Both the position numbers and the translations under genes were made by a program. A stretch of DNA of 51,354 nt, from positions 1 through 51,354 of IMG/VR virus record IMGVR_UViG_3300048114_000266; one strand, given 5' to 3'. The notes beneath the pieces were generated by a model, which was given only the letters and a program-made list of their open reading frames with translations, was not told the DNA's origin and did not search any database. The stretch is from a virus. Shown here one piece after another: positions 1 through 51,354 of this stretch. Within the stretch, counting starts at the first letter, position 1; each line of letters begins with the position of its first letter.

Positions 1-583
1 CCGCTTTCAGTTTCCCCCATGCGATTGCACCGACGATTAGGCCGGCCCCGATTATCGGCCACCCGACGGCGGCGATTATCAGCCCGGCGGTAATCGTCCC
101 CCATTTCAGCGCGCCCAAGACGTCGCCGCCCATGATTTTCCCGAACGTGATTGCTCCCGTGATTGCCGCCGCGCCGATTACGGGCCATTTGATAGCCGAC
201 ATGATTGCGCCGGCCGATATGCCGCCGCTTACCAGCCCACCGATACCGCCCGAAAGTAGACTTCCCAAGCCGCCGGATAGGATACCGCCGGCCGCCGCGC
301 CACCGCCAAGCCCCAACAGCCCGCCGAACTTCCCGGCGATACCTCCTAATGTGCTACGTAGAATCGTAAAGCGTTCGTCGGCGTTTTCGGCTTCTTCGGC
401 CGCTTCTTCGGCTTGGTCGGCCGTTTGGCCCATTTCGTCGCCAAGTTCGCCGACTTGCGACCCCGCCGACCGTGCCGTTTGACCAAGTCCCGAATATGAT
501 TCGTCAAGTTGGCCGACTTGGGCACGGGATTCTTCGACGCCCGTAACCTTCGCTTGGTATTCGATAGTGCCGATTTGAACCAT
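1..583 (-). CDS. Tape-measure-like tail protein, N-terminal segment; the gene crosses the contig junction and continues at 51354..50419
   Basis: ATG at 583-581 with an in-frame stop just upstream (611-613). Frame stays open to position 1 and is in phase with ORF 50419..51345 when the 127-bp terminal overlap is collapsed. Translation begins MVQIGTIEYQAKVTGVEESRAQVGQLDE, then Gly-rich hydrophobic repeats. Sits directly downstream of the G/GT chaperone pair. Confidence 0.55.
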   Translation of the reverse strand, partial: MVQIGTIEYQAKVTGVEESRAQVGQLDESYSGLGQTARSAGSQVGELGDEMGQTADQAEEAAEEAENADERFTILRSTLGGIAGKFGGLLGLGGGAAAGGILSGGLGSLLSGGIGGLVSGGISAGAIMSAIKWPVIGAAAITGAITFGKIMGGDVLGALKWGTITAGLIIAAVGWPIIGAGLIVGAIAWGKLKA

Positions 584-628
584 TTGGGCGTATAGCGTTC
601 CCCGACCGCCTTAGCCCTTCGGCGTGCG

Positions 629-1138
629 TTACCCGTTGCGTGACTTCGCCTTCCGTTCTTGGCGCTTCCGACGCCGTTCGATTTTTTCTTCGCGTAGTTC
701 TTCGCGTTCGGCGTGAATCGACAAGCGACGGTCGACTTCGCCTTCGGTCATGCCGTCGGTCGACGACTTCGTGACGATTGCCGTCGGCGCGGGCGCTTCG
801 AAGACGCTGTCGGGAGCGTGGCGGTAGACGGTCGCCGCGACCACGGCACCCACAAGGGCGACGAATGTCCCGGCGTATTCTAAGCCGGCTAACGCCGTGG
901 CTACGCCGACGAAGGTGAACGGTGCCCAAACGCACGCGGCGACGCGACGACGCCCCACGCGGCTACACGCACGCCGCGCTACGGCCGCCAAGTCGTGACG
1001 ACGTTCGACGTGAACGCCGCGCCGGACGTCGCCGCGTATGTCCCGGCGCGTCAGCCCCGCGTTTTTCGTAAGAATGTATTCCGCGACTTCGCCTTGTATC
1101 TGCATTCCGCGAACGGTGCGCGCGGGGTCGCCGCGCAC
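629..1138 (-). CDS. T-like extension ORF, probably expressed as a G-T fusion by -1 frameshift from the upstream chaperone-like gene; own start (GTG 1138 or ATG 1105) uncertain
   Basis: ORF track 629..1138 lies in the -1 frame relative to 1147..1575 and is open across that gene's stop. Located between the putative major tail protein and the tape-measure gene. Has a hydrophobic segment and a basic C-terminus. Confidence 0.4.
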   Translation of the reverse strand: MRGDPARTVRGMQIQGEVAEYILTKNAGLTRRDIRGDVRRGVHVERRHDLAAVARRACSRVGRRRVAACVWAPFTFVGVATALAGLEYAGTFVALVGAVVAATVYRHAPDSVFEAPAPTAIVTKSSTDGMTEGEVDRRLSIHAEREELREEKIERRRKRQERKAKSRNG

Positions 1139-1146
1139 CGCCCGCT

Positions 1147-1575
1147 TTATTTTCCCCGGTCTTCGCCGCTCCCCGCGCCGAACGGGTCCGGCACTTCTTC
1201 GGTAAGGGCTTCGAAGTCCGTCGACATGGACGATAAGAAGGTCGCAAGACCGGGCACGCCGTCTTCGTGCGCCCCGAACCAGTCGACGACCATGTATTCA
1301 AGCATGTCCGTGTAGTAGTCCGAAGAAAGCGATTGCTGGGGCGACCCGTCGTCGCCTTCGCTGATTGTTAGGTTATTTTCTAACACTTCGTTCTTCTTCC
1401 GAAGCGGGACGTCGGCCTTCAATTCGAACCAGTACGCCCGCGCTTCGTCGTCTTCGTCGGGGTCGCCGGTCGTGACCCACACGGTGCGCGTCGCGGACTT
1501 GTCGACGGTCGCGTCTTCGAACGACCCAATTTCGTACCCTTCCGGCGGTTCAGGTTCCGGGGCGTCGTTTGCCAT
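1147..1575 (-). CDS. Tail assembly chaperone-like acidic protein (G-like)
   Basis: ORF track, ATG start, 142 aa, strongly acidic; sits between putative major tail protein and tape measure; ends in the slippery site. Confidence 0.55.
   Translation of the reverse strand: MANDAPEPEPPEGYEIGSFEDATVDKSATRTVWVTTGDPDEDDEARAYWFELKADVPLRKKNEVLENNLTISEGDDGSPQQSLSSDYYTDMLEYMVVDWFGAHEDGVPGLATFLSSMSTDFEALTEEVPDPFGAGSGEDRGK
1150..1156 (-). other. Candidate -1 programmed ribosomal frameshift slippery heptamer G_GGA_AAA
   Basis: Minus-strand sequence CGG GGA AAA TAA at 1158-1147 places a canonical X_XXY_YYZ heptamer on the last two sense codons of ORF 1147..1575; the -1 frame continues GGG AAA ATA AAG CGG GCG GTG... 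into ORF 629..1138. Confidence 0.5.
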
Positions 1576-1617
1576 GTCCGACGGGACGGGTAGCCGGTGA
1601 AAAAGCGTGTCGGTGCG

Positions 1618-2628
1618 TTAGGCCGGCGCAAGGTACGACGTCGACACTTGGGTATCCGTGACCAAGATTTGCGCCGTGTTCGGCGTAATCGTCACTTCGA
1701 CTTCGTTCGCACCTTCTTCGGGAATGCTATGGGGCGCTTCCGACAGCCCGATACTCCCCGCTTCGTAGCGGAACACTTCGCCCGACGGCTTGGTAAACTG
1801 AATCGACGCCGACCCCGCGTCGTTCGCGTTCAGTAGTTCGGTATATAGCGAATCGTTCGTCACGGTAATCGTCGCTGTAAGTTCGTGTTCGGCGTTCGCA
1901 TACAGCACTTCGAACGGGTCGCGGCCGGACGCTTCCGCGATATAGTGTCGCGGGTCGGCGTTGGTCGTAAGTTCGTGTTCGAAGTTCGTGACGCGGGCGT
2001 AGGAGTTTCCGAAAAGCGAAAGGTTGCTATTGACGTCGTCGAAAATCCACGGGTTCCGGTCGTCAGCGTCGACGCCCGTGGTCGGCGAACTTCCGGGCGT
2101 GACGCCCATAGCAAGCATGTCTAAGTCCGTGGTAAGCCGCCCTTCGTTATCGACCGAAATGGTCACGCCCGGCGGGACGCCGCCCGTGAACGTCCGCACG
2201 AAGTCGTCGGCCCCGCCACGGCCGAAGTATGCCGCTTCGATAGTGACCGACGGCGGCTTCTTGTCGTTCAGTACGTCGATAGTGTGTAGCGTCGTACCCG
2301 TTTCGCTGACTTCCGACCCCGTCGCGTCTAAGTTCGTGTCGGCGGTGACGGTGTCGTTCCCGAAGGCAAGCGCCACGGGGAAGCCGTCGACCGGGATAAC
2401 GGGGAGCGTGCCACCGTCGTAAGTCCGTTGCCCCGGATACTTGTCGGACAATTCGCGGGACGCTTCGCCGCTAATCGACCGTTCTTCAAGCCAATCAATC
2501 GACGGGTCGGGAAGTTCAGTTTCGCCGCTAATCTTTCCGAACGTGCGCGTGACTGACGCCGCCGTACCTTGTTCGGATTCGACCCCGACCAAGATTTGAC
2601 TGTCGTGCCGAACATACGGGTCGGACAT
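1618..2628 (-). CDS. Putative major tail protein
   Basis: ORF track, 336 aa, acidic Thr/Ser-rich; assignment is by position upstream of the G/GT pair only. Confidence 0.5.
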   Translation of the reverse strand: MSDPYVRHDSQILVGVESEQGTAASVTRTFGKISGETELPDPSIDWLEERSISGEASRELSDKYPGQRTYDGGTLPVIPVDGFPVALAFGNDTVTADTNLDATGSEVSETGTTLHTIDVLNDKKPPSVTIEAAYFGRGGADDFVRTFTGGVPPGVTISVDNEGRLTTDLDMLAMGVTPGSSPTTGVDADDRNPWIFDDVNSNLSLFGNSYARVTNFEHELTTNADPRHYIAEASGRDPFEVLYANAEHELTATITVTNDSLYTELLNANDAGSASIQFTKPSGEVFRYEAGSIGLSEAPHSIPEEGANEVEVTITPNTAQILVTDTQVSTSYLAPA

Positions 2629-2743
2629 TCTTATCCCCGAATATCCGCCGTCGCGCCTTAACGTTTAGTTACGGGTCGGGCCGGTGTATATGCGACAAGT
2701 TTATATGCCTACCCGTCCAAGTGGGTAGTAGGTGCGAACCCCT

Positions 2744-3310
2744 ATGACCGAAACCCAATTCGACGACACGACCCGAACCGACCTTACGAACGCCGACGTC
2801 GCGACCGACGACACGGTGCGCGTCGTTTGCATGAACCCGGAAACCGGCGAAGAATTCGACGTCACGGGCGACGTCGCCACGACCTACGCCGACCACAAGT
2901 TCGCCGTCGAAGGCGACGACGGCGTCGTCGTTATCCTGAACGACGACACGAAGGAGGTTCGCGAAGGGTCGTTCGCTGACGGCTTCGACACCGTCGAAGG
3001 CTTCCGCCCGGTCTTCGTGGAATTCGCGACCGAAGGCGACCGCGAAAACGTCGACGCTGACGCCGACGACACGCTTGTCTACGATAACGTAGTTCACGGC
3101 GCGAACGAATCCACGGGCAAGGAATTCACGAAGACGAAGACGGTCGAACACACGGGCGAAGTCTACGCCGAAGACGGCGGCGTGACGGCGTTCCGCTCCC
3201 CGGACTTCGACGGCGTCTTCTTCGTCGACGACGGCGGTACGGTCGAATACGACCCCGCTGACGAAGCGCGCGACCGCTACGAAGTCGGGACGTCCGGCCG
3301 AATCGAATAG
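2744..3310 (+). CDS. Hypothetical acidic protein on the opposite strand, embedded in the structural operon
   Basis: ATG at 2744 (ORF track alternative start 2732) preceded by the conserved promoter-leader cassette in plus orientation; begins MTETQFDD. Confidence 0.55.
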   Translation: MTETQFDDTTRTDLTNADVATDDTVRVVCMNPETGEEFDVTGDVATTYADHKFAVEGDDGVVVILNDDTKEVREGSFADGFDTVEGFRPVFVEFATEGDRENVDADADDTLVYDNVVHGANESTGKEFTKTKTVEHTGEVYAEDGGVTAFRSPDFDGVFFVDDGGTVEYDPADEARDRYEVGTSGRIE

Positions 3311-3339
3311 GCCGTCGGATTCGTATAGCGGCTTTTGGT

Positions 3340-3789
3340 TTACGTTTCGACTGAACGCGACCGCGCTTCGAAGCCGATGGTGACTTCGTAGACGTAGGCC
3401 CCGAAGGTACTATCGTCTAACGGCGTGACGTCGGCGAAGACCATGCGGTCGAAGTCGCCCGGCGTGTCCGGTCGTGACCTGTTGGCTTCGACAATCCGCC
3501 GAAATTCGCTGAATAGTTCGTCGCGACGGTCTTCGTCGGACGCCTTAATTTCCGCGAATATCGTCGCGTCAAGGTCTTGGGACGATTGGAATAGGTCGGC
3601 GTATTCGATACCGAACGGGGAGGTTTCGGACACTTCGACGTAGTCGTATATGCTTAGGTCGCGCCCCTTCCCCAAGTCGTCGGACTTGTCGATTGTCGGT
3701 TCGTCGTTCGACGTGTTCGCCGCGACCCATTCGGCTTGCAGTAGGTCGCGGAATTCCTGAACGATTTTTGTAAGATTTGGTTGCGTCAT
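3340..3789 (-). CDS. Hypothetical head-tail region protein
   Basis: ORF track, ATG at 3789, 149 aa, acidic. Confidence 0.55.
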   Translation of the reverse strand: MTQPNLTKIVQEFRDLLQAEWVAANTSNDEPTIDKSDDLGKGRDLSIYDYVEVSETSPFGIEYADLFQSSQDLDATIFAEIKASDEDRRDELFSEFRRIVEANRSRPDTPGDFDRMVFADVTPLDDSTFGAYVYEVTIGFEARSRSVET

Positions 3790-3792
3790 GGT

Positions 3793-4347
3793 TTACCCAC
3801 GCCCTTCTAATTCGAATACTTCTTGCCCGTTTTGCCGGACGATAACGAAGCCCGATTGCAGTAGCGTACCCCGGTCGGTCGCTTCGTCGGCGACAATATC
3901 TTGGGATTGTTCGAACGCGAATTCGACCGTGTCTTCGATTGCCTTCCGCGCGGCGTCGGGGTCGTTCGACCCTTCGTAGTTTTCAAGAAATTGCTCCCCG
4001 GCTTGTTTGGCCGCTTCGAACCCGCGATTCAAGAAGAAGACGCCGTCGGTCCCCGATTCGGCAATCGCCCCGACGACAATCCACGCGACATTACGCTGGG
4101 CTTCTTCGATAGTGTCGGCGTTTTCCTCCCCGGCCGCCCGAAGCCCAGCGTCAAGGTCGGCCCATTTCCGTTGTACCCACCCTAATAGCGGTTCGAACGG
4201 CGGCGACGTCCCCGTGTAGGACGTGGGGAATTCGACATATACCGCGTAGTCCGCGCCGTAGCCGACCGTCGCGTCGACGTCAAGATTTTCGAATACTTCG
4301 TCGATTTGCGACGAATCGACTTCGACGGTGACATTCGCGCCGACCAT
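3793..4347 (-). CDS. Hypothetical head-tail region protein
   Basis: ORF track 3793..4398 starts on GTG; first ATG is at 4347, 2 nt after the upstream gene's stop. Confidence 0.5.
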   Translation of the reverse strand: MVGANVTVEVDSSQIDEVFENLDVDATVGYGADYAVYVEFPTSYTGTSPPFEPLLGWVQRKWADLDAGLRAAGEENADTIEEAQRNVAWIVVGAIAESGTDGVFFLNRGFEAAKQAGEQFLENYEGSNDPDAARKAIEDTVEFAFEQSQDIVADEATDRGTLLQSGFVIVRQNGQEVFELEGRG

Positions 4348-4349
4348 GC

Positions 4350-5168
4350 TTAGGTGCGCTTGTATTCCCGAATTGTGTCTTTCGCTGAACTTTCCCACGA
4401 CGACGCGGCGTCGGATAGCGACGGCGTGTTCTCCCCACCGCTGGGGACCATTTCACCGAATTGGTCACTCCCGACGATTTGGGCGGCCGCAAGGAGCGCG
4501 GTAGCGTCGCTTATATCGCCCGGCACGTAGTCGCTGACGCCGTCCCCGTCGCTGTCGTATTCAGTCACGTCGTGCGGGTAGCCGTAGCGATAGGACACGC
4601 GCACTTCGGCCATGCCGTCTTCTAACGTCGGGCCGTGGGTTTGCGTCCCGACCGGCGTCAGTAGTTGAATGTCGGGCCGGAGTATCCCCTTCCGATTCGA
4701 TACGACATAATGCCCGTCGGCCCGCCCTTCGTCTTCGGTAATGTCGTTTACCGACCGGGGATTCAGCACTTCGACCATGTCGCCTTCCGTCGACGTAATA
4801 GGTTTGATATGGGTATGGGGAAGGTCGACAAATCCGCGTTGGTCGACTTGGAAATTTTGGCGATTGTTCCGACCGCCGCGAATCCGACGTCGGCGGTGGC
4901 GCGTGTGCTTTTGCTTGTGCGACAGTTTGATTTTTAATTCGGCGTCGACGACCTTCCGGGTCCGCCAAGCGCGCTTCGTTTCGCTGTCGACCTTTTCGGA
5001 CTTGTTCGCGATTATCTTGTCGACTTGGTCTTGCGTCAGCGCCCCCTTCGACGCGTCGCTTACCGTTTCCGGTAGGTCTTGGTACTTCTTGTTACGAATG
5101 TGGGCGAAGACGTCTTCGGGAGCGCAATACACGACGTCTTCGTCGACTAATCGGGTGTCGACGGGCAT
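4350..5168 (-). CDS. Hypothetical head-tail region protein
   Basis: ORF track, ATG at 5168, 272 aa. Confidence 0.5.
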   Translation of the reverse strand: MPVDTRLVDEDVVYCAPEDVFAHIRNKKYQDLPETVSDASKGALTQDQVDKIIANKSEKVDSETKRAWRTRKVVDAELKIKLSHKQKHTRHRRRRIRGGRNNRQNFQVDQRGFVDLPHTHIKPITSTEGDMVEVLNPRSVNDITEDEGRADGHYVVSNRKGILRPDIQLLTPVGTQTHGPTLEDGMAEVRVSYRYGYPHDVTEYDSDGDGVSDYVPGDISDATALLAAAQIVGSDQFGEMVPSGGENTPSLSDAASSWESSAKDTIREYKRT

Positions 5169-5244
5169 ATCTACACGTTAGACGGTCGCGCGGCTATGTA
5201 AACCTTCGCGGCGAAGAAGAAGGCGGTCGGCGTATGGGCGACGT

Positions 5245-5523
5245 CTACTTGCCGCCTTGTTCGTGAATCAGTACGTTCACGGTCGCGTCGCCGGTCCCCG
5301 TGATTGTCGCTTGCGTCGACCCGACTGAAGACGGGTGCGCGGCGTCGGCCGTCTTCGATTGGGCGACGATTACGGGTTCGGCCGGAAGGTCGCCACCGAC
5401 GCCGGGAAGTTCGTCGGCGTAGGTAAGCGTGGCCGACCCCGACGAAAGGGTGACTTGTCCGGCCCACACGCGACCGCTCCCGTTCGGGTCGGCCTTGCCG
5501 CCTTTGACTTGTTCGAATGGCAT
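5245..5523 (-). CDS. Small protein downstream of the capsid gene (possible head decoration protein)
   Basis: ORF track, ATG at 5523, 92 aa, Gly/Thr/Ser-rich. Confidence 0.45.
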   Translation of the reverse strand: MPFEQVKGGKADPNGSGRVWAGQVTLSSGSATLTYADELPGVGGDLPAEPVIVAQSKTADAAHPSSVGSTQATITGTGDATVNVLIHEQGGK

Positions 5524-5530
5524 GGGTGGA

Positions 5531-6736
5531 TTACGCTAAGTTGTAGCGGCCGACGATACGACTGTCGGGGGCGCTTGCCGCAAGCGTCCCGTAGGCGTCG
5601 ACAGCGACGTCTTCTTGCGGCGTGGTGCGCGCAAGCGGGTGAAGCGTCGTGTCTTGAAGCATGGCCATGACGATAGTCGACATGTCCATGCCGACCAACA
5701 GACGCGACCCTTCGACGTCCGGGCACCCGTGCGATTCAAGCACCGGAACCCCGTCGATATTCAGCGCGCGGAACCCGAAGTTCAGTTCGTCGCCGGGCGA
5801 CGTGTAGCGCACGAAGTCGTCGACGGATTCTTTCAGGTCTTCGAAGGTCTTGTGGTCGGTGACGAAGACCAAGTCGTCGTAGTCGGCACCTTCGCGGCGA
5901 AGTTTCCGAATGTCCGTGCGGACGTCGCTTTCCGTGACGGTCGACCCCGACGCGTCGGTAAGCATGTTCGCTTCGTCGGCAAGGTCGAACAGTCCGTCGA
6001 AACTTGCGGCGTCGTTCCCGCTGACTCCCGCGACCGACCCGGTGCCCTGAATGATTTGGGCTTCTTCGTAGTGGCGAACGGAACGCACTAACGCTTCTTC
6101 CGTCAGCGAACGGGACGAACGAAGCGTCGACGTCGCCAATTGCAGGAAGTCGGTGACGGCCGTCTGACGGCCGTAGGGCACGACGCTGTATTCGTGCGTC
6201 GCGTAACTGTCGTCATTTTCGGGCCACGTTTCGTCGTTGCCCGAATTGCTACCGGGTTCGTGGAACCGGCCGACGTCGCCGTGTTCGGTAAGTTCGTCGG
6301 TCTTGTAGGTCGATTCTTGAATCGCGACGCGCGCCACCATGTCCGCAAGCGGCGTTTGCTTGCGGTCGGTGATTCGGACGTCGGGCGAAATGAAAATCGG
6401 GAGGCTAAACTGCGACGTGTCGGCCGCCTTCGACACGACTTCTTCGGCCGCCTTCCGAACCGACGCCCCGTCGCGAACCATGCGATTGAATTCGGTAAAG
6501 GCGTCGTCCCACCCGCCGTCGTACATTTTCGACACAAGGTCGACCACTTGGCCGCCCGTGTGGAAACCCATGTAGTCCTTGTAAAGGACTTCGTCGCCGG
6601 GAAGACCCGTTTCCTTCGAAACGGTATCCATCAGGTTCCCGAACGCGGCTTCGTGGGCTTCGACTTGTTCTTTCTTGCTAATCGTCCCGTTCCGTGCCGT
6701 CGAAGACTTGACGGTAGTATCGTAGTCGTTACGCAT
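5531..6736 (-). CDS. Major capsid protein (HK97-like by position and size)
   Basis: ORF track, 401 aa, ATG at 6736, immediately downstream of the scaffold/protease-like gene and portal. No fold search run. Confidence 0.6.
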   Translation of the reverse strand: MRNDYDTTVKSSTARNGTISKKEQVEAHEAAFGNLMDTVSKETGLPGDEVLYKDYMGFHTGGQVVDLVSKMYDGGWDDAFTEFNRMVRDGASVRKAAEEVVSKAADTSQFSLPIFISPDVRITDRKQTPLADMVARVAIQESTYKTDELTEHGDVGRFHEPGSNSGNDETWPENDDSYATHEYSVVPYGRQTAVTDFLQLATSTLRSSRSLTEEALVRSVRHYEEAQIIQGTGSVAGVSGNDAASFDGLFDLADEANMLTDASGSTVTESDVRTDIRKLRREGADYDDLVFVTDHKTFEDLKESVDDFVRYTSPGDELNFGFRALNIDGVPVLESHGCPDVEGSRLLVGMDMSTIVMAMLQDTTLHPLARTTPQEDVAVDAYGTLAASAPDSRIVGRYNLA

Positions 6737-6744
6737 TTTTCTGG

Positions 6745-8505
6745 TTAGTTGTCACCGCCGACCATGCGGGTGTTTGCGGACGCCGAATGTGCCGCTCCCG
6801 ACGCTTCGCTGTCGGCATTTTCGTCGTCGGTGACGCCGTCGTAGTCGACGCTAATGTCGTCGCCGTCACCGGACTTTTCGACTTGTTCGCGAAGGGCCTT
6901 TCGCGCGACTTCGGCGTCGTCGTGGCCCGTAATGTCCTTGACGATACGGTCGCCAAGTTGGTCCGGTTCCATCTTGTCCGCGTCGGGGTGTTCTTCGACG
7001 TCCGACCGAAGGTCGTCGACGTCGGACTTTAGGGCGCGCGCCCAATCCGGGGCGGCGTCCCAATCGACGCTGTCGGTGTCCGTCGACTTCGACACGTCGT
7101 CGCCGTCGCCACCGTCGGCGTCAGCGTCGGACTTGTCGACGTCGTCGGCGTCGCTGTCAGTATCGTCGTCGGACATGCTAATCCCGCCGTCGTCGCTACC
7201 GTCTTCGTCGTCTTCGCCCGACCCGTCTTCTTGGGTTTCGTCGCCGGTCCCTTCGCCCCCAGCGTCGCCGCCAAGGAATACGGAAAGGCCGGTGACTTGG
7301 CCTTCTTCGATACCTCCCGATTCGATAAGGGAGCGCACGAAGTCTTCGACAGTAGCGTCGCGCGACACCGACCCGTCGTCGACCATGCTACTGAATTCGG
7401 TAAGCATGGCCGACGCGGTGTCGGCGTTCATTTCCTGTTTGGTAGTCGTTTCCGTTCCGTCAGTCCCCGAATCACCGGGGTCGTCTTCGTCACTCATGCT
7501 AATGGTGTCGTAGTCGCACGAATCGGGTGTTTGGGCGGCAAGGTCGGCGACGTCGACGTCGACGACTTGCGCGGTCGCTTCTAACACTTCGACGTCGGGG
7601 CATTCGACCGAATCAGCGACGAAGTCGCGAATGTCTGATTCGTCGCGACCCGCTACTTCGGCAATTTCCCCGACCATGTCGGCGGCTTCGTCTTCCGATT
7701 CGGCAAGTTCCCGAATCTTGTCTTCGACGAATTCGCCGACGCCCTTCGACACCGATTCGTCCGCGTCGTCGGTTTCGCTCTTACTCATTTGCCCGTGCGA
7801 TTTGCCAAGAAGACTATCGACGTCGACGGGCTTCGCCCCGCCGTAAATCGACAGTCCGTTTAGGTCGCCCGACACGACGCGGTCCCACGTTTCGTCGTTA
7901 AACCGAATGCCCAAGACCCACGTACCTTCGGGGTATTCGCGGCTTTCCGTGCCGTCGGGCATTTCGAACGTCGTGTCTTGTTTTAGCGTCCAAGATTCGA
8001 CCGGCGTCCCCTTGCCGTCACGAAGGTCGTGGTCGCTGTCGACCTTGCGGTATTCGGAAAGGTATCGGTGGGCCGCGTCTTCGATAGCGGGCTTCGGAAT
8101 GACGTCGCCCTGTTTGTCGGCTTCTTTCGGGATTAGCACCGGGGCAAAGGCGATTTGCTTGACGTCGTCACCGCTGTCGTCGCGGTCTTTCTGAACGTAA
8201 AGCGTTGCCTCCGATTGCCAACGGTGCGACGACCCCGAAGGGTCGTCGGCGTCTTTCGCGATTACCCATTCGCTATCTTGTGCGGGCGTGTCTACCGGCG
8301 ACACGAATTCGACTTCTAAGCCGGTAAGGACTTCTTGGGCTTGCGGGTCGCTAAGGGCTTCTTTGCCTTCTTCTTCTAACCAGTTACAGAATTCTTCCGG
8401 GTCGTCTATGCCGGGTTCGTCCGACATAGCGGCTACGCACCCGTCAAAGGTGTCGAAGTCGTAGCCGGGGAAGGGTTTTCCGACTGGTTTTTGATTGTCG
8501 CCCAT
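6745..8505 (-). CDS. Scaffold or prohead-protease-like acidic protein
   Basis: ORF track, 586 aa, ATG at 8505; long low-complexity Asp/Ser/Gly tracts; lies between portal and capsid genes. Confidence 0.5.
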   Translation of the reverse strand: MGDNQKPVGKPFPGYDFDTFDGCVAAMSDEPGIDDPEEFCNWLEEEGKEALSDPQAQEVLTGLEVEFVSPVDTPAQDSEWVIAKDADDPSGSSHRWQSEATLYVQKDRDDSGDDVKQIAFAPVLIPKEADKQGDVIPKPAIEDAAHRYLSEYRKVDSDHDLRDGKGTPVESWTLKQDTTFEMPDGTESREYPEGTWVLGIRFNDETWDRVVSGDLNGLSIYGGAKPVDVDSLLGKSHGQMSKSETDDADESVSKGVGEFVEDKIRELAESEDEAADMVGEIAEVAGRDESDIRDFVADSVECPDVEVLEATAQVVDVDVADLAAQTPDSCDYDTISMSDEDDPGDSGTDGTETTTKQEMNADTASAMLTEFSSMVDDGSVSRDATVEDFVRSLIESGGIEEGQVTGLSVFLGGDAGGEGTGDETQEDGSGEDDEDGSDDGGISMSDDDTDSDADDVDKSDADADGGDGDDVSKSTDTDSVDWDAAPDWARALKSDVDDLRSDVEEHPDADKMEPDQLGDRIVKDITGHDDAEVARKALREQVEKSGDGDDISVDYDGVTDDENADSEASGAAHSASANTRMVGGDN

Positions 8506-8544
8506 ACTGTAAGCCGACCCTACGACGACTTAAAGACCGACCTA

Positions 8545-8558
8545 CCTAATATATAACC
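8545..8558 (-). promoter_or_regulatory. AT-rich TATA-like element of the capsid operon promoter
   Basis: Plus-strand taatatataa at 8547-8556 in the 275-bp portal/scaffold intergenic region, about 40-50 nt upstream of ATG 8505. Confidence 0.4.
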
Positions 8559-8780
8559 CGTCAAATCGGCGGCGTCGTGACTATACAGCGTTACTATACA
8601 GACGTCGAAAAGCCGCCGCGCCCCGTGACGAACGCGGCGGACACGACGACGACGCGGTGTCGGGCGTGAAAGGTTTGGTGCGAACCCTATGACTTGCCCG
8701 CGACCGACCGGACGGGTCGCCCCGTCACTTCGACGTAGCGTCGGCCCCATTAAAAGCATGTCGGGCGGAACGTCGACGCC

Positions 8781-11528
8781 TTACGTCAAGTGATTAACGT
8801 GGGTGTCGTAGCGGTCTATCCAATCGTATAGCGTGTTTGGCGACACCTTGCCCCGTTCTTCGACGTCGTATTCGTCGGCTTCGACTAACCGCCGATTGAA
8901 TTCCCGAAGCGCGCCCCGCTTCGAACCCGATTCTTCTAAGCATTCACGTAGGAGGTTCGGAACGTGATTGCCCAAGACGTCTTCTAATTCCTGCATACGC
9001 CGCGTGGGGTTCGTCGCCTTCGCGACGCGCTTGACGACGTCCGCATACGTTTCGTCGTGGGCCTTCGACGCTTCGACGGGTTCGACGTTCGCGTCGCCGG
9101 CTTCGAATTGGTCCGCGAAGTCGTCGGCCGACGGCACGTCGACGTCCGGCGCGTCGTCGCCGGTCCCCGGAACCCGCACGAACGTATGCCGTTCGTTCGG
9201 GTGAATCGTATGCTTGCGGAACGATAGGTTATCGAAGTATTCGTCGTGAACGTTCCGTTCAGCGTCGATTAGTTCGGGGAGCGTGACCGGCGTCCCGCCG
9301 TGGTCCGGGTTCGTCATGTCTTTCAGGTCTTCGCACGCGTCGGTCGTGCGACTGTCGTCGGGACCGACCCATTTGAACTTCGCGTCGTCAAGCCCACGGT
9401 CGCGATAGCCTTCTTCGCGCGCTTCGTTCAGTACCTTAGCCGATTCGGTGCGCGCTATCGTTTCCAAGTCGTCGGGGTCCGCACGGGGGAGCGCGTCGCT
9501 AAGATTGTCGACGATTGAATCTAACGACCACCCTTGCGGGTTCGTCAGCGCGTCGCTAAGCGTGTCTTGAATCGTAGTAGCCACACGTCCCGGCACCGAC
9601 GCGAAGTCGCTGAACACGGCCCCACGGTCGACGACGTCTTCTAACGCGGACATGACGAAGTCGGGGACGTCTTCGTCTTCGGCCCACGCCCGCTTTTCTA
9701 TGTCGTCAAGCGACTTCGGGGCTATCTGTCGGTCGAACGCCCGCAACAGCGTCGTGTCTAACTTCGCGACTTCGTCTTTCGTCAGTCGGTCGCGGTCGCC
9801 GTCCCCGTCACTCCCGTTTCCCGAATCACCCTTCGTCGTGGGGCCTTGTTCGACGGCGTCGAAGTCTATGTCGTCGAAGTTAACGCCGTCGTATTTGTCG
9901 ATAAGGTCTTGCACCGTTCCGGGGCCGACGCCGAAGACTTCCGCATGTGGGTCGTGGGTTTCCGGCGGGTTCGGCGGGTAAACGACGTCGCCGCCGTCAG
10001 TATTCCGCGCCCGTTTCACGTCGAAGACGACGCCGCCTTCGTCGGCAAGGTCGTCTAAGAAGCGTTCGAAGTCGCCCGATTCGTGGTCTACCGCTTCCCC
10101 GCCGACGTGATAGGTAAGCGGGACGCCACCCTTCGAACGGTCGACGCGAATGTCGGCTTCGTCGGGGTCGTCGACCGACCCGAATAGGCCACCGCCGCCA
10201 CCGCCACCGCCGACGTCGCCTTCTTCGATTGGTCCGTCTTCGACCACTAACTTGCCGTCGCGGAAGGTGACGTCGCGGCCGGCGTTGGCCATTTCCTTCC
10301 CGGCGGTCGCTTGCGCTTCGATAACGTCGGCGCGCGTCTGACGTTCGTCGGCGGTTTGCTCCCGTTCGAATTCGAAGGCAAGGTCGTCGCTAATTTCGGG
10401 CCACACGTATGCCCGGTTAAGGGCTTCTTCTAATTGGCGAAGGGTGACGCGGAAACCGCGCTGTTTGTATGCTCCTTGCTGGGATTCGTCGGTGGCGCGA
10501 TTGACGTTTTCGAAGTCGAAACCCGCATACGACGGGTTAACCTTGAAGACCGACCCCAAGACCGTGACCCAATACTTCGAACGGTCAAGAATTTGTAGTT
10601 CCTGATAATTGTGATTTATCGCTTCGAAGTTTACGGGCGTCTTCGAATAGCCGACGCGGTGGCGTTCCCCTTCGTCCAAGCGCATGGATTCGACGAAGGT
10701 TTCCCAATCTTCGTCGTTCGGTAGTCCGCCGTAATCGTCTAAGGCTTCCGGGGAAAGGACACCGGGCGGGCCGCCTTGCATTAGGTCTAACCGCTCCTTT
10801 TCTGCAAGTTCTTCTAACAATTCGACTTCGTTTTGGGCCTTTTCTAAGGGGCCTTGCCCATAAAATCGGTCGGGGCGCGACGACCATTCGACCCACACAA
10901 TATCGTTAACGTCGAATTCGTCGGTCTTCTTCCCCTTGCTTTGCGACACTTGCACGAAGCCTTCGGTAATCCCGTGCCGGTCGACTTGCTTGAATAGCGA
11001 CGCGCTGTCGACCGGGACAAGTTCGGCGACTTCGTCACTATCTTCGTAGTAGTGCTTGACAAGCGTCGCGTCGCCCAATTCCAACAGTACCCGCGTCGTC
11101 GCTTCAAGCATGTCGCGGAACGACGCTTGCGCGGGCGGCAATTGCCGCATGTGCCTTTCGACCTTCGCTAAGGCTTCGTCGGAAATGTCGGCGTCTTCGT
11201 CGCGGGGTTTAATCGACCAATTCGCGGCGGCGACGTCTTGCGATAGCGTGTCGATATAGGCTTGCACGACGGCGTTCGCGGATATGTCGCGCAAGAAGAC
11301 GGGGTCGTAGGGCTTCGTCTTGGCGTTACCCTGAACGGCGTCGCGAACGTCGTCGTTTACGTTCACGCGCCGGTTAATATCACCTCCCTTTTCCGCTGTT
11401 TCCGGGGAATTGTACCGCTTGCGGCGTCGTGACCGGACCCGCTGACGGCGTTCGCGACCGCTACGGGCGTCGCCGCCGTCCGCGAAGGGTGACGTAATCC
11501 CCTTGACAAATTTACTAAGGCGCGACAT
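8781..11528 (-). CDS. Portal protein fused to a MuF/SPP1-gp7-like head morphogenesis domain
   Basis: ORF track, 915 aa, ATG at 11528. C-terminal half carries IARTESAKV, WVGPDDSRTTDACEDL and HPNERHTF; a Gly8 tract (around 10186-10215) separates the halves. Confidence 0.6.
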   Translation of the reverse strand: MSRLSKFVKGITSPFADGGDARSGRERRQRVRSRRRKRYNSPETAEKGGDINRRVNVNDDVRDAVQGNAKTKPYDPVFLRDISANAVVQAYIDTLSQDVAAANWSIKPRDEDADISDEALAKVERHMRQLPPAQASFRDMLEATTRVLLELGDATLVKHYYEDSDEVAELVPVDSASLFKQVDRHGITEGFVQVSQSKGKKTDEFDVNDIVWVEWSSRPDRFYGQGPLEKAQNEVELLEELAEKERLDLMQGGPPGVLSPEALDDYGGLPNDEDWETFVESMRLDEGERHRVGYSKTPVNFEAINHNYQELQILDRSKYWVTVLGSVFKVNPSYAGFDFENVNRATDESQQGAYKQRGFRVTLRQLEEALNRAYVWPEISDDLAFEFEREQTADERQTRADVIEAQATAGKEMANAGRDVTFRDGKLVVEDGPIEEGDVGGGGGGGGLFGSVDDPDEADIRVDRSKGGVPLTYHVGGEAVDHESGDFERFLDDLADEGGVVFDVKRARNTDGGDVVYPPNPPETHDPHAEVFGVGPGTVQDLIDKYDGVNFDDIDFDAVEQGPTTKGDSGNGSDGDGDRDRLTKDEVAKLDTTLLRAFDRQIAPKSLDDIEKRAWAEDEDVPDFVMSALEDVVDRGAVFSDFASVPGRVATTIQDTLSDALTNPQGWSLDSIVDNLSDALPRADPDDLETIARTESAKVLNEAREEGYRDRGLDDAKFKWVGPDDSRTTDACEDLKDMTNPDHGGTPVTLPELIDAERNVHDEYFDNLSFRKHTIHPNERHTFVRVPGTGDDAPDVDVPSADDFADQFEAGDANVEPVEASKAHDETYADVVKRVAKATNPTRRMQELEDVLGNHVPNLLRECLEESGSKRGALREFNRRLVEADEYDVEERGKVSPNTLYDWIDRYDTHVNHLT

Positions 11529-11565
11529 TCGTTATTTCCCCAATCCCGACGCGAACGCTTTAAAC

Positions 11566-12597
11566 TTAGTCACGCTGTCTTTCCGCCGATTCGACGTCGC
11601 TGTCGTGGGTACAATCCCCGAATACATGATAGTAGTACGTCCCTTTCGTCACGTCGCAACGGTCGATAACAGACGATACAGGTTCGTCACCGCGCCCCTT
11701 GTGTTCGCGCCGTAGTGTCTCACACTTCGACTTCGTCACCCGGTCGACGTCGGGATTCGGGGCGTCGCCACCGTGTAGACACCGCCCGAAAACGTGCCGC
11801 CGAATCGACGATTCGTCGCGTTCCATGTCGCCGGCTAACGCCGCGACCGGAACGCCGCCGCGATAGCGGGCGCGCAAGCGGTCGCATTCGGCCTTTTCTA
11901 TCGGACCCGGCGCGTTGGGTTCGGCCGGCGCGACGTCGACGTCACCGTGCCCACACGCGCCCGTAGCGTGCCGGTGGGCCGTGCCGGTCCCGACAAGACA
12001 CGCACGGGCGACGTCGGCAATCGTCACGCTGTCGTTCCGCCGATAGGTGCGCCGTATTCGGGCACACGTTTCCGCTCCTAATTCGTCGCGGCCGTAGTCG
12101 TTCGGGAAGTCGTGGTCGCACCGACCGAAGACGTGTCGGTTCACCGCGTTAGACGAACGGTAAAATTCGTCGCGAAGGTCGTCGACAGACGCGCCTTCGC
12201 GGAACGTTTCGCGCAAGCCCCGGCATTCCGACCGCGTGATTCGGGGCGACGTCGTCGCGTCGACGGGCGTGTCGTGGGCGCACCCGCCGGTCGCATGTCG
12301 GAAGACGACCGACGGGTGTAGGTCGGGATACGTGTCGACGACGTCTTTGGTCCGGTCGGCGTCGGCCATGTCTTGACGTATAGCCGCGCATTCTTCGACC
12401 GTCAGCCCGTCGACGACCGCGTCGGGGTCGCCGTTAGATACGTACCCGCGAATCGCGTCGGGGTCGCGGTCGTCGCGGTCGACGCGGGCGTATCTGACAA
12501 TCGCTTCGGCTTGGTCGCGACTAAAGTCAGTCCGCGACGACAGCGTGTCGACCCGGTCGACGTCGCCGGGAGTTAGTTCGACGTCGTCTAAATCCAT
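11566..12597 (-). CDS. Protein built from five tandem Cys/His modules
   Basis: ORF track, 343 aa. Five repeats with the pattern C-x2-(I/L)R ... H-x3-G-x-C-x-H, for example HATGGCAHD, HVFGRCDHD, HATGACGHG, HVFGRCLHG, HVFGDCTHD. Confidence 0.55.
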   Translation of the reverse strand: MDLDDVELTPGDVDRVDTLSSRTDFSRDQAEAIVRYARVDRDDRDPDAIRGYVSNGDPDAVVDGLTVEECAAIRQDMADADRTKDVVDTYPDLHPSVVFRHATGGCAHDTPVDATTSPRITRSECRGLRETFREGASVDDLRDEFYRSSNAVNRHVFGRCDHDFPNDYGRDELGAETCARIRRTYRRNDSVTIADVARACLVGTGTAHRHATGACGHGDVDVAPAEPNAPGPIEKAECDRLRARYRGGVPVAALAGDMERDESSIRRHVFGRCLHGGDAPNPDVDRVTKSKCETLRREHKGRGDEPVSSVIDRCDVTKGTYYYHVFGDCTHDSDVESAERQRD

Positions 12598-12600
12598 TCG

Positions 12601-12900
12601 TCACGTCTGACAGTCGGCACAAATCTTGTCGTGATTCGCGTGCCGTTTGGCCGTCGGGAGTAAGCACCGCTTACACCGGATTACCGTAGGTTGCCCACCT
12701 TCGAAGACGTCGTCGCCGAATCGAAGTAACATTTCGGCGTGGTCTTGGCAGATATACGCCCGGTGGCCCGCCGTTCGGAACACGAACGTCACGGCTTCGT
12801 TCCCACACACGGCGTCGGTCGGGCCGTCAGCCCCGACGGGAGGTTCGCCGCATGTCGAATCAATCGCGTCGGTATCGACCCCGTAGTCGTCGCTTCCCAT
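12601..12900 (-). CDS. Small zinc-finger protein
   Basis: ORF track, 99 aa, several Cys pairs (CGEP, CGNE, CQDH, CKRC, CADC). Confidence 0.45.
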   Translation of the reverse strand: MGSDDYGVDTDAIDSTCGEPPVGADGPTDAVCGNEAVTFVFRTAGHRAYICQDHAEMLLRFGDDVFEGGQPTVIRCKRCLLPTAKRHANHDKICADCQT

Positions 12901-12942
12901 GCGGCGAAATGTCGGTCACAAGACGAAAAGCGTGCCGGTGGA

Positions 12943-13194
12943 TTAGTCGACGTCGAACGCGACGTCTACCGAATCGCACCCGTGGCATAGGCCGCCGTTA
13001 ACCCGTTCGTTTACGGCCAAGTAGAAGGCCGGCCGCGTCGTCGGAACCTGAATCGGGCCGTCGCATTCGCCACACGAAAGCGCGTCTTCGCTGACGGTGA
13101 CGACTTCCGGGCCGACGCTGACGTCGAATTCGCACCCGTAGGCAAGGGCTACCGCAAGCCCGCCCGAATCGAATAGGTCGTCGACGGCCGTCAT
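12943..13194 (-). CDS. Small Cys-containing protein
   Basis: Internal ATG at 13194 of ORF track 12943..13419 (the N-terminal part is Arg-rich and likely spurious); start overlaps the upstream stop; contains CGEC and CHGC. Confidence 0.4.
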   Translation of the reverse strand: MTAVDDLFDSGGLAVALAYGCEFDVSVGPEVVTVSEDALSCGECDGPIQVPTTRPAFYLAVNERVNGGLCHGCDSVDVAFDVD

Positions 13195-13751
13195 TACCGA
13201 CACGGAACGCGGTCGAAGTCGGCCCGCCCGTCCGATTCTTCGCCGCAATTCACGCACCGCGCGGTCGTGTGACCGTTCTGCAAGATTATGTAGTGTCCCT
13301 TGAACGGGAAGGCGCTGTCGACGTGAATGTCGTGGGGCTTCAAGCCGGCGTCTTCGACCGGCTTGCGCCCGTCCAAGTATTGCAGTAGCGCGGCGACGTG
13401 AACGCTGTCGACTTGCCACGTTTCCGATTGGAACGCAATACGCGCGTCGGCGACGTCGGCGTAAGCGGTGAATAGGCGGACCCTACTGTCGCCTTCGTGT
13501 TTCGACACGCCGGCCGGAACGACAATTTCCAAGCCGTCAAGCCGGCGTCTGAACCTCCATTCGTCGGCGTCGCGGTCGACCGGGTTCGATTCGACCGTGC
13601 CGTGTTCGACGGCCGCCTTCGCAAGCGCCCGATTCACCGGGCGGCGGTCGTGCGACACCCGAAAGTCGAAGTGGTCCGTCTTGTCGTAAGCCGCGAAGTC
13701 ACGCGGCGGGTCGCTGGGGTCCGGGGCGTTGGTCATGGGTGCGCTTGCCAT
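13194..13751 (-). CDS. Hypothetical protein
   Basis: ORF track, 185 aa, ATG at 13751 three nt after the upstream stop (alternative ATG 13736). Confidence 0.5.
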   Translation of the reverse strand: MASAPMTNAPDPSDPPRDFAAYDKTDHFDFRVSHDRRPVNRALAKAAVEHGTVESNPVDRDADEWRFRRRLDGLEIVVPAGVSKHEGDSRVRLFTAYADVADARIAFQSETWQVDSVHVAALLQYLDGRKPVEDAGLKPHDIHVDSAFPFKGHYIILQNGHTTARCVNCGEESDGRADFDRVPCR

Positions 13752-13754
13752 ATC

Positions 13755-14174
13755 TTAATCCCCCGACGTGTTTGCTTTATCGGTGCCGGTGTCTTCGCCC
13801 CAATCGTCACCGTACCGCATTTTCCGGGCGAACGACTTCGACGCGCCGTTCTTTGAGTTTTGTTTTTTGACTTCGTCGCGGTCGTAGCACCGACGGCACC
13901 GACCGCGATTTTCGACGCGGGAAAGTTCGCGAAGTACCCATTCAGTCCCGCCGCTATGTTCGACCTTGCACGCGGGCCGTGGGTGGGCGTCGTCGTGGGC
14001 TTCGGGCACGACGTTCCCGTCGTCGTCGTAGAAGACGACGTCGCCGTCGTCGTCAGTTTCGGGAACGTGAACGTCGCGGCTATGCTGGGACCGGACACGC
14101 ACGGCTACTTCTTCGCCGTCGTGATAGACGTCGGTAGCGATACTGTCGTCGGCGGTGGCGTGTGTGGTTGCCAT
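13755..14174 (-). CDS. Hypothetical acidic protein
   Basis: ORF track, 139 aa, ATG at 14174 preceded by a leader-cassette variant. Confidence 0.55.
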   Translation of the reverse strand: MATTHATADDSIATDVYHDGEEVAVRVRSQHSRDVHVPETDDDGDVVFYDDDGNVVPEAHDDAHPRPACKVEHSGGTEWVLRELSRVENRGRCRRCYDRDEVKKQNSKNGASKSFARKMRYGDDWGEDTGTDKANTSGD

Positions 14175-14230
14175 AGGTTCGCACCGTTAGCCCCTTCGTA
14201 ACCCCGGTATAAAATAGTGTCGCCGTTGGT
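14175..14230 (-). promoter_or_regulatory. Promoter-leader cassette (variant)
   Basis: Gene-strand order cgacact-ATTTTATA ... ggtgcgaacc-t-ATG. Confidence 0.5.
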
Positions 14231-14251
14231 TTGGTCGGTGTTAACCGAAGC

Positions 14252-14647
14252 CTACGGTCCCGAATTCGATTCGCCGACGCCCTTCGGAACTTCGAATTCG
14301 TCTTCGAATTCCGACCACGGGAGCGCGAACACGCGCCACTTGTCCGGCGGTTCGACGTCGCCACGGCCGACGTTCCGATACACCGCGAAGCCGTTCATGC
14401 TCCCCAGCACTTCGACCCGTTCCCCGGTGGATTCGCGGGACAAGACCATGCCGATTAGCGCGTCGACGTAGTCGGCGAAGTCGTGGGGTCGTTCGTGTTC
14501 GCCTTCGTCGCCGAAGTCGCCACGGAAGACGAACATTTCGCCGTCGTCTTCGTGGGCGATTGCTTGGACGTCGGCCGACGGGACCGTGATTTGCGCTTCG
14601 GCGTCGGCCGGGCGGCCGTCCGGGTCGTCTTCGAAGTCGTCAGTCAT
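14252..14647 (-). CDS. Hypothetical acidic protein
   Basis: Internal ATG at 14647 of ORF track 14252..14746, 5 nt from the upstream stop; begins MTDDFEDD. Confidence 0.5.
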   Translation of the reverse strand: MTDDFEDDPDGRPADAEAQITVPSADVQAIAHEDDGEMFVFRGDFGDEGEHERPHDFADYVDALIGMVLSRESTGERVEVLGSMNGFAVYRNVGRGDVEPPDKWRVFALPWSEFEDEFEVPKGVGESNSGP

Positions 14648-15356
14648 GGCTTTCACCCGCGTCGAAGTCGCCAAGTTCCCCGTCGTCGCTGTTTTGGGTA
14701 ACTGTCGTCGAAATTCCGGGGTCGCCACTTTCACTTTCACTTTCACCGCGCGGGGTTCCGGTGTCGGGGTCGACGTCAGCGAAGTCGATAACGACGTCGT
14801 GTTCGAAGTCGTCGGGGTCGTGGCCCGCCGCTTCTAACGCTCCCCGTGTTCGGTCTTCGCCGAAGACGTTTACCGCGACGTTCGCGACGGCTTGGGCCGC
14901 CGGCCCGTCGGTATGTCTTAGTATCCGCGTCAGCGTTTCGTCGGTGAATGAGTCTTCGCGGTGGCGTTCCGAATCGAAGTAGTATTCGACCGGCACGCGG
15001 ACAAGGCGACCGCGCGGATAGTCGTAGGACTTCGCCCCCGCCGACGTCCGAATGTCTTCGACTGTCGTCGGCAAGAAGGCGCATTCGAAGATAGTGTCGT
15101 CGGGCGACACGGGGAGAAATGGGTGGGCCTTGTAGGTGGTCAAGTCGAAGTCGTTGCTGTCGAAGTAGTCGACCGCCGTGAACGCCGCCACGCGCCACAC
15201 GTATAGCGGCCGATTCTTGACCAAGTCGATAACGACGTCGCCCCGTCGAATGTCGGACGGGAACGCGTCGACGTTTTCTTGCAGTATGCTCCTTGCGTCA
15301 CGTTCGGCGTCGTCGAATGACTTGTCGACAGCGCCTTCCGGTTCGTGGCTTGTCAT
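14640..15356 (-). CDS. Hypothetical protein
   Basis: ORF track, 238 aa. Confidence 0.55.
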   Translation of the reverse strand: MTSHEPEGAVDKSFDDAERDARSILQENVDAFPSDIRRGDVVIDLVKNRPLYVWRVAAFTAVDYFDSNDFDLTTYKAHPFLPVSPDDTIFECAFLPTTVEDIRTSAGAKSYDYPRGRLVRVPVEYYFDSERHREDSFTDETLTRILRHTDGPAAQAVANVAVNVFGEDRTRGALEAAGHDPDDFEHDVVIDFADVDPDTGTPRGESESESGDPGISTTVTQNSDDGELGDFDAGESHD

Positions 15357-15443
15357 GGTTCGGTCGGTCGCGTCGGTCGCGACGCTGTCGACTTCGCCGG
15401 GTGGGTTTGAAAGCGTGTCGGTAGTAAACCGATTGGTGGAGGG

Positions 15444-15641
15444 TTATTCTAAGTCGGCGCGCCGGACAAGACACCCGGACAAGCCGGATTGGCCTTGGCT
15501 GTTAGGGTCGCAAACCCAAGTCCCGGTCGCGCCACATTCGACGCACCGATACTTTCCGGTTCCGCCACGAACCGTTATTCGCTCATACACTTCTTCGACT
15601 TCCCCACCGCATTCGCAAACGAAGCCGTGTTCGTCGGACAT
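15444..15641 (-). CDS. Mini zinc-ribbon protein
   Basis: ORF track, 65 aa, CEC...CVEC pairs. Confidence 0.45.
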   Translation of the reverse strand: MSDEHGFVCECGGEVEEVYERITVRGGTGKYRCVECGATGTWVCDPNSQGQSGLSGCLVRRADLE

Positions 15642-15642
15642 T

Positions 15643-16020
15643 CTACCGGCCCCCGTAATTCGGGAAGCGTTTTTCCATTAGTTCGGCAAAGCGTTCGCGG
15701 GCATAGGCCCCCCAATCCCGACCGTCGTGTTCGACGACGTCGGTGTCGGAACCGATTAGGTCGAAGTCGTGGTCGTGCGAATCCGACTTTCGCCAACCAC
15801 CTTCGACGTCGCGGTCGTTCCGTGCGTCGCGGTAAGGGTATTGGTAATACCATTCTTCGCGGTAAACCCGAAGCGACCGCGTGTCGGCGTCGCGAACGAA
15901 CTTTTCGACCACGACGTCACTTTCAGTCTTCGCCAGCATTACGACGACGCCGTCGCGGGGTCGGTATTCGTATAGGCGGGCGCAGGTATTTTCTCCCGGC
16001 GTTGCGGTTTCTTGTGGCAT
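15643..16020 (-). CDS. Hypothetical protein
   Basis: ORF track, 125 aa, ATG at 16020 directly preceded by the promoter-leader cassette. Confidence 0.55.
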   Translation of the reverse strand: MPQETATPGENTCARLYEYRPRDGVVVMLAKTESDVVVEKFVRDADTRSLRVYREEWYYQYPYRDARNDRDVEGGWRKSDSHDHDFDLIGSDTDVVEHDGRDWGAYARERFAELMEKRFPNYGGR

Positions 16021-16075
16021 GGGTTCGCACCTACTACCCCCTAACTGCCATACGTACTTAAGCCTGTCGGCGTTA
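16021..16075 (-). promoter_or_regulatory. Promoter-leader cassette
   Basis: Gene-strand gccgacagg-CTTAAGTA-cgtatggcagttagggggtagtaggtgcgaaccc-ATG. Confidence 0.6.
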
Positions 16076-16293
16076 CACTACACTTCCCGAACCCACATGA
16101 CGCGACATTCGTAACCTTCCGACACTTTGGACATAATCCAATCTACTTGTGAATTGCTAAGGGCGTCGCGGCCTTTCGGTTTAATGCCGACAGGTTTATT
16201 ACCGTGGGGTGCGTATCTACACCCGGACACCGACGCGGTGGCCCGGCGACCCGTCCGACCGGCGTGGTCGTCGACGACAGCAAACCCGTGACC

Positions 16294-16725
16294 ATGACGA
16301 CCAACTACGACGACCTACGACACCGTATCGGCGTATTGCGCGGCGGCCAACTATCGGTAAAAGTCCCGGCCGACGTCATTCCCGAAGTTAACGACGCCCA
16401 TTCGTTCCGTACCATATCGGAACGGGAAGGCGAAGACGGCGTCGTGACCGTGACGCTTGAAGAAGGGTTTACGCGCTTGGAGGTTCACGGCGTGACCGCC
16501 GTCTTCGACGGCTATCGCTACTTCCCGCGTGACCCCGACACCGTCGACTACGACCTTCGGGGCGACGTCGGCGACGCGAAGGTCGGCTTCGAAAGTGACG
16601 ACGGCCACGCCCCACTAACCGAAGACGTCCAAACCATGCACCCGGTTCGGAACATGACCGTTCATAGCCTTGTGAACGGCTTCGAACGCGGGAACGTCGA
16701 ACCGCTCCCGAAGCGGAACGACTGA
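16294..16725 (+). CDS. Hypothetical protein
   Basis: First ATG (16294) of ORF track 16204..16725; upstream gccgacagg-TTTATTA at 16185-16200 resembles the shared BRE/TATA. Confidence 0.5.
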   Translation: MTTNYDDLRHRIGVLRGGQLSVKVPADVIPEVNDAHSFRTISEREGEDGVVTVTLEEGFTRLEVHGVTAVFDGYRYFPRDPDTVDYDLRGDVGDAKVGFESDDGHAPLTEDVQTMHPVRNMTVHSLVNGFERGNVEPLPKRND

Positions 16726-16768
16726 CGTCAGCGCCCCCGCTCTTTCCTCCTTGACCGCGTAGCGACGG

Positions 16769-18244
16769 CTATGCCTTGTCGACGTGCGACGACGTCGACG
16801 ACCCCGAAGACGACGACCGGCGGCTTTCCGTATAGATAGCGTACCGAAGCGCGTCGGCCGCGTGGTCGTCGACGTCGCTACCGCCGACGTCTTCTTCGGT
16901 GTAGCCAAGCAATTCCTTCCGCGTTTCTTCGCACCGTTCAGCGACCAACAGCCCCGGCCGACCGTCGGCGTCTTCCCGAAGTCGATACCGGACTTCGTCA
17001 ATCCCGGCGTCGACTGACTTGTCGGCCTTGCCCGCTTTCCACCCGCGCGACCGCATTTTCTGAATGTCGCCGGGTTCGTGTTCGGAATGGATTCGGCCGC
17101 TTGGCTTGTCTGAAAGCCAATATTCGTCGTGTCGCGGCCCGCCGATTATGTCTTCGACGTGCGTCCCCGAACGGTAAAATTCGTCTACGACGATATATTG
17201 CCCGGCGTGGGTCTTCGCTATTTCAAGCATGACGCGGGGGTCGTCCCACCCGGCGTCGTAGCCATACATGCGCCACGACCCGCCGATTGCCGTATCGTAT
17301 TCGGGGATTGTCCCGTCGGATTCGACGTCGACGACGTGACTATGCCGGCGGAAGTCCGAATACACACGGCCTTCGTCGGCTTCGAATGACCCGTGTAGTG
17401 CTTGGTTTTCCCTCCCCGTTCCGCCGTGAATCCGCCGGATTCGCGCCCGGTCGTCTTCCGTTAGGAATGGGTTATTATCGGTCGACGCGGTGATTAACTT
17501 CGTCCGAATGTTCAGCGTATTTCCGTCGGCGGGGTCGACACCTTGTTCTAAAATGTCCCATGCGTCGTTAAACCCGTTCCCGGTCGTCGTGATTAGGATA
17601 CAGCGCGGGCCGGCGGGCTTGTAGTCTAAGCGTTCGCCTATCGTCTTCCGAACGCCGTTCAGGTCGTCGTAATATGCGGCTTCGTCAAGCCACGCGAATG
17701 AGAATTTGCCACCGTCGTAGCGGTTCGGCTTGTCGGCCGACGCCAAGATAATGACCGACCCGTTTATCAGCGTGATTACGCCGTCTTGTTTGCTGAACGA
17801 CCGGACGATTGGGGAGTTTTCCGGGTCGCCGTCGCCCAAGAATGGGTCTAAATTCTCCCCCGGAAGTTCTTCGAAAAGGACGGGGTACGTCGTCTTTTTC
17901 GATTCGGCGTAGGTCTTCCCCATAGCCAAGACGCGCGCCGGGGCGAAGTCGTTCGCCAAAGCGACTTCGATACAGGTTCGCGCCCCGGTGACTGACTTCC
18001 CCGAACGGTAGCCGGCGACTATGCCGATAATGTCGAAGTCCCCGGAATAGACGGCCGTCCGCGCTTCCCGCTGGGGTTTCCAAAACGCCCACGTAATATC
18101 TATGTCAGTCCCGTCGACGTCGACGACCGCGCCTTCGCGCCGTAGAAGTTCGACGTCTTCGTCGGATAGGTCGGCCGCGCCCGGCGCGAATATCGGCGTG
18201 CCGTCGGGCGCTGTTAGCCGCGTCGGTTCGGAAGTCGTCGACAT
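16769..18244 (-). CDS. terL: Terminase large subunit
   Basis: ORF track, 491 aa; Walker A GYRSGKS, Walker B-like WLDEAAYY, C-terminal acidic nuclease-like region ending DHAADALRYA. Confidence 0.8.
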   Translation of the reverse strand: MSTTSEPTRLTAPDGTPIFAPGAADLSDEDVELLRREGAVVDVDGTDIDITWAFWKPQREARTAVYSGDFDIIGIVAGYRSGKSVTGARTCIEVALANDFAPARVLAMGKTYAESKKTTYPVLFEELPGENLDPFLGDGDPENSPIVRSFSKQDGVITLINGSVIILASADKPNRYDGGKFSFAWLDEAAYYDDLNGVRKTIGERLDYKPAGPRCILITTTGNGFNDAWDILEQGVDPADGNTLNIRTKLITASTDNNPFLTEDDRARIRRIHGGTGRENQALHGSFEADEGRVYSDFRRHSHVVDVESDGTIPEYDTAIGGSWRMYGYDAGWDDPRVMLEIAKTHAGQYIVVDEFYRSGTHVEDIIGGPRHDEYWLSDKPSGRIHSEHEPGDIQKMRSRGWKAGKADKSVDAGIDEVRYRLREDADGRPGLLVAERCEETRKELLGYTEEDVGGSDVDDHAADALRYAIYTESRRSSSSGSSTSSHVDKA

Positions 18245-18507
18245 ACTGTCGAATCACGCACGTTCAAGGTTAGTCGTTTCGGACGTTCGACCACGCACGA
18301 CCGACCACGGCCCCGACGACGAACGTAGCGCCCGCATAAGCGGCTTCGGTTCGGGCTTGTGCTACGTGTCCCGTTCGGTCGGCCGGCCCGAACACGCCGA
18401 CCACGGCCGCCCGTGCGACGTCGCTGTCGGCGGACGCCCCGAACGCGAAGCCGGCGAAGAAGCCGACGACTGACGAATGCCATTCGGGGACCGACGGCGG
18501 GAAGAAC

Positions 18508-18771
18508 TTACCCACCCTTGCCACCGCCGACGACGGCGTCTTTGGCCGCGCTGAATGCTCCCCGACCGAACGCCCACACGACGGCGGTCGTAATCGCAAG
18601 CGCGTCGGTCGTGGCTAACCATAGGGGCACCTTCTTCCCTTGCCACACGTAGGCGAACGTCGTCACTATCGCGAACGCGACAAGCGCGCCGGCTATCCAA
18701 TCGTTCGTATAGGGGTGGCGCGTCGACGACGAATTCGTTTCCCCGTCCGATTCGTCAGCGTCGTCGTTCAT
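18508..18771 (-). CDS. Small membrane protein
   Basis: Internal ATG at 18771 of ORF track 18508..19272 (upstream part is Arg-rich, likely spurious); two hydrophobic helices. Confidence 0.4.
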   Translation of the reverse strand: MNDDADESDGETNSSSTRHPYTNDWIAGALVAFAIVTTFAYVWQGKKVPLWLATTDALAITTAVVWAFGRGAFSAAKDAVVGGGKGG

Positions 18772-18803
18772 ACCGAACGGGAAGCGGCCGCGAAGGAAAT
18801 AGG

Positions 18804-19607
18804 TTAGTCGTCGATACGGCCGTCGTGGGTCACGTCGACGTCGCGGTCGTCGACCCCGACCGCCTTCGACACGACGCTTTCGATACTGTCGTGAACGCTG
18901 TCGGCGTCGTCGTCGGCGACGCCGTAGACGTCGACCGTGTAGGCGTGGCCGGCCGGGAAGTCGATACGGGCACACTTCCCGACTTCTTCTTCGCGCGACC
19001 CCTTCGTGACGACACCGCGTTCGAACACGGCGCGGACTTCGACCGTGCGGTCGCGGCGGGCGTGGTATCCCTGAACGCGGTCGCCTTCCCAATCGACGCT
19101 GACGTCGTCTATGCGCATGGTTTTGAGGTTCCCCGACCGCTTCGAACGGTAGTGAACCGTGACCGAAACGCCGTCTTGAACCGCTCCCGTGACCGGCGCG
19201 GATTCGGGGAAGTCGACGCGGTAAACGGCGTCGACGTCGCCCACGCAACGGTACGAATCGCCGCGCGACCATAGGCGGCCGTCGTCGGTGTAGGCGTAGG
19301 CGTCACCGTCGTCGTGGAACGTGTAGGCGCTGACGCTGTCGAAGTCGACGTCGGACGGGAAGCGGTCGGCGTCGAACGAAGACGCCCGCGTGGGCTGAAT
19401 CGCACGCACGACCTTCGTGTTCCCGTGCGACGTCGTATATTCGAATTCGATAGCCGTCTTTCCCGCGTCGTCGCGCCGGGAACCGTCGACGAACGACAGC
19501 CCCGTAAACCGGGAATACTGCAAGTCGTCGGCGTCGACTTCGGTTCGGCGTTCGCGGTATTCGGCGGCAATCTTGTCGTCGGTCGGCTTGGTTGCGTTTT
19601 CAGGCAT
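18804..19607 (-). CDS. Hypothetical protein
   Basis: ORF track 18804..19628; ATG at 19607 sits directly on the promoter-leader cassette; begins MPENATKPTDD. Confidence 0.55.
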   Translation of the reverse strand: MPENATKPTDDKIAAEYRERRTEVDADDLQYSRFTGLSFVDGSRRDDAGKTAIEFEYTTSHGNTKVVRAIQPTRASSFDADRFPSDVDFDSVSAYTFHDDGDAYAYTDDGRLWSRGDSYRCVGDVDAVYRVDFPESAPVTGAVQDGVSVTVHYRSKRSGNLKTMRIDDVSVDWEGDRVQGYHARRDRTVEVRAVFERGVVTKGSREEEVGKCARIDFPAGHAYTVDVYGVADDDADSVHDSIESVVSKAVGVDDRDVDVTHDGRIDD

Positions 19608-19664
19608 GGGTTCGCACCTACTACCCACTAACGGGGCTACGGTAATAAGTGTGTCGCTGTTGGC
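19608..19664 (-). promoter_or_regulatory. Promoter-leader cassette
   Basis: Gene-strand cagcgacacaCTTATTAccgtagccccgttagtgggtagtaggtgcgaaccc-ATG. Confidence 0.6.
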
Positions 19665-19907
19665 CTACCCGTCTTCAAGTTCGCGTATCTTCCGATAACA
19701 CGCGCCGACGACGTCGCTTCGCGGTTCGCGGTCTTCTTCGTCGGCCAATTCGACTTCGGCGTCGTAGTAGGCTTGTGCCCGGTCGGGGTCGGCAATCCCA
19801 CGAATCAGCGCGGCGATAGTCATGTCATTCTTTTCAGATAGCATTTTCTTCGGTTCGCTATCGTAGCCCGGCCCGTCGGCGGCCGCGCGCTGATTCGCTG
19901 ACGGCAT
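19665..19907 (-). CDS. Small hypothetical protein
   Basis: ORF track, 80 aa; start overlaps the upstream stop by 1 nt. Confidence 0.45.
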   Translation of the reverse strand: MPSANQRAAADGPGYDSEPKKMLSEKNDMTIAALIRGIADPDRAQAYYDAEVELADEEDREPRSDVVGACYRKIRELEDG

Positions 19908-20131
19908 TAGTTTCGGGCCGTCAGTTTGACGCGGTCGGCACTATCGTCGGGGACAGCGCCGTCGGGCACGACGTAGACTTCGCCCGTCTTTTCCAAGTAG
20001 TCGAACGCTTCTTCGACGTCAGCGTCGTCGTAGTCGGCCGCGACTTGGGCCTTGACGTCGTCGACCGGCCGCCCCTTTGGGCCGCCGCCGGCAATCGCGT
20101 CTTTCAGCGCGGCAAGGGCGTCGCGGTTCAT
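19907..20131 (-). CDS. Small hypothetical acidic protein
   Basis: ORF track, 74 aa; ATGA overlap with the upstream gene. Confidence 0.45.
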   Translation of the reverse strand: MNRDALAALKDAIAGGGPKGRPVDDVKAQVAADYDDADVEEAFDYLEKTGEVYVVPDGAVPDDSADRVKLTARN

Positions 20132-21978
20132 TCGTCACCTCCTACGCCCTTGTCCCAATCGACGGGCGTCCCGCAACGTGGGCACCGTGGCCCGGCGTGC
20201 CCGCCGCATTCGTCACACGCGGCTTCGTCATGTTCGTCGCACGAACACGACGGGACGAAGAAGTCTTCGGGTAGCGACTTCCGTTCGCACCCGTGGCACA
20301 CGTAGGCCGTGACCGGCTTCGCGGCCGGCGTCGACGCGCCGACGTCTACCCGGACGTTCCAAATCCCGAAGCCCGTGTCGACTTCGTGCCATTCGCCGGC
20401 CTTGCCGTCACGTTGGGCGGCTAACGTCCCGTCGCCTTTGTCTTGTACCGCGATATGCACGTCGGCCGCTCCTTGCCGTCGCCGACTGTATGGGACGAAT
20501 TGGTCGAAGACGTCATTCCGTGGGAAGTTCAAGTCGCTTTCCGTGCCGAATTCCTTGCGGAAGTCTTCGATTTGTTCGGTCGTCGCCGGTTCGAAGCCCC
20601 ACGGTTCCCGCGCTTTCGCCCGGTCGATAATCGCGTCTAATTGGTCGCTTGTCCGGTCGTCGTCGGGGCCTTCCCACGCGATTCGGTAGGGTTCCGGCGT
20701 GTGTTGGGACATGATAGCCTGAACTATACGAAGGGCGTGTCGCGGGCCTTCGATTGGGTCGTGCGCCCATTCTTCCCCGTCGACGTCAGTCGCCGCATAT
20801 GTCCCTTCGGTCGATTCTTCGAAGTGACCTATACAGTCAGCGCAAAACGGTAGGTCAAGCGTGAACCCGCTTGGCAATTGATAGCGGCGAACCGTGTCGG
20901 TGTCGTTCGTACATTCGAACGTGACACACTTCGACCGAACCGGGACGTCGTTATTTTCGGCGATTGCGTCGGCGATTTGTTCGGCGACTTCGCGGGGGTC
21001 GCTGTCGGTCAAGAAGACGTCTATATTGCCTTCGACCCATTCTTCTATCGGGCCGACAGGCGGCCGGTCGGGACTTTCCAAATTGTCGACGGTGTCGTCT
21101 AAGGCGACACGAATGTCAGACGCGACCCGTTCGGCGACGTCTTCGGGCGTGTGTTCGTCGGTGATACCTTCCGACGCAAGGTCGTCGTACCGGGCGGCAA
21201 GGTCTTCGAACGCTTCGACCATGTCGACCGGGGCCGACGGGCCAATTTCTTGGTCGCGCCAACCGTCGGGGAAGTCCGACAGTCGGACGCCCAAGTCTTG
21301 AAGGCGGTCGTCAGCCCCGTCGCGGTCGGGGTCGGGAAGCGCGTGGTCGTAGTCGTCGACGACGTCGCGGAAGATACGAAGCGCGGACACCGACCGAAGT
21401 TCGTCGTGTAGCCGCGTGTCGACGTCGCCCAAGAAGGCGGCGACCGTGTCTTCGGACACGCCGACGACGTCGTCGGGGACGTCACGCACCGGGACTTCGA
21501 CGGGTTCGACGCGCGTTTCGACCGGACGAAGGTGAATCGTTAGTTCGTCAGTCGCTTGGGCGATTGTCGACCGCACGGCTTCGTCGGCACTAAGGCCGGG
21601 TTCGACGTCGACGTCGCCGTATTTCGCCCCGCCGTATGCCTTCGTCACGCGGACGTCGCCTTTTTCGATAAGCCGATTCACGAACGTCGGCCCCGTCGAC
21701 GGTTCGCCCATGCCGCCGTTCGCGAACGTTACGCGAACGTAATAGCGGGGTTCGTGGTCTTTCTCCCCCGGCGCGTGCGACCCCATTAGGTTCACCGACG
21801 CGATTCGGTCGTCGTCGGCGGCGGCCGCTTTGATAGCCGCGTGTAGTGCCGCATTCGTGGCGTGGTCGTCGCGCACACGCCGCCGGAAGTAGTCGTCGGC
21901 CGATACGGGGCGGAACGTGTCGCGGCCGTCAGCGCGTCGCGTGGCGGGCGCGTCGGCGACGTCGTCTTCGTCGGTCAT
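20128..21978 (-). CDS. Large hypothetical protein with C-terminal Cys-rich zinc-binding region
   Basis: ORF track, 616 aa; C-terminus CHGCERK ... CSCDEHDEAACDECGGHAGPRCPRCG. Confidence 0.6.
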   Translation of the reverse strand: MTDEDDVADAPATRRADGRDTFRPVSADDYFRRRVRDDHATNAALHAAIKAAAADDDRIASVNLMGSHAPGEKDHEPRYYVRVTFANGGMGEPSTGPTFVNRLIEKGDVRVTKAYGGAKYGDVDVEPGLSADEAVRSTIAQATDELTIHLRPVETRVEPVEVPVRDVPDDVVGVSEDTVAAFLGDVDTRLHDELRSVSALRIFRDVVDDYDHALPDPDRDGADDRLQDLGVRLSDFPDGWRDQEIGPSAPVDMVEAFEDLAARYDDLASEGITDEHTPEDVAERVASDIRVALDDTVDNLESPDRPPVGPIEEWVEGNIDVFLTDSDPREVAEQIADAIAENNDVPVRSKCVTFECTNDTDTVRRYQLPSGFTLDLPFCADCIGHFEESTEGTYAATDVDGEEWAHDPIEGPRHALRIVQAIMSQHTPEPYRIAWEGPDDDRTSDQLDAIIDRAKAREPWGFEPATTEQIEDFRKEFGTESDLNFPRNDVFDQFVPYSRRRQGAADVHIAVQDKGDGTLAAQRDGKAGEWHEVDTGFGIWNVRVDVGASTPAAKPVTAYVCHGCERKSLPEDFFVPSCSCDEHDEAACDECGGHAGPRCPRCGTPVDWDKGVGGDE

Positions 21979-22358
21979 TCGTCGACCCCCGATTCGGTGG
22001 CGCGGTTCGGGTCCGTTTCGTCGGGCGTGTAGTAGAACACGCGGACTTCGCTGGGGCCGTCGAACGTCAGTCGCCGGACAAGCGCCCCGTCGGGAACGTG
22101 GGGAAGTTCATCGACGACGCGGTCGGCGACGTCCCCAGCAATTTCGGGGTCGATTGCCCCGACCGCTTCTTCGGCGTCGTCGGGCGCGACTGAATCGCGG
22201 AAGACGTTCGCGAACATGTCTTCGACCACGCGTTCGATTTGGTCGTCGGGGAGGTTCACGCCGATTCGGGCGTTCGGCCCCGCGTCACGGTACTTCGATG
22301 GATTGCGGAACGCGCCGATAGCCGCGCGGACACGTTCGCGTAGGGTTCGCGTCACCAT
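21975..22358 (-). CDS. Hypothetical protein
   Basis: ORF track, 127 aa; upstream caccgacacgc-TTATTCTA about 30 nt before the ATG. Confidence 0.5.
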   Translation of the reverse strand: MVTRTLRERVRAAIGAFRNPSKYRDAGPNARIGVNLPDDQIERVVEDMFANVFRDSVAPDDAEEAVGAIDPEIAGDVADRVVDELPHVPDGALVRRLTFDGPSEVRVFYYTPDETDPNRATESGVDE

Positions 22359-22415
22359 ACGGTACGCGACTACCGACGGGCGTAGAATAAGCGTGTCGGT
22401 GTTACACCGCGCGGG

Positions 22416-22706
22416 CTAAGCGTCGGCGTAGGGAGCCTTTAGACGTTCGTCCGTCGCTTCGATTCGGACTTGGCGGTCGCCCCGTGTGGCGTACACGGGG
22501 AATTCGTGGGTCGACAGTTCATTAAAGACGTGGTCGGTGTCTTCAGCGTTCCAACTATCGCCAAGTTCGATTACGACGTCGCCCGCAATCCCGATAATGT
22601 CGTAATCGGGCTTTCCGTGAACGTTCGCGTCGAACCACGCTTCGACTTGCCGTTTCCAATAGTCGACATTTTCGACGGTCGTGTGTTCGAATGTGTTTTC
22701 GGTCAT
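22416..22706 (-). CDS. Hypothetical protein
   Basis: ATG at 22706 within ORF track 22416..22718; begins MTENTFEHTT; preceded by the cassette. Confidence 0.55.
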   Translation of the reverse strand: MTENTFEHTTVENVDYWKRQVEAWFDANVHGKPDYDIIGIAGDVVIELGDSWNAEDTDHVFNELSTHEFPVYATRGDRQVRIEATDERLKAPYADA

Positions 22707-22765
22707 AAGGGTTCGCACCTACTACCCACTAACGGCCATACGTACTTAAACCTGTCGCCGGTACA
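22707..22765 (-). promoter_or_regulatory. Promoter-leader cassette
   Basis: Gene-strand ggcgacagg-TTTAAGTA-cgtatggccgttagtgggtagtaggtgcgaaccctt-ATG. Confidence 0.6.
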
Positions 22766-23002
22766 CTACCCGTCGGCTTCGTCGGCGGCTTCGACAAGGG
22801 TGCGCGCTTCGGCAATCTTGTCGTCGACGCGCCCTTTGTGACTTCGAACGGTCCCGACAGCGACGCCAAGCGCGTTCGCGACGTGGGTTTCGGTCGCCCC
22901 AATTTCATACATGGCCACGAAGACGAACGCTTGCCGTTGCGATAGCGTCGTGTTTGATTCTATTACGTCGACGCGGTCGGTCAAGTCGTCGACGTCAGTC
23001 AT
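22766..23002 (-). CDS. Small HTH regulator (sigma-70 region-4-like helix-turn-helix)
   Basis: Internal ATG at 23002 of ORF track 22766..23272, overlapping the upstream stop as ATGA; contains LSQRQAFVFVAMYEIGATETHVANALGVAVGTVRSHKGR. Confidence 0.5.
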   Translation of the reverse strand: MTDVDDLTDRVDVIESNTTLSQRQAFVFVAMYEIGATETHVANALGVAVGTVRSHKGRVDDKIAEARTLVEAADEADG

Positions 23003-23535
23003 TCGTCTTCGTCGCTGTCGTCGTCTTCGCCCCCGCCCCACGTTGCGCCGTCGAAGCCGGACGTGTCTTCGTCGGGTAGGTCGGTCCCGTCGGCCCGACG
23101 CTGAAGTATCTCCCGAACGCGGCCGGTGACTTCCGTAACGTCGACGTCGTCGGGAACGCCGTCGCGGGCGAATTCGTCGACCCATTCGTCGACCGTCGTG
23201 TCGTCTTCGTCGTCTAACGCCGGGCATTCGAAGCCGCGACACATGCCCGGCCGGTCGTCGTAGACGCCACACTTCCCGTCGTCAGTCAAGTGTTCGCATT
23301 CGAACGAAATATTCCGGCCGCCGTCCGGGGCTTCGGTCACGAACCACCGCATATCAGGGACCGACCCGTCGGCCAACAGTAGTTGGTCAAAGCCGTCGTG
23401 ATTCAGGAAAAACGAATCGTAGCGTTGGCCTTCGCTAAGTCCGGCGAAGGATATTTGGCCTAACCTAAAACTACAACAGCGCCCACCGCAATCGGCGCAC
23501 GGGTTCACCGCGTCTTCGGTCGACATACCCGCCAC
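22999..23535 (-). CDS. Cys-cluster protein (YkgJ/CxxCxxCC-like putative metal-binding)
   Basis: ORF track, 178 aa; N-terminal CADCGGRCCSF, further Cys in ECEHLTDDGKCGVYDDRPGMCRGFEC, acidic tail. Confidence 0.55.
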   Translation of the reverse strand: MAGMSTEDAVNPCADCGGRCCSFRLGQISFAGLSEGQRYDSFFLNHDGFDQLLLADGSVPDMRWFVTEAPDGGRNISFECEHLTDDGKCGVYDDRPGMCRGFECPALDDEDDTTVDEWVDEFARDGVPDDVDVTEVTGRVREILQRRADGTDLPDEDTSGFDGATWGGGEDDDSDEDE

Positions 23536-23569
23536 GACGCGCGACGTCGGGTTTAGCGTGTCGGTGGGA

Positions 23570-23974
23570 TTAGTCGGCCGTCGCGGGCACCTTCGCGTCT
23601 ACGAACCACACACGCGGCCGTAGCGACACGCTATCGTAGACGACCGCTTGGGCGTCGACGGTGTCACCATATCGTCGGTCGACGCACCCGCGTAGGTAGC
23701 CCAAGACGTCGTCGGTCGCGTCGCCGTCAGCGTCGACCATGACTTCGAAGCCGAATTCGCTGTCGCCGTCGAACGCGCCTTCGACGTGCCATTCGACCGG
23801 GTCTAACACGACGCTGTCGACGCGGACGTGTTCGCGAATGTCGCCGGCTATCAGGTCGCCGTATTGGGTTCGAAGCGACGACACGACCACCCGACGCACG
23901 GCGTCGAACGTTTGGGGGTCGGGAGGGACTTCGAAGATAAAATCGGCGTGGTCGTCAATTTCCTTCGTCACCAT
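23570..23974 (-). CDS. Hypothetical protein
   Basis: Internal ATG at 23974 of ORF track 23570..24145 (upstream part Arg-rich); begins MVTKEIDDHADF. Confidence 0.5.
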   Translation of the reverse strand: MVTKEIDDHADFIFEVPPDPQTFDAVRRVVVSSLRTQYGDLIAGDIREHVRVDSVVLDPVEWHVEGAFDGDSEFGFEVMVDADGDATDDVLGYLRGCVDRRYGDTVDAQAVVYDSVSLRPRVWFVDAKVPATAD

Positions 23975-24039
23975 TATTCGGGCATTTGCCCGGTGGTAAC
24001 TTATGGTTCGGTGTCGCCGTGTCGACGCCGGCCGCGACG

Positions 24040-25233
24040 TCAGTCGAAGATTTGGTGCGTGTTCACGGCCAAGACCTTGCCGTCGTCGCGGTCGGGAAGG
24101 TCGACCCACGCGGGGGCGTAGTCTTCGGCGGTCGAACGGTCGCACACGCCGACGGCCTTTTCTTCGAAGTGAACGCCGTCGCCGGGGACGTCACCGAAGA
24201 CGACGTCGCCGTCGGCTTTCTCCCCGTCGGCCGCCCGGACGTCGATATTCGTGAAGTCGGTCGTGATTGCGACAGCGACGCACACGGGCACGTCGTCGGC
24301 GGCTTCCCACGCGGCGGCGATTGCGTAGGGGTCGAAGGACACGTCGGTCGGCTTGAACACGCCCGTCGGGTGGCGGCGGGCGAAGTCGACTTCGTCGCTG
24401 TCGTCGTCAGCGTCTTCGAACTTGGCAAGCATGTCGCGACCGACGCGGTCGACCGTGTCCGAATCGTCAGCGAAGTCGAACATGTGGCCGTGAATTTCGA
24501 CCGATTCGACGGTGCCGGTGTCGGGGTCGACGACGAAAGCACCGTGGCGACCGTTCGCGACCGTGCGAAGGTCGGCCCGCTCCCGAAGGACGTCAAGCGC
24601 GTCGCGAACGTCGTCGACGACGTCGTAATGTTCGGCGACGATACGGTCGGGTTCGAACCATTCCGCAAGGCCGGTCGCGAAGTCGAAGTCGGCCCCGTCG
24701 TCGCGCGTCGACACGAACCGGATAACGTGACGGTCGTCGTCGTTCATGGGTTCGTTCACCGCAAGGGCGAACGGGTCCGTGACGTCGGCGGCGGCGTCGT
24801 CAAGGTTGCGGCGGGCGCGTTCGTGGGCCGGCTTGTCAGCGTCGCCGTCGTCGGCGTCGGCGACTTCGACGACCGTGTCTTCCGGGTCGCCCTTGCGCGT
24901 GTGTTGGGTGACGTAGTCGCGACGCTTGTTCGACTTCGCCGCGCCGACCGTGATTGCGTCGGGGGATTTGTCGGACGCCGCGACGAAGAAGTATAGCGTT
25001 TGGTCGGTGTCGTCGTCGCTGACGTAGTGGCCACGAAGGGCGACTTCGGCCGAAGCGTTCCCTTGGCCGTGCCCGTTCACGTAATCGGTCGACACGACGT
25101 CGCCTTCGACGACGCGGTCGGTCTTGGTCGTGTATCCGCCCGTCAGCGACACGCGAAGGGTGTCGCCTTCTTCGACGCTGTCGGCAAGTTCCGCGAACGT
25201 TACGAAGTCGTCGGCTTCGGTGGTTTCGGTCAT
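24040..25233 (-). CDS. Hypothetical acidic protein
   Basis: ATG at 25233 within ORF track 24040..25245; begins MTETTEADDF; preceded by the cassette. Confidence 0.6.
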   Translation of the reverse strand: MTETTEADDFVTFAELADSVEEGDTLRVSLTGGYTTKTDRVVEGDVVSTDYVNGHGQGNASAEVALRGHYVSDDDTDQTLYFFVAASDKSPDAITVGAAKSNKRRDYVTQHTRKGDPEDTVVEVADADDGDADKPAHERARRNLDDAAADVTDPFALAVNEPMNDDDRHVIRFVSTRDDGADFDFATGLAEWFEPDRIVAEHYDVVDDVRDALDVLRERADLRTVANGRHGAFVVDPDTGTVESVEIHGHMFDFADDSDTVDRVGRDMLAKFEDADDDSDEVDFARRHPTGVFKPTDVSFDPYAIAAAWEAADDVPVCVAVAITTDFTNIDVRAADGEKADGDVVFGDVPGDGVHFEEKAVGVCDRSTAEDYAPAWVDLPDRDDGKVLAVNTHQIFD

Positions 25234-25296
25234 GGTGGTTCGCACCTACTACCCACTAACGGCCATACGTACTTAAACCTGTCGCCGGTACACTAC
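25234..25296 (-). promoter_or_regulatory. Promoter-leader cassette
   Basis: Plus-strand sequence 25234-25296 is near-identical to 22707-22768. Confidence 0.6.
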
Positions 25297-25408
25297 CCAC
25301 GCCCCAATTCCGGCCCGATTTGTGCGCGAACGTGCCCACCCGAATCGAAAACGCTGGGGCGACGTTCCGCGCTTGTTCACGACTATGCACCAATCGCGGC
25401 GTAGGAGG

Positions 25409-25567
25409 TTAGGGGCGCGCGCCACACGACCGACAGACGTCGACGGGTACGACGCAAGACGGCGCGGCGTGGGGTTCGAAACTGACGTCGTCGACGCTGA
25501 CGACGTCGCCGTTCCGTAGTTCGAACGCCGTCACGACGTCACCGCCACATTCGGGGCACGGCGTCAT
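25409..25567 (-). CDS. Mini zinc-ribbon protein
   Basis: Internal ATG at 25567 of ORF track 25409..25873; MTPCPECGG ... CRSCG. Confidence 0.4.
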   Translation of the reverse strand: MTPCPECGGDVVTAFELRNGDVVSVDDVSFEPHAAPSCVVPVDVCRSCGARP

Positions 25568-25866
25568 GCGAAGCCGGCGAAGGTGACGACCGTGCCGACG
25601 AAGACGACGAACGCGACCACGCCCGCGATTGCTCCCCCGCCGACGGCAATTGCGGCGGACATGACGACGGCGGGAAGGTCTAATTCCTGAATGAAACAGT
25701 AGCGTAGATACGCGGGTATGCCTTCGCGGTGGGTCGCGTCGGGCTTCAGACGGTGGCGATAGTCGACCACATGCACGAAGACGAACGTCGCGACGAATAG
25801 GAGCGTGCCGAACGCCGCGCCTATCTTCGCCGCCCCGACGACGGTCGCGGGGAGCGCGCCCGTCAT
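25564..25866 (-). CDS. Small membrane protein
   Basis: Internal ATG at 25866 of ORF track 25564..26136; hydrophobic helices; ATGA overlap with the next gene. Confidence 0.45.
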   Translation of the reverse strand: MTGALPATVVGAAKIGAAFGTLLFVATFVFVHVVDYRHRLKPDATHREGIPAYLRYCFIQELDLPAVVMSAAIAVGGGAIAGVVAFVVFVGTVVTFAGFA

Positions 25867-26105
25867 TCGCCACCCCACGACACCGCGACGACGTCGACGT
25901 CTGAATACAGGTCGCCGTCTTCGCCTTGCAGTTTTAGAATTTTGTTCGGTATCGCTTCCCATGACGGATAATAGCCGACCGACCCGTCGTCGAAGGTGAC
26001 TTCGTAGCCCCACACGACCGGCCATTCGAAGTCGTGAACGACGTCGCCCGGCCACGCGTCGTCGGGTGCATGGTGGCCGTGCGCCGTCGGGAGCGCGCCC
26101 GTCAT
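25863..26105 (-). CDS. Small hypothetical protein
   Basis: ORF track, 80 aa; shares its first codons (MTGALP) and about 25 nt of upstream sequence with the 25866 gene. Confidence 0.45.
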   Translation of the reverse strand: MTGALPTAHGHHAPDDAWPGDVVHDFEWPVVWGYEVTFDDGSVGYYPSWEAIPNKILKLQGEDGDLYSDVDVVAVSWGGE

Positions 26106-26254
26106 TCGTCGCCACCGTCTTCGGCCATTTCTTCAAGTATTTCGAACCATTCCGCCCACCTTTTGACTTCCCAACATACCGGACAATACGGCTTCGGGTC
26201 GTATGTCCGTCGGATTATCGCCCCGGCGTGCCCGCATTCGACTTCGACCGTCAT
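26102..26254 (-). CDS. Mini zinc-ribbon protein
   Basis: Internal ATG at 26254 of ORF track 26102..26299; MTVEVECGH ... CPVC; ends DGGDE. Confidence 0.4.
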   Translation of the reverse strand: MTVEVECGHAGAIIRRTYDPKPYCPVCWEVKRWAEWFEILEEMAEDGGDE

Positions 26255-26376
26255 TCGTCTTCGCCCCCGTCGTGGTCGGGGTCTTCGACCCACCCGCAAC
26301 TACCGCAATAGATATACGACGGGTCGTTCGACGCGCGTATCGCATTCACCGCGCCACATTCGGGGCACGACGTCAT
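26251..26376 (-). CDS. Mini zinc-ribbon protein (41 aa; below the ORF-track size cut-off)
   Basis: Hand translation MTSCPECGAVNAIRASNDPSYIYCGSCGWVEDPDHDGGEDE; start and stop both overlap neighbours as ATGA. Confidence 0.4.
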   Translation of the reverse strand: MTSCPECGAVNAIRASNDPSYIYCGSCGWVEDPDHDGGEDE

Positions 26377-27224
26377 TTGTCTTCGCCCCCGTCGTCGTCG
26401 CTGTCGCCGTCAGCGTCCGCGCTGTCGGCGTCGTCGACGTCGTCGGGAAGGTCGACACCGACCGACGTTATATCGACGTTCACGGTCGCGCCTTCGCCTT
26501 CGACGCTGACGTCGTGGTCGCCTTTGACGTTCACGTCTTGGCCTTCGCTAATCCGCTTGTATGTCTGAATCAGGTTCGCGACGCGGGCTTCTTTCCGTTC
26601 GACGGCTTCGTCGCCGAAGTCGACCCACGACTTGCCGGGGACCGGGTCAAGGTCGCCCCGGTAGTTGCACGGTTCCAAGACCTTCGGCTTGACCCGAATT
26701 TCGCCGTCGCACGTCCCGCCGGGTGGCGTTTTCTGTCGGTACTTCTTGCCACACTTCGGGCACTTGTAGATACTGACTTGTTCGACGCCGGGCGTCTTGT
26801 CGACGGCGCGCGCCAAGCGCATGTATTCGAAGCCTATCATGCTTTCCAGCATTTCGGCCATTTCTTCGACGCCGATACGCTCCCCGTCGGCCGTTTCGAC
26901 AAGGGCTTCGAATTCTTCGACGTCGTCGTCGTTCATGCGCTTACTGTAAAGGAGGTGTCGGGCGTTCCCGTTTTTCCACCCTTCCGGCGCACCGCCGGCC
27001 CCGCCGTGTTTCGAACATATCCCTGTATCGCGGTCGGTTCCCCACCCGGCGCGTAGCGTGCAATATGGAATATCTTCGCGCTTCCGACCGTTATTCGCTG
27101 TCGCGTCGGTCTTCGGATAGCCACAAATCGGATACCCGTTTTCGGGGTGAACCGGCACGCCGTCGTCGTTCGTCGGTACGTCGTCGTGAACGCCTTGCCA
27201 TACGCGGTCGGTGTCGCTTGCCAT
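26373..27224 (-). CDS. Hypothetical Cys-containing protein
   Basis: ORF track, 283 aa; CGYP ... CTLRAGWGTDRDTGICSKHGG and KCPKCGKK motifs; acidic tail. Confidence 0.55.
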   Translation of the reverse strand: MASDTDRVWQGVHDDVPTNDDGVPVHPENGYPICGYPKTDATANNGRKREDIPYCTLRAGWGTDRDTGICSKHGGAGGAPEGWKNGNARHLLYSKRMNDDDVEEFEALVETADGERIGVEEMAEMLESMIGFEYMRLARAVDKTPGVEQVSIYKCPKCGKKYRQKTPPGGTCDGEIRVKPKVLEPCNYRGDLDPVPGKSWVDFGDEAVERKEARVANLIQTYKRISEGQDVNVKGDHDVSVEGEGATVNVDITSVGVDLPDDVDDADSADADGDSDDDGGEDK

Positions 27225-27309
27225 AGGTATGTTACCCGATTGACTGAACGATACGGGTCGTTATTGGATTGCTTAGGCGTCGGGAGTGAAAAGGTGTCGG
27301 TGCCCGCGA

Positions 27310-27684
27310 TTAGGCGTCGACGTCGGGGTCGATAGCGTCAGCGACAGCGTCGCGCACCTTGTCGACAGTCGCTTCGTTCCACGACGCGGGGAAGACGACG
27401 GTCGCGTCGGCGACGTCATGCACGGGGAGCGATTCGGCGGCGTCGCGGTCGCCGGCCGATTGGCGCGGGCCGACGCCGATAGCCGACCGGAAGCCGTCGA
27501 CGTCCGCGACGTTTCGAAGTTCGTGTCGGGCGTAGTGTAGCGCGTCGGGTTCGACTGACAGCCCGACAGCGACGAAGGCGGCGTCGGTCTTGTCGACCGC
27601 GTCTTGTAGTTCGCGACCGAAGGCTTCCCATACGGTCGGGTCGTCGGCGTTACGTAGGTCGTCGGCGAAGTCGTGGGCGTTCAT
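27310..27684 (-). CDS. Hypothetical acidic protein
   Basis: ATG at 27684 within ORF track 27310..27696; preceded by the cassette. Confidence 0.55.
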   Translation of the reverse strand: MNAHDFADDLRNADDPTVWEAFGRELQDAVDKTDAAFVAVGLSVEPDALHYARHELRNVADVDGFRSAIGVGPRQSAGDRDAAESLPVHDVADATVVFPASWNEATVDKVRDAVADAIDPDVDA

Positions 27685-27743
27685 GGTGGGTCGCACCTAC
27701 TACCCACTAACGGGGCCACGGTAATAAAGGTGTCGGCGTTACA
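27685..27743 (-). promoter_or_regulatory. Promoter-leader cassette
   Basis: Gene-strand acgccgacacc-TTTATTA-ccgtggccccgttagtgggtagtaggtgcgacccacc-ATG. Confidence 0.6.
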
Positions 27744-28013
27744 CTACACGTCGGCGTCGGGTACGCGGAAGCGTTCGGTTCCGTCGTCGGTTTCGAATTC
27801 CACGACGCCGGCGGGAATGTCGAATTCCCCGGTAGCGTGTGCGGAATACGGTAGTTCCGTCTGATTCGATTCGGCGGGCACGGTGAACCCGAACCCACGG
27901 GTGCGATAGTCGACGGTGACGTCTTCGAAGCGTTCGGGTAAGACGACCTTCCCGCGTTCGCCACGTTCGACCGTCGGTAATTCGTCGCTGTCGTCGGCGG
28001 TAGCGTCGGACAT
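27744..28013 (-). CDS. Hypothetical protein
   Basis: Internal ATG at 28013 of ORF track 27744..28040. Confidence 0.5.
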   Translation of the reverse strand: MSDATADDSDELPTVERGERGKVVLPERFEDVTVDYRTRGFGFTVPAESNQTELPYSAHATGEFDIPAGVVEFETDDGTERFRVPDADV

Positions 28014-28212
28014 GTGCGGACACACGGAAGCCCGCGACAAGAAGTTTGTCGGTCGTTACACCACGCCCGAATCAGGTCGTGGCGTGTGGTCGACTTGCGT
28101 ATCGCCGCATAGCCGACATTTCAGGAATTGCTCCCCGTGTTTCGTGTAGCGACCCTTACGCCGGGCGGATTCGATTAGGCGCTTGTCGGTCTTGTCGTGG
28201 TGGCACATGGGG

Positions 28213-28431
28213 CTACTGAACGCTTGGCGAATGGTCGTCGTCGTCGGTCGTCACGCGGTCGACGGCGTCTTCGAAGCGTTCGGCGGCGACGTCGTTCACG
28301 TCGTCGACGCTGTCGTCGGGTGCGCCCACGACGTCGACTTCGACTTCCGTGCCGTCGAAGTCCGACGACGACGTCTTCGCGCTGACGCTGACGCGCGCTT
28401 GTCCTTCCGGGGTTTCGCTGTCGTGACTCAT
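28213..28431 (-). CDS. Small hypothetical acidic protein
   Basis: Internal ATG at 28431 of Arg-rich ORF track 28213..28779; ATGA overlap with the upstream stop. Confidence 0.4.
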   Translation of the reverse strand: MSHDSETPEGQARVSVSAKTSSSDFDGTEVEVDVVGAPDDSVDDVNDVAAERFEDAVDRVTTDDDDHSPSVQ

Positions 28432-28814
28432 TCGTCGGCCCCGTGATTGTTCGACGGCACCCGTAGGGTGAACTTCGACGGCGCGTATATCTCCCCGTGT
28501 TCGTGTAGGTCGCGAATGACGTCGAAGGCCGTGCCTAACGTGAATACGTCGGCGGTGTCTTCGATTACGTGGGCGACGGGTGCGCCGTCTTCGGCCTTGT
28601 CTTCGTTCGCGCGAATCGCTTCGACGACGTGTTCGGCGACGCTGGGGTTCGCTTCCGCCGGGCGAATCGACCGCGTGCCGTCTTCGCGTTCGACGACGAC
28701 GCGGTCGGCCCCGCCAAGTAGTGCCCCAGCGACGGCGTGGGTAGCGTCGTAGGCGGCGGCGTCGCTTCCGACGTGCCACGGTTCGCCGTCGACTTCGACT
28801 TCGTATCCCGTCAT
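28428..28814 (-). CDS. Hypothetical protein
   Basis: Internal ATG at 28814 of ORF track 28428..29078; begins MTGYEVEVDGEPWHV. Confidence 0.5.
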   Translation of the reverse strand: MTGYEVEVDGEPWHVGSDAAAYDATHAVAGALLGGADRVVVEREDGTRSIRPAEANPSVAEHVVEAIRANEDKAEDGAPVAHVIEDTADVFTLGTAFDVIRDLHEHGEIYAPSKFTLRVPSNNHGADE

Positions 28815-29521
28815 TCGCCTTCGCCCCCGTCGTCGACCGGCATGTATCCGTGTTCCATGTTCGGCGTCTTCGGTGGCACGCGTGACACCTTCGATAGTTC
28901 GCCGTCGCGTGGTCGAAGGACGTCGATATACCCGTCGGCGTCGTCGTCGCGAAGGTCGTAGACGATAGCGTCGTCGGGGTCGCCGGTATCCCCAGCGTAG
29001 TAGTCGACGCGGTCGCCGACGTCGACGTCGGGTTCGTTCGGCGGTTCGACGCCTTCGATAGCGTCGTCGTCGACCCATACGACGTCGCGGTCGTTCAGGA
29101 ATTCGCCGATACTGTCGTCGGTCGATTCGCCCTTCGTCTTGTGGTCGCCGTCGATATACCGACGAAGTAGGTAATTGTCCGCGTCGCTTCGGACGTATAG
29201 CCCGGTGAACGACGACGGGCCGTGTAGGGATTCGCGGACGGATAGGGCGACCAAGTCGTGCGGGTCGCTTGGGCCGGTCGTGCCGTAGAATTGCGTGGGG
29301 AAGTGAACGTGATAGTTCCCGCCGACGCCCTTAATGTAGCCGGTAATGTGGTCGGGTTCCCAATCCTCCTTGTCGACGCTGTCGTCGCCAAGGAACGATA
29401 GCGGGACGTCGGGGACGTGCGCCTTCGCGACGCACGACACGGTCGTTTCGCCGACGTCGTAGGCGTCGCGACCCTTGTCGGTGGCGACCCACGCCGCTTC
29501 GGTGTCGTCTTCGTCAGTCAT
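28811..29521 (-). CDS. Hypothetical protein
   Basis: Internal ATG at 29521 of ORF track 28811..29641; N-terminal DTEAAWVATDKGRDAYD resembles a segment of the 37841..39358 protein. Confidence 0.55.
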   Translation of the reverse strand: MTDEDDTEAAWVATDKGRDAYDVGETTVSCVAKAHVPDVPLSFLGDDSVDKEDWEPDHITGYIKGVGGNYHVHFPTQFYGTTGPSDPHDLVALSVRESLHGPSSFTGLYVRSDADNYLLRRYIDGDHKTKGESTDDSIGEFLNDRDVVWVDDDAIEGVEPPNEPDVDVGDRVDYYAGDTGDPDDAIVYDLRDDDADGYIDVLRPRDGELSKVSRVPPKTPNMEHGYMPVDDGGEGE

Positions 29522-29730
29522 GCGTCTTCGCCCCCGATTAGTTCGACGTCGGCGTCGATTGCGTCGAACAAGACGTCGATGGCTTCGTGCGCCGTGTCGC
29601 CGGCCGCGCGGACGTCGTGGCCTTCGGCTTCGGCACGCCACGCTGTCGTTTCGTCGTCGCCGTCCCGCACGGGGACTTCTTCGACAGTTAGTTCGAACTT
29701 CGGTAGATTGCCGTGTTTTGGGTCGGTCAT
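29518..29730 (-). CDS. Small hypothetical protein
   Basis: ORF track, 70 aa, ATG start. Confidence 0.5.
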   Translation of the reverse strand: MTDPKHGNLPKFELTVEEVPVRDGDDETTAWRAEAEGHDVRAAGDTAHEAIDVLFDAIDADVELIGGEDA

Positions 29731-29732
29731 GG

Positions 29733-30398
29733 TTAGGCGTCGTCTTCGTCTGTTGGTTGGTCGTCGGCCGGTTCGACGTCGACTTGCGTAATGTCGACGG
29801 CGGGGATTGTCCCGACGACGTCGAAGCCGTGGTCGGCCATAGTGTCGACGACGTCGTCTTCGTCTATGTCGCCGCTATCGACCAAGAAGCGGCCGCGCCC
29901 ACGTTCGGCGTTGTATTGGGCGGACTTGACCCGGCCGTCGTCGACAGCGTTCACCGCGCGGCGAAGCGTGTCTTCGTCGACGCCGCCGTCGGTCATGTAG
30001 GTGTCTCCCGGTTCGTCAGTCGGGAAGTCCGTGTCGCTGTCGTCGATTGCGTCATGGTTCGATAACGCTTCGCGAAGTAGGTCGCGGTCGCCGCTCCCGT
30101 CTTCGACGGCTAACGGCGTCGCCGTGCGTGGCGTGTCCGCAATCAGATACACGCCGTTGGGGAACGGGCCGGGCGTGTCGTCGACCGCGTCGACCTTGTT
30201 CCAATCGACGGAAATGGGGCACCCGTCGGTTAGGTCGGGGTGTTTGCCTTCGGCGTGGGCTTGCATAGCCCGAACCGCCGCGTCGCGGGCGTGGCGTGCG
30301 ACGTTCCGCGCTTCGTCTTTGTCGGGGCCGACGACTTCGATAGTCACCGATACGTCCGAACCTTCGGTCGAAATGCCGCCGAATGTCTTCTTCGTCAT
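29733..30398 (-). CDS. Hypothetical acidic protein
   Basis: ORF track, 221 aa. Confidence 0.55.
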   Translation of the reverse strand: MTKKTFGGISTEGSDVSVTIEVVGPDKDEARNVARHARDAAVRAMQAHAEGKHPDLTDGCPISVDWNKVDAVDDTPGPFPNGVYLIADTPRTATPLAVEDGSGDRDLLREALSNHDAIDDSDTDFPTDEPGDTYMTDGGVDEDTLRRAVNAVDDGRVKSAQYNAERGRGRFLVDSGDIDEDDVVDTMADHGFDVVGTIPAVDITQVDVEPADDQPTDEDDA

Positions 30399-30733
30399 GT
30401 GTCTTCAGTAGCGTCGAATTCGTTCGTTTCGTCACGGGTGACGTCCAAGTCGCTGACGTCGCCGAACCGTTCGACCATGACCACGGCGGATTTGCGGACG
30501 TGCCGAACTTCGTCGTAGATTCGAATGGCTTCGGCGTCGCCCGCGTCTTGGTCGCCCAAGCCGTGCCGTGGCGGGGACACCGACGCGCGGTAGCCCGCAA
30601 GGTCGTCTTTGTCGTCAGTCGTCACGACGACGTCGACATGGGCGAATGCGCGCCCTTCGTCAGTAACGTCGGGGTGGTCGAAGAATAGCCGGAACGCCCG
30701 GCCCGTATCGAAGATTTGGTCGAACGTGTTCAT
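30395..30733 (-). CDS. Hypothetical protein
   Basis: ORF track, 112 aa; ATGA overlap with the upstream gene. Confidence 0.5.
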   Translation of the reverse strand: MNTFDQIFDTGRAFRLFFDHPDVTDEGRAFAHVDVVVTTDDKDDLAGYRASVSPPRHGLGDQDAGDAEAIRIYDEVRHVRKSAVVMVERFGDVSDLDVTRDETNEFDATEDT

Positions 30734-31101
30734 GGGTGGGGGTCGTAGGCGTCTTGTGCGAATTCAGTCACGTCGTCGGGGTGAACGTCGATACCGACGA
30801 ACGTCGTCAGATACGACGCAAGGGCTTCGGTCGCCTTGTCGGTCGCGACGTAGGTATTCGTCCGCTTGTCGCGTTCGCCCTTGTAGATAAATCCATTCCG
30901 AACCAAGTCGTCAAGGTTCGGGTAAAGGCGGCCGTGATTGACTTCTTCGCCACGGATTACCTCTAAGTCGCGCTTAATCGCTAAGCCGTGCGGTCGGTCG
31001 TCGGGGGACGCACCGGGAGAGCCACCAAGCCGCATGATTGCGATAGCGGCCTGTTGTTGAAAGGCGGTAAGGTGCGCCCAATCGCTCACTTTCGGGTTCA
31101 T
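30730..31101 (-). CDS. Winged-helix transcription regulator (PadR/MarR-like)
   Basis: ORF track, 123 aa; GRLYPNLDDLVRNGFIYKGERDKRTNTYVATDKATEAL reads as recognition helix plus wing; a palindromic site lies just upstream. Confidence 0.55.
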   Translation of the reverse strand: MNPKVSDWAHLTAFQQQAAIAIMRLGGSPGASPDDRPHGLAIKRDLEVIRGEEVNHGRLYPNLDDLVRNGFIYKGERDKRTNTYVATDKATEALASYLTTFVGIDVHPDDVTEFAQDAYDPHP

Positions 31102-31124
31102 ACTGCATTACACCCTTCGGCGTA

Positions 31125-31148
31125 ACACCGACAAAAGCGTGTCGGTGT
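31125..31148. promoter_or_regulatory. Perfect 9-bp inverted repeat with 6-bp spacer (candidate operator)
   Basis: ACACCGACA-aaagcg-TGTCGGTGT, 24-47 nt upstream of the winged-helix gene start (31101). Confidence 0.55.
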
Positions 31149-31310
31149 CGTTATAGGTGACGCCTAACTTCGACGTATCCCGATTGCGTGACCCGTCGAA
31201 GTACCGTGACCGTCGCATTCGGGGCGCTGTCGGGGCGCGTGTGGCGTTCGTTCGTCGGTAGGTCGTCTTGGTCGCGATAGACCGTCGGCGGGAACACGGT
31301 CATGCTACGG

Positions 31311-31469
31311 CTACGTGACGGCGCGCACGCTGTCGTCGTTCCGAACCAAGTCGCGAACACAAGGAGCGCACACGTCGACGGGTCGCGGGTCGCGGTCGTC
31401 GTCGACGTAATAGATTCTATGCGGGGCCGTTTCGACGCTGTCGCGGTCGCATTCGTCGCACGTTCCCAT
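31311..31469 (-). CDS. Mini zinc-ribbon protein
   Basis: Internal ATG at 31469 of Arg-rich ORF track 31311..31946; MGTCDECDRD ... CAPC. Confidence 0.35.
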   Translation of the reverse strand: MGTCDECDRDSVETAPHRIYYVDDDRDPRPVDVCAPCVRDLVRNDDSVRAVT

Positions 31470-31510
31470 ACGACGACGTCGGTGGGCGCTGTTGTAGTCG
31501 TTCGGGGTCG

Positions 31511-31930
31511 CTAATCGACGTCCCACCACACGTCTAAGACCGTCGCGACGTCGTCGTCTTCGGGCGCGTCGTCGGGCCAATCTTCTTCGGTGACGACGTA
31601 GCCTTCGATTATGTCGTCTAACGGGTCGCCCGCGTCGAAGCGGTCTTGCCAAATCCGTTCGGTGTCGTCGCCCGATAGCCGGGGCGCGACGAACCGAAGT
31701 TCTTGACAGTCGACGGCGTCGACGACGGCCGTCAGTAGGTCGGACATGCGCGTGTCGCCTTCGGCTTCGACGTAGGCGATTCGAACGCGGCCGTCGCCCG
31801 GTTCGATAATCGCTTCGGCGTCCCCCAGCGTCGCGCGGTAGGCGTCGCCGTCGCGGTCCCGAATCGGGAGAAATTGGTACTTGCCGACCCACGGGTCGAT
31901 ACGGTCGAATTGTAAGGTTTCGTCTGTCAT
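31511..31930 (-). CDS. Hypothetical acidic protein
   Basis: Internal ATG at 31930 of ORF track 31511..32137; begins MTDETLQFDR. Confidence 0.5.
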   Translation of the reverse strand: MTDETLQFDRIDPWVGKYQFLPIRDRDGDAYRATLGDAEAIIEPGDGRVRIAYVEAEGDTRMSDLLTAVVDAVDCQELRFVAPRLSGDDTERIWQDRFDAGDPLDDIIEGYVVTEEDWPDDAPEDDDVATVLDVWWDVD

Positions 31931-31953
31931 AAACTGAATGTCGCAATACGAAC

Positions 31954-32196
31954 TTAGCGACGGCGTCGGCGGCGGCCGCCGGTCAAGTCGTCGGTCTTGT
32001 CGGGCTGATTCGCCGGTTCGGTGTCGGCCGGGCCGACGTCGTCTTCGGCGATTACGTCGCCCGTGACCGGGCACGAATACGTAATCGTCGCGTCGTCTTC
32101 GTCGTGTTCTTCGACCGGGCATTCGTCGCTTCCGCACGTCCCGCTGATTGATTGGATAACGCCGCGCGCATTCCGTTCGACTGTATGGCTTGGCAT
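31954..32196 (-). CDS. Small Cys-containing protein
   Basis: ORF track, 80 aa. Confidence 0.45.
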   Translation of the reverse strand: MPSHTVERNARGVIQSISGTCGSDECPVEEHDEDDATITYSCPVTGDVIAEDDVGPADTEPANQPDKTDDLTGGRRRRRR

Positions 32197-32198
32197 GG

Positions 32199-33821
32199 CT
32201 ATCTGTTGGTTTCGAACCGTGACGCCGGCCGTTGCGACCCGGTGACGTGGTCGATGACCTTCGTCGACACGGTCGGCATTTTGCCGTCGCGTTCGTACCG
32301 CTCCCGTGACGCCACGACGTCGACCTTGTCGGTCGGCGCGGGGCCGACGTCGACCGCTACGACGTGCGTCCCGCCGTGGCTACGGTAGTGGTCGACCCCG
32401 ACGACTTCGCCTTCGAAGACCGTGCCGTTATCGTCGGCCCATACGGTCGCGCTGTCGCCGACTTCGGCCGCGTAGACGTTCGCCGCTATGCCTTCCGAAT
32501 CCATCGTCGTGGCGTCGAAGACCGTCTTCGCGCCGTCGGCGGTCGGGTGGGCCATGCGCGGATTGTTCGGCGCGCGTAGCGTCAGCGTGTCGGTCGCGTC
32601 GGGTTCCGTCGTGATTGGTTCGTACCGGGAGCAATCCGGCGCGTGGTCGTATGGGGCCGGCGCGTACCGGCCGCAAAACGCACACTTGTCGACGTCGCCG
32701 CCGGCCGCGTCGGGGCCGCCGTCGAAGCGGTCGTCGCGATAGTCGACGCCGCCGTCGGTCGCTGTCGGGCGGTCGATACGGTCGTGTGCGAAGACGTCGT
32801 CGGGGTCGACGGTCGTGCCGTCGATATGGTAGCGCGCCCATTCGGAAGACCGTGCGCCGTCGTCGTCTTCGTGGTCGTCGAACCACCCTTGCGTAACAAG
32901 AATGACGTGTTCGTCGGTGTCTTCGAAGTAGTGAATGAATACTTCGGCGGGGACGGTGTAATAGGGCTGAACCGCCGCGTTCCCTCCCGAATAGGCGCGG
33001 AAGTCGATACGGAACGGTTCGCCCGGTTCGGGCGATTCGCCGCCGTCGGTCGCGGCTTCGGGGCTATCAGTTTCACTTTCACCGCGCGGGGTGTCGTGGT
33101 CTTCGTCGCTGTCGACGAACGCTTCGAAGACGTCGGCCGCGCTGTCGCGAAGGTCGTCGCGCACCATGTGGTCGCGGTCGTCTTCGTCGGCGTGGTAGAC
33201 GTCGGCGCGAAGGACACGGCCAAGCCGGGACATTTGACCCTTCGGCCCGCGCGTCGATATGACCGGCGACCCGTGGGCGGGCACGCCGAAGCGGTGAATG
33301 CCGACGGGTTCGCCGTCCGACGTTTCGTCGCCCGTGTCGAACGTGACTTCGAATAACTCCCCGTTCGCGTAGTTGTATTTGACCGACGTGACGGTGCCCC
33401 GAATCGTCTTCCGATTGCCCTTCGCGCGGGTCGACATGTGTTCGACTTCGATAGTGTCGCCGCGTGCGACGTCGCCGACGTCGAACGCAAGTTCGCCGTT
33501 ATCCGCGAAGTCGCCTTCGACGTCCGGTTCGACGTCGCGAACGACGCGCATGTCGACGCCCGTCGTGAACCGGCCGCCCGAATCCGTCGACTTGACGAAG
33601 CCGCCGTCGGTAATCAGGAACGAATACGACCGGGCGTTCGCGCGGTCTAACGACGCTTCGACGACGGTGCCGTCGTAGTCGCCGTAATCGACGCCGACCT
33701 TGTCGACCGTTAGATTCGACTTCGGGAGGAAAGACGCGCCGGACACGCTGACTTCGTCGCCGACTTCGATTTGTTCGACAGACGTCACGGCTTCGGTCGT
33801 GGTTTCGGTGGGTTCGGTCAT
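32199..33821 (-). CDS. Large hypothetical protein
   Basis: ORF track, 540 aa; begins MTEPTETTTE on the cassette. Confidence 0.6.
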   Translation of the reverse strand: MTEPTETTTEAVTSVEQIEVGDEVSVSGASFLPKSNLTVDKVGVDYGDYDGTVVEASLDRANARSYSFLITDGGFVKSTDSGGRFTTGVDMRVVRDVEPDVEGDFADNGELAFDVGDVARGDTIEVEHMSTRAKGNRKTIRGTVTSVKYNYANGELFEVTFDTGDETSDGEPVGIHRFGVPAHGSPVISTRGPKGQMSRLGRVLRADVYHADEDDRDHMVRDDLRDSAADVFEAFVDSDEDHDTPRGESETDSPEAATDGGESPEPGEPFRIDFRAYSGGNAAVQPYYTVPAEVFIHYFEDTDEHVILVTQGWFDDHEDDDGARSSEWARYHIDGTTVDPDDVFAHDRIDRPTATDGGVDYRDDRFDGGPDAAGGDVDKCAFCGRYAPAPYDHAPDCSRYEPITTEPDATDTLTLRAPNNPRMAHPTADGAKTVFDATTMDSEGIAANVYAAEVGDSATVWADDNGTVFEGEVVGVDHYRSHGGTHVVAVDVGPAPTDKVDVVASRERYERDGKMPTVSTKVIDHVTGSQRPASRFETNR

Positions 33822-33879
33822 AGGGGTTCGACCTACTACCCACTTGCACCCGGTGGTACATAAAGGTGTCGCCGTTGGT
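33822..33879 (-). promoter_or_regulatory. Promoter-leader cassette (variant)
   Basis: Gene-strand cggcgacacc-TTTATGTA-ccaccgggtgcaagtgggtagtaggtcgaacccct-ATG. Confidence 0.55.
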
Positions 33880-34356
33880 CTAAACGGGGTAAGCGGGTAG
33901 CGTCGGAAGCCGTGGGTGCGTGTAGTAGTCGCCCATGACGCCGTGTTTGTATAGCGTGGGCGACGTCGCGCCCCAATCGGACAAGAATGATTGGTCGGTT
34001 TCCCAATCGTAGCCGTCCGCCGACTTCGCTATTACGTCGACGTCTTGCAGGGACACCGTGAATTCGGTCGTGCCGTGGGGCTGGGGCGTTAGCCTGATTT
34101 GCTCCTTGTCGGTGTATTCGTGGGGAACGCGGGACATGCGCCGGACGTTTTCGGTGCCGCCGACCGTCGGGACGCTGTCGACCAAGTCGTCGATTACGCG
34201 GTCGGGCGTGTCGAAGAAGTCGCGTTCGTGGCGCACCCGAATGTAGTGGTTCCCGTCGGGGAGGTACGGGAGCGTGGCGGCGACTATCAGCGCGTCGCGT
34301 TCGCGAAGTCCCAAGTCACGCAAGTCGTCGACCGTCGTAGGCTTGTGCTTACTCAT
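33880..34356 (-). CDS. Hypothetical protein
   Basis: Internal ATG at 34356 of ORF track 33880..34470; begins MSKHKPTT. Confidence 0.5.
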   Translation of the reverse strand: MSKHKPTTVDDLRDLGLRERDALIVAATLPYLPDGNHYIRVRHERDFFDTPDRVIDDLVDSVPTVGGTENVRRMSRVPHEYTDKEQIRLTPQPHGTTEFTVSLQDVDVIAKSADGYDWETDQSFLSDWGATSPTLYKHGVMGDYYTHPRLPTLPAYPV

Positions 34357-34574
34357 TTGTACGGGCCGAATTCTTCGTCGCCGTGTTCGTCTTCGAAGAC
34401 GCCGATAGCGTATAGGGCCAAAGCCCCGACCCCAGCGACCGATAGCCCGCCGACCGCTACGCCGGCCCACATGCCGGCCACGCGCATGGCTAAGCCCGAC
34501 GCCCCAGCGACGAATGCCACGACACCCGCGACAGCGATAGCGGCCACGGGGACGGCTATGTGCTTGGTATTCAT
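34353..34574 (-). CDS. Small membrane protein
   Basis: ORF track, 73 aa, two hydrophobic helices. Confidence 0.45.
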   Translation of the reverse strand: MNTKHIAVPVAAIAVAGVVAFVAGASGLAMRVAGMWAGVAVGGLSVAGVGALALYAIGVFEDEHGDEEFGPYK

Positions 34575-35377
34575 GTGTTCGTGTCTAACAAGGGCGCTTG
34601 CATGAATTTAGTGTTCACCCGGCCGTCGTCGCGTTCGGTAAAGACGTGGTACGGGTTCCCGTGGCCGGTGACGAACCGCACGTAGTCTTCGCTGATTGCG
34701 TCGACAATATTCGGCATGTATTTGTTCGACATGCGGGCTTCGGTGAACGATTCGGGCGGGTCTTGAAGCCATTCGAAGCCGTCGTCGTCGTGTAGTTTCA
34801 CGCGGGCGCTGTCGTTATCGCCCTTGCCTTCAAGGACGAACGTACCGACGTCGTCGTCAGACGCGACGAAGTTCCCTTGCCCGCTCCCCGCGCCGGATAG
34901 TTCCGCGACGTCGGTCCCACGGTCCCACCGTTCGACGGGAATGGTCACGAAGACGTTATACCCGTGTTCGTCTTTGACCGGCGGGACGTCGACCGGCGAC
35001 CCCTTGACGCTGTCGGGGTCGACACCCGACATTTCGTATTCGACGCCGTCGGCCTTGAAGTCTAAACTGTAATTATCCCAATTGTAATCTAACTGAACGA
35101 CGTCGGCGTTTTTCGCGATACCAAGCAATTCGTCTAACTTGCCGGTGTCGACGCCAATCGCGAAGGTGTCTTCGACTTCGTAGTGTTCGAAGTCGGTCGC
35201 GTCGACGGCTTGCCGCGACAGCGCCACGTTCGCCGCGTCTTTCTTGCGAACGCGAAGGCGGTCGGGTTCGAATTCGAACACGGCTTCTAAGTCGGGCGAC
35301 ACGGCGTCGACGCCTTCGGTAATCGTTTCCCAAATGCTTGCGTCGGCAATCGTTTCGACAGTAGGTTCGTTTGTCAT
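34571..35377 (-). CDS. pcna: PCNA-like sliding clamp
   Basis: ORF track, 268 aa. The segment RLRVRKKDAANVALSRQAVDATDFEHYEVE...FAIGVDTGKLDELLGIAKNADVVQL follows the pattern I recall for haloarchaeal PCNA N-terminal domains; alignment done by eye only. Confidence 0.55.
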   Translation of the reverse strand: MTNEPTVETIADASIWETITEGVDAVSPDLEAVFEFEPDRLRVRKKDAANVALSRQAVDATDFEHYEVEDTFAIGVDTGKLDELLGIAKNADVVQLDYNWDNYSLDFKADGVEYEMSGVDPDSVKGSPVDVPPVKDEHGYNVFVTIPVERWDRGTDVAELSGAGSGQGNFVASDDDVGTFVLEGKGDNDSARVKLHDDDGFEWLQDPPESFTEARMSNKYMPNIVDAISEDYVRFVTGHGNPYHVFTERDDGRVNTKFMQAPLLDTNT

Positions 35378-35438
35378 AGGTTTTCGGTCGGTCGTCGGGT
35401 ACGGGGGACGAAGCCCCGCCGACCGCGTCGGTCGGATA

Positions 35439-35521
35439 TGCGACGGGCCGGATTCGAACCGGCGAACCCCTACGGGACACGGTCTTAAGCCGTGCGCGTT
35501 TGGCCACTTTGCTACCGTCGC
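35439..35521 (-). tRNA. tRNA-Leu, anticodon UAA
   Basis: Hand fold of GCGACGGTAGCAAAGTGGCCAAACGCGCACGGCTTAAGACCGTGTCCCGTAGGGGTTCGCCGGTTCGAATCCGGCCCGTCGCA: 7-bp acceptor stem, anticodon stem CACGG/CCGTG with loop CTTAAGA, long variable arm, T-arm GCCGG-TTCGAAT-CCGGC. The D-stem is weak. Confidence 0.7.
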
Positions 35522-35599
35522 GCGGGCCGGGTATTAGTTCGTCAGCGCCCCCGGCTTCTTGCCGACGGTTCACGGCTTTTCGGTGCCGTCGACGGCGCA

Positions 35600-35716
35600 T
35601 AGTCGCGGGTGGATTCGAACCACCGTCGTAGGCTTACTTTCGGGCACGCCCCCTTCGACCTTCGTTCAGCGTGCCCGTCCAAAGGCCCACATGATTGGCC
35701 ACTACACCACGCGACT
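35600..35716 (-). tRNA. tRNA-Gln, anticodon UUG, with a 44-nt intron
   Basis: Exon 1 AGTCGCGTGGTGTAGTGGCCAATCATGTGGGCCTTTGG and exon 2 AGCCTACGACGGTGGTTCGAATCCACCCGCGACTA give a perfect acceptor stem, anticodon stem TGGGC/GCCTA and T-arm GGTGG-TTCGAAT-CCACC. The insert sits at the canonical 37/38 position. Confidence 0.7.
35635..35678 (-). other. tRNA intron
   Basis: Contains a 9-bp inverted repeat CGGGCACGC ... GCGTGCCCG, compatible with a splicing helix. Confidence 0.6.
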
Positions 35717-35765
35717 GCAAGCGTTGGTTTCGAATCTATCCGGTTAAGGCATGTCGGTCGCCGGC

Positions 35766-36224
35766 CTACCCACTATCAGACACGGGGGCGACCCCGTCGT
35801 CGTCTAAGTCCGTGGCCGTGCGTCTGACGAATTCCCGAACCGCTTCGACGTCCGGGCGGCCCGGCGTGTCTTGTAACGTCGCGACCGTCGCTTGGTCGAC
35901 CGCCGCGTCGAATTCGGGAGCGTTCGCCGCTTCTTCGAAGGCGACACGGTGGTCGTCGACCTTTTCGATAGCGACGTCGGCCCATTCGGGTAGGTCTTCG
36001 TCGTCGATTGCGTCAAGCGTGGCCGCGTAGACGCGGGGTTCGGGCACGTTCACTTCGGCCGCAAGCGTCGGCACGTCGACTTCGGGGACGCTGACGTCGA
36101 ATTTTACCTTCGTCCGAAGTTCGTTCGTCCCCAATTCGGACGCCTTTGGCTTCGTCTTGCGGATTTTCAGGTCGCCCGTTTTCCAATCGACGACTACCCA
36201 CCCGGTAATCTCCTTGTCAGTCAT
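35766..36224 (-). CDS. Hypothetical protein
   Basis: ORF track, 152 aa; ATGA overlap with the upstream gene. Confidence 0.5.
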   Translation of the reverse strand: MTDKEITGWVVVDWKTGDLKIRKTKPKASELGTNELRTKVKFDVSVPEVDVPTLAAEVNVPEPRVYAATLDAIDDEDLPEWADVAIEKVDDHRVAFEEAANAPEFDAAVDQATVATLQDTPGRPDVEAVREFVRRTATDLDDDGVAPVSDSG

Positions 36225-37642
36225 TCGTACCGACCCCGAAGTTCAAGGCCGCCGGTATAGTCGGGAATGTGGGCATACGCGTCGTCGACTAACGCCGTAA
36301 TCAGGTCGTCTTTGTCGGGCTGTTGGCCGACGTCGACCTTCGGGCGTTCGGCCGCTATGACTTTCAGCGCGTTATACGGCAAGAAGCCGTCGTCGTCGGC
36401 CGCGTCGAAGGCTTCGCGACGGTCTTGCACGGGAATGTCTCCGCGCCCGAATTCGATTCGAAGGTCGGGACCGTCGTCGTTCAGTACGTCAGCGTGGTGG
36501 GGGCCGTCGTCTTCGTCGTCGGCGTATTCGTGGTTTGCGTCGGGGCCGACACGCGGGTCGTGTTCTTCCCAATTGTCGACGCCAATCCACATGTCGCACG
36601 GCTTGCAGTAGCGTTGCGCCCCAGCGTCAGATAGTTGGCCGTGGTTAACGCGGGCACCATTCGAAGTTTCGCCGGGTGGCCCGCCGCTATCCGTGTCGGT
36701 ATCCGCTCCCCGTTCGGCCAAGTCGTCGGCGACGTCGGCGTCGGTCGCGTCTTCTTCTTGCATGTCGATTTGTTCGGCCGCGCTTTCCGATTCGGGGTCG
36801 GGTTCGTCGTCGGGAAGCGCGTCGTCGACGTCACCGCCGTCGATATAGTCGACGCCGTCGTCGGGTTCGTGGTCGGCTAAGGCCGTCTGATTCGGGTCGT
36901 GACGTGGGTCGTCTTCGCTGATTGGGTCGCCGGGTTCGACTATGTCGACGTCGTCGCGAACGGTGTCGTAGTCTTCGGCCCACCCCGGCACGTCCGGGTC
37001 TTCTTCGGTCGCTTCGGTGCCCGTCGTGAACACGTTCCGCGTCACGTAGGCGTAGCCGATAATCGCGGGGCGACTGTCGCCCGCGCCGTTCGGGTGAATG
37101 ACCCACACGCGGGTACGAAGCGGTTCGATAACGGGCGGCGGATTGCTGTCGGAAACGGGGATTTTGAGGTTCAGCCCACGGTCCCGACATTCTTCGATAT
37201 AGTCTTCGGGCGTTTCCCAATTGGTCGCGCCGACCGACATTAGGACGTCGTGGGACCGGGCCGACGTTATGTCGGCGTAGTGGTCGCCGTCGAAGCCGTA
37301 CCGCGACAGACGGTCGAAGTGGTCGGGAATGTCTTCGCCGGGCGTGGTCGTGTTCCCGTCGGCGTGATAGTGGGCCGCGAACGAATTGCCGGGGAATGCT
37401 TTCCACCCCGGAATAATCGCCCCGCGCCCCGTGTGTTCGCGGTATTCGACGGGTTCGTCTAATTCCACGAAGCGCGGTATCTCCCCACCTTCGGCCGACA
37501 GCGCGGCGACGTCGCTACGAATGTAGCATGATTGTGGCTTTAGGTGGCCGCAACCACGTTCCCGGTTATCTATGCTTTCGCGTTCGTCGCCGTCGGTCGC
37601 CTTGCCTAAGACTTCGTCGACGGCGTCGGTTAGTGTCGTCAT
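36221..37642 (-). CDS. Large acidic protein with a C-terminal motif shared with the TFB-like protein
   Basis: ATG at 37642 within ORF track 36221..37651; C-terminus PYNALKVIAAERPKVDVGQQPDKDDLITALVDDAY. Confidence 0.55.
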   Translation of the reverse strand: MTTLTDAVDEVLGKATDGDERESIDNRERGCGHLKPQSCYIRSDVAALSAEGGEIPRFVELDEPVEYREHTGRGAIIPGWKAFPGNSFAAHYHADGNTTTPGEDIPDHFDRLSRYGFDGDHYADITSARSHDVLMSVGATNWETPEDYIEECRDRGLNLKIPVSDSNPPPVIEPLRTRVWVIHPNGAGDSRPAIIGYAYVTRNVFTTGTEATEEDPDVPGWAEDYDTVRDDVDIVEPGDPISEDDPRHDPNQTALADHEPDDGVDYIDGGDVDDALPDDEPDPESESAAEQIDMQEEDATDADVADDLAERGADTDTDSGGPPGETSNGARVNHGQLSDAGAQRYCKPCDMWIGVDNWEEHDPRVGPDANHEYADDEDDGPHHADVLNDDGPDLRIEFGRGDIPVQDRREAFDAADDDGFLPYNALKVIAAERPKVDVGQQPDKDDLITALVDDAYAHIPDYTGGLELRGRYE

Positions 37643-37700
37643 GGTTCGCACCTTGCGACCTATCGTTTCGTCGTAGGGGGTAAAAGCGTGTCGGTAATAT
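37643..37700 (-). promoter_or_regulatory. Promoter-leader cassette (variant)
   Basis: ggtgcgaacc box directly abuts ATG 37642; accgacacgc-TTTTAcc and TATATTA lie further upstream. Confidence 0.45.
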
Positions 37701-37840
37701 ACTGTTTGGTTTGATTGTCCTACGCTTCGACAGTCGGGGAGCGTGACGAAGCGCGTGTGCGCCCCGTGACGGGGTTCGGTGGTCGGTGGGTAGTGTAGGG
37801 CGTAGAAGAAGGCGGGCGTGCGTGCGGCGTGCGTGGCCGC

Positions 37841-39358
37841 CTATTCGTCGTCGTAGTCGACGCCGGGGAGGTTCGTTAGGTTCCACCCGTTCGACGACAT
37901 GCCCGTCCCGGCCGAATGCGTGTCGTCGCACGACGGGCACGAAAGACCCAGCGACCGACTGACTTCCGTGCGGCGGCCGGCCGAATAGTGGGACGTGCGT
38001 AGCATGGGAACCTTGTCAGCGCCACACGTCGGGCACGTCGACAGCGCGTCGAAGACGTCGCGACCCTTGTCCGTGGCGACCCACGCCGCGTCGGGGTCGT
38101 CGACGTCGGTATCGCGGTCGTCGGCGCGGGCAATCAGCCCCGTGTCTTCGGCGTCGCGTAGCACCGTGCGGAAGTAGCGGAACTTGTGGGCGAACCCCTT
38201 CGGGCGGCGTAGTCCCGTGCCGGGCTTTCCCGTGTCGCCGCGCCCCGTCGAAACGCGACCTTGTTCGCCGGTCTTGACCGGGCCGACGTCTTCGGGGTCG
38301 ACTTCGTCGTCGCTGTCGAACATGCCGCCGTCGGTCGCGGCGTCGACGCCCGCCACGTAGTTGCCCCAGTAAATCACGTCGCGAAGAAGCGACGTGATAT
38401 GATTCGCGTCGAAGGACTTGTGTTCAGACATGCGCGCTTCGACGTCGTCGGGAAGGTCGGCGTCGTCGACCGACCACACGGTCGCGCCTTCGCACGACGG
38501 GCACACGTCGCCGAAGTGTTCGTGCGTCTTCTTGGCCGGCGTTTCCCATTCGTCGCCGCAACGGGAGCATTCGAACGTGTCGACGTAGGCTTCGGCGGTC
38601 TTGTTCATGTCGTCGTCGTATTCCGGGCTGACGTGGGCCTTGTCGTTCACCGCGCCGACGTATTTCTCAAGCGCAAGCGTGCGAACGACGTTCGCGAACG
38701 TCGTCAAGTCGTCGTCTTCGTAGTCGTCGACCTTCGCTTCCCATTCGTCGACGTCTTCGAAGTCAGTCGACACGCCGTCGTCGGGAATAGTGGCGCGGTA
38801 GAAGGTCGGCGCGTCGGCGTCGGTCGGGTCGACGTCGTCGCGGTCGGTCATGCGGCGGCCGACGACGACTTCGAAGGGGCAATCGTCTTCCGGGCACGTA
38901 TGCCGCGCCGTGTGGTCGTCGTCATATTCGGCTTCGTGGCCGCCGTGAACGGGGCACGTCACGCGGCCGGCGAACGATAGCGATTCGACGGGCGCGTCGC
39001 GGTCGTAGGATTCGACCACCTTGTGAACGATTTGGCCATCTTCGACCGTCGTGTGCGTGTTCCGTTCGTGGCGGACCATGAACGTCGTGTCGCTGTCGCT
39101 GACGTGACGAAGGTAGTGGTCACGGTCGCCGTGTTCGTCGTCAAGCACCGCGTCGACGGTGACTTCGCCGCCGTCAGCGACGGCGTTCCGGGCGCGGAAT
39201 TCAGCGATTGCGGCTTCGGCGTTGGCCCGAAGCGTGTCGACGGCCGGGGCGTCGTCGGGGAGGTTCGCCGCGACGGGGGCGACTTCGTTAATGTAGGCCG
39301 CAAGGCGGGCGGTCGAAAACCGTTCGACGTCGACGTCGGCTTCGGTGGTTTCGGTCAT
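37841..39358 (-). CDS. Large hypothetical protein with several Cys pairs
   Basis: ATG at 39358 within ORF track 37841..39370; begins MTETTEADVDV; motifs CPVHGG, CSRCGDE, CPSCEG, CPTCGAD. Confidence 0.6.
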   Translation of the reverse strand: MTETTEADVDVERFSTARLAAYINEVAPVAANLPDDAPAVDTLRANAEAAIAEFRARNAVADGGEVTVDAVLDDEHGDRDHYLRHVSDSDTTFMVRHERNTHTTVEDGQIVHKVVESYDRDAPVESLSFAGRVTCPVHGGHEAEYDDDHTARHTCPEDDCPFEVVVGRRMTDRDDVDPTDADAPTFYRATIPDDGVSTDFEDVDEWEAKVDDYEDDDLTTFANVVRTLALEKYVGAVNDKAHVSPEYDDDMNKTAEAYVDTFECSRCGDEWETPAKKTHEHFGDVCPSCEGATVWSVDDADLPDDVEARMSEHKSFDANHITSLLRDVIYWGNYVAGVDAATDGGMFDSDDEVDPEDVGPVKTGEQGRVSTGRGDTGKPGTGLRRPKGFAHKFRYFRTVLRDAEDTGLIARADDRDTDVDDPDAAWVATDKGRDVFDALSTCPTCGADKVPMLRTSHYSAGRRTEVSRSLGLSCPSCDDTHSAGTGMSSNGWNLTNLPGVDYDDE

Positions 39359-39420
39359 AGTGGTTCGCACCTACTACCCACTAACAGGGCTACGGTAATA
39401 AAGGTGTCGGCGTTGCACCA
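39359..39420 (-). promoter_or_regulatory. Promoter-leader cassette
   Basis: Gene-strand cgccgacacc-TTTATTA-ccgtagccctgttagtgggtagtaggtgcgaaccact-ATG. Confidence 0.6.
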
Positions 39421-39441
39421 CGGGTTAGGTATTGCCTGATT

Positions 39442-39458
39442 GGTATATTAGCGACATA
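39442..39458 (+). promoter_or_regulatory. BRE/TATA-like promoter of the TFB-like gene
   Basis: cgacatac-TTTTATG about 35 nt upstream of ATG 39489. Confidence 0.45.
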
Positions 39459-39488
39459 CTTTTATGCCGGTCGGCGGTACGTGTCGGT

Positions 39489-40538
39489 ATGGAAACGGAA
39501 CCAGATACCGACGCGACCGACCGGATTCGTTCGATTGCCGAACGGGTCGGGTTCGACGACAGTATCGGCGACTTGGCTACCCAAGTGTTCACGAACGCCG
39601 TCGAAGAAGGCGTCGTCACCGCCGTCGTCGACCGCGACGAAAGCGGTCGCTTCGAAGGTGAAACGCGGAACTACCCGGCGGCCGCATACCCGGCGGCCGT
39701 GTATGCCGCCGCGCGGATTCGTGACATTCCGACCAAGCCGTCCGAAGTCGCTGACGCGGCCGACGTCGACGCTGACGTCGACGCTGTCGGTGACTATTAC
39801 AAGGACATGCTTGGGGCGCTACCCTACACCGTCGAACCGGAAGACCCGGTCGATTGGGTGCGCCGGCTTTGCGACGACTTGGACGTGTCCCCCGGCTTCG
39901 AAACCGACGCCGTCGACTTGTGCGGCGACGCTGTCGGTGCGAACCTGCATAACGGCAAGGCCGTGTCCGGGTTCGCCGCCGCCGTCGTCTACGCGACGTC
40001 GGAATATCGCGACGCTGACGTCGGGCAAGACCGTATCGCCGAAGTCGCCGACGTGTCGCCCGTGACGATTCGGAACCAGTACCGCGACGTCTTGGAATTG
40101 TGGGAACGGGCGGCCGAACCGGGCGACCCCGACGTGATTCGGGCCGCCGTTAACGACGTGTGTGACCGTATCGACGGGCTTCCCTCCCGCGTGCGGGCCG
40201 ACGTCGCCGACCTTGCCGCCGACGCTATCGACGCCGACGCCGACTTCGTCAGTAACACCGACCCCGACGGCGTGGCGGCCGGTATCGTCTACGTGGCGGC
40301 GAAAGACGCCCGCGTCGACGTCAGTCAAACCGAAGTCGCTGACGTCGCGGGCGTGTCGAAGTCGACCGTCGTGAACCGGGTAAACGACGTCCGCGATTGG
40401 CGGCGTCGGAAGGACTTCGAAGCGAAGGAATACAATACGCTAAAGCAAATCGCGGCCGACCACGGCGTCGACGTCGGGCAACAGCCCGAACGCCCCTATC
40501 TTATCGACCGCTTAGTCGAAGCGGGTGTCGACGCATGA
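39489..40538 (+). CDS. TFB/TFIIB-core-like transcription factor with no N-terminal zinc ribbon
   Basis: First ATG of ORF track 39432..40538. SGFAAAVVYATSEYRDADVGQDRIAEVADVSPVTIRNQYRDVLEL closely follows the pattern I recall for the second cyclin repeat and HTH of archaeal TFB; two further similar modules are present. The N-terminus has no Cys pairs. Confidence 0.6.
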   Translation: METEPDTDATDRIRSIAERVGFDDSIGDLATQVFTNAVEEGVVTAVVDRDESGRFEGETRNYPAAAYPAAVYAAARIRDIPTKPSEVADAADVDADVDAVGDYYKDMLGALPYTVEPEDPVDWVRRLCDDLDVSPGFETDAVDLCGDAVGANLHNGKAVSGFAAAVVYATSEYRDADVGQDRIAEVADVSPVTIRNQYRDVLELWERAAEPGDPDVIRAAVNDVCDRIDGLPSRVRADVADLAADAIDADADFVSNTDPDGVAAGIVYVAAKDARVDVSQTEVADVAGVSKSTVVNRVNDVRDWRRRKDFEAKEYNTLKQIAADHGVDVGQQPERPYLIDRLVEAGVDA

Positions 40539-40945
40539 ACGGCAAGAAGCGCGTCGAAGTCGAATTTATCGACCCCGACGAAGGCGGGTTTAGCATGACG
40601 TCGGGGGCGTCGCCGTCGGCGGCCGAATATGACACGGTGTCCGTCGAATTCGAATTGCACGAACTTGAACGGGTCCGCGACCGTGTCTTCGACGTAATAG
40701 CCGCCGCCCATTCGGATAACAAGCGTGTCGCTGGGGTCGTCGTCGGCGTTCGCGAATACCTTCGGCTATACGCGCTTATCAGTCACGAAATGGGCGACAC
40801 GTCAGCCCCAGCGACGAAGGCGCACGTCGAAGACCTAATCGGGCGTCCCGTGACGGTCGTCGGCGGGTCGACCGTCAGCGTCGAATACGAAGACGACGAC
40901 GGGCGTCTTGCCGAACACGTCTTCGAAATGGGTGGTCGCGAATGA
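40535..40945 (+). CDS. Hypothetical protein
   Basis: Internal ATG at 40535 of ORF track 40397..40945; ATGA overlap with the TFB-like gene stop. Confidence 0.5.
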   Translation: MNGKKRVEVEFIDPDEGGFSMTSGASPSAAEYDTVSVEFELHELERVRDRVFDVIAAAHSDNKRVAGVVVGVREYLRLYALISHEMGDTSAPATKAHVEDLIGRPVTVVGGSTVSVEYEDDDGRLAEHVFEMGGRE

Positions 40946-41217
40946 CCGACATGCCGCCCATGCCGACGGCTACCGAAGCGGTGACTATCGAAGTCGACGA
41001 CCCGACCGACCCCGAAGCGTATGCGCGTGCCGCGTACCGGGCGCAAGCGTCGGCCATGATTACCGAAATGATGTATGGCCATTCCGCGATAACTGTCGAC
41101 GACGACGGTATTCACGTCGCTGTCGGCGTCGAAAGCCTTCCGGGGACCGACACCGACACCTACGGGAAAGCACCGATTGAAGCCATTCGGGAGCAAAGGG
41201 GTGAATCGAATGACTGA
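40942..41217 (+). CDS. Small hypothetical protein
   Basis: ORF track, 91 aa; ATGA overlap. Confidence 0.45.
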   Translation: MTDMPPMPTATEAVTIEVDDPTDPEAYARAAYRAQASAMITEMMYGHSAITVDDDGIHVAVGVESLPGTDTDTYGKAPIEAIREQRGESND

Positions 41218-41878
41218 CGAAGACGATATTCCGACGGTCGACGTCGACGACCTTCCCGAAGGCGCGTTAGACAATATCGACGTCGCGACAGTCGGGGACA
41301 CCGACCGCTTCCCGCCCGACATGTCCGTCGAAGACTTCAGCGACCCGAATGAATCGCTTGTTCGGTCGTTCGACGACGATATTGCCAAGGCGGTTCAGTC
41401 CGCCGTGTGGCATACGATTGTCGACGGCGCGGGGCACGAAGCCTTCGTCGACGACCTAACGGCCGAATCCATGCGCGACGCTATCGAACGGCTTCAGTCG
41501 AACGGCTTCGCGACCGAACGACTGTCGGCGACCGACGTTTGGGGAGAAAGTGACGGCCGGCCGTCGGGCGCGGCGTTTTTCATGGGTGACGACGTCGCTG
41601 ACGACTTCGAAGACGTCGTCGACGAATGGGTGCGAATCGACGACGGTGACGACGCCGACGACTTTGACCGTGTGAAGTTCGACGGCTACCTTGCCGAACG
41701 GGTCGAAGACGGACTTCCGTCGCACCTTGTCGTCTTGGTCGACGTCGACGCAATCGCCCGCGTGCCGCCCCACGCCCGTCACGTTCCGGTCGGATTGGAT
41801 ACGACCCCCAGCGTATCCTCCCCGATTGTCGTCGCCCAAGAAGACGGTATCGCCGTGATTAACGTCGCCCAACAGTAG
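41210..41878 (+). CDS. Hypothetical acidic protein
   Basis: Internal ATG at 41210 of ORF track 41177..41878; begins MTDEDDIP. Confidence 0.5.
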   Translation: MTDEDDIPTVDVDDLPEGALDNIDVATVGDTDRFPPDMSVEDFSDPNESLVRSFDDDIAKAVQSAVWHTIVDGAGHEAFVDDLTAESMRDAIERLQSNGFATERLSATDVWGESDGRPSGAAFFMGDDVADDFEDVVDEWVRIDDGDDADDFDRVKFDGYLAERVEDGLPSHLVVLVDVDAIARVPPHARHVPVGLDTTPSVSSPIVVAQEDGIAVINVAQQ

Positions 41879-41892
41879 CGTAAGCGAACCCT

Positions 41893-42309
41893 ATGACAGC
41901 ACTACAAGACTTTGCGGAATGGTTCAAGGCGCGGGAAACGAAAATCGAAGCGTGGTATAGCGACGGCGTCGGCCGCTTCGCGTTCCGCGTGACCGTCGAC
42001 GGCCAAGCGTTCGTATGTGCGGCCCGGTCGTCGCCACCGAAGGACGGGAAGACGTCGATAATGGCCCGTGTCGCGGGGAAGGCGCAAACGTCAGACGCGC
42101 TTATCGCCCTTCGATTGCCGGGCGGGATTCGTGTCTTCGACCCGGTGACGGTCTTGGATACCGGGGAGCGTGACACGCCCGCCCAATCCGACCGTCGCGA
42201 ACGCGACGAATCATGGGTCGCGGTCGACCTATCCGTCGCTTGCACGTTCAGCGAATGGTACGACGGTGACGCGAAGCCGCTTCGGTTCGCCGACGTCACC
42301 GAAGCCTAA
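41893..42309 (+). CDS. Hypothetical protein
   Basis: ORF track, 138 aa; a short gcgaaccct leader precedes the ATG. Confidence 0.5.
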   Translation: MTALQDFAEWFKARETKIEAWYSDGVGRFAFRVTVDGQAFVCAARSSPPKDGKTSIMARVAGKAQTSDALIALRLPGGIRVFDPVTVLDTGERDTPAQSDRRERDESWVAVDLSVACTFSEWYDGDAKPLRFADVTEA

Positions 42310-42338
42310 GATTCGCGAACGCCGGGAAAGATTCAGTC

Positions 42339-42351
42339 CTTTTTGTTTTTT
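42339..42351 (+). terminator. Oligo-T tract, candidate archaeal transcription terminator
   Basis: ccTTTTTgTTTTTTc about 30 nt downstream of the stop of 41893..42309. Confidence 0.45.
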
Positions 42352-42431
42352 CACGCTGACGACGTAGGAGTATGACGGGGTCGTAGCCACCGGCTAACGA
42401 CCCCGTTAGTGTAGGTCTAAGCGTTTGTGTT

Positions 42432-42485
42432 GTTACTACTACACTACACTACACTACTACTAACTAACACTATACTACTACACGA
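42432..42485. repeat. AT-rich low-complexity ACTAC pentanucleotide tract
   Basis: ttactactacactacactacactactactaactaacactatactactacac, immediately upstream of the promoter of the 42535 gene. Confidence 0.7.
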
Positions 42486-42493
42486 CCACTTAA

Positions 42494-42506
42494 CCGACAC
42501 TTATTT
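42494..42506 (+). promoter_or_regulatory. BRE/TATA-like promoter of the regulator gene
   Basis: ccgacac-TTATTT about 30 nt upstream of ATG 42535. Confidence 0.5.
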
Positions 42507-42534
42507 GCAGTTAGTGGTCTTTTGGTGGTCTTGC

Positions 42535-43191
42535 ATGTCGAAAGACGGTTTGGTGCGACTTCCCCGAATCAGCGAATCGCTCCGTGACGAATTCCGCGAC
42601 GACGTCGAAGACCGCTTCGGAACGGTACGCGGTCACTACCGTTCGGAAGTCGAAAAAGCCCTTCGTGAATACCTGAACGGGTCGCACGGCGGGGATACTG
42701 ACGACCGCCTTCGCCGGTTAGAAAACGCGGTCGAACGTATCGACGAACGAACCGCCGCCCTACACGCTGACGAATCGGGAAAAAACAAAAAGGATTCAGA
42801 CGTTTCCCCCACGACCCAAAATCGGATTGAATCAATCCGTGACCGTGTCGAACGCGAATCGGGAACCGGCCCCGTTCACGAAGCGGTCGTGCGGCAAGCA
42901 ATCGAAGACGTCGCCGGCCATAGTGACCCGACCATTCGGCGGTACATGCAAATGCTTACCGATAGGGAAATACTGTATCCCCACCCGAACCGCGACACGA
43001 AGTTCGTTTACGGGGAAGAAGAATATGCGTGCATGATTCAAAGCATGGCCGAATCGGGAGCAATCACCGAAAGCGAATATTGGGACGTCGTCACCGGCAT
43101 GGGCGGCGAAAACGACTTCCGCAATATCTTGGAACGCGCCGGCTACGACGACGGCGGTGACGACAAGCCCGCCGGTCGAACCTTTCAGTAG
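42535..43191 (+). CDS. Putative DNA-binding regulator (N-terminal RHH-like, C-terminal winged-helix-like)
   Basis: Internal ATG at 42535 of ORF track 42427..43191. N-terminus LVRLPRISESLRDEFRDDVEDRFG fits a strand-helix-helix pattern; C-terminus HEAVVRQAIEDVAGHSDPTIRRYMQMLTDREILYP fits a winged helix. Confidence 0.5.
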   Translation: MSKDGLVRLPRISESLRDEFRDDVEDRFGTVRGHYRSEVEKALREYLNGSHGGDTDDRLRRLENAVERIDERTAALHADESGKNKKDSDVSPTTQNRIESIRDRVERESGTGPVHEAVVRQAIEDVAGHSDPTIRRYMQMLTDREILYPHPNRDTKFVYGEEEYACMIQSMAESGAITESEYWDVVTGMGGENDFRNILERAGYDDGGDDKPAGRTFQ

Positions 43192-43228
43192 CGACACGCA
43201 CTTGCCGACCGTTCCCGTTAGTTAGGCC

Positions 43229-43729
43229 ATGTCTTCCGCGAAGGGCGATAGGTGGGAACGGCATTACGTGAACGCGCTTAGTGCCGACGACCCCGACGAC
43301 GATAGCGACGACGTCGAACGGGTCGGTATCGACGACTTCGCGTTAGTCGAACCGTTCACGGCGTTACGCCTTCCCGCTTCCGGCGCGGGGCGTTCCGCCG
43401 ACCTTCCCGACATTCATGCGTGGCTTTGCCCCGACGCCCATACAGTCCGACAGTACGCCGCCGAATCGAAGGCGGGGGCCGACCGGGTGTATTTGGATAA
43501 CGACGAAGTAGACGCGCTTGTGCGCTACGCTGACGACACGGGGGCGACGCCGGTCGTGTTCGTTCATATCGACCACGAACACGCACATGACGACTTAGGC
43601 GGCGATTACGTCGTCGCTATTGACGAACTACATTCGACAGCGTCGGGCTACACGTTCACGAAGACCCGCGACGCCCCGACAGCCCGGACGTTCGCCGAAT
43701 GGGTCGACGACCCCCAATCGGTCGCTTAG
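43229..43729 (+). CDS. hjc: Holliday junction resolvase (Hjc-like)
   Basis: ORF track, 166 aa. GDRWERHYVNAL ... LRLPASGAGRS ... PDIHAW ... AAESKAG ... VYLDNDEVDALVRYADDTGATPVVFVHI follows the pattern I recall for archaeal Hjc (G.xFER ... SGS ... PD ... E.K ... Y ... P..AV). Confidence 0.55.
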   Translation: MSSAKGDRWERHYVNALSADDPDDDSDDVERVGIDDFALVEPFTALRLPASGAGRSADLPDIHAWLCPDAHTVRQYAAESKAGADRVYLDNDEVDALVRYADDTGATPVVFVHIDHEHAHDDLGGDYVVAIDELHSTASGYTFTKTRDAPTARTFAEWVDDPQSVA

Positions 43730-44160
43730 TCGCCACGGTCGCGGTCGCTTCGTCCCTCCCGATACAGGTTCGGCCGGTCAAGGTCGACCCCAAGTTCTTC
43801 GGCGATTGCCGCTTGGTTAGAAATAGACACTTCTTGGCGGCGTTCCATTTTCCGAACGTCGCCGTGTATGTCTTCGACTTCGTCGCGAAGGTCGGCGTGC
43901 ATTTCTTCGAATTCTTCGCGTAGTTCCGTGTTCGCTTCGTCAAGGCGGTCGAACCGACTTTCTGAATCGGCAAGGTGGCCGTCCGACGTCGGGTCGTCTT
44001 CGTCGCCGAAGACGCGCCGATACACCGGGACCGCGAAGGTAAAGTGCCGTCTGACTAACCACGCCACGACGACCACAAGGCCGCCTAAGACGAACGTCAC
44101 CGCCCAAAGCCCCAGCGACGACGGCGCAATCGGGCCGACTTGCAGTAGTGTCGACGTCAT
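43726..44160 (-). CDS. Membrane-anchored coiled-coil protein, last gene of the tail operon
   Basis: ORF track, 144 aa; N-terminal hydrophobic helix, then charged helical region. Confidence 0.5.
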   Translation of the reverse strand: MTSTLLQVGPIAPSSLGLWAVTFVLGGLVVVVAWLVRRHFTFAVPVYRRVFGDEDDPTSDGHLADSESRFDRLDEANTELREEFEEMHADLRDEVEDIHGDVRKMERRQEVSISNQAAIAEELGVDLDRPNLYREGRSDRDRGD

Positions 44161-44164
44161 AGTA

Positions 44165-46261
44165 TCACCTCCCCGTCCGGCCTTCGACAGTAGTTTCGAC
44201 CATATGCCCCGACGAATCCGTATTGTCGACGATTACGCCGACCGATTGTTCGCCACCCGTCGAATTCGTGTAGGAGGCAAGCGGCGACCCGGTTTCGTCG
44301 TCGAAGACGGTAGACCCGTCGCCCGACAGTATCGTCGATTGGGTCGTGTAGCCGCCCGAATTGTCGAACGTGACAAGTTCGACGTTCACGCCCGTCGGCA
44401 TGGCTTGGGCTAACCCGGTCGTCAGCGTCGCTTTGTCTATTTCCATAGTTTCGCCGTCGGCTAAACTATCGACCACGACGACGGCTTGCGTCGTGTTCCC
44501 GACGTTCCGCGACAGCGACCCCGACACGCGGTCGTGTGGTCGGCTAAGTTCCGGTCTTTGAATGGTTCCCGCCGCGTCGACTAAGGTAGACCCCGTGATA
44601 GTATCTAACCGTTCGTGCAAGACGGCACGCCGGTAGTTTACGCCACCCGACCCGTCGGCTTCCCCACGAAGGCTTAGGATAGTGCCGCCGCCGACTGAAT
44701 ACGATTGGCCATATTCCCGCCCGGCGTCCGCACTTCCGTCGACCGGGGCCGAAATGGTCGTGTTCCCCCACGAACGATTTGCCGGGAATGCGACCGCCGC
44801 GCCCCCTTTTGGAATGAACGACCCGAACGTTTCGAAGTCGGAAGTAGAATCTATATTTCCGTATAGTGTAAGCAGTCCGTCGACCCGAAAGTCGGTAGTG
44901 ACGCGACTGCCGCCACCCGTGTTCGGGTGGTCGCCCGTTACGTAAATCCCCGACTGTGGCGAAAATCCGACCGGAACCGCGACGTCTTTCGAAGACAGTC
45001 CACCCGACCCGTCAGCGTACCCCAAAATCGAAAGGAATGGTTGGCCGGCCACGCCGAACGAATACGACACTTCGTCGCCCGAATTTTCGATTCCTGAAAG
45101 GGGGTGGTCGAACGAACTTCCCCGGAAGGATACGTCACCGCCGACGATAAGTTCGCTGAACACGCGGACGTATTCGCGTTGCACGCCGCCCGAACCGTCG
45201 GCGTCGACGGCGGCCCACAATTGCGAAGACCCACCCGCCGAAAGGCCCACGCCGACGGCGGAACCCGCCGACGCATTCGAATCGACCGGGGCTTCGGCAA
45301 GGGAATTTCCGGGCGTTCTGTTTGCGGGGAACGATATGGCCGCCCCACCCTTCGGGATAAATGCCCCGAACGTTTTGAAATCCCCATTAATATCTATATT
45401 ATCGTAAGATGATATTGCCCCATTTACTTGAAGCGACCCCGTGAATTGGTTATCGGCGGAGGCTTCGCTATTTGACCCGGTGACATACATCCCTCCGCCC
45501 CCGTGTATTTGGCCGTATATGTCGACGCTACCAGATATTTGGTTATCCGCTTGTGCGTCGGGGTGCGACCCGGTTACAAGAAGCCCGCTGTCGTATGTCG
45601 TCGGCTTAGCGAATTGCACTTCGCCGTTTTGGATACCTCCCGACCCGTCCGATTCGGTGTAGATTTTCGCGAATTCTTCGCCGTCGACCGCGAACGTGTA
45701 TGATACTTCCGTCCCGGCGGACGTGTTCGATTCGACTTGAATGTCGAATAACGGGCCGAATTGCGTCGTTCCCGGCGTCGCTTCGAACCCCGACGACAGT
45801 AGTGCCGAAGCCGCCGGGTGCGCCCGCCAATTGTGAATATCGCCTTCGGTGACGTCGCCGGCCGCGTGGGGGACCGCTACAAGAGCCAACAGTAGCCCGT
45901 CCGACGGCGTTTCGGGAGGTTCGGGGTTCGGGGCCGGCGTACCTTCCGCGACGGCGTAGGTGCCCGCACTACTGTCGAAATACACCAAGTCGACGCGACG
46001 GTCGTCTTGGCCCGACGTCGTCGTTTGCGGCCCGGTCGACAGCGTGAACGACGTCGACGACGGGGAGTAGGTAGCACTATCATACGACAAGTTCGTCGCG
46101 GCGGCTACCTGAATCCCCATAGCGGTATTGGGGTCGGGCGTCACTTGCGCGTCGCCGTTGTTTTGGATACCATTACCGACGAACGCTTCGGTAATCGCTT
46201 CTAAATATCGGCCGAAGAAGGTTCCCCCTTGTGGGGCTTCGAACGGTTCGGCTTCGGGCAT
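44165..46261 (-). CDS. Tail fibre or receptor-binding-like protein with internal repeats
   Basis: ORF track, 698 aa; duplicated block DFKTFGAFIPKGGAAISFPANR / DFETFGSFIPKGGAAVAFPANR; Gly/Ser/Thr-rich. Confidence 0.6.
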   Translation of the reverse strand: MPEAEPFEAPQGGTFFGRYLEAITEAFVGNGIQNNGDAQVTPDPNTAMGIQVAAATNLSYDSATYSPSSTSFTLSTGPQTTTSGQDDRRVDLVYFDSSAGTYAVAEGTPAPNPEPPETPSDGLLLALVAVPHAAGDVTEGDIHNWRAHPAASALLSSGFEATPGTTQFGPLFDIQVESNTSAGTEVSYTFAVDGEEFAKIYTESDGSGGIQNGEVQFAKPTTYDSGLLVTGSHPDAQADNQISGSVDIYGQIHGGGGMYVTGSNSEASADNQFTGSLQVNGAISSYDNIDINGDFKTFGAFIPKGGAAISFPANRTPGNSLAEAPVDSNASAGSAVGVGLSAGGSSQLWAAVDADGSGGVQREYVRVFSELIVGGDVSFRGSSFDHPLSGIENSGDEVSYSFGVAGQPFLSILGYADGSGGLSSKDVAVPVGFSPQSGIYVTGDHPNTGGGSRVTTDFRVDGLLTLYGNIDSTSDFETFGSFIPKGGAAVAFPANRSWGNTTISAPVDGSADAGREYGQSYSVGGGTILSLRGEADGSGGVNYRRAVLHERLDTITGSTLVDAAGTIQRPELSRPHDRVSGSLSRNVGNTTQAVVVVDSLADGETMEIDKATLTTGLAQAMPTGVNVELVTFDNSGGYTTQSTILSGDGSTVFDDETGSPLASYTNSTGGEQSVGVIVDNTDSSGHMVETTVEGRTGR

Positions 46262-46294
46262 GTGGCGAAGTATCCGCTACCGCGTCTTAGTAGT

Positions 46295-47353
46295 TTAGGG
46301 CGTGTAGTAGTCGGGGAACGCGCCCGGCGACCCCGGTATTGCAGAAATATCTACTCCCCTATATGTGAATTCTCCCGTGGTGTCACCAAACACCGAAAGC
46401 GACCCGTCTTGGGGCAAATAGGCGAACCCGTATCGGTACGTATTCCCTGAAATATATTGGACGTATGCGAAGAAGGTTCTACCGTATGGTGTCGGCGTCG
46501 AAAACCCACCTATATTATTCAGGTCGACAGACGATATTAGTTCGCCGTTTGGCGAATATTTGTTCAATTCCCCGCGCCAATATGCCGTTACCACGCCACC
46601 AAACCCGACGCTGACGGTGTTTAGTGGAATGGGTGACTTTGACTTCGACCATTTGTGATTTAGGTCGGCGTCGAATGCGTGAACGTCGTCACTCCCGCCC
46701 ACAATTACATTCCCGTATGGCCCCACGTTCACACTATTTATGTGTTGGTCGGGAATTTTGTAATTCCCCAATAACGACCCACCATTCGAATCTATGTTTA
46801 CAATTTTGTCGCCGTTGCTATAATATATTGAATTGTCCGGGGTCGAATATCGAATATCACCTATACCCCTTGAACTATCATTACTATCAGATATTGACCA
46901 ATCCACGCCGCTACCGTCTTCGAAGACTCTCCCCACCCGGATGGGTGAATTTTGACCGCCCCACGCGATAAAGTAGACACCGCCCCCAATTCCGGCGGCA
47001 ATTGATTCAGCGTCAAGTACGGGACCGCTACCGAATTGCACGTCTTTCGACCAAATCACGGATAAATCTTCAGTTAATTTATATATGGTAGACGAAGACC
47101 TACCCGTGGCAAATACATGTCCTTGTGGGGTGGCGCGAATTTTATCGACCGGATTTTCTAATGTCGCTCCCGTATCTTGGACGCCGCCCGGTGAAAATTT
47201 GGCAATATTGTTCGGCGGGCTTGCGTTAATGCCGTCCCTATAAACCCCATAGACGGGCCAACTTGGTGGGTCCGGGTATCTTCGGATTGCGCCAAGATTG
47301 TAAAGCCGCTGTCGTTCCCGATAGTCACTAAGGTCGGATTGGGAAGCGGGCAT
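46295..47353 (-). CDS. Tail or baseplate-associated protein
   Basis: ORF track, 352 aa, ATG at 47353. Confidence 0.55.
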   Translation of the reverse strand: MPASQSDLSDYRERQRLYNLGAIRRYPDPPSWPVYGVYRDGINASPPNNIAKFSPGGVQDTGATLENPVDKIRATPQGHVFATGRSSSTIYKLTEDLSVIWSKDVQFGSGPVLDAESIAAGIGGGVYFIAWGGQNSPIRVGRVFEDGSGVDWSISDSNDSSRGIGDIRYSTPDNSIYYSNGDKIVNIDSNGGSLLGNYKIPDQHINSVNVGPYGNVIVGGSDDVHAFDADLNHKWSKSKSPIPLNTVSVGFGGVVTAYWRGELNKYSPNGELISSVDLNNIGGFSTPTPYGRTFFAYVQYISGNTYRYGFAYLPQDGSLSVFGDTTGEFTYRGVDISAIPGSPGAFPDYYTP

Positions 47354-48465
47354 TAGGCTATCTTAAAGAAGGATTCGACGTTAAACTTCGTGTCGTCGCC
47401 GAAGACGAATTCTTGCGTCGGCGACACCCACACAAGCCGCCCCGAATCGTCGATTATCCCCACTTGCCCGACGTCGAACGGCCGTTCGTTTGCTGGGGCG
47501 GCATTCGACGGGACGTCGCCCATAATAATTGCACGGTCGCGGTCGGATTCGGCGGTCGCGTCGACCGTGAACACTTGGTCGTATAACGACGTCATGGTCG
47601 CGTCTTCGTCACCCCCCGAACGCCCGAACGCCCATGTCGCGAATTCGACGGTATTTCCGGGGACTTGCACGGCGTCGGCGAACGCGGCTTCGCCGGCATT
47701 CGTGACGACTGAATTCCCGACGCCGTCGCCTTCGAACGTGACGATTACCCCGGCGCGGACTTCGGTGTCGCTGTCGACTTCGACGTCGACGGTGGCGCGG
47801 GCCATTAGGCCGCCGCCTTGTGATTCGGCCGATATTTCGAAGACGTCGTCTTCGTCGGGTAAGAATTCGGTAGACGCGAAGACGCCCCGGACGTGCGACT
47901 TGTTCAACTTGGGCTTTAGTCGCGACGTCACGCCGGTCGACGCGATTCGGTTCCCTAAACTGTCGTCTGATAGTTCGGCGTCTGTCCCGTCGTCGCCGTA
48001 GGCTATCGTCGTTATGCCATTTTCCACGCCCGATATTAGTTCAGCAATCACACGCCGCCCCGTGCGGGTCACTACCGCCGACTGTTGGGCCGTGTTCGTC
48101 ACTTCGAAGTCGCTCTTATCGTCCCCGAATGTTCCGATACCGAATGAATTGTCGGCGGACCAAATACCGAACGCGATAGTGTCGCCGTAGTCGACCGATT
48201 CTTCCCGCCCACGCGCTTCCCAAGCGCCCTTATCGTCCCCGAATGTGCCGCGCCCGAATCCTTTGTCGGGGTCGTTATGTCCGAAGACGATTTGGTCGCC
48301 GGTCGAACGGGTGTCGACCGTCGCTTCGGCCGATACTTCGATATACGAAACGCCGAATTTCAGGTCGCGGGTTCGGCCTTCGTCGACTTGGATAAACCGG
48401 CCAAATTCGTCGCGTATCTGTCGGCGATTGTCCGCGACAAGCGAATCAATATCTTTGGTCGTCAT
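47353..48465 (-). CDS. Tail protein with repeated FG(R/I)GTFGDDK motifs
   Basis: ORF track, 370 aa; GFGRGTFGDDKGAWE and SFGIGTFGDDKSDFE. Confidence 0.55.
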   Translation of the reverse strand: MTTKDIDSLVADNRRQIRDEFGRFIQVDEGRTRDLKFGVSYIEVSAEATVDTRSTGDQIVFGHNDPDKGFGRGTFGDDKGAWEARGREESVDYGDTIAFGIWSADNSFGIGTFGDDKSDFEVTNTAQQSAVVTRTGRRVIAELISGVENGITTIAYGDDGTDAELSDDSLGNRIASTGVTSRLKPKLNKSHVRGVFASTEFLPDEDDVFEISAESQGGGLMARATVDVEVDSDTEVRAGVIVTFEGDGVGNSVVTNAGEAAFADAVQVPGNTVEFATWAFGRSGGDEDATMTSLYDQVFTVDATAESDRDRAIIMGDVPSNAAPANERPFDVGQVGIIDDSGRLVWVSPTQEFVFGDDTKFNVESFFKIA

Positions 48466-48467
48466 GG

Positions 48468-49931
48468 TTAGATTGACACCGTCCCCGACAGCGATATAGT
48501 GACGTATCCGTCGCTATTCCGGCCGACAGACGTCACTTCGAACGACCCATTAATCCCGTCGGGCGGCCACACGACCGGGACGATTTGGCCGGGATTCACG
48601 TCTAAGAATTCGGGGTTCGCTAATGTAAAGGATAGTGCCCCGTCTTCCCATGCGTTTTCGTTCAGGAATCCACGCGCCCGGCGGCGTAGTTGCGTCCGCG
48701 TTCGAAGGGTCGGGTCACTAATTGGTTCTTCTTTGGGCGCTTCGGTGTTATAGAATTCAATCGAACCGGCGTCTTCGTAGGAGGCTTGTAGGTCGCCCCG
48801 GCCTTCGACGCTGACGCGATTGCGGACGTCAAAGTCGCGGTCTATGTCGACGTTCACGACATTAATCGACGGGTCTTCGTATTCGATACTGACGTCGGCC
48901 ACGGTATCGCCCGACGACAGATAGTGTAATACCGCGTCTTCGTCGACGTAAGGCGTGACACCGTCTTCAAGCGCGAAGTTTTCGACCATTTGAAGAATGG
49001 ACGAATTCACGCTTCGGGTCGTGACGTAATCGGTGCCCGGATTGTCGACGGTCACACCGACATTTCTGTCGTTAAGTCCGAACGGTACTGATTCGGCATA
49101 GTCAACAGCAAACGCCCGCGTTTCGGGGGTCTGTTCCCCGGTCGAAAATTCGAACCGAAGTGTAAGCGGGTCGCCTCCTTGCGTTACTGTCGCGTCGTCG
49201 ACCGGGAATTCGAAGCGTTCGAATTCCCCCGACCCGGTCAAATCGAATTCCCATTCGTAGGATATTCCGCCCGCGTCGACAAGCGTCACCGTCCCGTCGA
49301 AAATCCCGCCGTCGTCGTTAATTATCGCCCGGACATTCAGTTTCGAAATGCGCCGTTCGGGGGCTTCTTGTGGCGACACGTCGACGTATTCAGCATAATA
49401 TGAACCCGAAGACCCGTCGGGTATTTCGGCATAAATAGCGTTCCCGCCGGAATTGGGCAAGTCCGAATCCGTGTCTAACAGGCGGAAATTATCAACATTC
49501 GACGACCACCCGCTAAGCGACGACCCGTCGGTGATTGTTTCGGTGCCGACAGACGGGTCGCGTTCTTTCGCTATCGCTTGTTCGACCATTTCCCCGGTCG
49601 TCATTTCGATAAACGGCCGCGACACCTTCGCGTATTCCAATTGTGCCGCCTTCGATTCGACTTCGACGTCTATCGTAAGGTTTCGACTGTTGGTCGACGA
49701 CGGCTTGCCTATCACCTCCCCGAACCACTTTCTGACGAATGTGCCCGCGTCGTTCCGGTCTTCTTCGTAAATGACGACTTCGTCACCTGATTCGAATAGC
49801 GAACGATTCGACGCCGTGTTCGCGACTGTAATGACCGCCGTCCCTATTTCCCCGTTCGACGGCGTTTCGTAGTCGACCGTGACGACGTTAACGGCGGCCG
49901 TTCCGTCGACTTCTATCTTGTAGTTCGGCAT
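48468..49931 (-). CDS. Tail protein (distal tail or tail-tip candidate)
   Basis: ORF track, 487 aa. Confidence 0.55.
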   Translation of the reverse strand: MPNYKIEVDGTAAVNVVTVDYETPSNGEIGTAVITVANTASNRSLFESGDEVVIYEEDRNDAGTFVRKWFGEVIGKPSSTNSRNLTIDVEVESKAAQLEYAKVSRPFIEMTTGEMVEQAIAKERDPSVGTETITDGSSLSGWSSNVDNFRLLDTDSDLPNSGGNAIYAEIPDGSSGSYYAEYVDVSPQEAPERRISKLNVRAIINDDGGIFDGTVTLVDAGGISYEWEFDLTGSGEFERFEFPVDDATVTQGGDPLTLRFEFSTGEQTPETRAFAVDYAESVPFGLNDRNVGVTVDNPGTDYVTTRSVNSSILQMVENFALEDGVTPYVDEDAVLHYLSSGDTVADVSIEYEDPSINVVNVDIDRDFDVRNRVSVEGRGDLQASYEDAGSIEFYNTEAPKEEPISDPTLRTRTQLRRRARGFLNENAWEDGALSFTLANPEFLDVNPGQIVPVVWPPDGINGSFEVTSVGRNSDGYVTISLSGTVSI

Positions 49932-49935
49932 GGTG

Positions 49936-50415
49936 TTAGGACACGTATGCGTCTAAGAAAGTCCATTCAAGCGTGGCCGAATATGTCCGTCCCGGCGATT
50001 CGTCCATGCTTTCCGACGGGTCGAATGCTGTAATGACGCCGTCAATTTCGCGACCGTCGTAGACCAACGTGTCGAAGCCGTTATCGACGTCGAACCCCCA
50101 TTCTTTCGACGCCCGCATTAGTTCGTCGCGGAAACCATAATCGTCGTCGTCGGGGGTGGCGGGCGACGACCCGTCGTAAACTCCCGAATTTGGGTAGTCG
50201 TCGGGTGTCATTCCCTGAATGTCTATGCTGATAGTGTAGCGTTGCAAGTCAAGCACTAACTTCCCGCCAAGAATTTCCCGCGACGCCGCCGATATGACTG
50301 AATCCATGACCAAGCCGTTTTCGACCGACGTTTCGACGTTATCGGCCTTCAATCGGAATTCTTCGCTCCCGTCGTTCCGGCGAAGCCGAACCGCTAAATC
50401 GGAATTGTCGGCCAT
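49936..50415 (-). CDS. Tail protein immediately downstream of the tape-measure gene
   Basis: ORF track, 159 aa. Confidence 0.55.
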   Translation of the reverse strand: MADNSDLAVRLRRNDGSEEFRLKADNVETSVENGLVMDSVISAASREILGGKLVLDLQRYTISIDIQGMTPDDYPNSGVYDGSSPATPDDDDYGFRDELMRASKEWGFDVDNGFDTLVYDGREIDGVITAFDPSESMDESPGRTYSATLEWTFLDAYVS

Positions 50416-50418
50416 AGT

Positions 50419-51354
50419 CTAACGAACCCCCGCGCGGTCGTTAGTCTTGTCACCGACACGTTCCGCAATCTTGTCGGCAAGTTCTTCTAACGTCCGGCGG
50501 TCGACGTTCGTCGGGTCGAATTCGCCCGACAAGTCGATTGTAATGCCGTCGATTGCGACCGACGTCCCGCCGCCACCGCCGCCCGACGCGGCCGCACTAA
50601 CAAGCGGTTCGGGAATGACGGCTTCGCCCTTGTGAATTTGGGCGACGCCGTCGGATTCTACCATGCCGCCCGAAGCCATTCCCCGGACTTGTTCGCCCGC
50701 CCATTCACCAAGCCCGTGAATCGGGTTATTCGTCATTACGTTTTCTATCGTATTCGCCGCTCCGGGGTTATTTTCAGCGAATCGTGAACCCGCCCTTCGT
50801 GCCGGACCCCACCCGTCGCCACCGCCGGCTATTTCGGCAAGGATTTGGCCCGCCGTCAGCGTCGGCCATACGATTGCGCCGACTATCATACCGCCCGTGA
50901 TAGTCCCGAACCCGATTGCGGCGGCTATCAGCCCGCCCGTGACCGCGCCGAACGGTATCGACTTCAATAGTTGGCCGCCCGATATGACCTTGAACGACAT
51001 GGCCCCGACGACTAACGCCGCGCCGATTACGGGCCACCCCAGCGCGCCGACGATTATGCCGGCCCCAATCGTCGCCCACGACAGCGCGCCGACGACGTCG
51101 CCCGCTTTCAGTTTCCCCCATGCGATTGCACCGACGATTAGGCCGGCCCCGATTATCGGCCACCCGACGGCGGCGATTATCAGCCCGGCGGTAATCGTCC
51201 CCCATTTCAGCGCGCCCAAGACGTCGCCCGCTTTCAGTTTCCCCCATGCGATTGCACCGACGATTAGGCCGGCCCCGATTATCGGCCACCCGACGGCGGC
51301 GATTATCAGCCCGGCGGTAATCGTCCCCCATTTCAGCGCGCCCAAGACGTCGCC
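50419..51354 (-). CDS. Tape-measure-like tail protein, C-terminal segment (same gene as 1..583)
   Basis: ORF track 50419..51345; the TTG start there is an artefact of the window edge. Contains two identical 42-aa repeats plus one diverged copy, then a Gly-rich C-terminus. Confidence 0.55.
   Translation of the reverse strand, partial: GDVLGALKWGTITAGLIIAAVGWPIIGAGLIVGAIAWGKLKAGDVLGALKWGTITAGLIIAAVGWPIIGAGLIVGAIAWGKLKAGDVVGALSWATIGAGIIVGALGWPVIGAALVVGAMSFKVISGGQLLKSIPFGAVTGGLIAAAIGFGTITGGMIVGAIVWPTLTAGQILAEIAGGGDGWGPARRAGSRFAENNPGAANTIENVMTNNPIHGLGEWAGEQVRGMASGGMVESDGVAQIHKGEAVIPEPLVSAAASGGGGGGTSVAIDGITIDLSGEFDPTNVDRRTLEELADKIAERVGDKTNDRAGVR
51103..51354. repeat. Two perfect tandem copies of a 126-bp in-frame repeat inside the tape-measure-like gene; a further copy forms the window start (1-127)
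   Basis: The string gacgtcgcc-cgctttcag recurs at 51094, 51220 and 51346, giving a 126-bp period; encodes the 42-aa unit LGALKWGTITAGLIIAAVGWPIIGAGLIVGAIAWGKLKAGDV. Confidence 0.8.

Follow-up and report, generated by a model that had tools for sequence, protein, structure and literature searches.

Gene and genomic context

Why a virus should carry a gene resembling the core of the archaeal general transcription factor TFB, and what its product could do without the parts that bring RNA polymerase (RNAP) to a promoter, is the question raised by an open reading frame (ORF) at positions 39489-40538 (plus strand, stop codon included) of IMG/VR record IMGVR_UViG_3300048114_000266. The whole stretch of 51,354 nt that was analysed is referred to here as the window. 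A preliminary description of the sequence had given these coordinates and a 349-aa product, and both the position and the length were exact. An upstream TTG at 39432 would add 19 residues; such an extension would run over the promoter cassette described below, and the ATG position is the start in all 24 homologues.

The window represents a complete viral genome, since its first 127 nt recur exactly at its end. The gene had been called virus-encoded, in accordance with which the same contig encodes a major head protein, a maturation protease, a portal, a large terminase and a minor tail protein, as well as an Hjc resolvase, PCNA and a PadR regulator. The source is a tailed virus of salt-loving archaea; among cultured viruses it comes closest to HHTV-2 and HCTV-2, two Haloarcula siphoviruses of the Saparoviridae, with ~50% identity in the capsid protein. 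Pfam scans of all predicted proteins, many of them from ORFs that stayed unannotated, detected by homology no viral TBP, integrase, other initiation factor or second TFB-like protein.

The main plus-strand block (39489-43726) comprises seven ORFs. Behind the TFB-like gene at its head, the remaining six (40535-43726, plus strand) end with an Hjc-type Holliday-junction resolvase (43229-43726, plus strand; PF01870, E=7.6e-8). The preliminary description had the gene heading the only plus-strand block; it is indeed the first gene of the main one, but a further plus-strand ORF (16294-16722) exists with its own cassette at 16187. On the opposite strand lies a divergent neighbour of ~505 aa (37841-39358, minus strand), which has three CxxC...CxxC motifs and no Pfam match, and homologues of this Zn-finger-rich protein directly adjoin the TFB-like gene in four related loci (L001, L005, L012 and L013). 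The block layout headed by the TFB-like gene was also found in L001, L003, L004, L005 and the tail-less relative L016. In these five contigs and the window, all ~46-52 kb long, the gene occupies the same slot, namely that of the first gene in a short plus-strand block that ends near Hjc and runs divergently from a PCNA/methylase block.

Three cyclin repeats and a C-terminal tail

A profile HMM search against TFIIB/TFB families and a structure prediction for comparison with the TFB core had been proposed as checks on the likeness to TFB, and both were run. The whole protein matched PF00382 significantly (E=1.7e-24, 86 bits, with a cut-off of 23.6 bits), and each of the three consecutive modules that had been read as TFB cyclin-type repeats exceeded the cut-off when scanned separately (24.7, 41.9 and 30.6 bits). 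The AlphaFold2 model (mean pLDDT 85.3) was cyclin-like, with three five-helix bundles at residues 7-110, 120-205 and 214-311; with a pTM of 0.51, the full-length model does not define how repeat 3 is placed against repeats 1-2. Sequence searches of the PDB returned the Pyrococcus TFB core (1ais_B and 1d3u_B, E=1e-14) and the human TFIIB core (E=4e-7). The NCBIfam TFB profile NF001658 aligned through its positions 131-304 (of 312) to residues 13-203 only, and the whole-protein score of 114.3 bits fell under the curated cut-off of 384. These results support the identification of the protein as a TFB derivative encoded by a virus. The database holds an identical protein, whose JGI name, 'TFIIIB Brf1 subunit/TFIIB', is that of the TFIIB/Brf1 COG and is a COG label only.

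Repeat 1 (residues ~7-110; 39507-39818, plus strand; 24.7 bits alone) carries the invariant residues Y72 and R76, and its modelled helices span residues 7-20, 24-39, 66-77, 84-90 and 97-110. Between helices 2 and 3 lies a family-specific insertion of ~15-25 residues (~40-65; 39606-39683, plus strand), which is predicted to form a beta-hairpin with strands at 46-49 and 55-61, at low modelling confidence (pLDDT 57-73). The insertion is missing from cellular TFBs and from three divergent members of the family (P0022, P0024 and P0026).

Repeat 2 (residues ~120-205; 39846-40103, plus strand; 41.9 bits alone) contains the canonical helix-turn-helix (HTH) that reads the BRE. The peptide quoted in the preliminary description as the best match to this HTH, VYATSEYRD...VTIRNQYRDVLEL, lies within repeat 2, and Pyrococcus TFB and human TFIIB do align with it through their BRE-reading HTH. 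Position arithmetic on the human TFIIB alignment places HTH2 at residues 180-202 (40026-40094, plus strand), QDRIAEVADVSPVTIRNQYRDVL.

The third TFB cyclin repeat (residues ~214-311; 40128-40421, plus strand) has no equivalent in cellular TFBs. Profile-profile comparison identified it as a copy of the repeat-2 type (probability 98.9%, E=2e-17), and the protein therefore bears two BRE-type HTH heads in tandem. HTH3 lies at residues 280-304 (40326-40400, plus strand), QTEVADVAGVSKSTVVNRVNDVRDW, with generic HTH Pfam matches at 274-301.

Beyond repeat 3, a conserved two-helix tail of the SAP/HeH/Rho_N-like kind (residues ~315-344; 40431-40520, plus strand; consensus YNxLKxLAAxxxVDVGxTPERxYLIDRL) forms the C-terminus; it had been overlooked in the first reading. 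Its predicted fold, two short helices and an extended loop with a conserved Gly, matches known SAP/Rho_N structures, and it is this fold match that makes a SAP/Rho_N-like assignment probable. Searches with the tail sequence gave no Pfam (SAP, Rho_N) match and no PDB sequence match. Proteins matching the tail alone have sub-threshold SAP and Rho_N matches, one of which overlaps the matched stretch.

A virus-associated family with conserved contact residues

Homologues with the full architecture form ~26 clusters of 324-371 aa, at identities down to 38% and with a mean column identity of 58%. A search with the C-terminal half against 1.84 billion cluster representatives recovered the whole module in 8 representatives at E<1e-30, and the same search matched >1,000 ordinary TFBs through repeat 3 alone. 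A wider set of ~290-310 aa proteins has three ribbon-less repeats without the tail, and eight loci in IMG/VR encode relatives. The family was seen only on viral or virus-like metagenomic contigs: a pattern-based scan of 185,579 prokaryotic species-representative genomes gave no proviral copies, and plasmids carry no copy of the family, only ordinary TFBs matching at <=58% coverage. Cultured viruses gave no DNA or tblastn match at E<=1e-5, and at E<=10 the sole match was an unrelated full-length TFB of Sulfolobales virus YNP1.

The nearest cellular relatives are haloarchaeal TFBs, as would be expected if the gene were a decaying or mis-annotated host TFB copy, 5'-truncated and functionless. Such a reading is scarcely conceivable. 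Start, length and all four modules are maintained in at least 25 full-length homologues, the gene sits at a conserved genomic position behind a consensus promoter of its own, and the extra repeat and the tail are gains; decay is effectively refuted by this family-wide conservation.

Alignment to the human TFIIB core (HMMER, position arithmetic) equates R76 with R169, V192 with V283 and R195 with R286 of the human protein, the latter two of which we take to be BRE-contacting residues. R76 and R195 show no variation across the 25 viral and 6 cellular sequences; position 192 is V or T in 20 of the 25 members. Human TFIIB R169 contacts the TBP stirrup, and its mutation abolishes TBP-TATA association (PMC6004067). 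Elsewhere in HTH2, Y198 is invariant and R199 is kept in 24 of 25 family members. HTH3 shows a comparable pattern, with V294, R297 and D300 invariant and K291, R302 and R307 kept in 23-24 of 25, so that K291, R297, R302 and R307 make up a conserved basic cluster; the tail adds the conserved basic residues K319 and R335. The basic pair aligned with human K188/K189 is conserved neither in the family nor in cellular haloarchaeal TFBs. Judging by these residues, the BRE-reading HTH and the TBP-contact Arg appear to be retained. Although the protein is strongly acidic (74 D+E vs 35 K+R), its conserved basic residues are concentrated in HTH2, HTH3 and the tail, a clustering that points to a DNA-bound function.

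Conservation of the TBP-contact residue R76 would equally suit a protein that works off DNA, titrating in solution a regulator that interacts with TFB, or one or several of the host's TBP paralogues, and thereby re-balancing TBP/TFB combinations, and haloarchaea do have several TBP and TFB paralogues (PMC7289017). We regard this sequestration as very improbable, however: the basic residues that are conserved best lie in the two HTH recognition helices and the SAP-like tail, which is not expected if sequestration were all that the protein does.

Loss of the polymerase-recruiting module

In every characterised TFB/TFIIB system, RNAP recruitment and DNA opening depend on the ribbon, B-reader and B-linker, the last two being required for start-site selection as well. 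The TFB ribbon binds the dock of RNAP and recruits the enzyme; reader and linker work inside the cleft, and reading of the BRE falls to the second cyclin fold (PMC7289017). The absence of an N-terminal Cys pair, and with it the apparent absence of the Zn-ribbon and B-reader, had been noticed from the letters of the gene alone, and it extends to the whole family. The protein has Cys at 128, 145 and 225 only, and a CxxC pair occurs in 0 of 25 family members; the NCBIfam alignment begins at profile position 131; and the Zn-ribbon profile PF08271 had no match in the protein or in any of the 26 family clusters, while the cellular matches have it. When the family was aligned with six cellular haloarchaeal TFBs, the first ~110-145 residues of the latter were unmatched, a region that holds the CPEC...C..CG ribbon, the GPEWR reader and the HDxGLST linker.

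All six-frame segments from the complete genome and four related loci were searched with a custom HMM built on haloarchaeal TFB N-termini. A held-out TFB control scored 167 bits with this HMM and the viral family <=1.6 bits; across the genome and the four loci nothing was significant, the best match (E=0.011) being a 41-aa generic Zn ribbon. This small stand-alone ORF matches PF08271 below threshold (21.7 bits vs a cut-off of 29) and ~15 other generic ribbon families equally well, and the related loci, over the limited stretches that they span, showed no homologue. A split TFB, with ribbon and reader on a separate ORF, was considered and rejected as evidence, though kept as a lead, the 41-aa generic ribbon being the only candidate.

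Because neither the N-terminal HMM nor the Pfam scans of all predicted proteins gave anything convincing, the loss of the polymerase-recruiting module is genome-wide and not an annotation artefact. With no ribbon, no reader or linker, and a score under the curated cut-off, the protein cannot be counted functionally among the TFBs; it derives from them and represents a new variant in architecture.

The ribbon is likewise missing from ORC6, which has two TFIIB-like domains and binds DNA as part of the origin recognition complex. A corresponding, non-transcriptional DNA-binding role in the virus would consist in origin marking or genome organisation at the divergent control region, a site that adjoins the PCNA-containing replication block. 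We consider this quite improbable, and the viral protein falls outside the ORC6 cyclin-like domains (e.g. PF21913).

A promoter cassette shared by family-encoding viruses

Upstream of the TFB-like gene, a regex match identified the near-consensus cassette GCGACAT-a-CTTTTAT (39451-39465, plus strand), made up of a heptamer in the BRE slot (39451-39457), a 1-nt spacer and the TATA-like box CTTTTAT (39459-39465). The distance from the heptamer start to the ATG is 38 nt, the leaderless geometry of the cassette set as a whole; this agrees with the leaderless-style promoter that the preliminary description had assigned to the gene, and the transcript is predicted to be leaderless. Back-to-back with it, CCGACAC-c-TTTATTA (39396-39410, minus strand) serves the 505-aa neighbour, whose ATG is 52 nt downstream. 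The homologues in L003, L004, L012, L013 and L016 are preceded by the same cassette. An inverted CCGACAC at 39481-39487 was considered as an autoregulatory operator and dropped, as it is not conserved in L003 or L004 and is probably due to chance.

The heptamer CCGACAC occurs 37 times in the genome, with 19.6 occurrences expected. A strict form of the cassette, defined as [CG]CGACA[CTG], 1-2 nt, [CT]TT[ATC][ATC], occurs 18 times vs ~1 in shuffles (maximum 5). Sixteen of the 18 precede an ATG-initiated ORF of >=45 aa at +38 to +107; an intron-containing tRNA gene follows one of the remaining two, and for the last no ORF lies within 130 nt. A profile built from 49 instances in ten loci reads taGTnnAnCA-CCGACAC-gC-TTTTa, with A/T at +27/+28 and starts at ~+38, and its conservation reaches ~10 bp upstream of the heptamer. 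On this profile, the cassette has the standard haloarchaeal BRE/TATA/-10 'WW'/TSS geometry, with the heptamer in the BRE slot, for which the published haloarchaeal consensus is CGAAA (PMC4983044).

All 11 of the family-encoding virus contigs checked contain the cassette, including those of members at 41-45% identity and of the tail-less relative, and in most of them one copy stands before the TFB-like gene itself. HHTV-2 and HCTV-2, in which the protein is absent, use GGGAAAC-C-TTTATA in the BRE slot, and their cassette density is 0.2-0.4 per 10 kb vs 1.0-4.3 in the other viruses. The association between protein and cassette is real but phylogenetically confounded, with a negative side of two genomes. 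Neither covariation of HTH2/HTH3 residues with heptamer variants nor covariation of HTH3 subtypes with the upstream element gave a signal in these small samples.

The association is what a virus-specific positive initiation factor would produce, that is, a protein replacing host TFB at viral promoters much as phage sigma factors do. HTH2 would then read CCGACAC, HTH3 and the tail would read the conserved ~10 bp upstream, and RNAP would arrive by a non-canonical route, through repeat 3, the tail, the repeat-1 hairpin or a ribbon partner of viral or host origin. This would account both for the co-occurrence and for the extra DNA-binding heads. It is in keeping with the strong over-representation of the cassette and its position before ORFs in 16 of 18 cases, with its presence in every family-encoding contig and the different element of the two viruses that lack the protein, and with a heptamer that departs from the published CGAAA consensus (PMC4983044). 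Conservation over ~10 bp upstream would accommodate a second HTH at a distance of one helical turn, haloarchaea already rely on several TFBs to select promoters (PMC7289017), and the genome does encode the 41-aa stand-alone Zn ribbon with its sub-threshold PF08271 match.

Several results nevertheless leave a positive factor possible but doubtful. No B-reader or B-linker was detected in the complete genome, so a novel recruitment route would be needed, and the 41-aa mini-ribbon matches many generic ribbon families equally. HHTV-2 and HCTV-2 have highly repeated extended cassettes without any TFB-like gene; cassette conservation alone therefore implies no dedicated reader. In addition, the gene's own promoter belongs to the same cassette class, so host factors must recognise the cassette, and host TFB must use it before any viral protein exists. 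This weakens the case for an obligatory activator, and autoregulation fits. The stronger proposition, that protein and CCGACAC cassette together constitute a virus-specific initiation system, in which a TFB-like factor with three heads reads an extended viral BRE and directs host RNAP to viral promoters without ribbon, B-reader or B-linker, we judge unlikely; if true, it would amount to a new route of RNAP recruitment in archaeal/Pol II-type machinery and to an archaeal counterpart of takeover by phage sigma factors.

A candidate decoy of host TFB

The reading that we favour, though we would put it at somewhat less than an even chance, is that the protein binds TBP-BRE/TATA complexes without recruiting RNAP and so competes with TFB as a decoy ('anti-TFB'). 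Since the protein consists of a TFB core with intact contact residues, and since it is the ribbon that recruits RNAP, occupancy of promoters without polymerase would be expected. The genome holds no detectable TBP or other initiation factor, so nothing was found that could supply recruitment, which favours a decoy.

Made from a leaderless transcript that starts in the divergent control region, the protein would dock on TBP-TATA complexes in the stead of host TFB, with HTH2 reading the BRE. HTH3 and the tail could provide added affinity or specificity on DNA further upstream, and with no RNAP recruited, a dead-end complex would be left at the promoter. In this scheme we infer the binding to TBP and DNA, the competition with TFB and the identity of the target promoters. 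As to the last, two kinds of target are about equally likely: host promoters of the CGAAA type, which would be shut off while the viral CGACA promoters escape, and the virus's own CCGACAC cassettes, where the outcome would be global repression, auto-repression or timing. Host shut-off and redirection of transcription to the CCGACAC-TATA promoters, both put forward in the preliminary description, are the two leading hypotheses.

Two features of the family fit a decoy less readily. Strict co-occurrence with a non-canonical BRE heptamer is equally expected of a positive specificity factor. A TFB core would suffice for a decoy, and the conservation of repeat 3, the tail and the repeat-1 insertion may be a sign of further partners.

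Haloarchaea are amenable to in vitro and genetic work, and the family would make it possible to test there how BRE specificity is encoded, whether occupancy by a TFB core is enough on its own to silence promoters in vivo and whether RNAP can be recruited without ribbon or reader. In the genomes concerned, a BRE-reading head present in two copies goes together with a distinctive BRE, and the family shows that three repeats, each with an HTH, can be built on the TFB scaffold. Such a three-repeat scaffold bears on the homology that has been proposed between TFB/TFIIB and multi-HTH sigma factors (PMC4581349). Examples that have been characterised comprise small HTH or RHH regulators and a single RNAP-binding inhibitor (PMC5569661, PMC5123050); beside these, the protein would be the first candidate for a viral protein that mimics a general initiation factor at the TBP-promoter step, a result that would surprise specialists in archaeal transcription and virology.

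Comparison with known TFB derivatives and polymerase inhibitors

TFB homologues have been reported before from archaeal viruses, namely Sulfolobales virus YNP1, the rudiviruses MRV1, ARV3 and SSRV1, the Asgard wyrdvirus WyrdV1 and, as VP3, the haloarchaeal spindle virus Tebi-SV1; like the present family they are TFB homologues of archaeal viruses, and none has been functionally characterised. In the literature, viral TFB homologues were mentioned only for rudiviruses, Asgard viruses and one haloarchaeal spindle virus, and a 2021 survey of archaeal tailed viruses leaves TFB unmentioned. YNP1, the sole earlier viral TFB that was compared by architecture, has a complete TFB with a ribbon (PF08271, 30.9 bits), a GPEWRAY B-reader, a linker and two repeats, whereas the present family is ribbon-less, has three repeats and belongs to tailed haloviruses.

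The archaeal TFBc of the Pyrococcus woesei TBP-TFBc-DNA structures (1AIS, 1D3U) is a laboratory truncation, whereas the viral protein is the product of a native core-only gene, to which a third repeat, a SAP-like tail and the repeat-1 insertion have been added. A natural truncation is found in Sulfolobus TFB3, a TFB paralogue that modulates transcription as an activator and is not a stand-alone initiation factor; it retains the N-terminal ribbon and is without a functional core. TFB3 is involved in the UV response (PMC6101591). Truncation in the viral protein is the opposite, with the core kept and the ribbon gone, and TFB3 is cellular.

If the decoy model is right, functional analogues would be ATV ORF145/RIP (PMC5123050) and TFS4 (PMC5715097), a virus-encoded and a host-encoded protein that shut down host RNAP activity. 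Both bind RNAP, whereas the viral protein, with no RNAP-binding module, is predicted to act at the level of the promoter and TBP, and the folds are unrelated.

Among the eukaryotic relatives of TFB, Brf1 and Rrn7 have not lost the ribbon, and what extends them at the C-terminus is something other than cyclin repeats. The viral protein does not qualify as a Brf1/TFIIIB protein, as it is without a ribbon and its C-terminal extension consists of a third TFB repeat and a SAP-like tail. This combination of three TFB repeats and a SAP tail sets it apart from Brf1, Rrn7/TAF1B, ORC6 and VITF-3 alike, and two of these, ORC6 and the small subunit of poxvirus VITF-3, are far more distant from it, at 8-13% identity.

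A repeated promoter cassette in viruses with the TFB-like gene

Eighteen copies of the predicted promoter cassette, against about one expected, were located across the window. In this cassette the BRE slot carries CCGACAC or GCGACAC, with a TATA-like box immediately after it. They lie on the minus strand at 1613, 8764, 14223, 15421, 16070, 19657, 22399, 22758, 25285, 27300, 27736, 31145, 33872, 35757, 37694, and 39410, and on the plus strand at 16187 and 39451; 16 of the 18 are followed by an ATG-initiated ORF 38–107 nt downstream. The minus-strand cassette at 8764 (CCGACAT-g-CTTTTAA) matches the consensus. No ATG-ORF lies within 130 nt of it, and the first gene start downstream, that of a protease at 8505, is ~259 nt away; the transcript could carry an extended leader or be a small non-coding RNA.

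Downstream of six minus-strand cassettes (39410, 33872, 27736, 19657, 16070, and 14223) we observed a conserved 5′ leader of ~25 nt, gttagtgggtagtaGGTGcgaacc(a)ATG, and the sequence upstream of the heptamer in this subset tends toward GTAGTGTAAC. A similar leader, gtgagtgtagcaggtgaaaccacaATG, occurs in the cultured relative HHTV-2, and leaders of this type may act as a common signal for translation or regulation, or else mark a promoter subclass.

Among the related viruses examined, the CCGACAC-type cassette is common to all those with the TFB-like gene. HHTV-2 and HCTV-2, cultured relatives without this gene, each have a repeated cassette of their own: ccctcGGGGAAAC-C-TTTATA in HHTV-2 (L006; for example upstream of 416, 1703, 5983, 22336, and 38639) and GGGAAACC-nCTTAG in HCTV-2 (L007). 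The BRE of these two cassettes is purine-rich and close to the canonical CGAAA. CCGACAC cassettes are also present on L016, a 51.6-kb virus-like contig on which the gene for the TFB-like homologue P0062 (10001–10888) occupies the same genomic slot as the TFB-like gene of the window. P0062 belongs to a wider group of acidic proteins of ~290–310 aa (P0061–P0069), which have three TFIIB repeats and lack both the Zn ribbon and the SAP-like tail.

The window contains two tRNA genes, at 35600–35716 (−) and 35439–35521 (−). A tRNA-Leu(TAA) was called by ARAGORN, while the second gene, detected with Rfam (46 bits) and missed by ARAGORN, is presumably intron-containing, because it is 117 nt long. It lies directly downstream of the cassette at 35757, an arrangement also seen in the related contigs L003 and L013.

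Neighbouring and other candidate regulatory genes

Transcribed divergently from the TFB-like gene is a protein of ~505 aa (37841–39358, −) that matches no Pfam family and in which CxxC...CxxC motifs occur three times. Its homologues (40–52% identity) directly adjoin the TFB-like gene in L001, L005, L012, and L013, and not in L003, L004, or L016. A PadR-family transcriptional regulator (30733–31101, −; E = 2.8e−10), kept in L001, L003, and L004, is a candidate second viral transcription regulator.

By two methods (a custom HMM and PF08271), the closest sequence to a TFB ribbon in the window genome is a stand-alone four-Cys Zn ribbon of 41 aa (MTSCPECG...CGSCGWV; 26254–26376, −); the ORF upstream ends in a stop codon that overlaps its start codon. 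It scored E = 0.011 with the custom HMM and 21.7 bits with PF08271, below the cut-off of 29, and many generic ribbon families match it equally well. Other small CxxC proteins nearby are encoded at 25412–25567, 26105–26254, 31314–31469, and 15447–15641.

Finally, the two contig ends (1–127 and 51228–51354) form an exact direct repeat of 127 nt, which indicates that the genome is complete at ~51.2 kb and either is terminally redundant or was assembled as a circle.

Follow-up and report, generated by a model that had tools for sequence, protein, structure and literature searches.

A conserved short-period, G-free repeat array upstream of a putative regulator gene in haloarchaeal tailed viruses

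The window analysed here is the whole 51,354-nt stretch of IMG/VR record IMGVR_UViG_3300048114_000266, the genome of a haloarchaeal tailed virus with a GC content of 0.61. The first 127 nt of the window are identical to the last 127 nt, indicating a complete genome of ~51.2 kb that was circularly assembled or is permuted. The virus codes for a portal protein, a protease, a large terminase and a tail tube protein, and its baseplate protein is ~47% identical to the counterparts in HHTV-2 and HVTV-1. A PCNA-like protein, an Hjc resolvase and a TFB-like protein are also encoded. Megablast of the 38.0–46.5 kb region against phage and plasmid collections gave no match, and no isolate is close to the virus in DNA sequence. 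A search of genome contigs found no provirus relative, and a metagenome scan returned nothing beyond the already known contig.

Nearly all genes of the virus lie on the minus strand. The exception is a plus-strand island of 4.3 kb (39.4–43.7 kb), which contains TFB, four small ORFs including geneA, geneB and Hjc, and the strand switches are located near 39.4 kb and 43.7 kb. The repeat tract studied here is located within this island, between geneA and geneB (Table 1). A preliminary description of this DNA had placed the tract at a strand-switch region. However, both flanking genes are on the plus strand, and this placement was abandoned. The same description had the tract follow right after an oligo-T terminator; the T-run exists, but it lies ~80 nt upstream with a hairpin in between. 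The claim that the tract precedes the promoter of the regulator gene was confirmed, as it directly adjoins the BRE/TATA-like block of geneB.

Table 1. Positions of the tract, its surroundings and two distant genes in the window
Feature	Position	Strand	Remarks
Large terminase gene	16769–18244		
PCNA-like gene	34571–35377		
geneA	41893–42309	+	138 aa, no family match; from ORF list and GC3 frame test
Oligo-T run TTTTTGTTTTTT	42340–42351	+	from sequence
Perfect 10-bp inverted repeat ACGGGGTCGT / ACGACCCCGT	42375–42406	none	hairpin-capable
Left flank: TAGTGTAG, GTCTAAGCG and GT-rich stretch GTTTGTGTTGT	42407–42432	none	inverted repeats I4–I6
Tract, G-free array of TAC/ACTAC/CTAAC units	42433–42483	none assigned	51 nt, G-free on the + strand
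Putative geneB core promoter: GACCACT, TATA-like ACTTAAC, BRE-like CCGACAC, TATA-like TTATTTG	42484–42510	+	
Two direct 11-nt repeats TTAGTGGTCTT / TTGGTGGTCTT over the expected transcription start	42511–42532	+	candidate high-affinity operator
geneB	42535–43191	+	218 aa; ATG at 42535

The tract is present where it had been reported, as a G-free run far beyond chance. It contains 10 TAC and 13 TpA steps, and its TpA density is the maximum of the genome (13 per 51 nt vs. a genome mean of 1.64 ± 1.37). All other G-free or C-free runs in the window are at most 31 nt long, and the chance expectation for such runs of at least 54 nt is ~1e-4. TRF called the same array at periods of 3, 5 and 21. The sequence ACTACACTAC, allowing one mismatch at most, occurs 10 times compared with 0.84 expected, and five of the 10 occurrences fall in the tract. 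The tract is single-copy in the window and is not a dispersed repeat. Its GC content is 0.33–0.35, and stability calculations showed that it is the second least stable window of 60 or 100 bp and the least stable non-coding one (z ~4.5). Windows at 45.37, 46.8 and 47.05 kb inside the tail genes are equally unstable. The earlier claim of a single low-GC island thus had to be narrowed: the tract is the sole non-coding, low-complexity island among the unstable windows. A scan for bacterial-type promoters and terminators gave nothing relevant. A scan of IMG/VR for ACTACACTACACTAC returned 116 matches, which are mostly unrelated microsatellites, literature searches with the repeat-unit strings gave nothing relevant, and no description of the element was found in the literature searched. 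A coding extension of geneB, for which the frame is open from a GTG at 42427 through the tract, was rejected because in-frame stops occur before the ATG in seven of nine relatives.

The protein encoded by geneB has no Pfam family match. The AF2 model calculated from a 54-sequence alignment (mean pLDDT of 81) shows an N-terminal coil (5–13) and two helices (14–28 and 35–50), followed by a long helix (55–78), a disordered Lys-rich linker and a confident C-terminal domain. In the model, the C-terminal domain folds as a winged helix, in agreement with the proposed RHH/winged-helix regulator. The RHH part of that proposal is plausible, from the secondary-structure pattern, the 'RIDEDLWE.F...HGRTRG...E.ALR' motif and a profile search that gave one weak match, PDB 2k6l (E 0.25), which we take to be an RHH repressor; neither a Pfam match nor a significant PDB match supports the assignment.

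Comparisons were made across 18 distinct loci including the window, in each of which a transcription unit is headed by a gene homologous to geneB, or to its N-terminal domain. An upstream short-period, TA-step-rich and strand-asymmetric array is present in all 18. Nine loci with full-length homologues of 49–81% identity make up clade 1 (the window, L123, L146, L124, L002, L127, L143, L144 and L145). In eight of the nine, the array is a one-armed TAC/ACTAC run free of G, with lengths of 51, 51, 46, 55, 54, 57, 31 and 41 nt, which ends 38–52 nt before the ATG and adjoins a BRE/TATA-like block. L145, the ninth locus, has its array on the opposite strand. The arrays hold 7–10 TAC cores at irregular spacings of 3, 5, 7, 13 and 15 nt. 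Comparison of the window with L123 showed an identical promoter and tracts that differ by indels of whole 5-nt units, with the length of 51 nt kept. The tracts are identical in L124, L125 and L126, which are independent assemblies of one virus from three samples, and also in L128 and L129.

The remaining nine loci, in which only the N-terminal domain or a more distant homologue is found, all carry a dyad. In L120, L122, L128, L130, L132 and L133 it consists of (TTAC)3–4, a spacer of ~12 nt and (GTAA)3–4. The left arm in L139 is of mixed TAC/TTAC type and the right arm of GTA type, and in L137 and the isolate Hardycor1 a TAC-type left arm is followed by a C-free right arm. The arms are 17–29 nt long. 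The array ends 55–104 nt before the ATG in the dyad-type loci with both arms measured, and the clade-2 dyad is positioned at least 30–35 nt upstream of the nearest TATA rather than adjoining it. In L139 and the six TTAC-type loci, the dyad comes after two GC-rich hairpins that show compensatory changes, and most of these seven loci have a (GT)n run further upstream, which varies from 7 to 11 units in clade 2. The Hardycor1 element, located at 44078–44135 upstream of HrrHc1_265, is composed of CCTACACTACTACTACC, 23 nt and then GTAGTAGGGTAGC. It is the top TpA window of that genome and is accompanied by one GC-rich hairpin. A term search found no mention of the element in the text searched of the Hardycor1 paper. 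Across the ~140-nt element, two clade-2 genomes share ~97% identity, compared with 77% overall. Of the 60-bp windows in each of the 12 related loci tested, the one with the lowest stability is the homologous element. No such array was found anywhere in the 35 kb of HRTV-28, in which the homologue is inside an operon. The first 50 kb of HHTV-2 are likewise without an array of this kind, and tblastn detected neither a geneB-type nor an L120-type match in that virus.

The genes upstream of the array differ between the loci. In L120 and L122 the geneA homologues are located elsewhere without a tract, and the repeat element has stayed upstream of the RHH-type gene. L143 and L145 have a different gene at the upstream position (another ORF and a tail tube, respectively), and the T-run, the array and the gene remain together. 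The element follows the RHH-type gene and not geneA. GeneA, whose homologue in L002 is 66% identical, is a neighbour in close relatives only and lies outside the module. A CTTTTTnTTTTTTC run precedes the element in all 10 metagenomic loci of the TAC/ACTAC type (the nine of clade 1 and L137), regardless of whether the upstream gene is geneA, the tail tube or another. This run is likely an archaeal terminator that would insulate the module from upstream transcription.

Between the T-run and the array, conservation is uneven. The hairpin-capable inverted repeat is poorly conserved in clade 1, and the equivalent position in clade 2 is occupied by the GC-rich hairpins with compensatory changes. The clade-1 loci and L137 have a G-run 20–27 nt past the T-run. 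In the left flank, TAGTGTAG is an inverted copy of the tract unit, and 'TAGCGTT..GTGTTGT' is kept in the window, L123, L146, L124 and L002; searches for the GTCTAAGCG motif were swamped by codon-like GTCGAAGCG matches. On the other side of the array, no block of the nine-locus alignment is better conserved than the putative core promoter, which resembles the CGACAC-TTTATTAC core of eight repeated promoters of the virus. Its GACCACT has a perfect inverted partner, AGTGGTC, at 42513–42519, forming a 7-nt inverted repeat that brackets the TATA. The layout of the 11-nt direct repeats is matched in L146 (AAAGTGGTGGG/AAAGTGGTGTT), and L123 has a less regular version. In L124, the arms TACCAC / GTGGTA replace GACCAC / GTGGTC, a change that looks like covariation. 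The inverted repeat around the TATA together with the 11-bp direct repeats presents what appears to be a classic operator geometry, and the ACTAC unit differs at a single base from the ACCAC/GTGGT boxes on either side of the TATA.

The comparisons showed that the array keeps its position, its length (~50 bp in clade 1), an extreme TpA density and one strand without G, and that register, unit (TAC, ACTAC, CTAAC or TTAC), orientation and the number of arms (one or two) are variable. The unit is paired with the type of the N-terminal strand of the protein: proteins with RLPR(I/V)S mostly have ACTAC units and those with QPGxRID mostly TAC units, and KIGVRID is combined with TTAC; L144 and L145 are exceptions. 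Conservation of composition, length and position without that of register, unit and orientation is consistent with a sequence-nonspecific upstream promoter element, in which flexible, bent or melted TA-step DNA boosts or insulates the promoter with no dedicated protein. The top TpA density of the tract and its place directly upstream of the TATA and downstream of the terminator-like T-run also agree with such an element. However, flexibility does not explain the full exclusion of G combined with C at approximately one-third of the positions, and pure A/T DNA would be better suited. The ~97% identity and the palindromic form of the clade-2 elements, and the tracking of protein type by unit type, argue further against an element that acts through composition, which we regard as distinctly unlikely.

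The preliminary description also listed a slippage-prone tract among the candidates. The whole-unit indels between the window and L123 beside an identical promoter, and the variation of the clade-2 (GT)n run, are what a neutral, slippage-generated microsatellite in a tolerant spacer would produce, possibly with occasional promoter-spacing variants. The candidate is partly right, in that 5-nt unit indels do separate diverged relatives. However, chance is not expected to produce so long a run, and the runs are 51, 51, 55, 57, 54 and 46 nt long in loci whose geneB proteins are 52–81% identical. The element also survives rearrangements and occurs in distinct virus groups including an isolate. The length held at ~50 nt and the identity of the three independent assemblies, to which the second identical pair can be added, indicate that the tract is not a hypervariable contingency locus, and neutral slippage is a very improbable origin of the array.

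The reverse complement of the tract unit recurs in a conserved leader, as had been noted from the sequence. The sequence GGGTAGTAGG has eight exact occurrences and 11 with one mismatch at most, compared with 1.0 expected, and they are always in a repeated promoter-leader unit. The minus-strand forms of the unit (GTAGTGTA, GGGTAGTAGG and GTTAGTGG) are found at fixed places in the eight repeated promoters, and GTGTAGT is located near the start sites of repeated promoters in Hardycor1. The recurrence suggests one shared recognition motif and may hint at a wider regulon. However, the repeated-promoter motif is not independent evidence because the promoter copies are paralogous, and the GTAGT shared with them may simply reflect their common descent. 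A GTAGTAGG-like leader is kept in L123 and L124 and not in L127 and L002, and the leader motif has zero matches in IMG/VR.

The complementarity of the tract to the leader motif would also fit a role at the RNA level. A plus-strand transcript of the tract with ~10 CUAC repeats, arising by read-through or from a start of its own, would pair with the 5' GUAGUAGG of the eight leaders and act as an antisense sponge, and in clade 2 the element would form a hairpin RNA. The clade-2 loops are often TTCG, GAAG or GCAA and the folding is strong (z -6.65), and the G-run past the T-run could mark a transcription start. Against such a transcript stand the strong oligo-T run upstream, the lack of an Rfam match for the region at E up to 1 and the poor conservation of the clade-1 hairpin. 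In addition, the transcribed strand would change in L145 with its flipped array, and L127 and L002 keep the tract and not the leader motif. A function as RNA is thus considered extremely unlikely.

A replication origin was another candidate role. The tract would be the DNA-unwinding element of a viral origin, and the flanking hairpins and motifs together with the adjacent protein would form the initiator-binding part. The low stability of the tract and of its homologues in all 12 loci tested is consistent with this role, as are the GC-rich inverted repeats adjoining the tract and, in clade 2, the additional (GT)n run. Unwinding elements typically evolve with conserved instability and unconserved sequence, and in the array it is likewise length and instability that are conserved and sequence that is not. 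A bipartite origin composed of a palindrome and a hairpin, recognised by a wHTH domain, has been documented in the haloarchaeal virus SNJ2 (PMC13107129).

Skew analysis had been proposed as a way to place the origin. The curve of cumulative G-C skew reaches its highest point in the genome at 42432, where the tract has its left edge, and its lowest over a wide stretch near 20–27 kb. After removal of the tract the maximum lies at ~42.5 kb, on a plateau of 41–43.5 kb. On the coding strand, the skew at third positions (GC3) is negative in every gene class (-0.22 in late and -0.38 in early genes), indicating that the turning points of the skew mark changes of gene class and strand, and the skew of Hardycor1 follows the direction of transcription. 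The exact peak is fixed by the G-free tract itself. Thus, the coincidence of the maximum with the tract and the conservation of the element in relatives are both as an origin would have it, but the skew is not diagnostic and speaks neither for nor against an origin.

Scans against Pfam, PHROGs and NCBIfam, which took in every ORF of at least 300 aa outside the 46.3–51.3 kb tail block, gave no match to Orc1/Cdc6, AAA, MCM or Rep proteins among the scanned ORFs, and this counts against an origin. Haloarchaeal Orc1/Cdc6-dependent origins have an AT-rich DUE between inverted ORB repeats with G-strings (PMC3528665). The tract resembles them in being AT-rich, low-stability intergenic DNA beside G-rich or hairpin-forming sequence. 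However, no orc1/cdc6 gene is adjacent, no inverted ORB pair (20–40-bp repeats) brackets the tract, G-runs being found on the upstream side only, and the AT-rich part is much shorter, at only ~50 bp that are still 33% GC. The winged-helix fold is generic, the element is lacking in HRTV-28 and in the first 50 kb of HHTV-2, and nothing in an origin would call for a tight and conserved junction with one promoter. A period of 21 nt (2.3 copies) occurs in the window only, and the relatives peak at 23/26, 24 or 12 nt or at none; without a conserved iteron period in the relatives, an iteron reading was rejected. The conserved instability with unconserved sequence suits an origin well, but each further defining feature that could be checked is lacking, and we consider it unlikely that the tract is the unwinding element of an origin. 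The more inclusive proposal, in which the array, the hairpins and the RHH-plus-winged-helix protein would be the origin and initiator of this halovirus group and the array would be unwinding element and loading platform for the initiator and, like plasmid iterons, an autoregulatory operator as well, appears more doubtful still.

Two further roles were set aside. A packaging site is unlikely, judging from the distance of ~24 kb between the tract and the terminase gene. An integration site was rejected, since no integrase was found among the proteins scanned.

The remaining candidate of the preliminary description was an operator array, and circumstantial evidence, namely the adjacency to the promoter, the co-inheritance with the gene and the pairing of unit and protein type, makes it the best supported of the three. 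We therefore favour, tentatively and with somewhat less than even confidence, that the tract is a series of degenerate boxes next to the promoter, to which the adjacent regulator or a partner would bind. The array adjoins the promoter, stays with the gene through rearrangements and is lacking where the gene is without its own promoter. The unit type changes together with the N-terminal sequence type of the regulator. Direct and inverted layouts interchange (one-armed, dyad and flipped), as RHH proteins that bind arrays tolerate. The minus-strand unit motif recurs at fixed places in the repeated promoters, the clade-2 element is far better preserved than the genomes around it, and the TATA is bracketed by an inverted repeat, with the 11-bp direct repeats over the start.

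Several observations count against an operator array. The distance of the clade-2 dyad from the TATA does not fit it well. The irregular spacing of the TAC cores, with no conserved longer period, is a poor fit to a fixed protein lattice and points more towards selection acting on composition or on helix instability. The pairing of unit with protein type reduces to approximately three events in the phylogeny, and it has exceptions. The lack of a Pfam match and of a significant PDB match for the RHH part also counts against the array operator, as does the possible common descent behind the GTAGT motif of the repeated promoters.

In the operator model, the viruses of this haloarchaeal group would share a portable cassette, in the order oligo-T terminator, ~80 nt of flank, ~50-bp array, BRE/TATA, pair of 11-bp direct repeats and geneB. 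The array would be a row of degenerate, low-specificity binding boxes. The protein of the cassette, or a partner regulator, would use the GTGGT/ACCAC boxes as nucleation sites and then spread cooperatively along the array. The spreading would set the transcription level of the regulator gene, either as autoregulation or as an early/late switch. The choice of the binding protein and the direction of the effect, repression or activation, are part of the proposal, and all functional roles given here are those suggested by sequence and comparison.

The closest parallels to such an operator are the ParG / O_F-parH arrays of plasmid TP228, in which many short degenerate boxes likewise lie upstream of the gene of a small RHH-type protein (a putative one here). 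The omega-repressor heptad arrays and the MetJ metbox arrays are comparison systems beside ParG. ParG, an RHH protein, binds upstream of its own operon to 8–12 degenerate boxes, which are ACTC tetramers facing either way, and the affinity of the array comes from the number of boxes (PMC3130281). The boxes are ACTC in one case and TAC, ACTAC or TTAC in the other, and both kinds are direct or inverted in an AT-rich context. However, the ParG boxes are regular, with a 4-bp box and a 4-bp spacer, whereas the spacing in the array is irregular. The viral system further differs in that no ParA-type partner was found among the proteins scanned, in its archaeal virus host genome with a TATA/BRE promoter, in its additional winged-helix domain and in an RHH fold and a binding to the array that are both putative.

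Small RHH proteins are also known from crenarchaeal viruses, in which SvtR (SIRV1), AvtR (AFV6) and F55 (SSV1) act on repeated sites at or near their own promoters. Their operators are longer, defined sites, whereas the array consists of simple repeats of 3–5 nt. In HF2 and other members of Haloferacalesvirus, intergenic repeats carry or flank promoters at positions kept among relatives, and a bidirectional promoter region of complex make-up with 12-bp boxes has been described (PMC8707807). The eight GGGTAGTAGG promoter-leader units of the window are a direct analogue of these repeats. The tract is a single-copy simple-sequence array rather than a dispersed repeat of 29–58 bp, has no sequence similarity to the HF2 repeats and lies upstream of a promoter without carrying one itself.

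The element is probably best filed as a repeat-array operator beside a small regulator gene, a known kind of arrangement that would here occur in archaeal viruses with TATA/BRE promoters. To our knowledge, almost nothing is known about gene regulation and replication control in haloarchaeal tailed viruses. The array is a conserved and easily recognised cis element that is tied to a conserved regulator gene near a virus-encoded TFB, and a cultured isolate, Hardycor1, whose host is Halorubrum coriense, also carries it. Should the array serve as a binding platform, the short-box logic of bacterial RHH partition proteins and repressors would extend to archaeal TATA/BRE promoters. If the origin reading were true, no origin would have been defined before in these haloarchaeal siphovirus-like viruses, and the architecture, made up of 3–5-nt repeats, would be new for an origin; an element that supports replication could be the seed for a haloarchaeal vector. 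The element thus offers a testable entry to the early/late switch, or to the origin, of these viruses.

The T-run CTTTTTnTTTTTTC (window 42340-42351), which lies upstream of the TAC/ACTAC tract, is always followed 20-27 nt on by a G-run (GGGG or GGGGG), as observed in the window and at the equivalent sites in the related metagenomic loci L123, L124, L127, L002, L143-L146 and L137. This arrangement is independent of the identity of the upstream gene. Because the spacing between the two runs is fixed, they could represent a TATA-like box and the start site of a transcript crossing the tract, instead of or besides a terminator.

The clade-2 loci, in which a dyad, mostly of the form (TTAC)n-spacer-(GTAA)n, replaces the one-armed array, carry an element of ~140 nt that is ~97% identical between genomes with an overall identity of 77%. 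The element contains two GC-rich hairpins, whose loops are often TTCG, GAAG or GCAA and whose stem changes are compensatory, together with a 15-bp (TTAC)n/(GTAA)n hairpin, and it is preceded by a (GT)7-11 microsatellite. The element may act as a structured RNA or as a site of cruciform formation.

In every metagenomic relative with flanking genes listed, the RHH-type gene (geneB, the regulator gene downstream of the tract, or its homologue) has a TFIIB-domain gene at most 1-3 kb away. When the TFB-like protein of the window was compared with the phage collection by tblastn, nothing matched. The five large early or middle genes listed in the table encode proteins of 397-616 aa for which Pfam, PHROG and NCBIfam gave no significant hits, and the replication machinery of the virus other than PCNA is probably among these proteins. 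The GC content is markedly lower in the tail, baseplate and fibre genes at 45.3-47.2 kb (0.52 at 46-47 kb), which also contain the remaining windows of lowest stability in the genome; this region may have been acquired horizontally as a host-range module.

Positions 1-127 of the window are identical to 51228-51354, and the genome represented by the contig is probably complete and either circular or permuted. A 126-bp tandem repeat (51067-51354, 2.3 copies, 96% matches) is located at the contig junction within a tail-region ORF, and its copy number may be an assembly artefact.

Positions of features in the window and in clade-2 loci
Feature	Sequence	Position	Strand	Remark
TFB-like protein gene	window	39489-40538	+	two TFIIB repeats, HTH-like C-terminal tail
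tRNA-Leu (anticodon TAA)	window	35439-35521	-	among early genes
PCNA-like gene	window	34571-35377		adjoins tRNA-Leu gene
Large early/middle gene	window	20128-21978	-
Large early/middle gene	window	24040-25245	-
Large early/middle gene	window	32199-33821	-
Large early/middle gene	window	36221-37651	-
Large early/middle gene	window	37841-39370	-
Promoter-leader motif GGGTAGTAGG	window	2723-2732	+
Same motif	window	39370-39379	-
Same motif	window	33832-33841	-
Same motif	window	27696-27705	-
Same motif	window	25245-25254	-
Same motif	window	22718-22727	-
Same motif	window	19617-19626	-
Same motif	window	16030-16039	-
Clade-2 element	L130	2780-2915
Clade-2 element	L133	2830-2950
Clade-2 element	L128	2800-2905
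Clade-2 element	L120	400-500
Clade-2 element	L132	2790-2880
Clade-2 element	L139	1800-1900

A promoter-plus-leader unit of ~75 nt is present eight times in the window. All eight copies share an upstream box GTGTAGTGTAAC, CGACAC-CTTTATTAC, GTTAGTGGGTAGTAGG, the SD-like GGTGCGAACC and an ATG, and several of the downstream genes start with identical residues (ATGACCGAAACC...). The units are analogous to the class I intergenic repeats of halovirus HF2 and to the repeats of the related isolate Hardycor1, which likewise yield identical N-termini. Many genes of the window are also preceded by GGTGCGAAC(C), separated from the ATG by 0-6 nt (for example at 37652, 14185 and 8677). It occurs before genes with and without the repeated promoter, and is also found in the relatives L124, L127 and L002. 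GGTGCGAAC(C) is probably a Shine-Dalgarno-like translation signal common to this virus group.

Follow-up and report, generated by a model that had tools for sequence, protein, structure and literature searches.

A predicted RHH plus winged-helix protein and an Hjc-type resolvase encoded behind a G-free repeat tract in a tailed virus of haloarchaea

The gene pair and its proteins

At the end of the sole plus-strand block (39432-43729) of the window, by which we refer to the whole stretch of 51,354 nucleotides analyzed here, lie two genes, ORF A and ORF B, behind a control region that comprises an oligo-T run, a GC-rich hairpin, a G-free repeat tract and an inverted repeat (Table 1). The window represents the complete, probably circular genome, about 51.2 kb in size, of a tailed virus of haloarchaea that is so far known from hypersaline metagenomes only. 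Separate scans for the Hjc family and for the ORF A family in 185,579 reference genomes returned no relatives, and no provirus or host could therefore be assigned. The TFB gene that opens the plus-strand block is also the first gene of the same block in the related loci L001-L004, L018, L020 and L021, and the slot of the 138-aa gene, for which no family match was found, is filled by genes of 133-142 aa in L001-L004, L018 and L020. All genes at 27-39 kb and 44-51 kb are on the minus strand.

Table 1. Features in and around the gene pair, with nucleotide positions in the window or, for protein segments, residue numbers.
Feature	Position	Strand	Basis
TFB (TFIIB) homologue, virus-encoded, opens plus-strand block	39432..40538	+	PF00382, 2.4e-24
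Conserved 138-aa gene, directly upstream of control region	41893..42309	+	ORF list
Oligo-T run TTTTTGTTTTTT, after stop of 138-aa gene	42340..42351	+	read from sequence
GC-rich hairpin, arms ACGGGGTCGT and ACGACCCCGT, 12-nt loop	42375..42406	+	sequence and folding
G-free short-period repeat tract, 51 nt, ACTAC and TAC units, ~33% GC	42433..42483	+	sequence
Inverted repeat ACCACTTAAC-N15-GTTAGTGGT, 17-50 nt upstream of ORF A ATG	42485..42518	+	sequence
ORF A, 218 aa	42535..43191	+	start ATG 42535, stop 43191
ORF A, RHH	about residues 5-50		
ORF A, coiled-coil helix	residues 55-78		
ORF A, Lys-rich disordered linker	residues 79-91		
ORF A, winged helix	about residues 92-160		
ORF A, three-helix C-terminal subdomain	residues 161-202		
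ORF B, Hjc-family Holliday junction resolvase, 166 aa, start ATG 43229, stop ends 43729	43229..43729	+	PF01870, PHROG, fold, catalytic residues
ORF B, catalytic codon E10	43256-43258	+	
ORF B, catalytic codon D61	43409-43411	+	
ORF B, catalytic codon E79	43463-43465	+	
ORF B, catalytic codon K81	43469-43471	+	
Convergent 144-aa gene, N-terminal transmembrane helix and coiled coil	43726..44160	-	sequence
698-aa baseplate or tail-fibre protein	44165..46261	-	phrog_20556 'baseplate protein', 1.1e-68

Both genes belong to conserved homologue families (17 sequences with 40-100% identity for ORF A, 16 sequences with 59-100% identity for ORF B), and we conclude from this that they are real genes rather than chance open reading frames in GC-rich DNA, as the preliminary description of this plus-strand pair had assumed. 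Its further statement that the pair ends convergently against the tail genes was likewise correct. The stop of the 144-aa gene overlaps that of ORF B by 4 bp within the sequence TTAG (43726-43729), an overlap of a length that is shared by L001, L002, L004, L006, L018-L021 and HHTV-2. The 698-aa gene that follows is the end of the tail module facing the pair; tail-fibre-like genes adjoin, and the proteins neighbouring the 698-aa protein have relatives in HVTV-1, HCTV-5, HCTV-2 and HHTV-2. Among the remaining proteins, scans of about 30 against Pfam and PHROG recognized PCNA alone as part of a replication module and no initiator, partial scans of the genome's proteins found no integrase or other lysogeny gene, and PADLOC returned no match to a defence system.

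Two kinds of alternative reading frame were considered and rejected. Minus-strand frames overlap ORF A and ORF B, but the conserved plus-strand proteins explain the region. A mechanical frame from GTG 42427 through the repeat tract is not coding, because L004 has in-frame stops between tract and ATG, because L001 has a stop at the 5' edge of the tract and because all homologues begin at the equivalent of 42535.

ORF B matches Pfam family PF01870 with 32.6 bits (E 7.6e-8; gathering cutoff 21.1 bits) and phrog_6591, 'Holliday junction resolvase', at 7.4e-11. A Foldseek search with its AlphaFold model (pLDDT 86.7, pTM 0.84) gave A. fulgidus Hjc (2wj0_A) as the best PDB match (E 1.3e-7, target TM 0.82), and the best 24 PDB matches are all Hjc or Hje from A. 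fulgidus, Sulfolobus and Pyrococcus with a probability of 1.0; weaker matches comprise type II restriction enzymes and the SPARDA nuclease. Residues E10, D61, E79 and K81 occur without exception in the 16 family members and are aligned by hhalign to E12, D42, E55 and K57 of Sulfolobus (Sso) Hjc, with the first Glu in helix 1, the Asp starting strand 2 and the Glu-x-Lys pair in strand 3. This match extends from the N-terminal helix to approximately residue 107, and the correspondence further towards the C-terminus is a visual comparison with Sso Hjc. The earlier proposal of an Hjc-like protein is thus borne out by a family match above cutoff, by the fold and by the presence of the catalytic acidic and lysine residues in the alignment, and judged by profile and structural model ORF B belongs to the Hjc family. 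Its score against the NCBIfam Hjc equivalog NF040854 (27.8 bits) lies under the cutoff of 70, so that ORF B falls outside the orthologues of cellular Hjc; it represents a divergent viral subfamily, whose substrate preference may differ from that of the cellular enzyme. Two peculiarities are a clade-specific acidic helix-loop insertion of 21 aa between helix 1 and strand 1 (residues 19-39) and a His/Asp-rich loop (residues 115-124) that is missing from some family members. No methyltransferase partner is found beside the gene.

The preliminary description had further called ORF A a putative regulator with RHH and winged-helix domains. The C-terminal half of the protein has the three helices and the beta-hairpin wing of a winged-helix fold, and the chain ends in an acidic tail with RTFQ as its last residues. 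For the N-terminus the picture is less direct: ORF A alone has no significant RHH or HTH match in Pfam, eight N-terminal domains scanned directly against Pfam gave no RHH match, and a comparison with CopG by hhalign was not significant (E 0.15). The N-terminal profile of the family, however, matches PDB entry 2k6l over 44 of 47 positions (E 6.9e-5), and it is on this link that the RHH assignment of ORF A rests. Entry 2k6l itself belongs to Pfam RHH_6 (2e-21); we take it to be the Xanthomonas RHH protein XACb0070, and a literature search for 2K6L and XACb0070 returned nothing. The N-termini of some family members match RHH_1 and NikA-like families at 1e-6 to 4e-8. An RHH domain does not fold as a monomer, as its ribbon forms only in the dimer. 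In the monomer model of ORF A, helices at residues 14-28 and 35-49 follow an unstructured segment that sits where the ribbon strand would be, with an N-terminal pLDDT of about 50-60. By the family profile an RHH-type N-terminus is probable, and the winged-helix part of the earlier domain assignment stands by fold. The family is widespread in haloviruses but unannotated, with 328 cluster representatives that include HRTV-28 gp61 and HRTV-4 gp10.

The control region and related loci

The oligo-T run behind the 138-aa gene has equivalents in L001, L003 and L004. Oligo-T is a known termination signal of archaeal RNA polymerase, and by analogy the run is a probable terminator between the genes headed by TFB and the unit of ORF A. 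The GC hairpin region folds with z = -3.5, and counterparts with compensatory stem changes adjoin the tract in L002, L006 and L018-L021, where both sides are changed in 4 of 10 pairs and 90% of cells are paired. A search of 42250-42600 against Rfam found no RNA family.

As the preliminary description had noted, the gene pair lies behind an ACTAC tract, and this tract is unique: no other run of at least 35 nt without G or without C exists in the 51 kb of DNA, whose GC content is about 61%. TRF assigns it a period of 5 with 8 copies, and ACTACACTAC with at most one mismatch occurs 10 times against 0.84 expected, 5 of these within the tract. No further ACTAC clusters that could serve as targets in trans were found elsewhere in the genome. 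A tract that is G-free on the sense strand lies 38-204 nt upstream of an RHH-family gene in all 11 of 11 loci, in either gene orientation, and its position correctly predicted RHH genes in L018 and L019 that had previously gone unrecognized. What accompanies the RHH gene is the upstream tract, not Hjc. Between tract and ATG, the arms of the inverted repeat are kept in L001, L004 and L011, i.e. in four loci including the window, while the loop differs; the window contains no second site that matches the left arm with fewer than two mismatches, and no half-sites were found elsewhere in the genome as trans targets. The repeat is a candidate for an operator or a leader hairpin.

Note that the repeat unit of the tract varies by locus among ACTAC, TAC, TTAC and CAA. 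The resulting periods of 3, 4 and 5 would be unusual for a sequence-specific operator and speak against an operator array of fixed phase. A further point against autoregulation through the tract is that none stands before the ORF A relatives of HRTV-28 and HRTV-4.

Searches of the region by blastn and by protein comparison at default thresholds against 50,697 phage records gave no match, and a relaxed tblastn search alone recovered the Hjc genes of HHTV-2 and Hardycor1. A scan of metagenomes for ORF A relatives yielded 7 loci, a pattern scan of IMG/VR none that could be confirmed. Between ORF A and ORF B lie 37 bp without a T-run, and in L003 the stop of ORF A and the start of Hjc even overlap as TAATG. 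The order ORF A-Hjc is found in three of the ten related loci, the window, L001 and L003. In L004 an extra gene separates the two, in L018 and L019 an HTH-type gene stands between the RHH gene and Hjc, and in L002, L006, L020 and L021 Hjc has as its neighbour an RHH protein other than ORF A, encoded on the opposite strand, so that both genes share one intergenic region in a divergent layout. The ORF A relatives of the cultured viruses HRTV-28 and HRTV-4 belong to operons, and the regions fetched contain no annotated Hjc; in HHTV-2 an Hjc gene in the same junction position is preceded by a protein that on inspection has no RHH-like sequence.

Proposed function and alternatives

Taken together, we read the locus as encoding an Hjc-type resolvase and an autoregulating RHH-winged-helix protein, with Hjc under the same control, and assign this joint reading a probability of approximately 0.65. 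By analogy to cellular and rudiviral Hjc, an ORF B dimer would bind four-way or branched DNA and introduce paired nicks at a PD-(D/E)xK site in which E10, D61 and E79 hold a metal ion, together with K81. It would thereby remove branches from intermediates of replication or recombination and leave a genome that the terminase can package; debranching before packaging has been named as a role of Hjc (PMC7911831). ORF A probably dimerizes via the ribbon-helix-helix domain at its N-terminus and the coiled coil behind it, with the winged helix as a putative second DNA-binding module on a flexible basic linker, and most likely binds its own upstream region to set its own transcription. Its putative target is the G-free ACTAC tract, the adjoining inverted repeat or both, and we interpret the tract as an operator or leader for autoregulation. 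In this genome co-transcription of Hjc with ORF A is plausible: the short gap holds no oligo-T, and the Hjc gene is therefore probably transcribed together with ORF A and would inherit the same control.

The region 42340-42534 might instead be a cis-acting replication element, an origin or a terminus/dimer-resolution site, which ORF A would bind as an initiator, accessory or partition-like protein and next to which Hjc would process the junctions forming there. When the genome is circularized, the cumulative GC skew reaches its global maximum at position 42432, one base before the tract, and the skew changes sign there although the genes to either side, at 27-39 kb and 44-51 kb, all lie on the minus strand. 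The tract ranks among the three 60-bp intervals of lowest GC content in the genome, a local skew maximum lies approximately 50-720 bp from it in L001, L002, L018 and L019, the hairpin stems covary, and no initiator was recognized among the proteins scanned. Short direct repeats and an inverted repeat before the gene of a winged-helix protein recall iteron plasmids. However, the tract, with no G and about 17 C, draws the skew maximum onto its own edge, and the skew plateau spans roughly 40.5-43.5 kb, so that the coincidence is not base-precise evidence. The gene strand, too, switches from plus to minus here. A skew peak at the tract is missing from L004, L006, L020 and L021, known iterons are much longer than the 3-5 bp units of the tract, and HRTV-28 and HRTV-4 possess the protein family without such a region. 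We consider a replication element unlikely here. That the GC hairpins, the G-free tract and the RHH gene form an undescribed cis/trans unit of this clade of haloarchaeal tailed viruses, marking a replication origin or terminus where the RHH-winged-helix protein would act as initiator or organizer and the adjoining Hjc would resolve junctions or dimers, seems to us rather improbable.

The tract could also be a promoter-proximal or 5'-leader element only, be it a G-free leader without structure or a microsatellite prone to slippage by which promoter spacing is set, while ORF A acts in trans on other viral or host promoters. What the loci share is composition (a sense strand free of G, a low GC content and microsatellite units whose period varies) and not one conserved word; the window and L001 differ by indels of whole units at a constant total length of 51 nt, and AACACTATAC at the 3' end of the tract, kept in four loci, could be a TATA region. 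Yet the tract accompanies the RHH gene in spite of a strand flip of the cassette and a different C-terminal domain, in the minus-type loci its (TTAC)n arms form an inverted repeat, as is typical of binding sites for dimers, and the genome offers no other ACTAC cluster as a target in trans, which leaves this explanation a small chance only. The preliminary description had gone further and seen in ORF A a dedicated regulator that switches Hjc expression in a two-gene module, in keeping with the adjacent and probably co-transcribed genes of the window, L001 and L003 and with the intergenic region shared by both genes in the four divergent loci. This claim was not supported, as the pairing varies in gene type, orientation and adjacency across the ten loci, as the fetched regions around the ORF A relatives of HRTV-28 and HRTV-4 hold no annotated Hjc, and as the protein preceding the Hjc of HHTV-2 shows no RHH-like sequence on inspection. 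The lack of integrase and lysogeny genes in the partial scans and of relatives in reference genomes likewise gives no sign of a lysis-lysogeny switch, and we regard a dedicated module as very unlikely. Finally, ORF B might in vivo be a PD-(D/E)xK nuclease for degradation of host DNA, restriction-like cleavage or anti-defence rather than a resolvase. Its score under the equivalog cutoff, the acidic insertion, the variable His/Asp-rich loop and the weaker fold matches would agree with this, as would the suggestion that viral Hjc may also degrade host DNA (PMC7911831). Against it stand the unanimous best 24 structural matches, an Hjc match that covers the core, the lack of an adjacent methyltransferase or a PADLOC match, and a position at the module junction that is shared with the annotated Hjc of other haloviruses, so that such a role is hardly probable.

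Both the two-domain protein and Hjc are ordinary kinds of gene, and the conserved G-free tract is the more unusual feature. Hjc resolvases are already known in the haloarchaeal tailed viruses HHTV-2, HCTV-2 and Hardycor1, so that the contribution of ORF B is mainly a divergent subfamily marked by the acidic insertion, together with a conserved placement at the tail junction. Of more use are the assignment of RHH and winged-helix domains and structure to a widespread, unannotated family of halovirus proteins, and the genome-unique G-free tract with adjoining covarying hairpins that in this virus clade always comes with an RHH gene. To our knowledge, gene regulation and replication origins of this group of archaeal viruses are essentially unknown, and if the tract is an operator or a replication element, it would be a rare, experimentally tractable cis-regulatory site in this group.

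Comparison with known systems

Archaeal Hjc from S. solfataricus, P. furiosus and A. fulgidus (PDB 1hh1, 1gef, 2wcw) has the same fold as ORF B, carries the E-D-E-K tetrad in the same secondary structure elements and shares the PASG loop before the catalytic Asp. Sequence identity is only about 16-24%, however, and ORF B is virus-encoded and contains the acidic insertion. Rudiviruses SIRV1 and SIRV2 encode an Hjc homologue with a presumed role in resolving replication intermediates (see references in PMC7911831). The resolvase of the Sulfolobales Mexican rudivirus gave a weak tblastn match to ORF B that is not significant (E ~3), and rudiviruses, being linear and rod-shaped with hairpin ends, are unrelated to the present virus.

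Of the same enzyme family, and from the same kind of virus, are HHTV-2 gp66, the Hjc of HCTV-2 and that of Hardycor1 (HrrHc1_175), and the annotated proteins of HHTV-2 and Hardycor1 are the closest cultured relatives of ORF B. The HHTV-2 gene, like ORF B, closes a block that runs towards tail-fibre genes, and the facing stops overlap by 4 bp; gp66 is 35% identical over 58% of the length (E 5e-5), but it is without the acidic insertion and its upstream neighbour is unrelated to ORF A. The Hardycor1 protein matches at E 0.02; its placement by tail genes and the presence of Hjc in HCTV-2 have been noted before (PMC7911831).

For ORF A, full-length homologues are the uncharacterized HRTV-28 gp61 (41% identity, E 5e-29) and HRTV-4 gp10 (26%, E 6e-6) of Halorubrum tailed viruses, to whose family its best BFVD fold match (1.8e-9) also belongs; both genes are found among small early genes in operons, without an upstream tract or an adjacent Hjc. 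RHH proteins that bind operators built as repeat arrays are the omega repressor of pSM19035, with 7-bp heptads, and MetJ, with 8-bp metboxes. ORF A resembles these in a putative N-terminal beta-alpha-alpha arrangement whose family profile matches an RHH structure and in an array of short direct or inverted repeats upstream of its own gene. Unlike theirs, the units of its putative array measure 3-5 bp with a period that varies among relatives, and the protein adds a coiled coil, a winged helix and a C-terminal helical subdomain.

Genome context and convergence on the tail genes

The window represents an uncultured tailed virus of haloarchaea, as evidenced by its structural genes (tail tube, prohead protease, portal-MuF fusion and large terminase) and by its baseplate and tail-fibre proteins, related at ~34% identity to their counterparts in the Haloarcula siphoviruses HVTV-1, HCTV-5, HCTV-2 and HHTV-2. 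It spans an entire metagenomic contig, identical proteins being recorded for a JGI contig of 51,354 bp. Its GC content is ~61%, and the encoded proteins are acidic. Assemblies of circular molecules usually end in a direct repeat, and the exact 127-bp repeat found here at both termini (1-127 and 51228-51354) marks the genome as circular or complete, at ~51.2 kb. Note that this repeat overlaps a 126-bp tandem repeat (51067-51354, 2.3 copies, 96% match) inside the minus-strand gene at the contig end, part of which may therefore be an assembly artefact. The portal-MuF fusion is uncommon. Apart from the PCNA homologue, most large proteins encoded within 19-39 kb had no match in Pfam or PHROG. Pockets of very low GC content (28-33%) were observed inside tail-fibre and baseplate genes at 45373-45432, 46777-46836 and 47033-47092; they may reflect recent exchange of host-recognition modules.

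Nearly all genes lie on the minus strand, the sole plus-strand block being 39432-43729. It opens with a homologue of TFB, which points to a redirection of host transcription by the virus; the gene retains this position in six related loci (L001-L004, L018, L020) and is found on the opposite strand in L021. Both ORF A and ORF B, with which the block closes, are real genes. In the preliminary description the pair was seen to converge on the tail operon, and this was borne out: the stop codons of ORF B and of a minus-strand 144-aa gene overlap by 4 bp (TTAG, 43726-43729), and a baseplate gene follows. The overlap between the Hjc gene and its convergent neighbor is kept in 9 of 10 related loci, the cultured virus HHTV-2 among them, and leaves no room for an intergenic terminator, so that mutual antisense read-through or termination within coding sequence would result. 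Within the 144-aa protein an acidic coiled-coil segment is repeated, encoded by a 33-bp tandem repeat (43853-43920, 2.1 copies, 82% match).

Features of the window and corresponding elements of related loci (window positions unless a locus is named)
Feature	Position	Strand	Description
Portal-MuF fusion	8781-11528	-	915 aa; portal domain PF04860 and Mu-F-like head-morphogenesis domain PF04233
PCNA homologue	34571-35377	-	PF00705, 1e-4
tRNA-Leu(TAA) gene	35439-35521	-	
TFB/TFIIB homologue	39432-40538	+	PF00382, 2.4e-24; first gene of plus-strand block
Oligo-T run	42340-42351	+	after 138-aa gene
GC hairpin	42375-42406	+	
G-free tract	42433-42483	+	51 nt; ACTAC and TAC units
Inverted repeat	42485-42518	+	ACCACTTAAC-N15-GTTAGTGGT; between tract and ORF A ATG
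ORF A	42535-43191	+	218 aa; metagenomic homologue family
ORF B	43229-43729	+	166 aa; metagenomic homologue family
Convergent 144-aa gene	43726-44160	-	predicted N-terminal transmembrane helix and coiled coil; only family match a weak one to phrog_6664
Baseplate protein			698 aa; next after 144-aa gene; phrog_20556, 1e-68
Further 4-bp stop overlaps	L001 3800-3803; L002 6513-6516; HHTV-2 (L022) 3836-3839		
GC-rich hairpins abutting tract	L002 5828-5880; L006 1490-1545; L018-L021 between tract and Hjc		one or two in every minus-type locus

ORF B, a divergent Hjc

The description of ORF B as an Hjc-like resolvase hinged on a family match and on the catalytic residues, and HMM searches and alignment found both. 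The protein matches Pfam Hjc (PF01870) with 32.6 bits at a gathering cutoff of 21.1, and PHROG 6591, "Holliday junction resolvase", at 7e-11. Its alignment-based AlphaFold model (pLDDT 86.7, pTM 0.84) has the Hjc fold, with Hjc or Hje structures as all of its top 24 matches in the PDB and the A. fulgidus Hjc as the best (E 1.3e-7, target-normalised TM 0.82). Residues E10, D61, E79 and K81 correspond to E12, D42, E55 and K57 of the Sulfolobus enzyme in a profile-profile alignment, which was used here, simple HMM alignments placing the ExK motif two residues off. All four are invariant across the 16-member ORF B family and are present as well in the L003 and L004 homologues.

ORF B nevertheless belongs to a divergent viral subfamily of Hjc. 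Its score is far under the NCBIfam Hjc equivalog cutoff, and it carries a well-ordered acidic insertion of 21 residues (19-39) that is absent from Sulfolobus Hjc and HHTV-2 Hjc. It also has a His/Asp-rich loop, which is missing from some relatives.

ORF A and its upstream region

ORF A had been described as a putative two-domain regulator, with ribbon-helix-helix (RHH) and winged-helix domains, and the two parts stand at different levels. ORF A alone yielded no significant Pfam match. When 1.84 billion cluster representatives were searched with a profile, 328 relatives were retrieved. The winged helix is shown at the fold level, by a predicted model that is confident for residues 90-200 (pLDDT ~85). 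The N-terminal 90 residues, modelled as an unstructured segment, helices 14-28 and 35-49 and a long helix 55-78, were poorly predicted as a monomer, as is to be expected for an RHH domain, whose folding requires an intertwined dimer. At the profile level RHH is probable: a profile of 47 N-terminal domains matches PDB entry 2k6l over the whole domain (E 6.9e-5), this structure belongs to Pfam RHH_6 (E 2e-21), and some N-termini of the family directly match RHH_1, NikA-like or RHH_5. However, none of eight N-terminal domains, the window's included, had a direct Pfam RHH match, and hhalign of the domain to CopG was insignificant. At the C-terminus (43135-43191, residues 201-218) the family has an acidic stretch and then a conserved [RK]-[GT]-F-[QA] with an almost invariant F217; such an ending is reminiscent of the short motifs by which proteins dock onto a partner, for which the viral PCNA or TFB would be examples.

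In the intergenic region 42310-42534 the order is oligo-T run, GC hairpin, tract and inverted repeat, and then the ORF A ATG. Nowhere else in the genome is there a G-free or C-free stretch of at least 35 nt or a cluster of ACTAC, and the tract is among the three lowest-GC 60-bp windows. A mechanical reading frame starting from GTG 42427 and crossing the tract was rejected: it is unconserved, with in-frame stops from tract to ATG in L004 and a stop at the 5' edge of the tract in L001. In 11 of the 11 loci with an RHH-family gene start and upstream DNA available, a microsatellite-like tract, G-free on the sense strand and built of ACTAC, TAC or TTAC units, is situated 38-204 nt upstream of that gene, on either strand. 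Two RHH genes, at L018 1591-2385 and L019 1026-1691, were predicted from tract position alone and confirmed by translation. In L012 and L013, whose gene starts are estimated only, the tract immediately upstream is of (CAA)n/CCA type, and no tract precedes the operon-internal HRTV-28 gp61 and HRTV-4 gp10.

In loci with a minus-strand RHH gene, (TTAC)n arms make the tract an inverted repeat, with GC hairpins alongside. In a small sample of six sequences, 4 of 10 pairs of the tract-adjacent hairpin 1 show changes on both sides, and pairing holds in 90% of cells; paired-cell fraction, cells changed on both sides and covariation score all exceed 500 shuffles and slid controls, indicating that the predicted hairpin keeps its pairing via compensatory changes. 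No match to an RNA family or a defence system was found. The hexamer GGAACC occurs at least five times in direct orientation between tract and RHH start in divergent-type leaders (L018 ~2390-2520, L020 ~3320-3430). The window-type leader lacks this hexamer, which is a possible binding site for a second regulator.

The regulator slot and comparison with known systems

A plus-strand block with the TFB gene, small genes including one of 133-142 aa, and Hjc, converging on tail genes, is conserved across the loci, and the slot directly upstream of Hjc varies. An ORF A-type gene directly precedes Hjc on the plus strand in the window, L001 and L003; in L004 a minus-strand HTH-like gene is inserted between the two. 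L002, L006, L020 and L021 instead have a divergent minus-strand gene for a 234-254-aa protein with the RHH and DxLxRIE helix of ORF A but another C-terminus, and L018 and L019 a minus-strand RHH gene followed by a minus-strand HTH gene. The ORF A family further occurs in HRTV-28 and HRTV-4 with no annotated Hjc in the surrounding regions retrieved, and the HHTV-2 Hjc is preceded by an unrelated protein. With a slot so variable in type, strand and adjacency, the proposal that ORF A is a dedicated regulator of Hjc in a switch-like module was not upheld.

In the window genome, the 37-bp gap between ORF A and ORF B, free of oligo-T, and the TAATG overlap of ORF A stop and Hjc start in L003 make co-transcription likely. 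Control exerted at the ORF A promoter would thus probably extend to Hjc, and not by conserved design. Relative to the window, L001 has ~100 bp more between ORF A and Hjc (3165-3302), flanked by a duplicated CCTTTCAGTAGC; this has the appearance of a small insertion accompanied by target-site duplication.

The best-supported reading of the sequences has three parts. ORF B would resolve branched viral DNA, a function assigned from its family. ORF A would be a dimeric DNA-binding protein acting on its own upstream region, given that tract and RHH gene are strictly associated, that the tract is palindromic in the divergent type and that the inverted repeat is conserved. Hjc would be a passenger on the ORF A transcription unit in this genome. 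A weak point is that the repeat period varies (3, 4 or 5 bp), which is unusual where an operator array is phased. The tract region might instead be a replication element, origin or terminus. When the genome is circularised, its cumulative GC skew has the global maximum at 42432, one base before the tract (a broad minimum is at 20.5-27 kb), and the skew flips sign there although coding is on the minus strand in both flanks (27-39 kb and 44-51 kb), so that gene orientation alone does not explain the change. Several relatives have a local maximum near the tract, but others have none, and as the tract's own composition and the gene-strand change bias the result, we consider a replication element improbable.

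Neither a halovirus Hjc nor an RHH or wHTH regulator of an archaeal virus is a new kind of protein. In the literature searched we found neither the fused RHH, coiled-coil and winged-helix architecture nor a conserved cassette of hairpin, tract and RHH gene, and both are modestly novel; provirus copies were not found in the reference genomes scanned. The cultured-virus relatives of ORF A, HRTV-28 gp61 (41% identity) and HRTV-4 gp10, are annotated as hypothetical. For ORF B the assignment is correct and not new: Hjc has been noted in Hardycor1 and HCTV-2, and a debranching role before packaging named for the viral enzyme (PMC7911831). Among cultured viruses, the proteins closest to it are those annotated as Hjc in HHTV-2 (35% identity, E 5e-5) and in Hardycor1 (E 0.02), and in HHTV-2 the gene occupies the same site, as the last of its block, convergent on tail-fibre genes and with the same 4-bp stop overlap.
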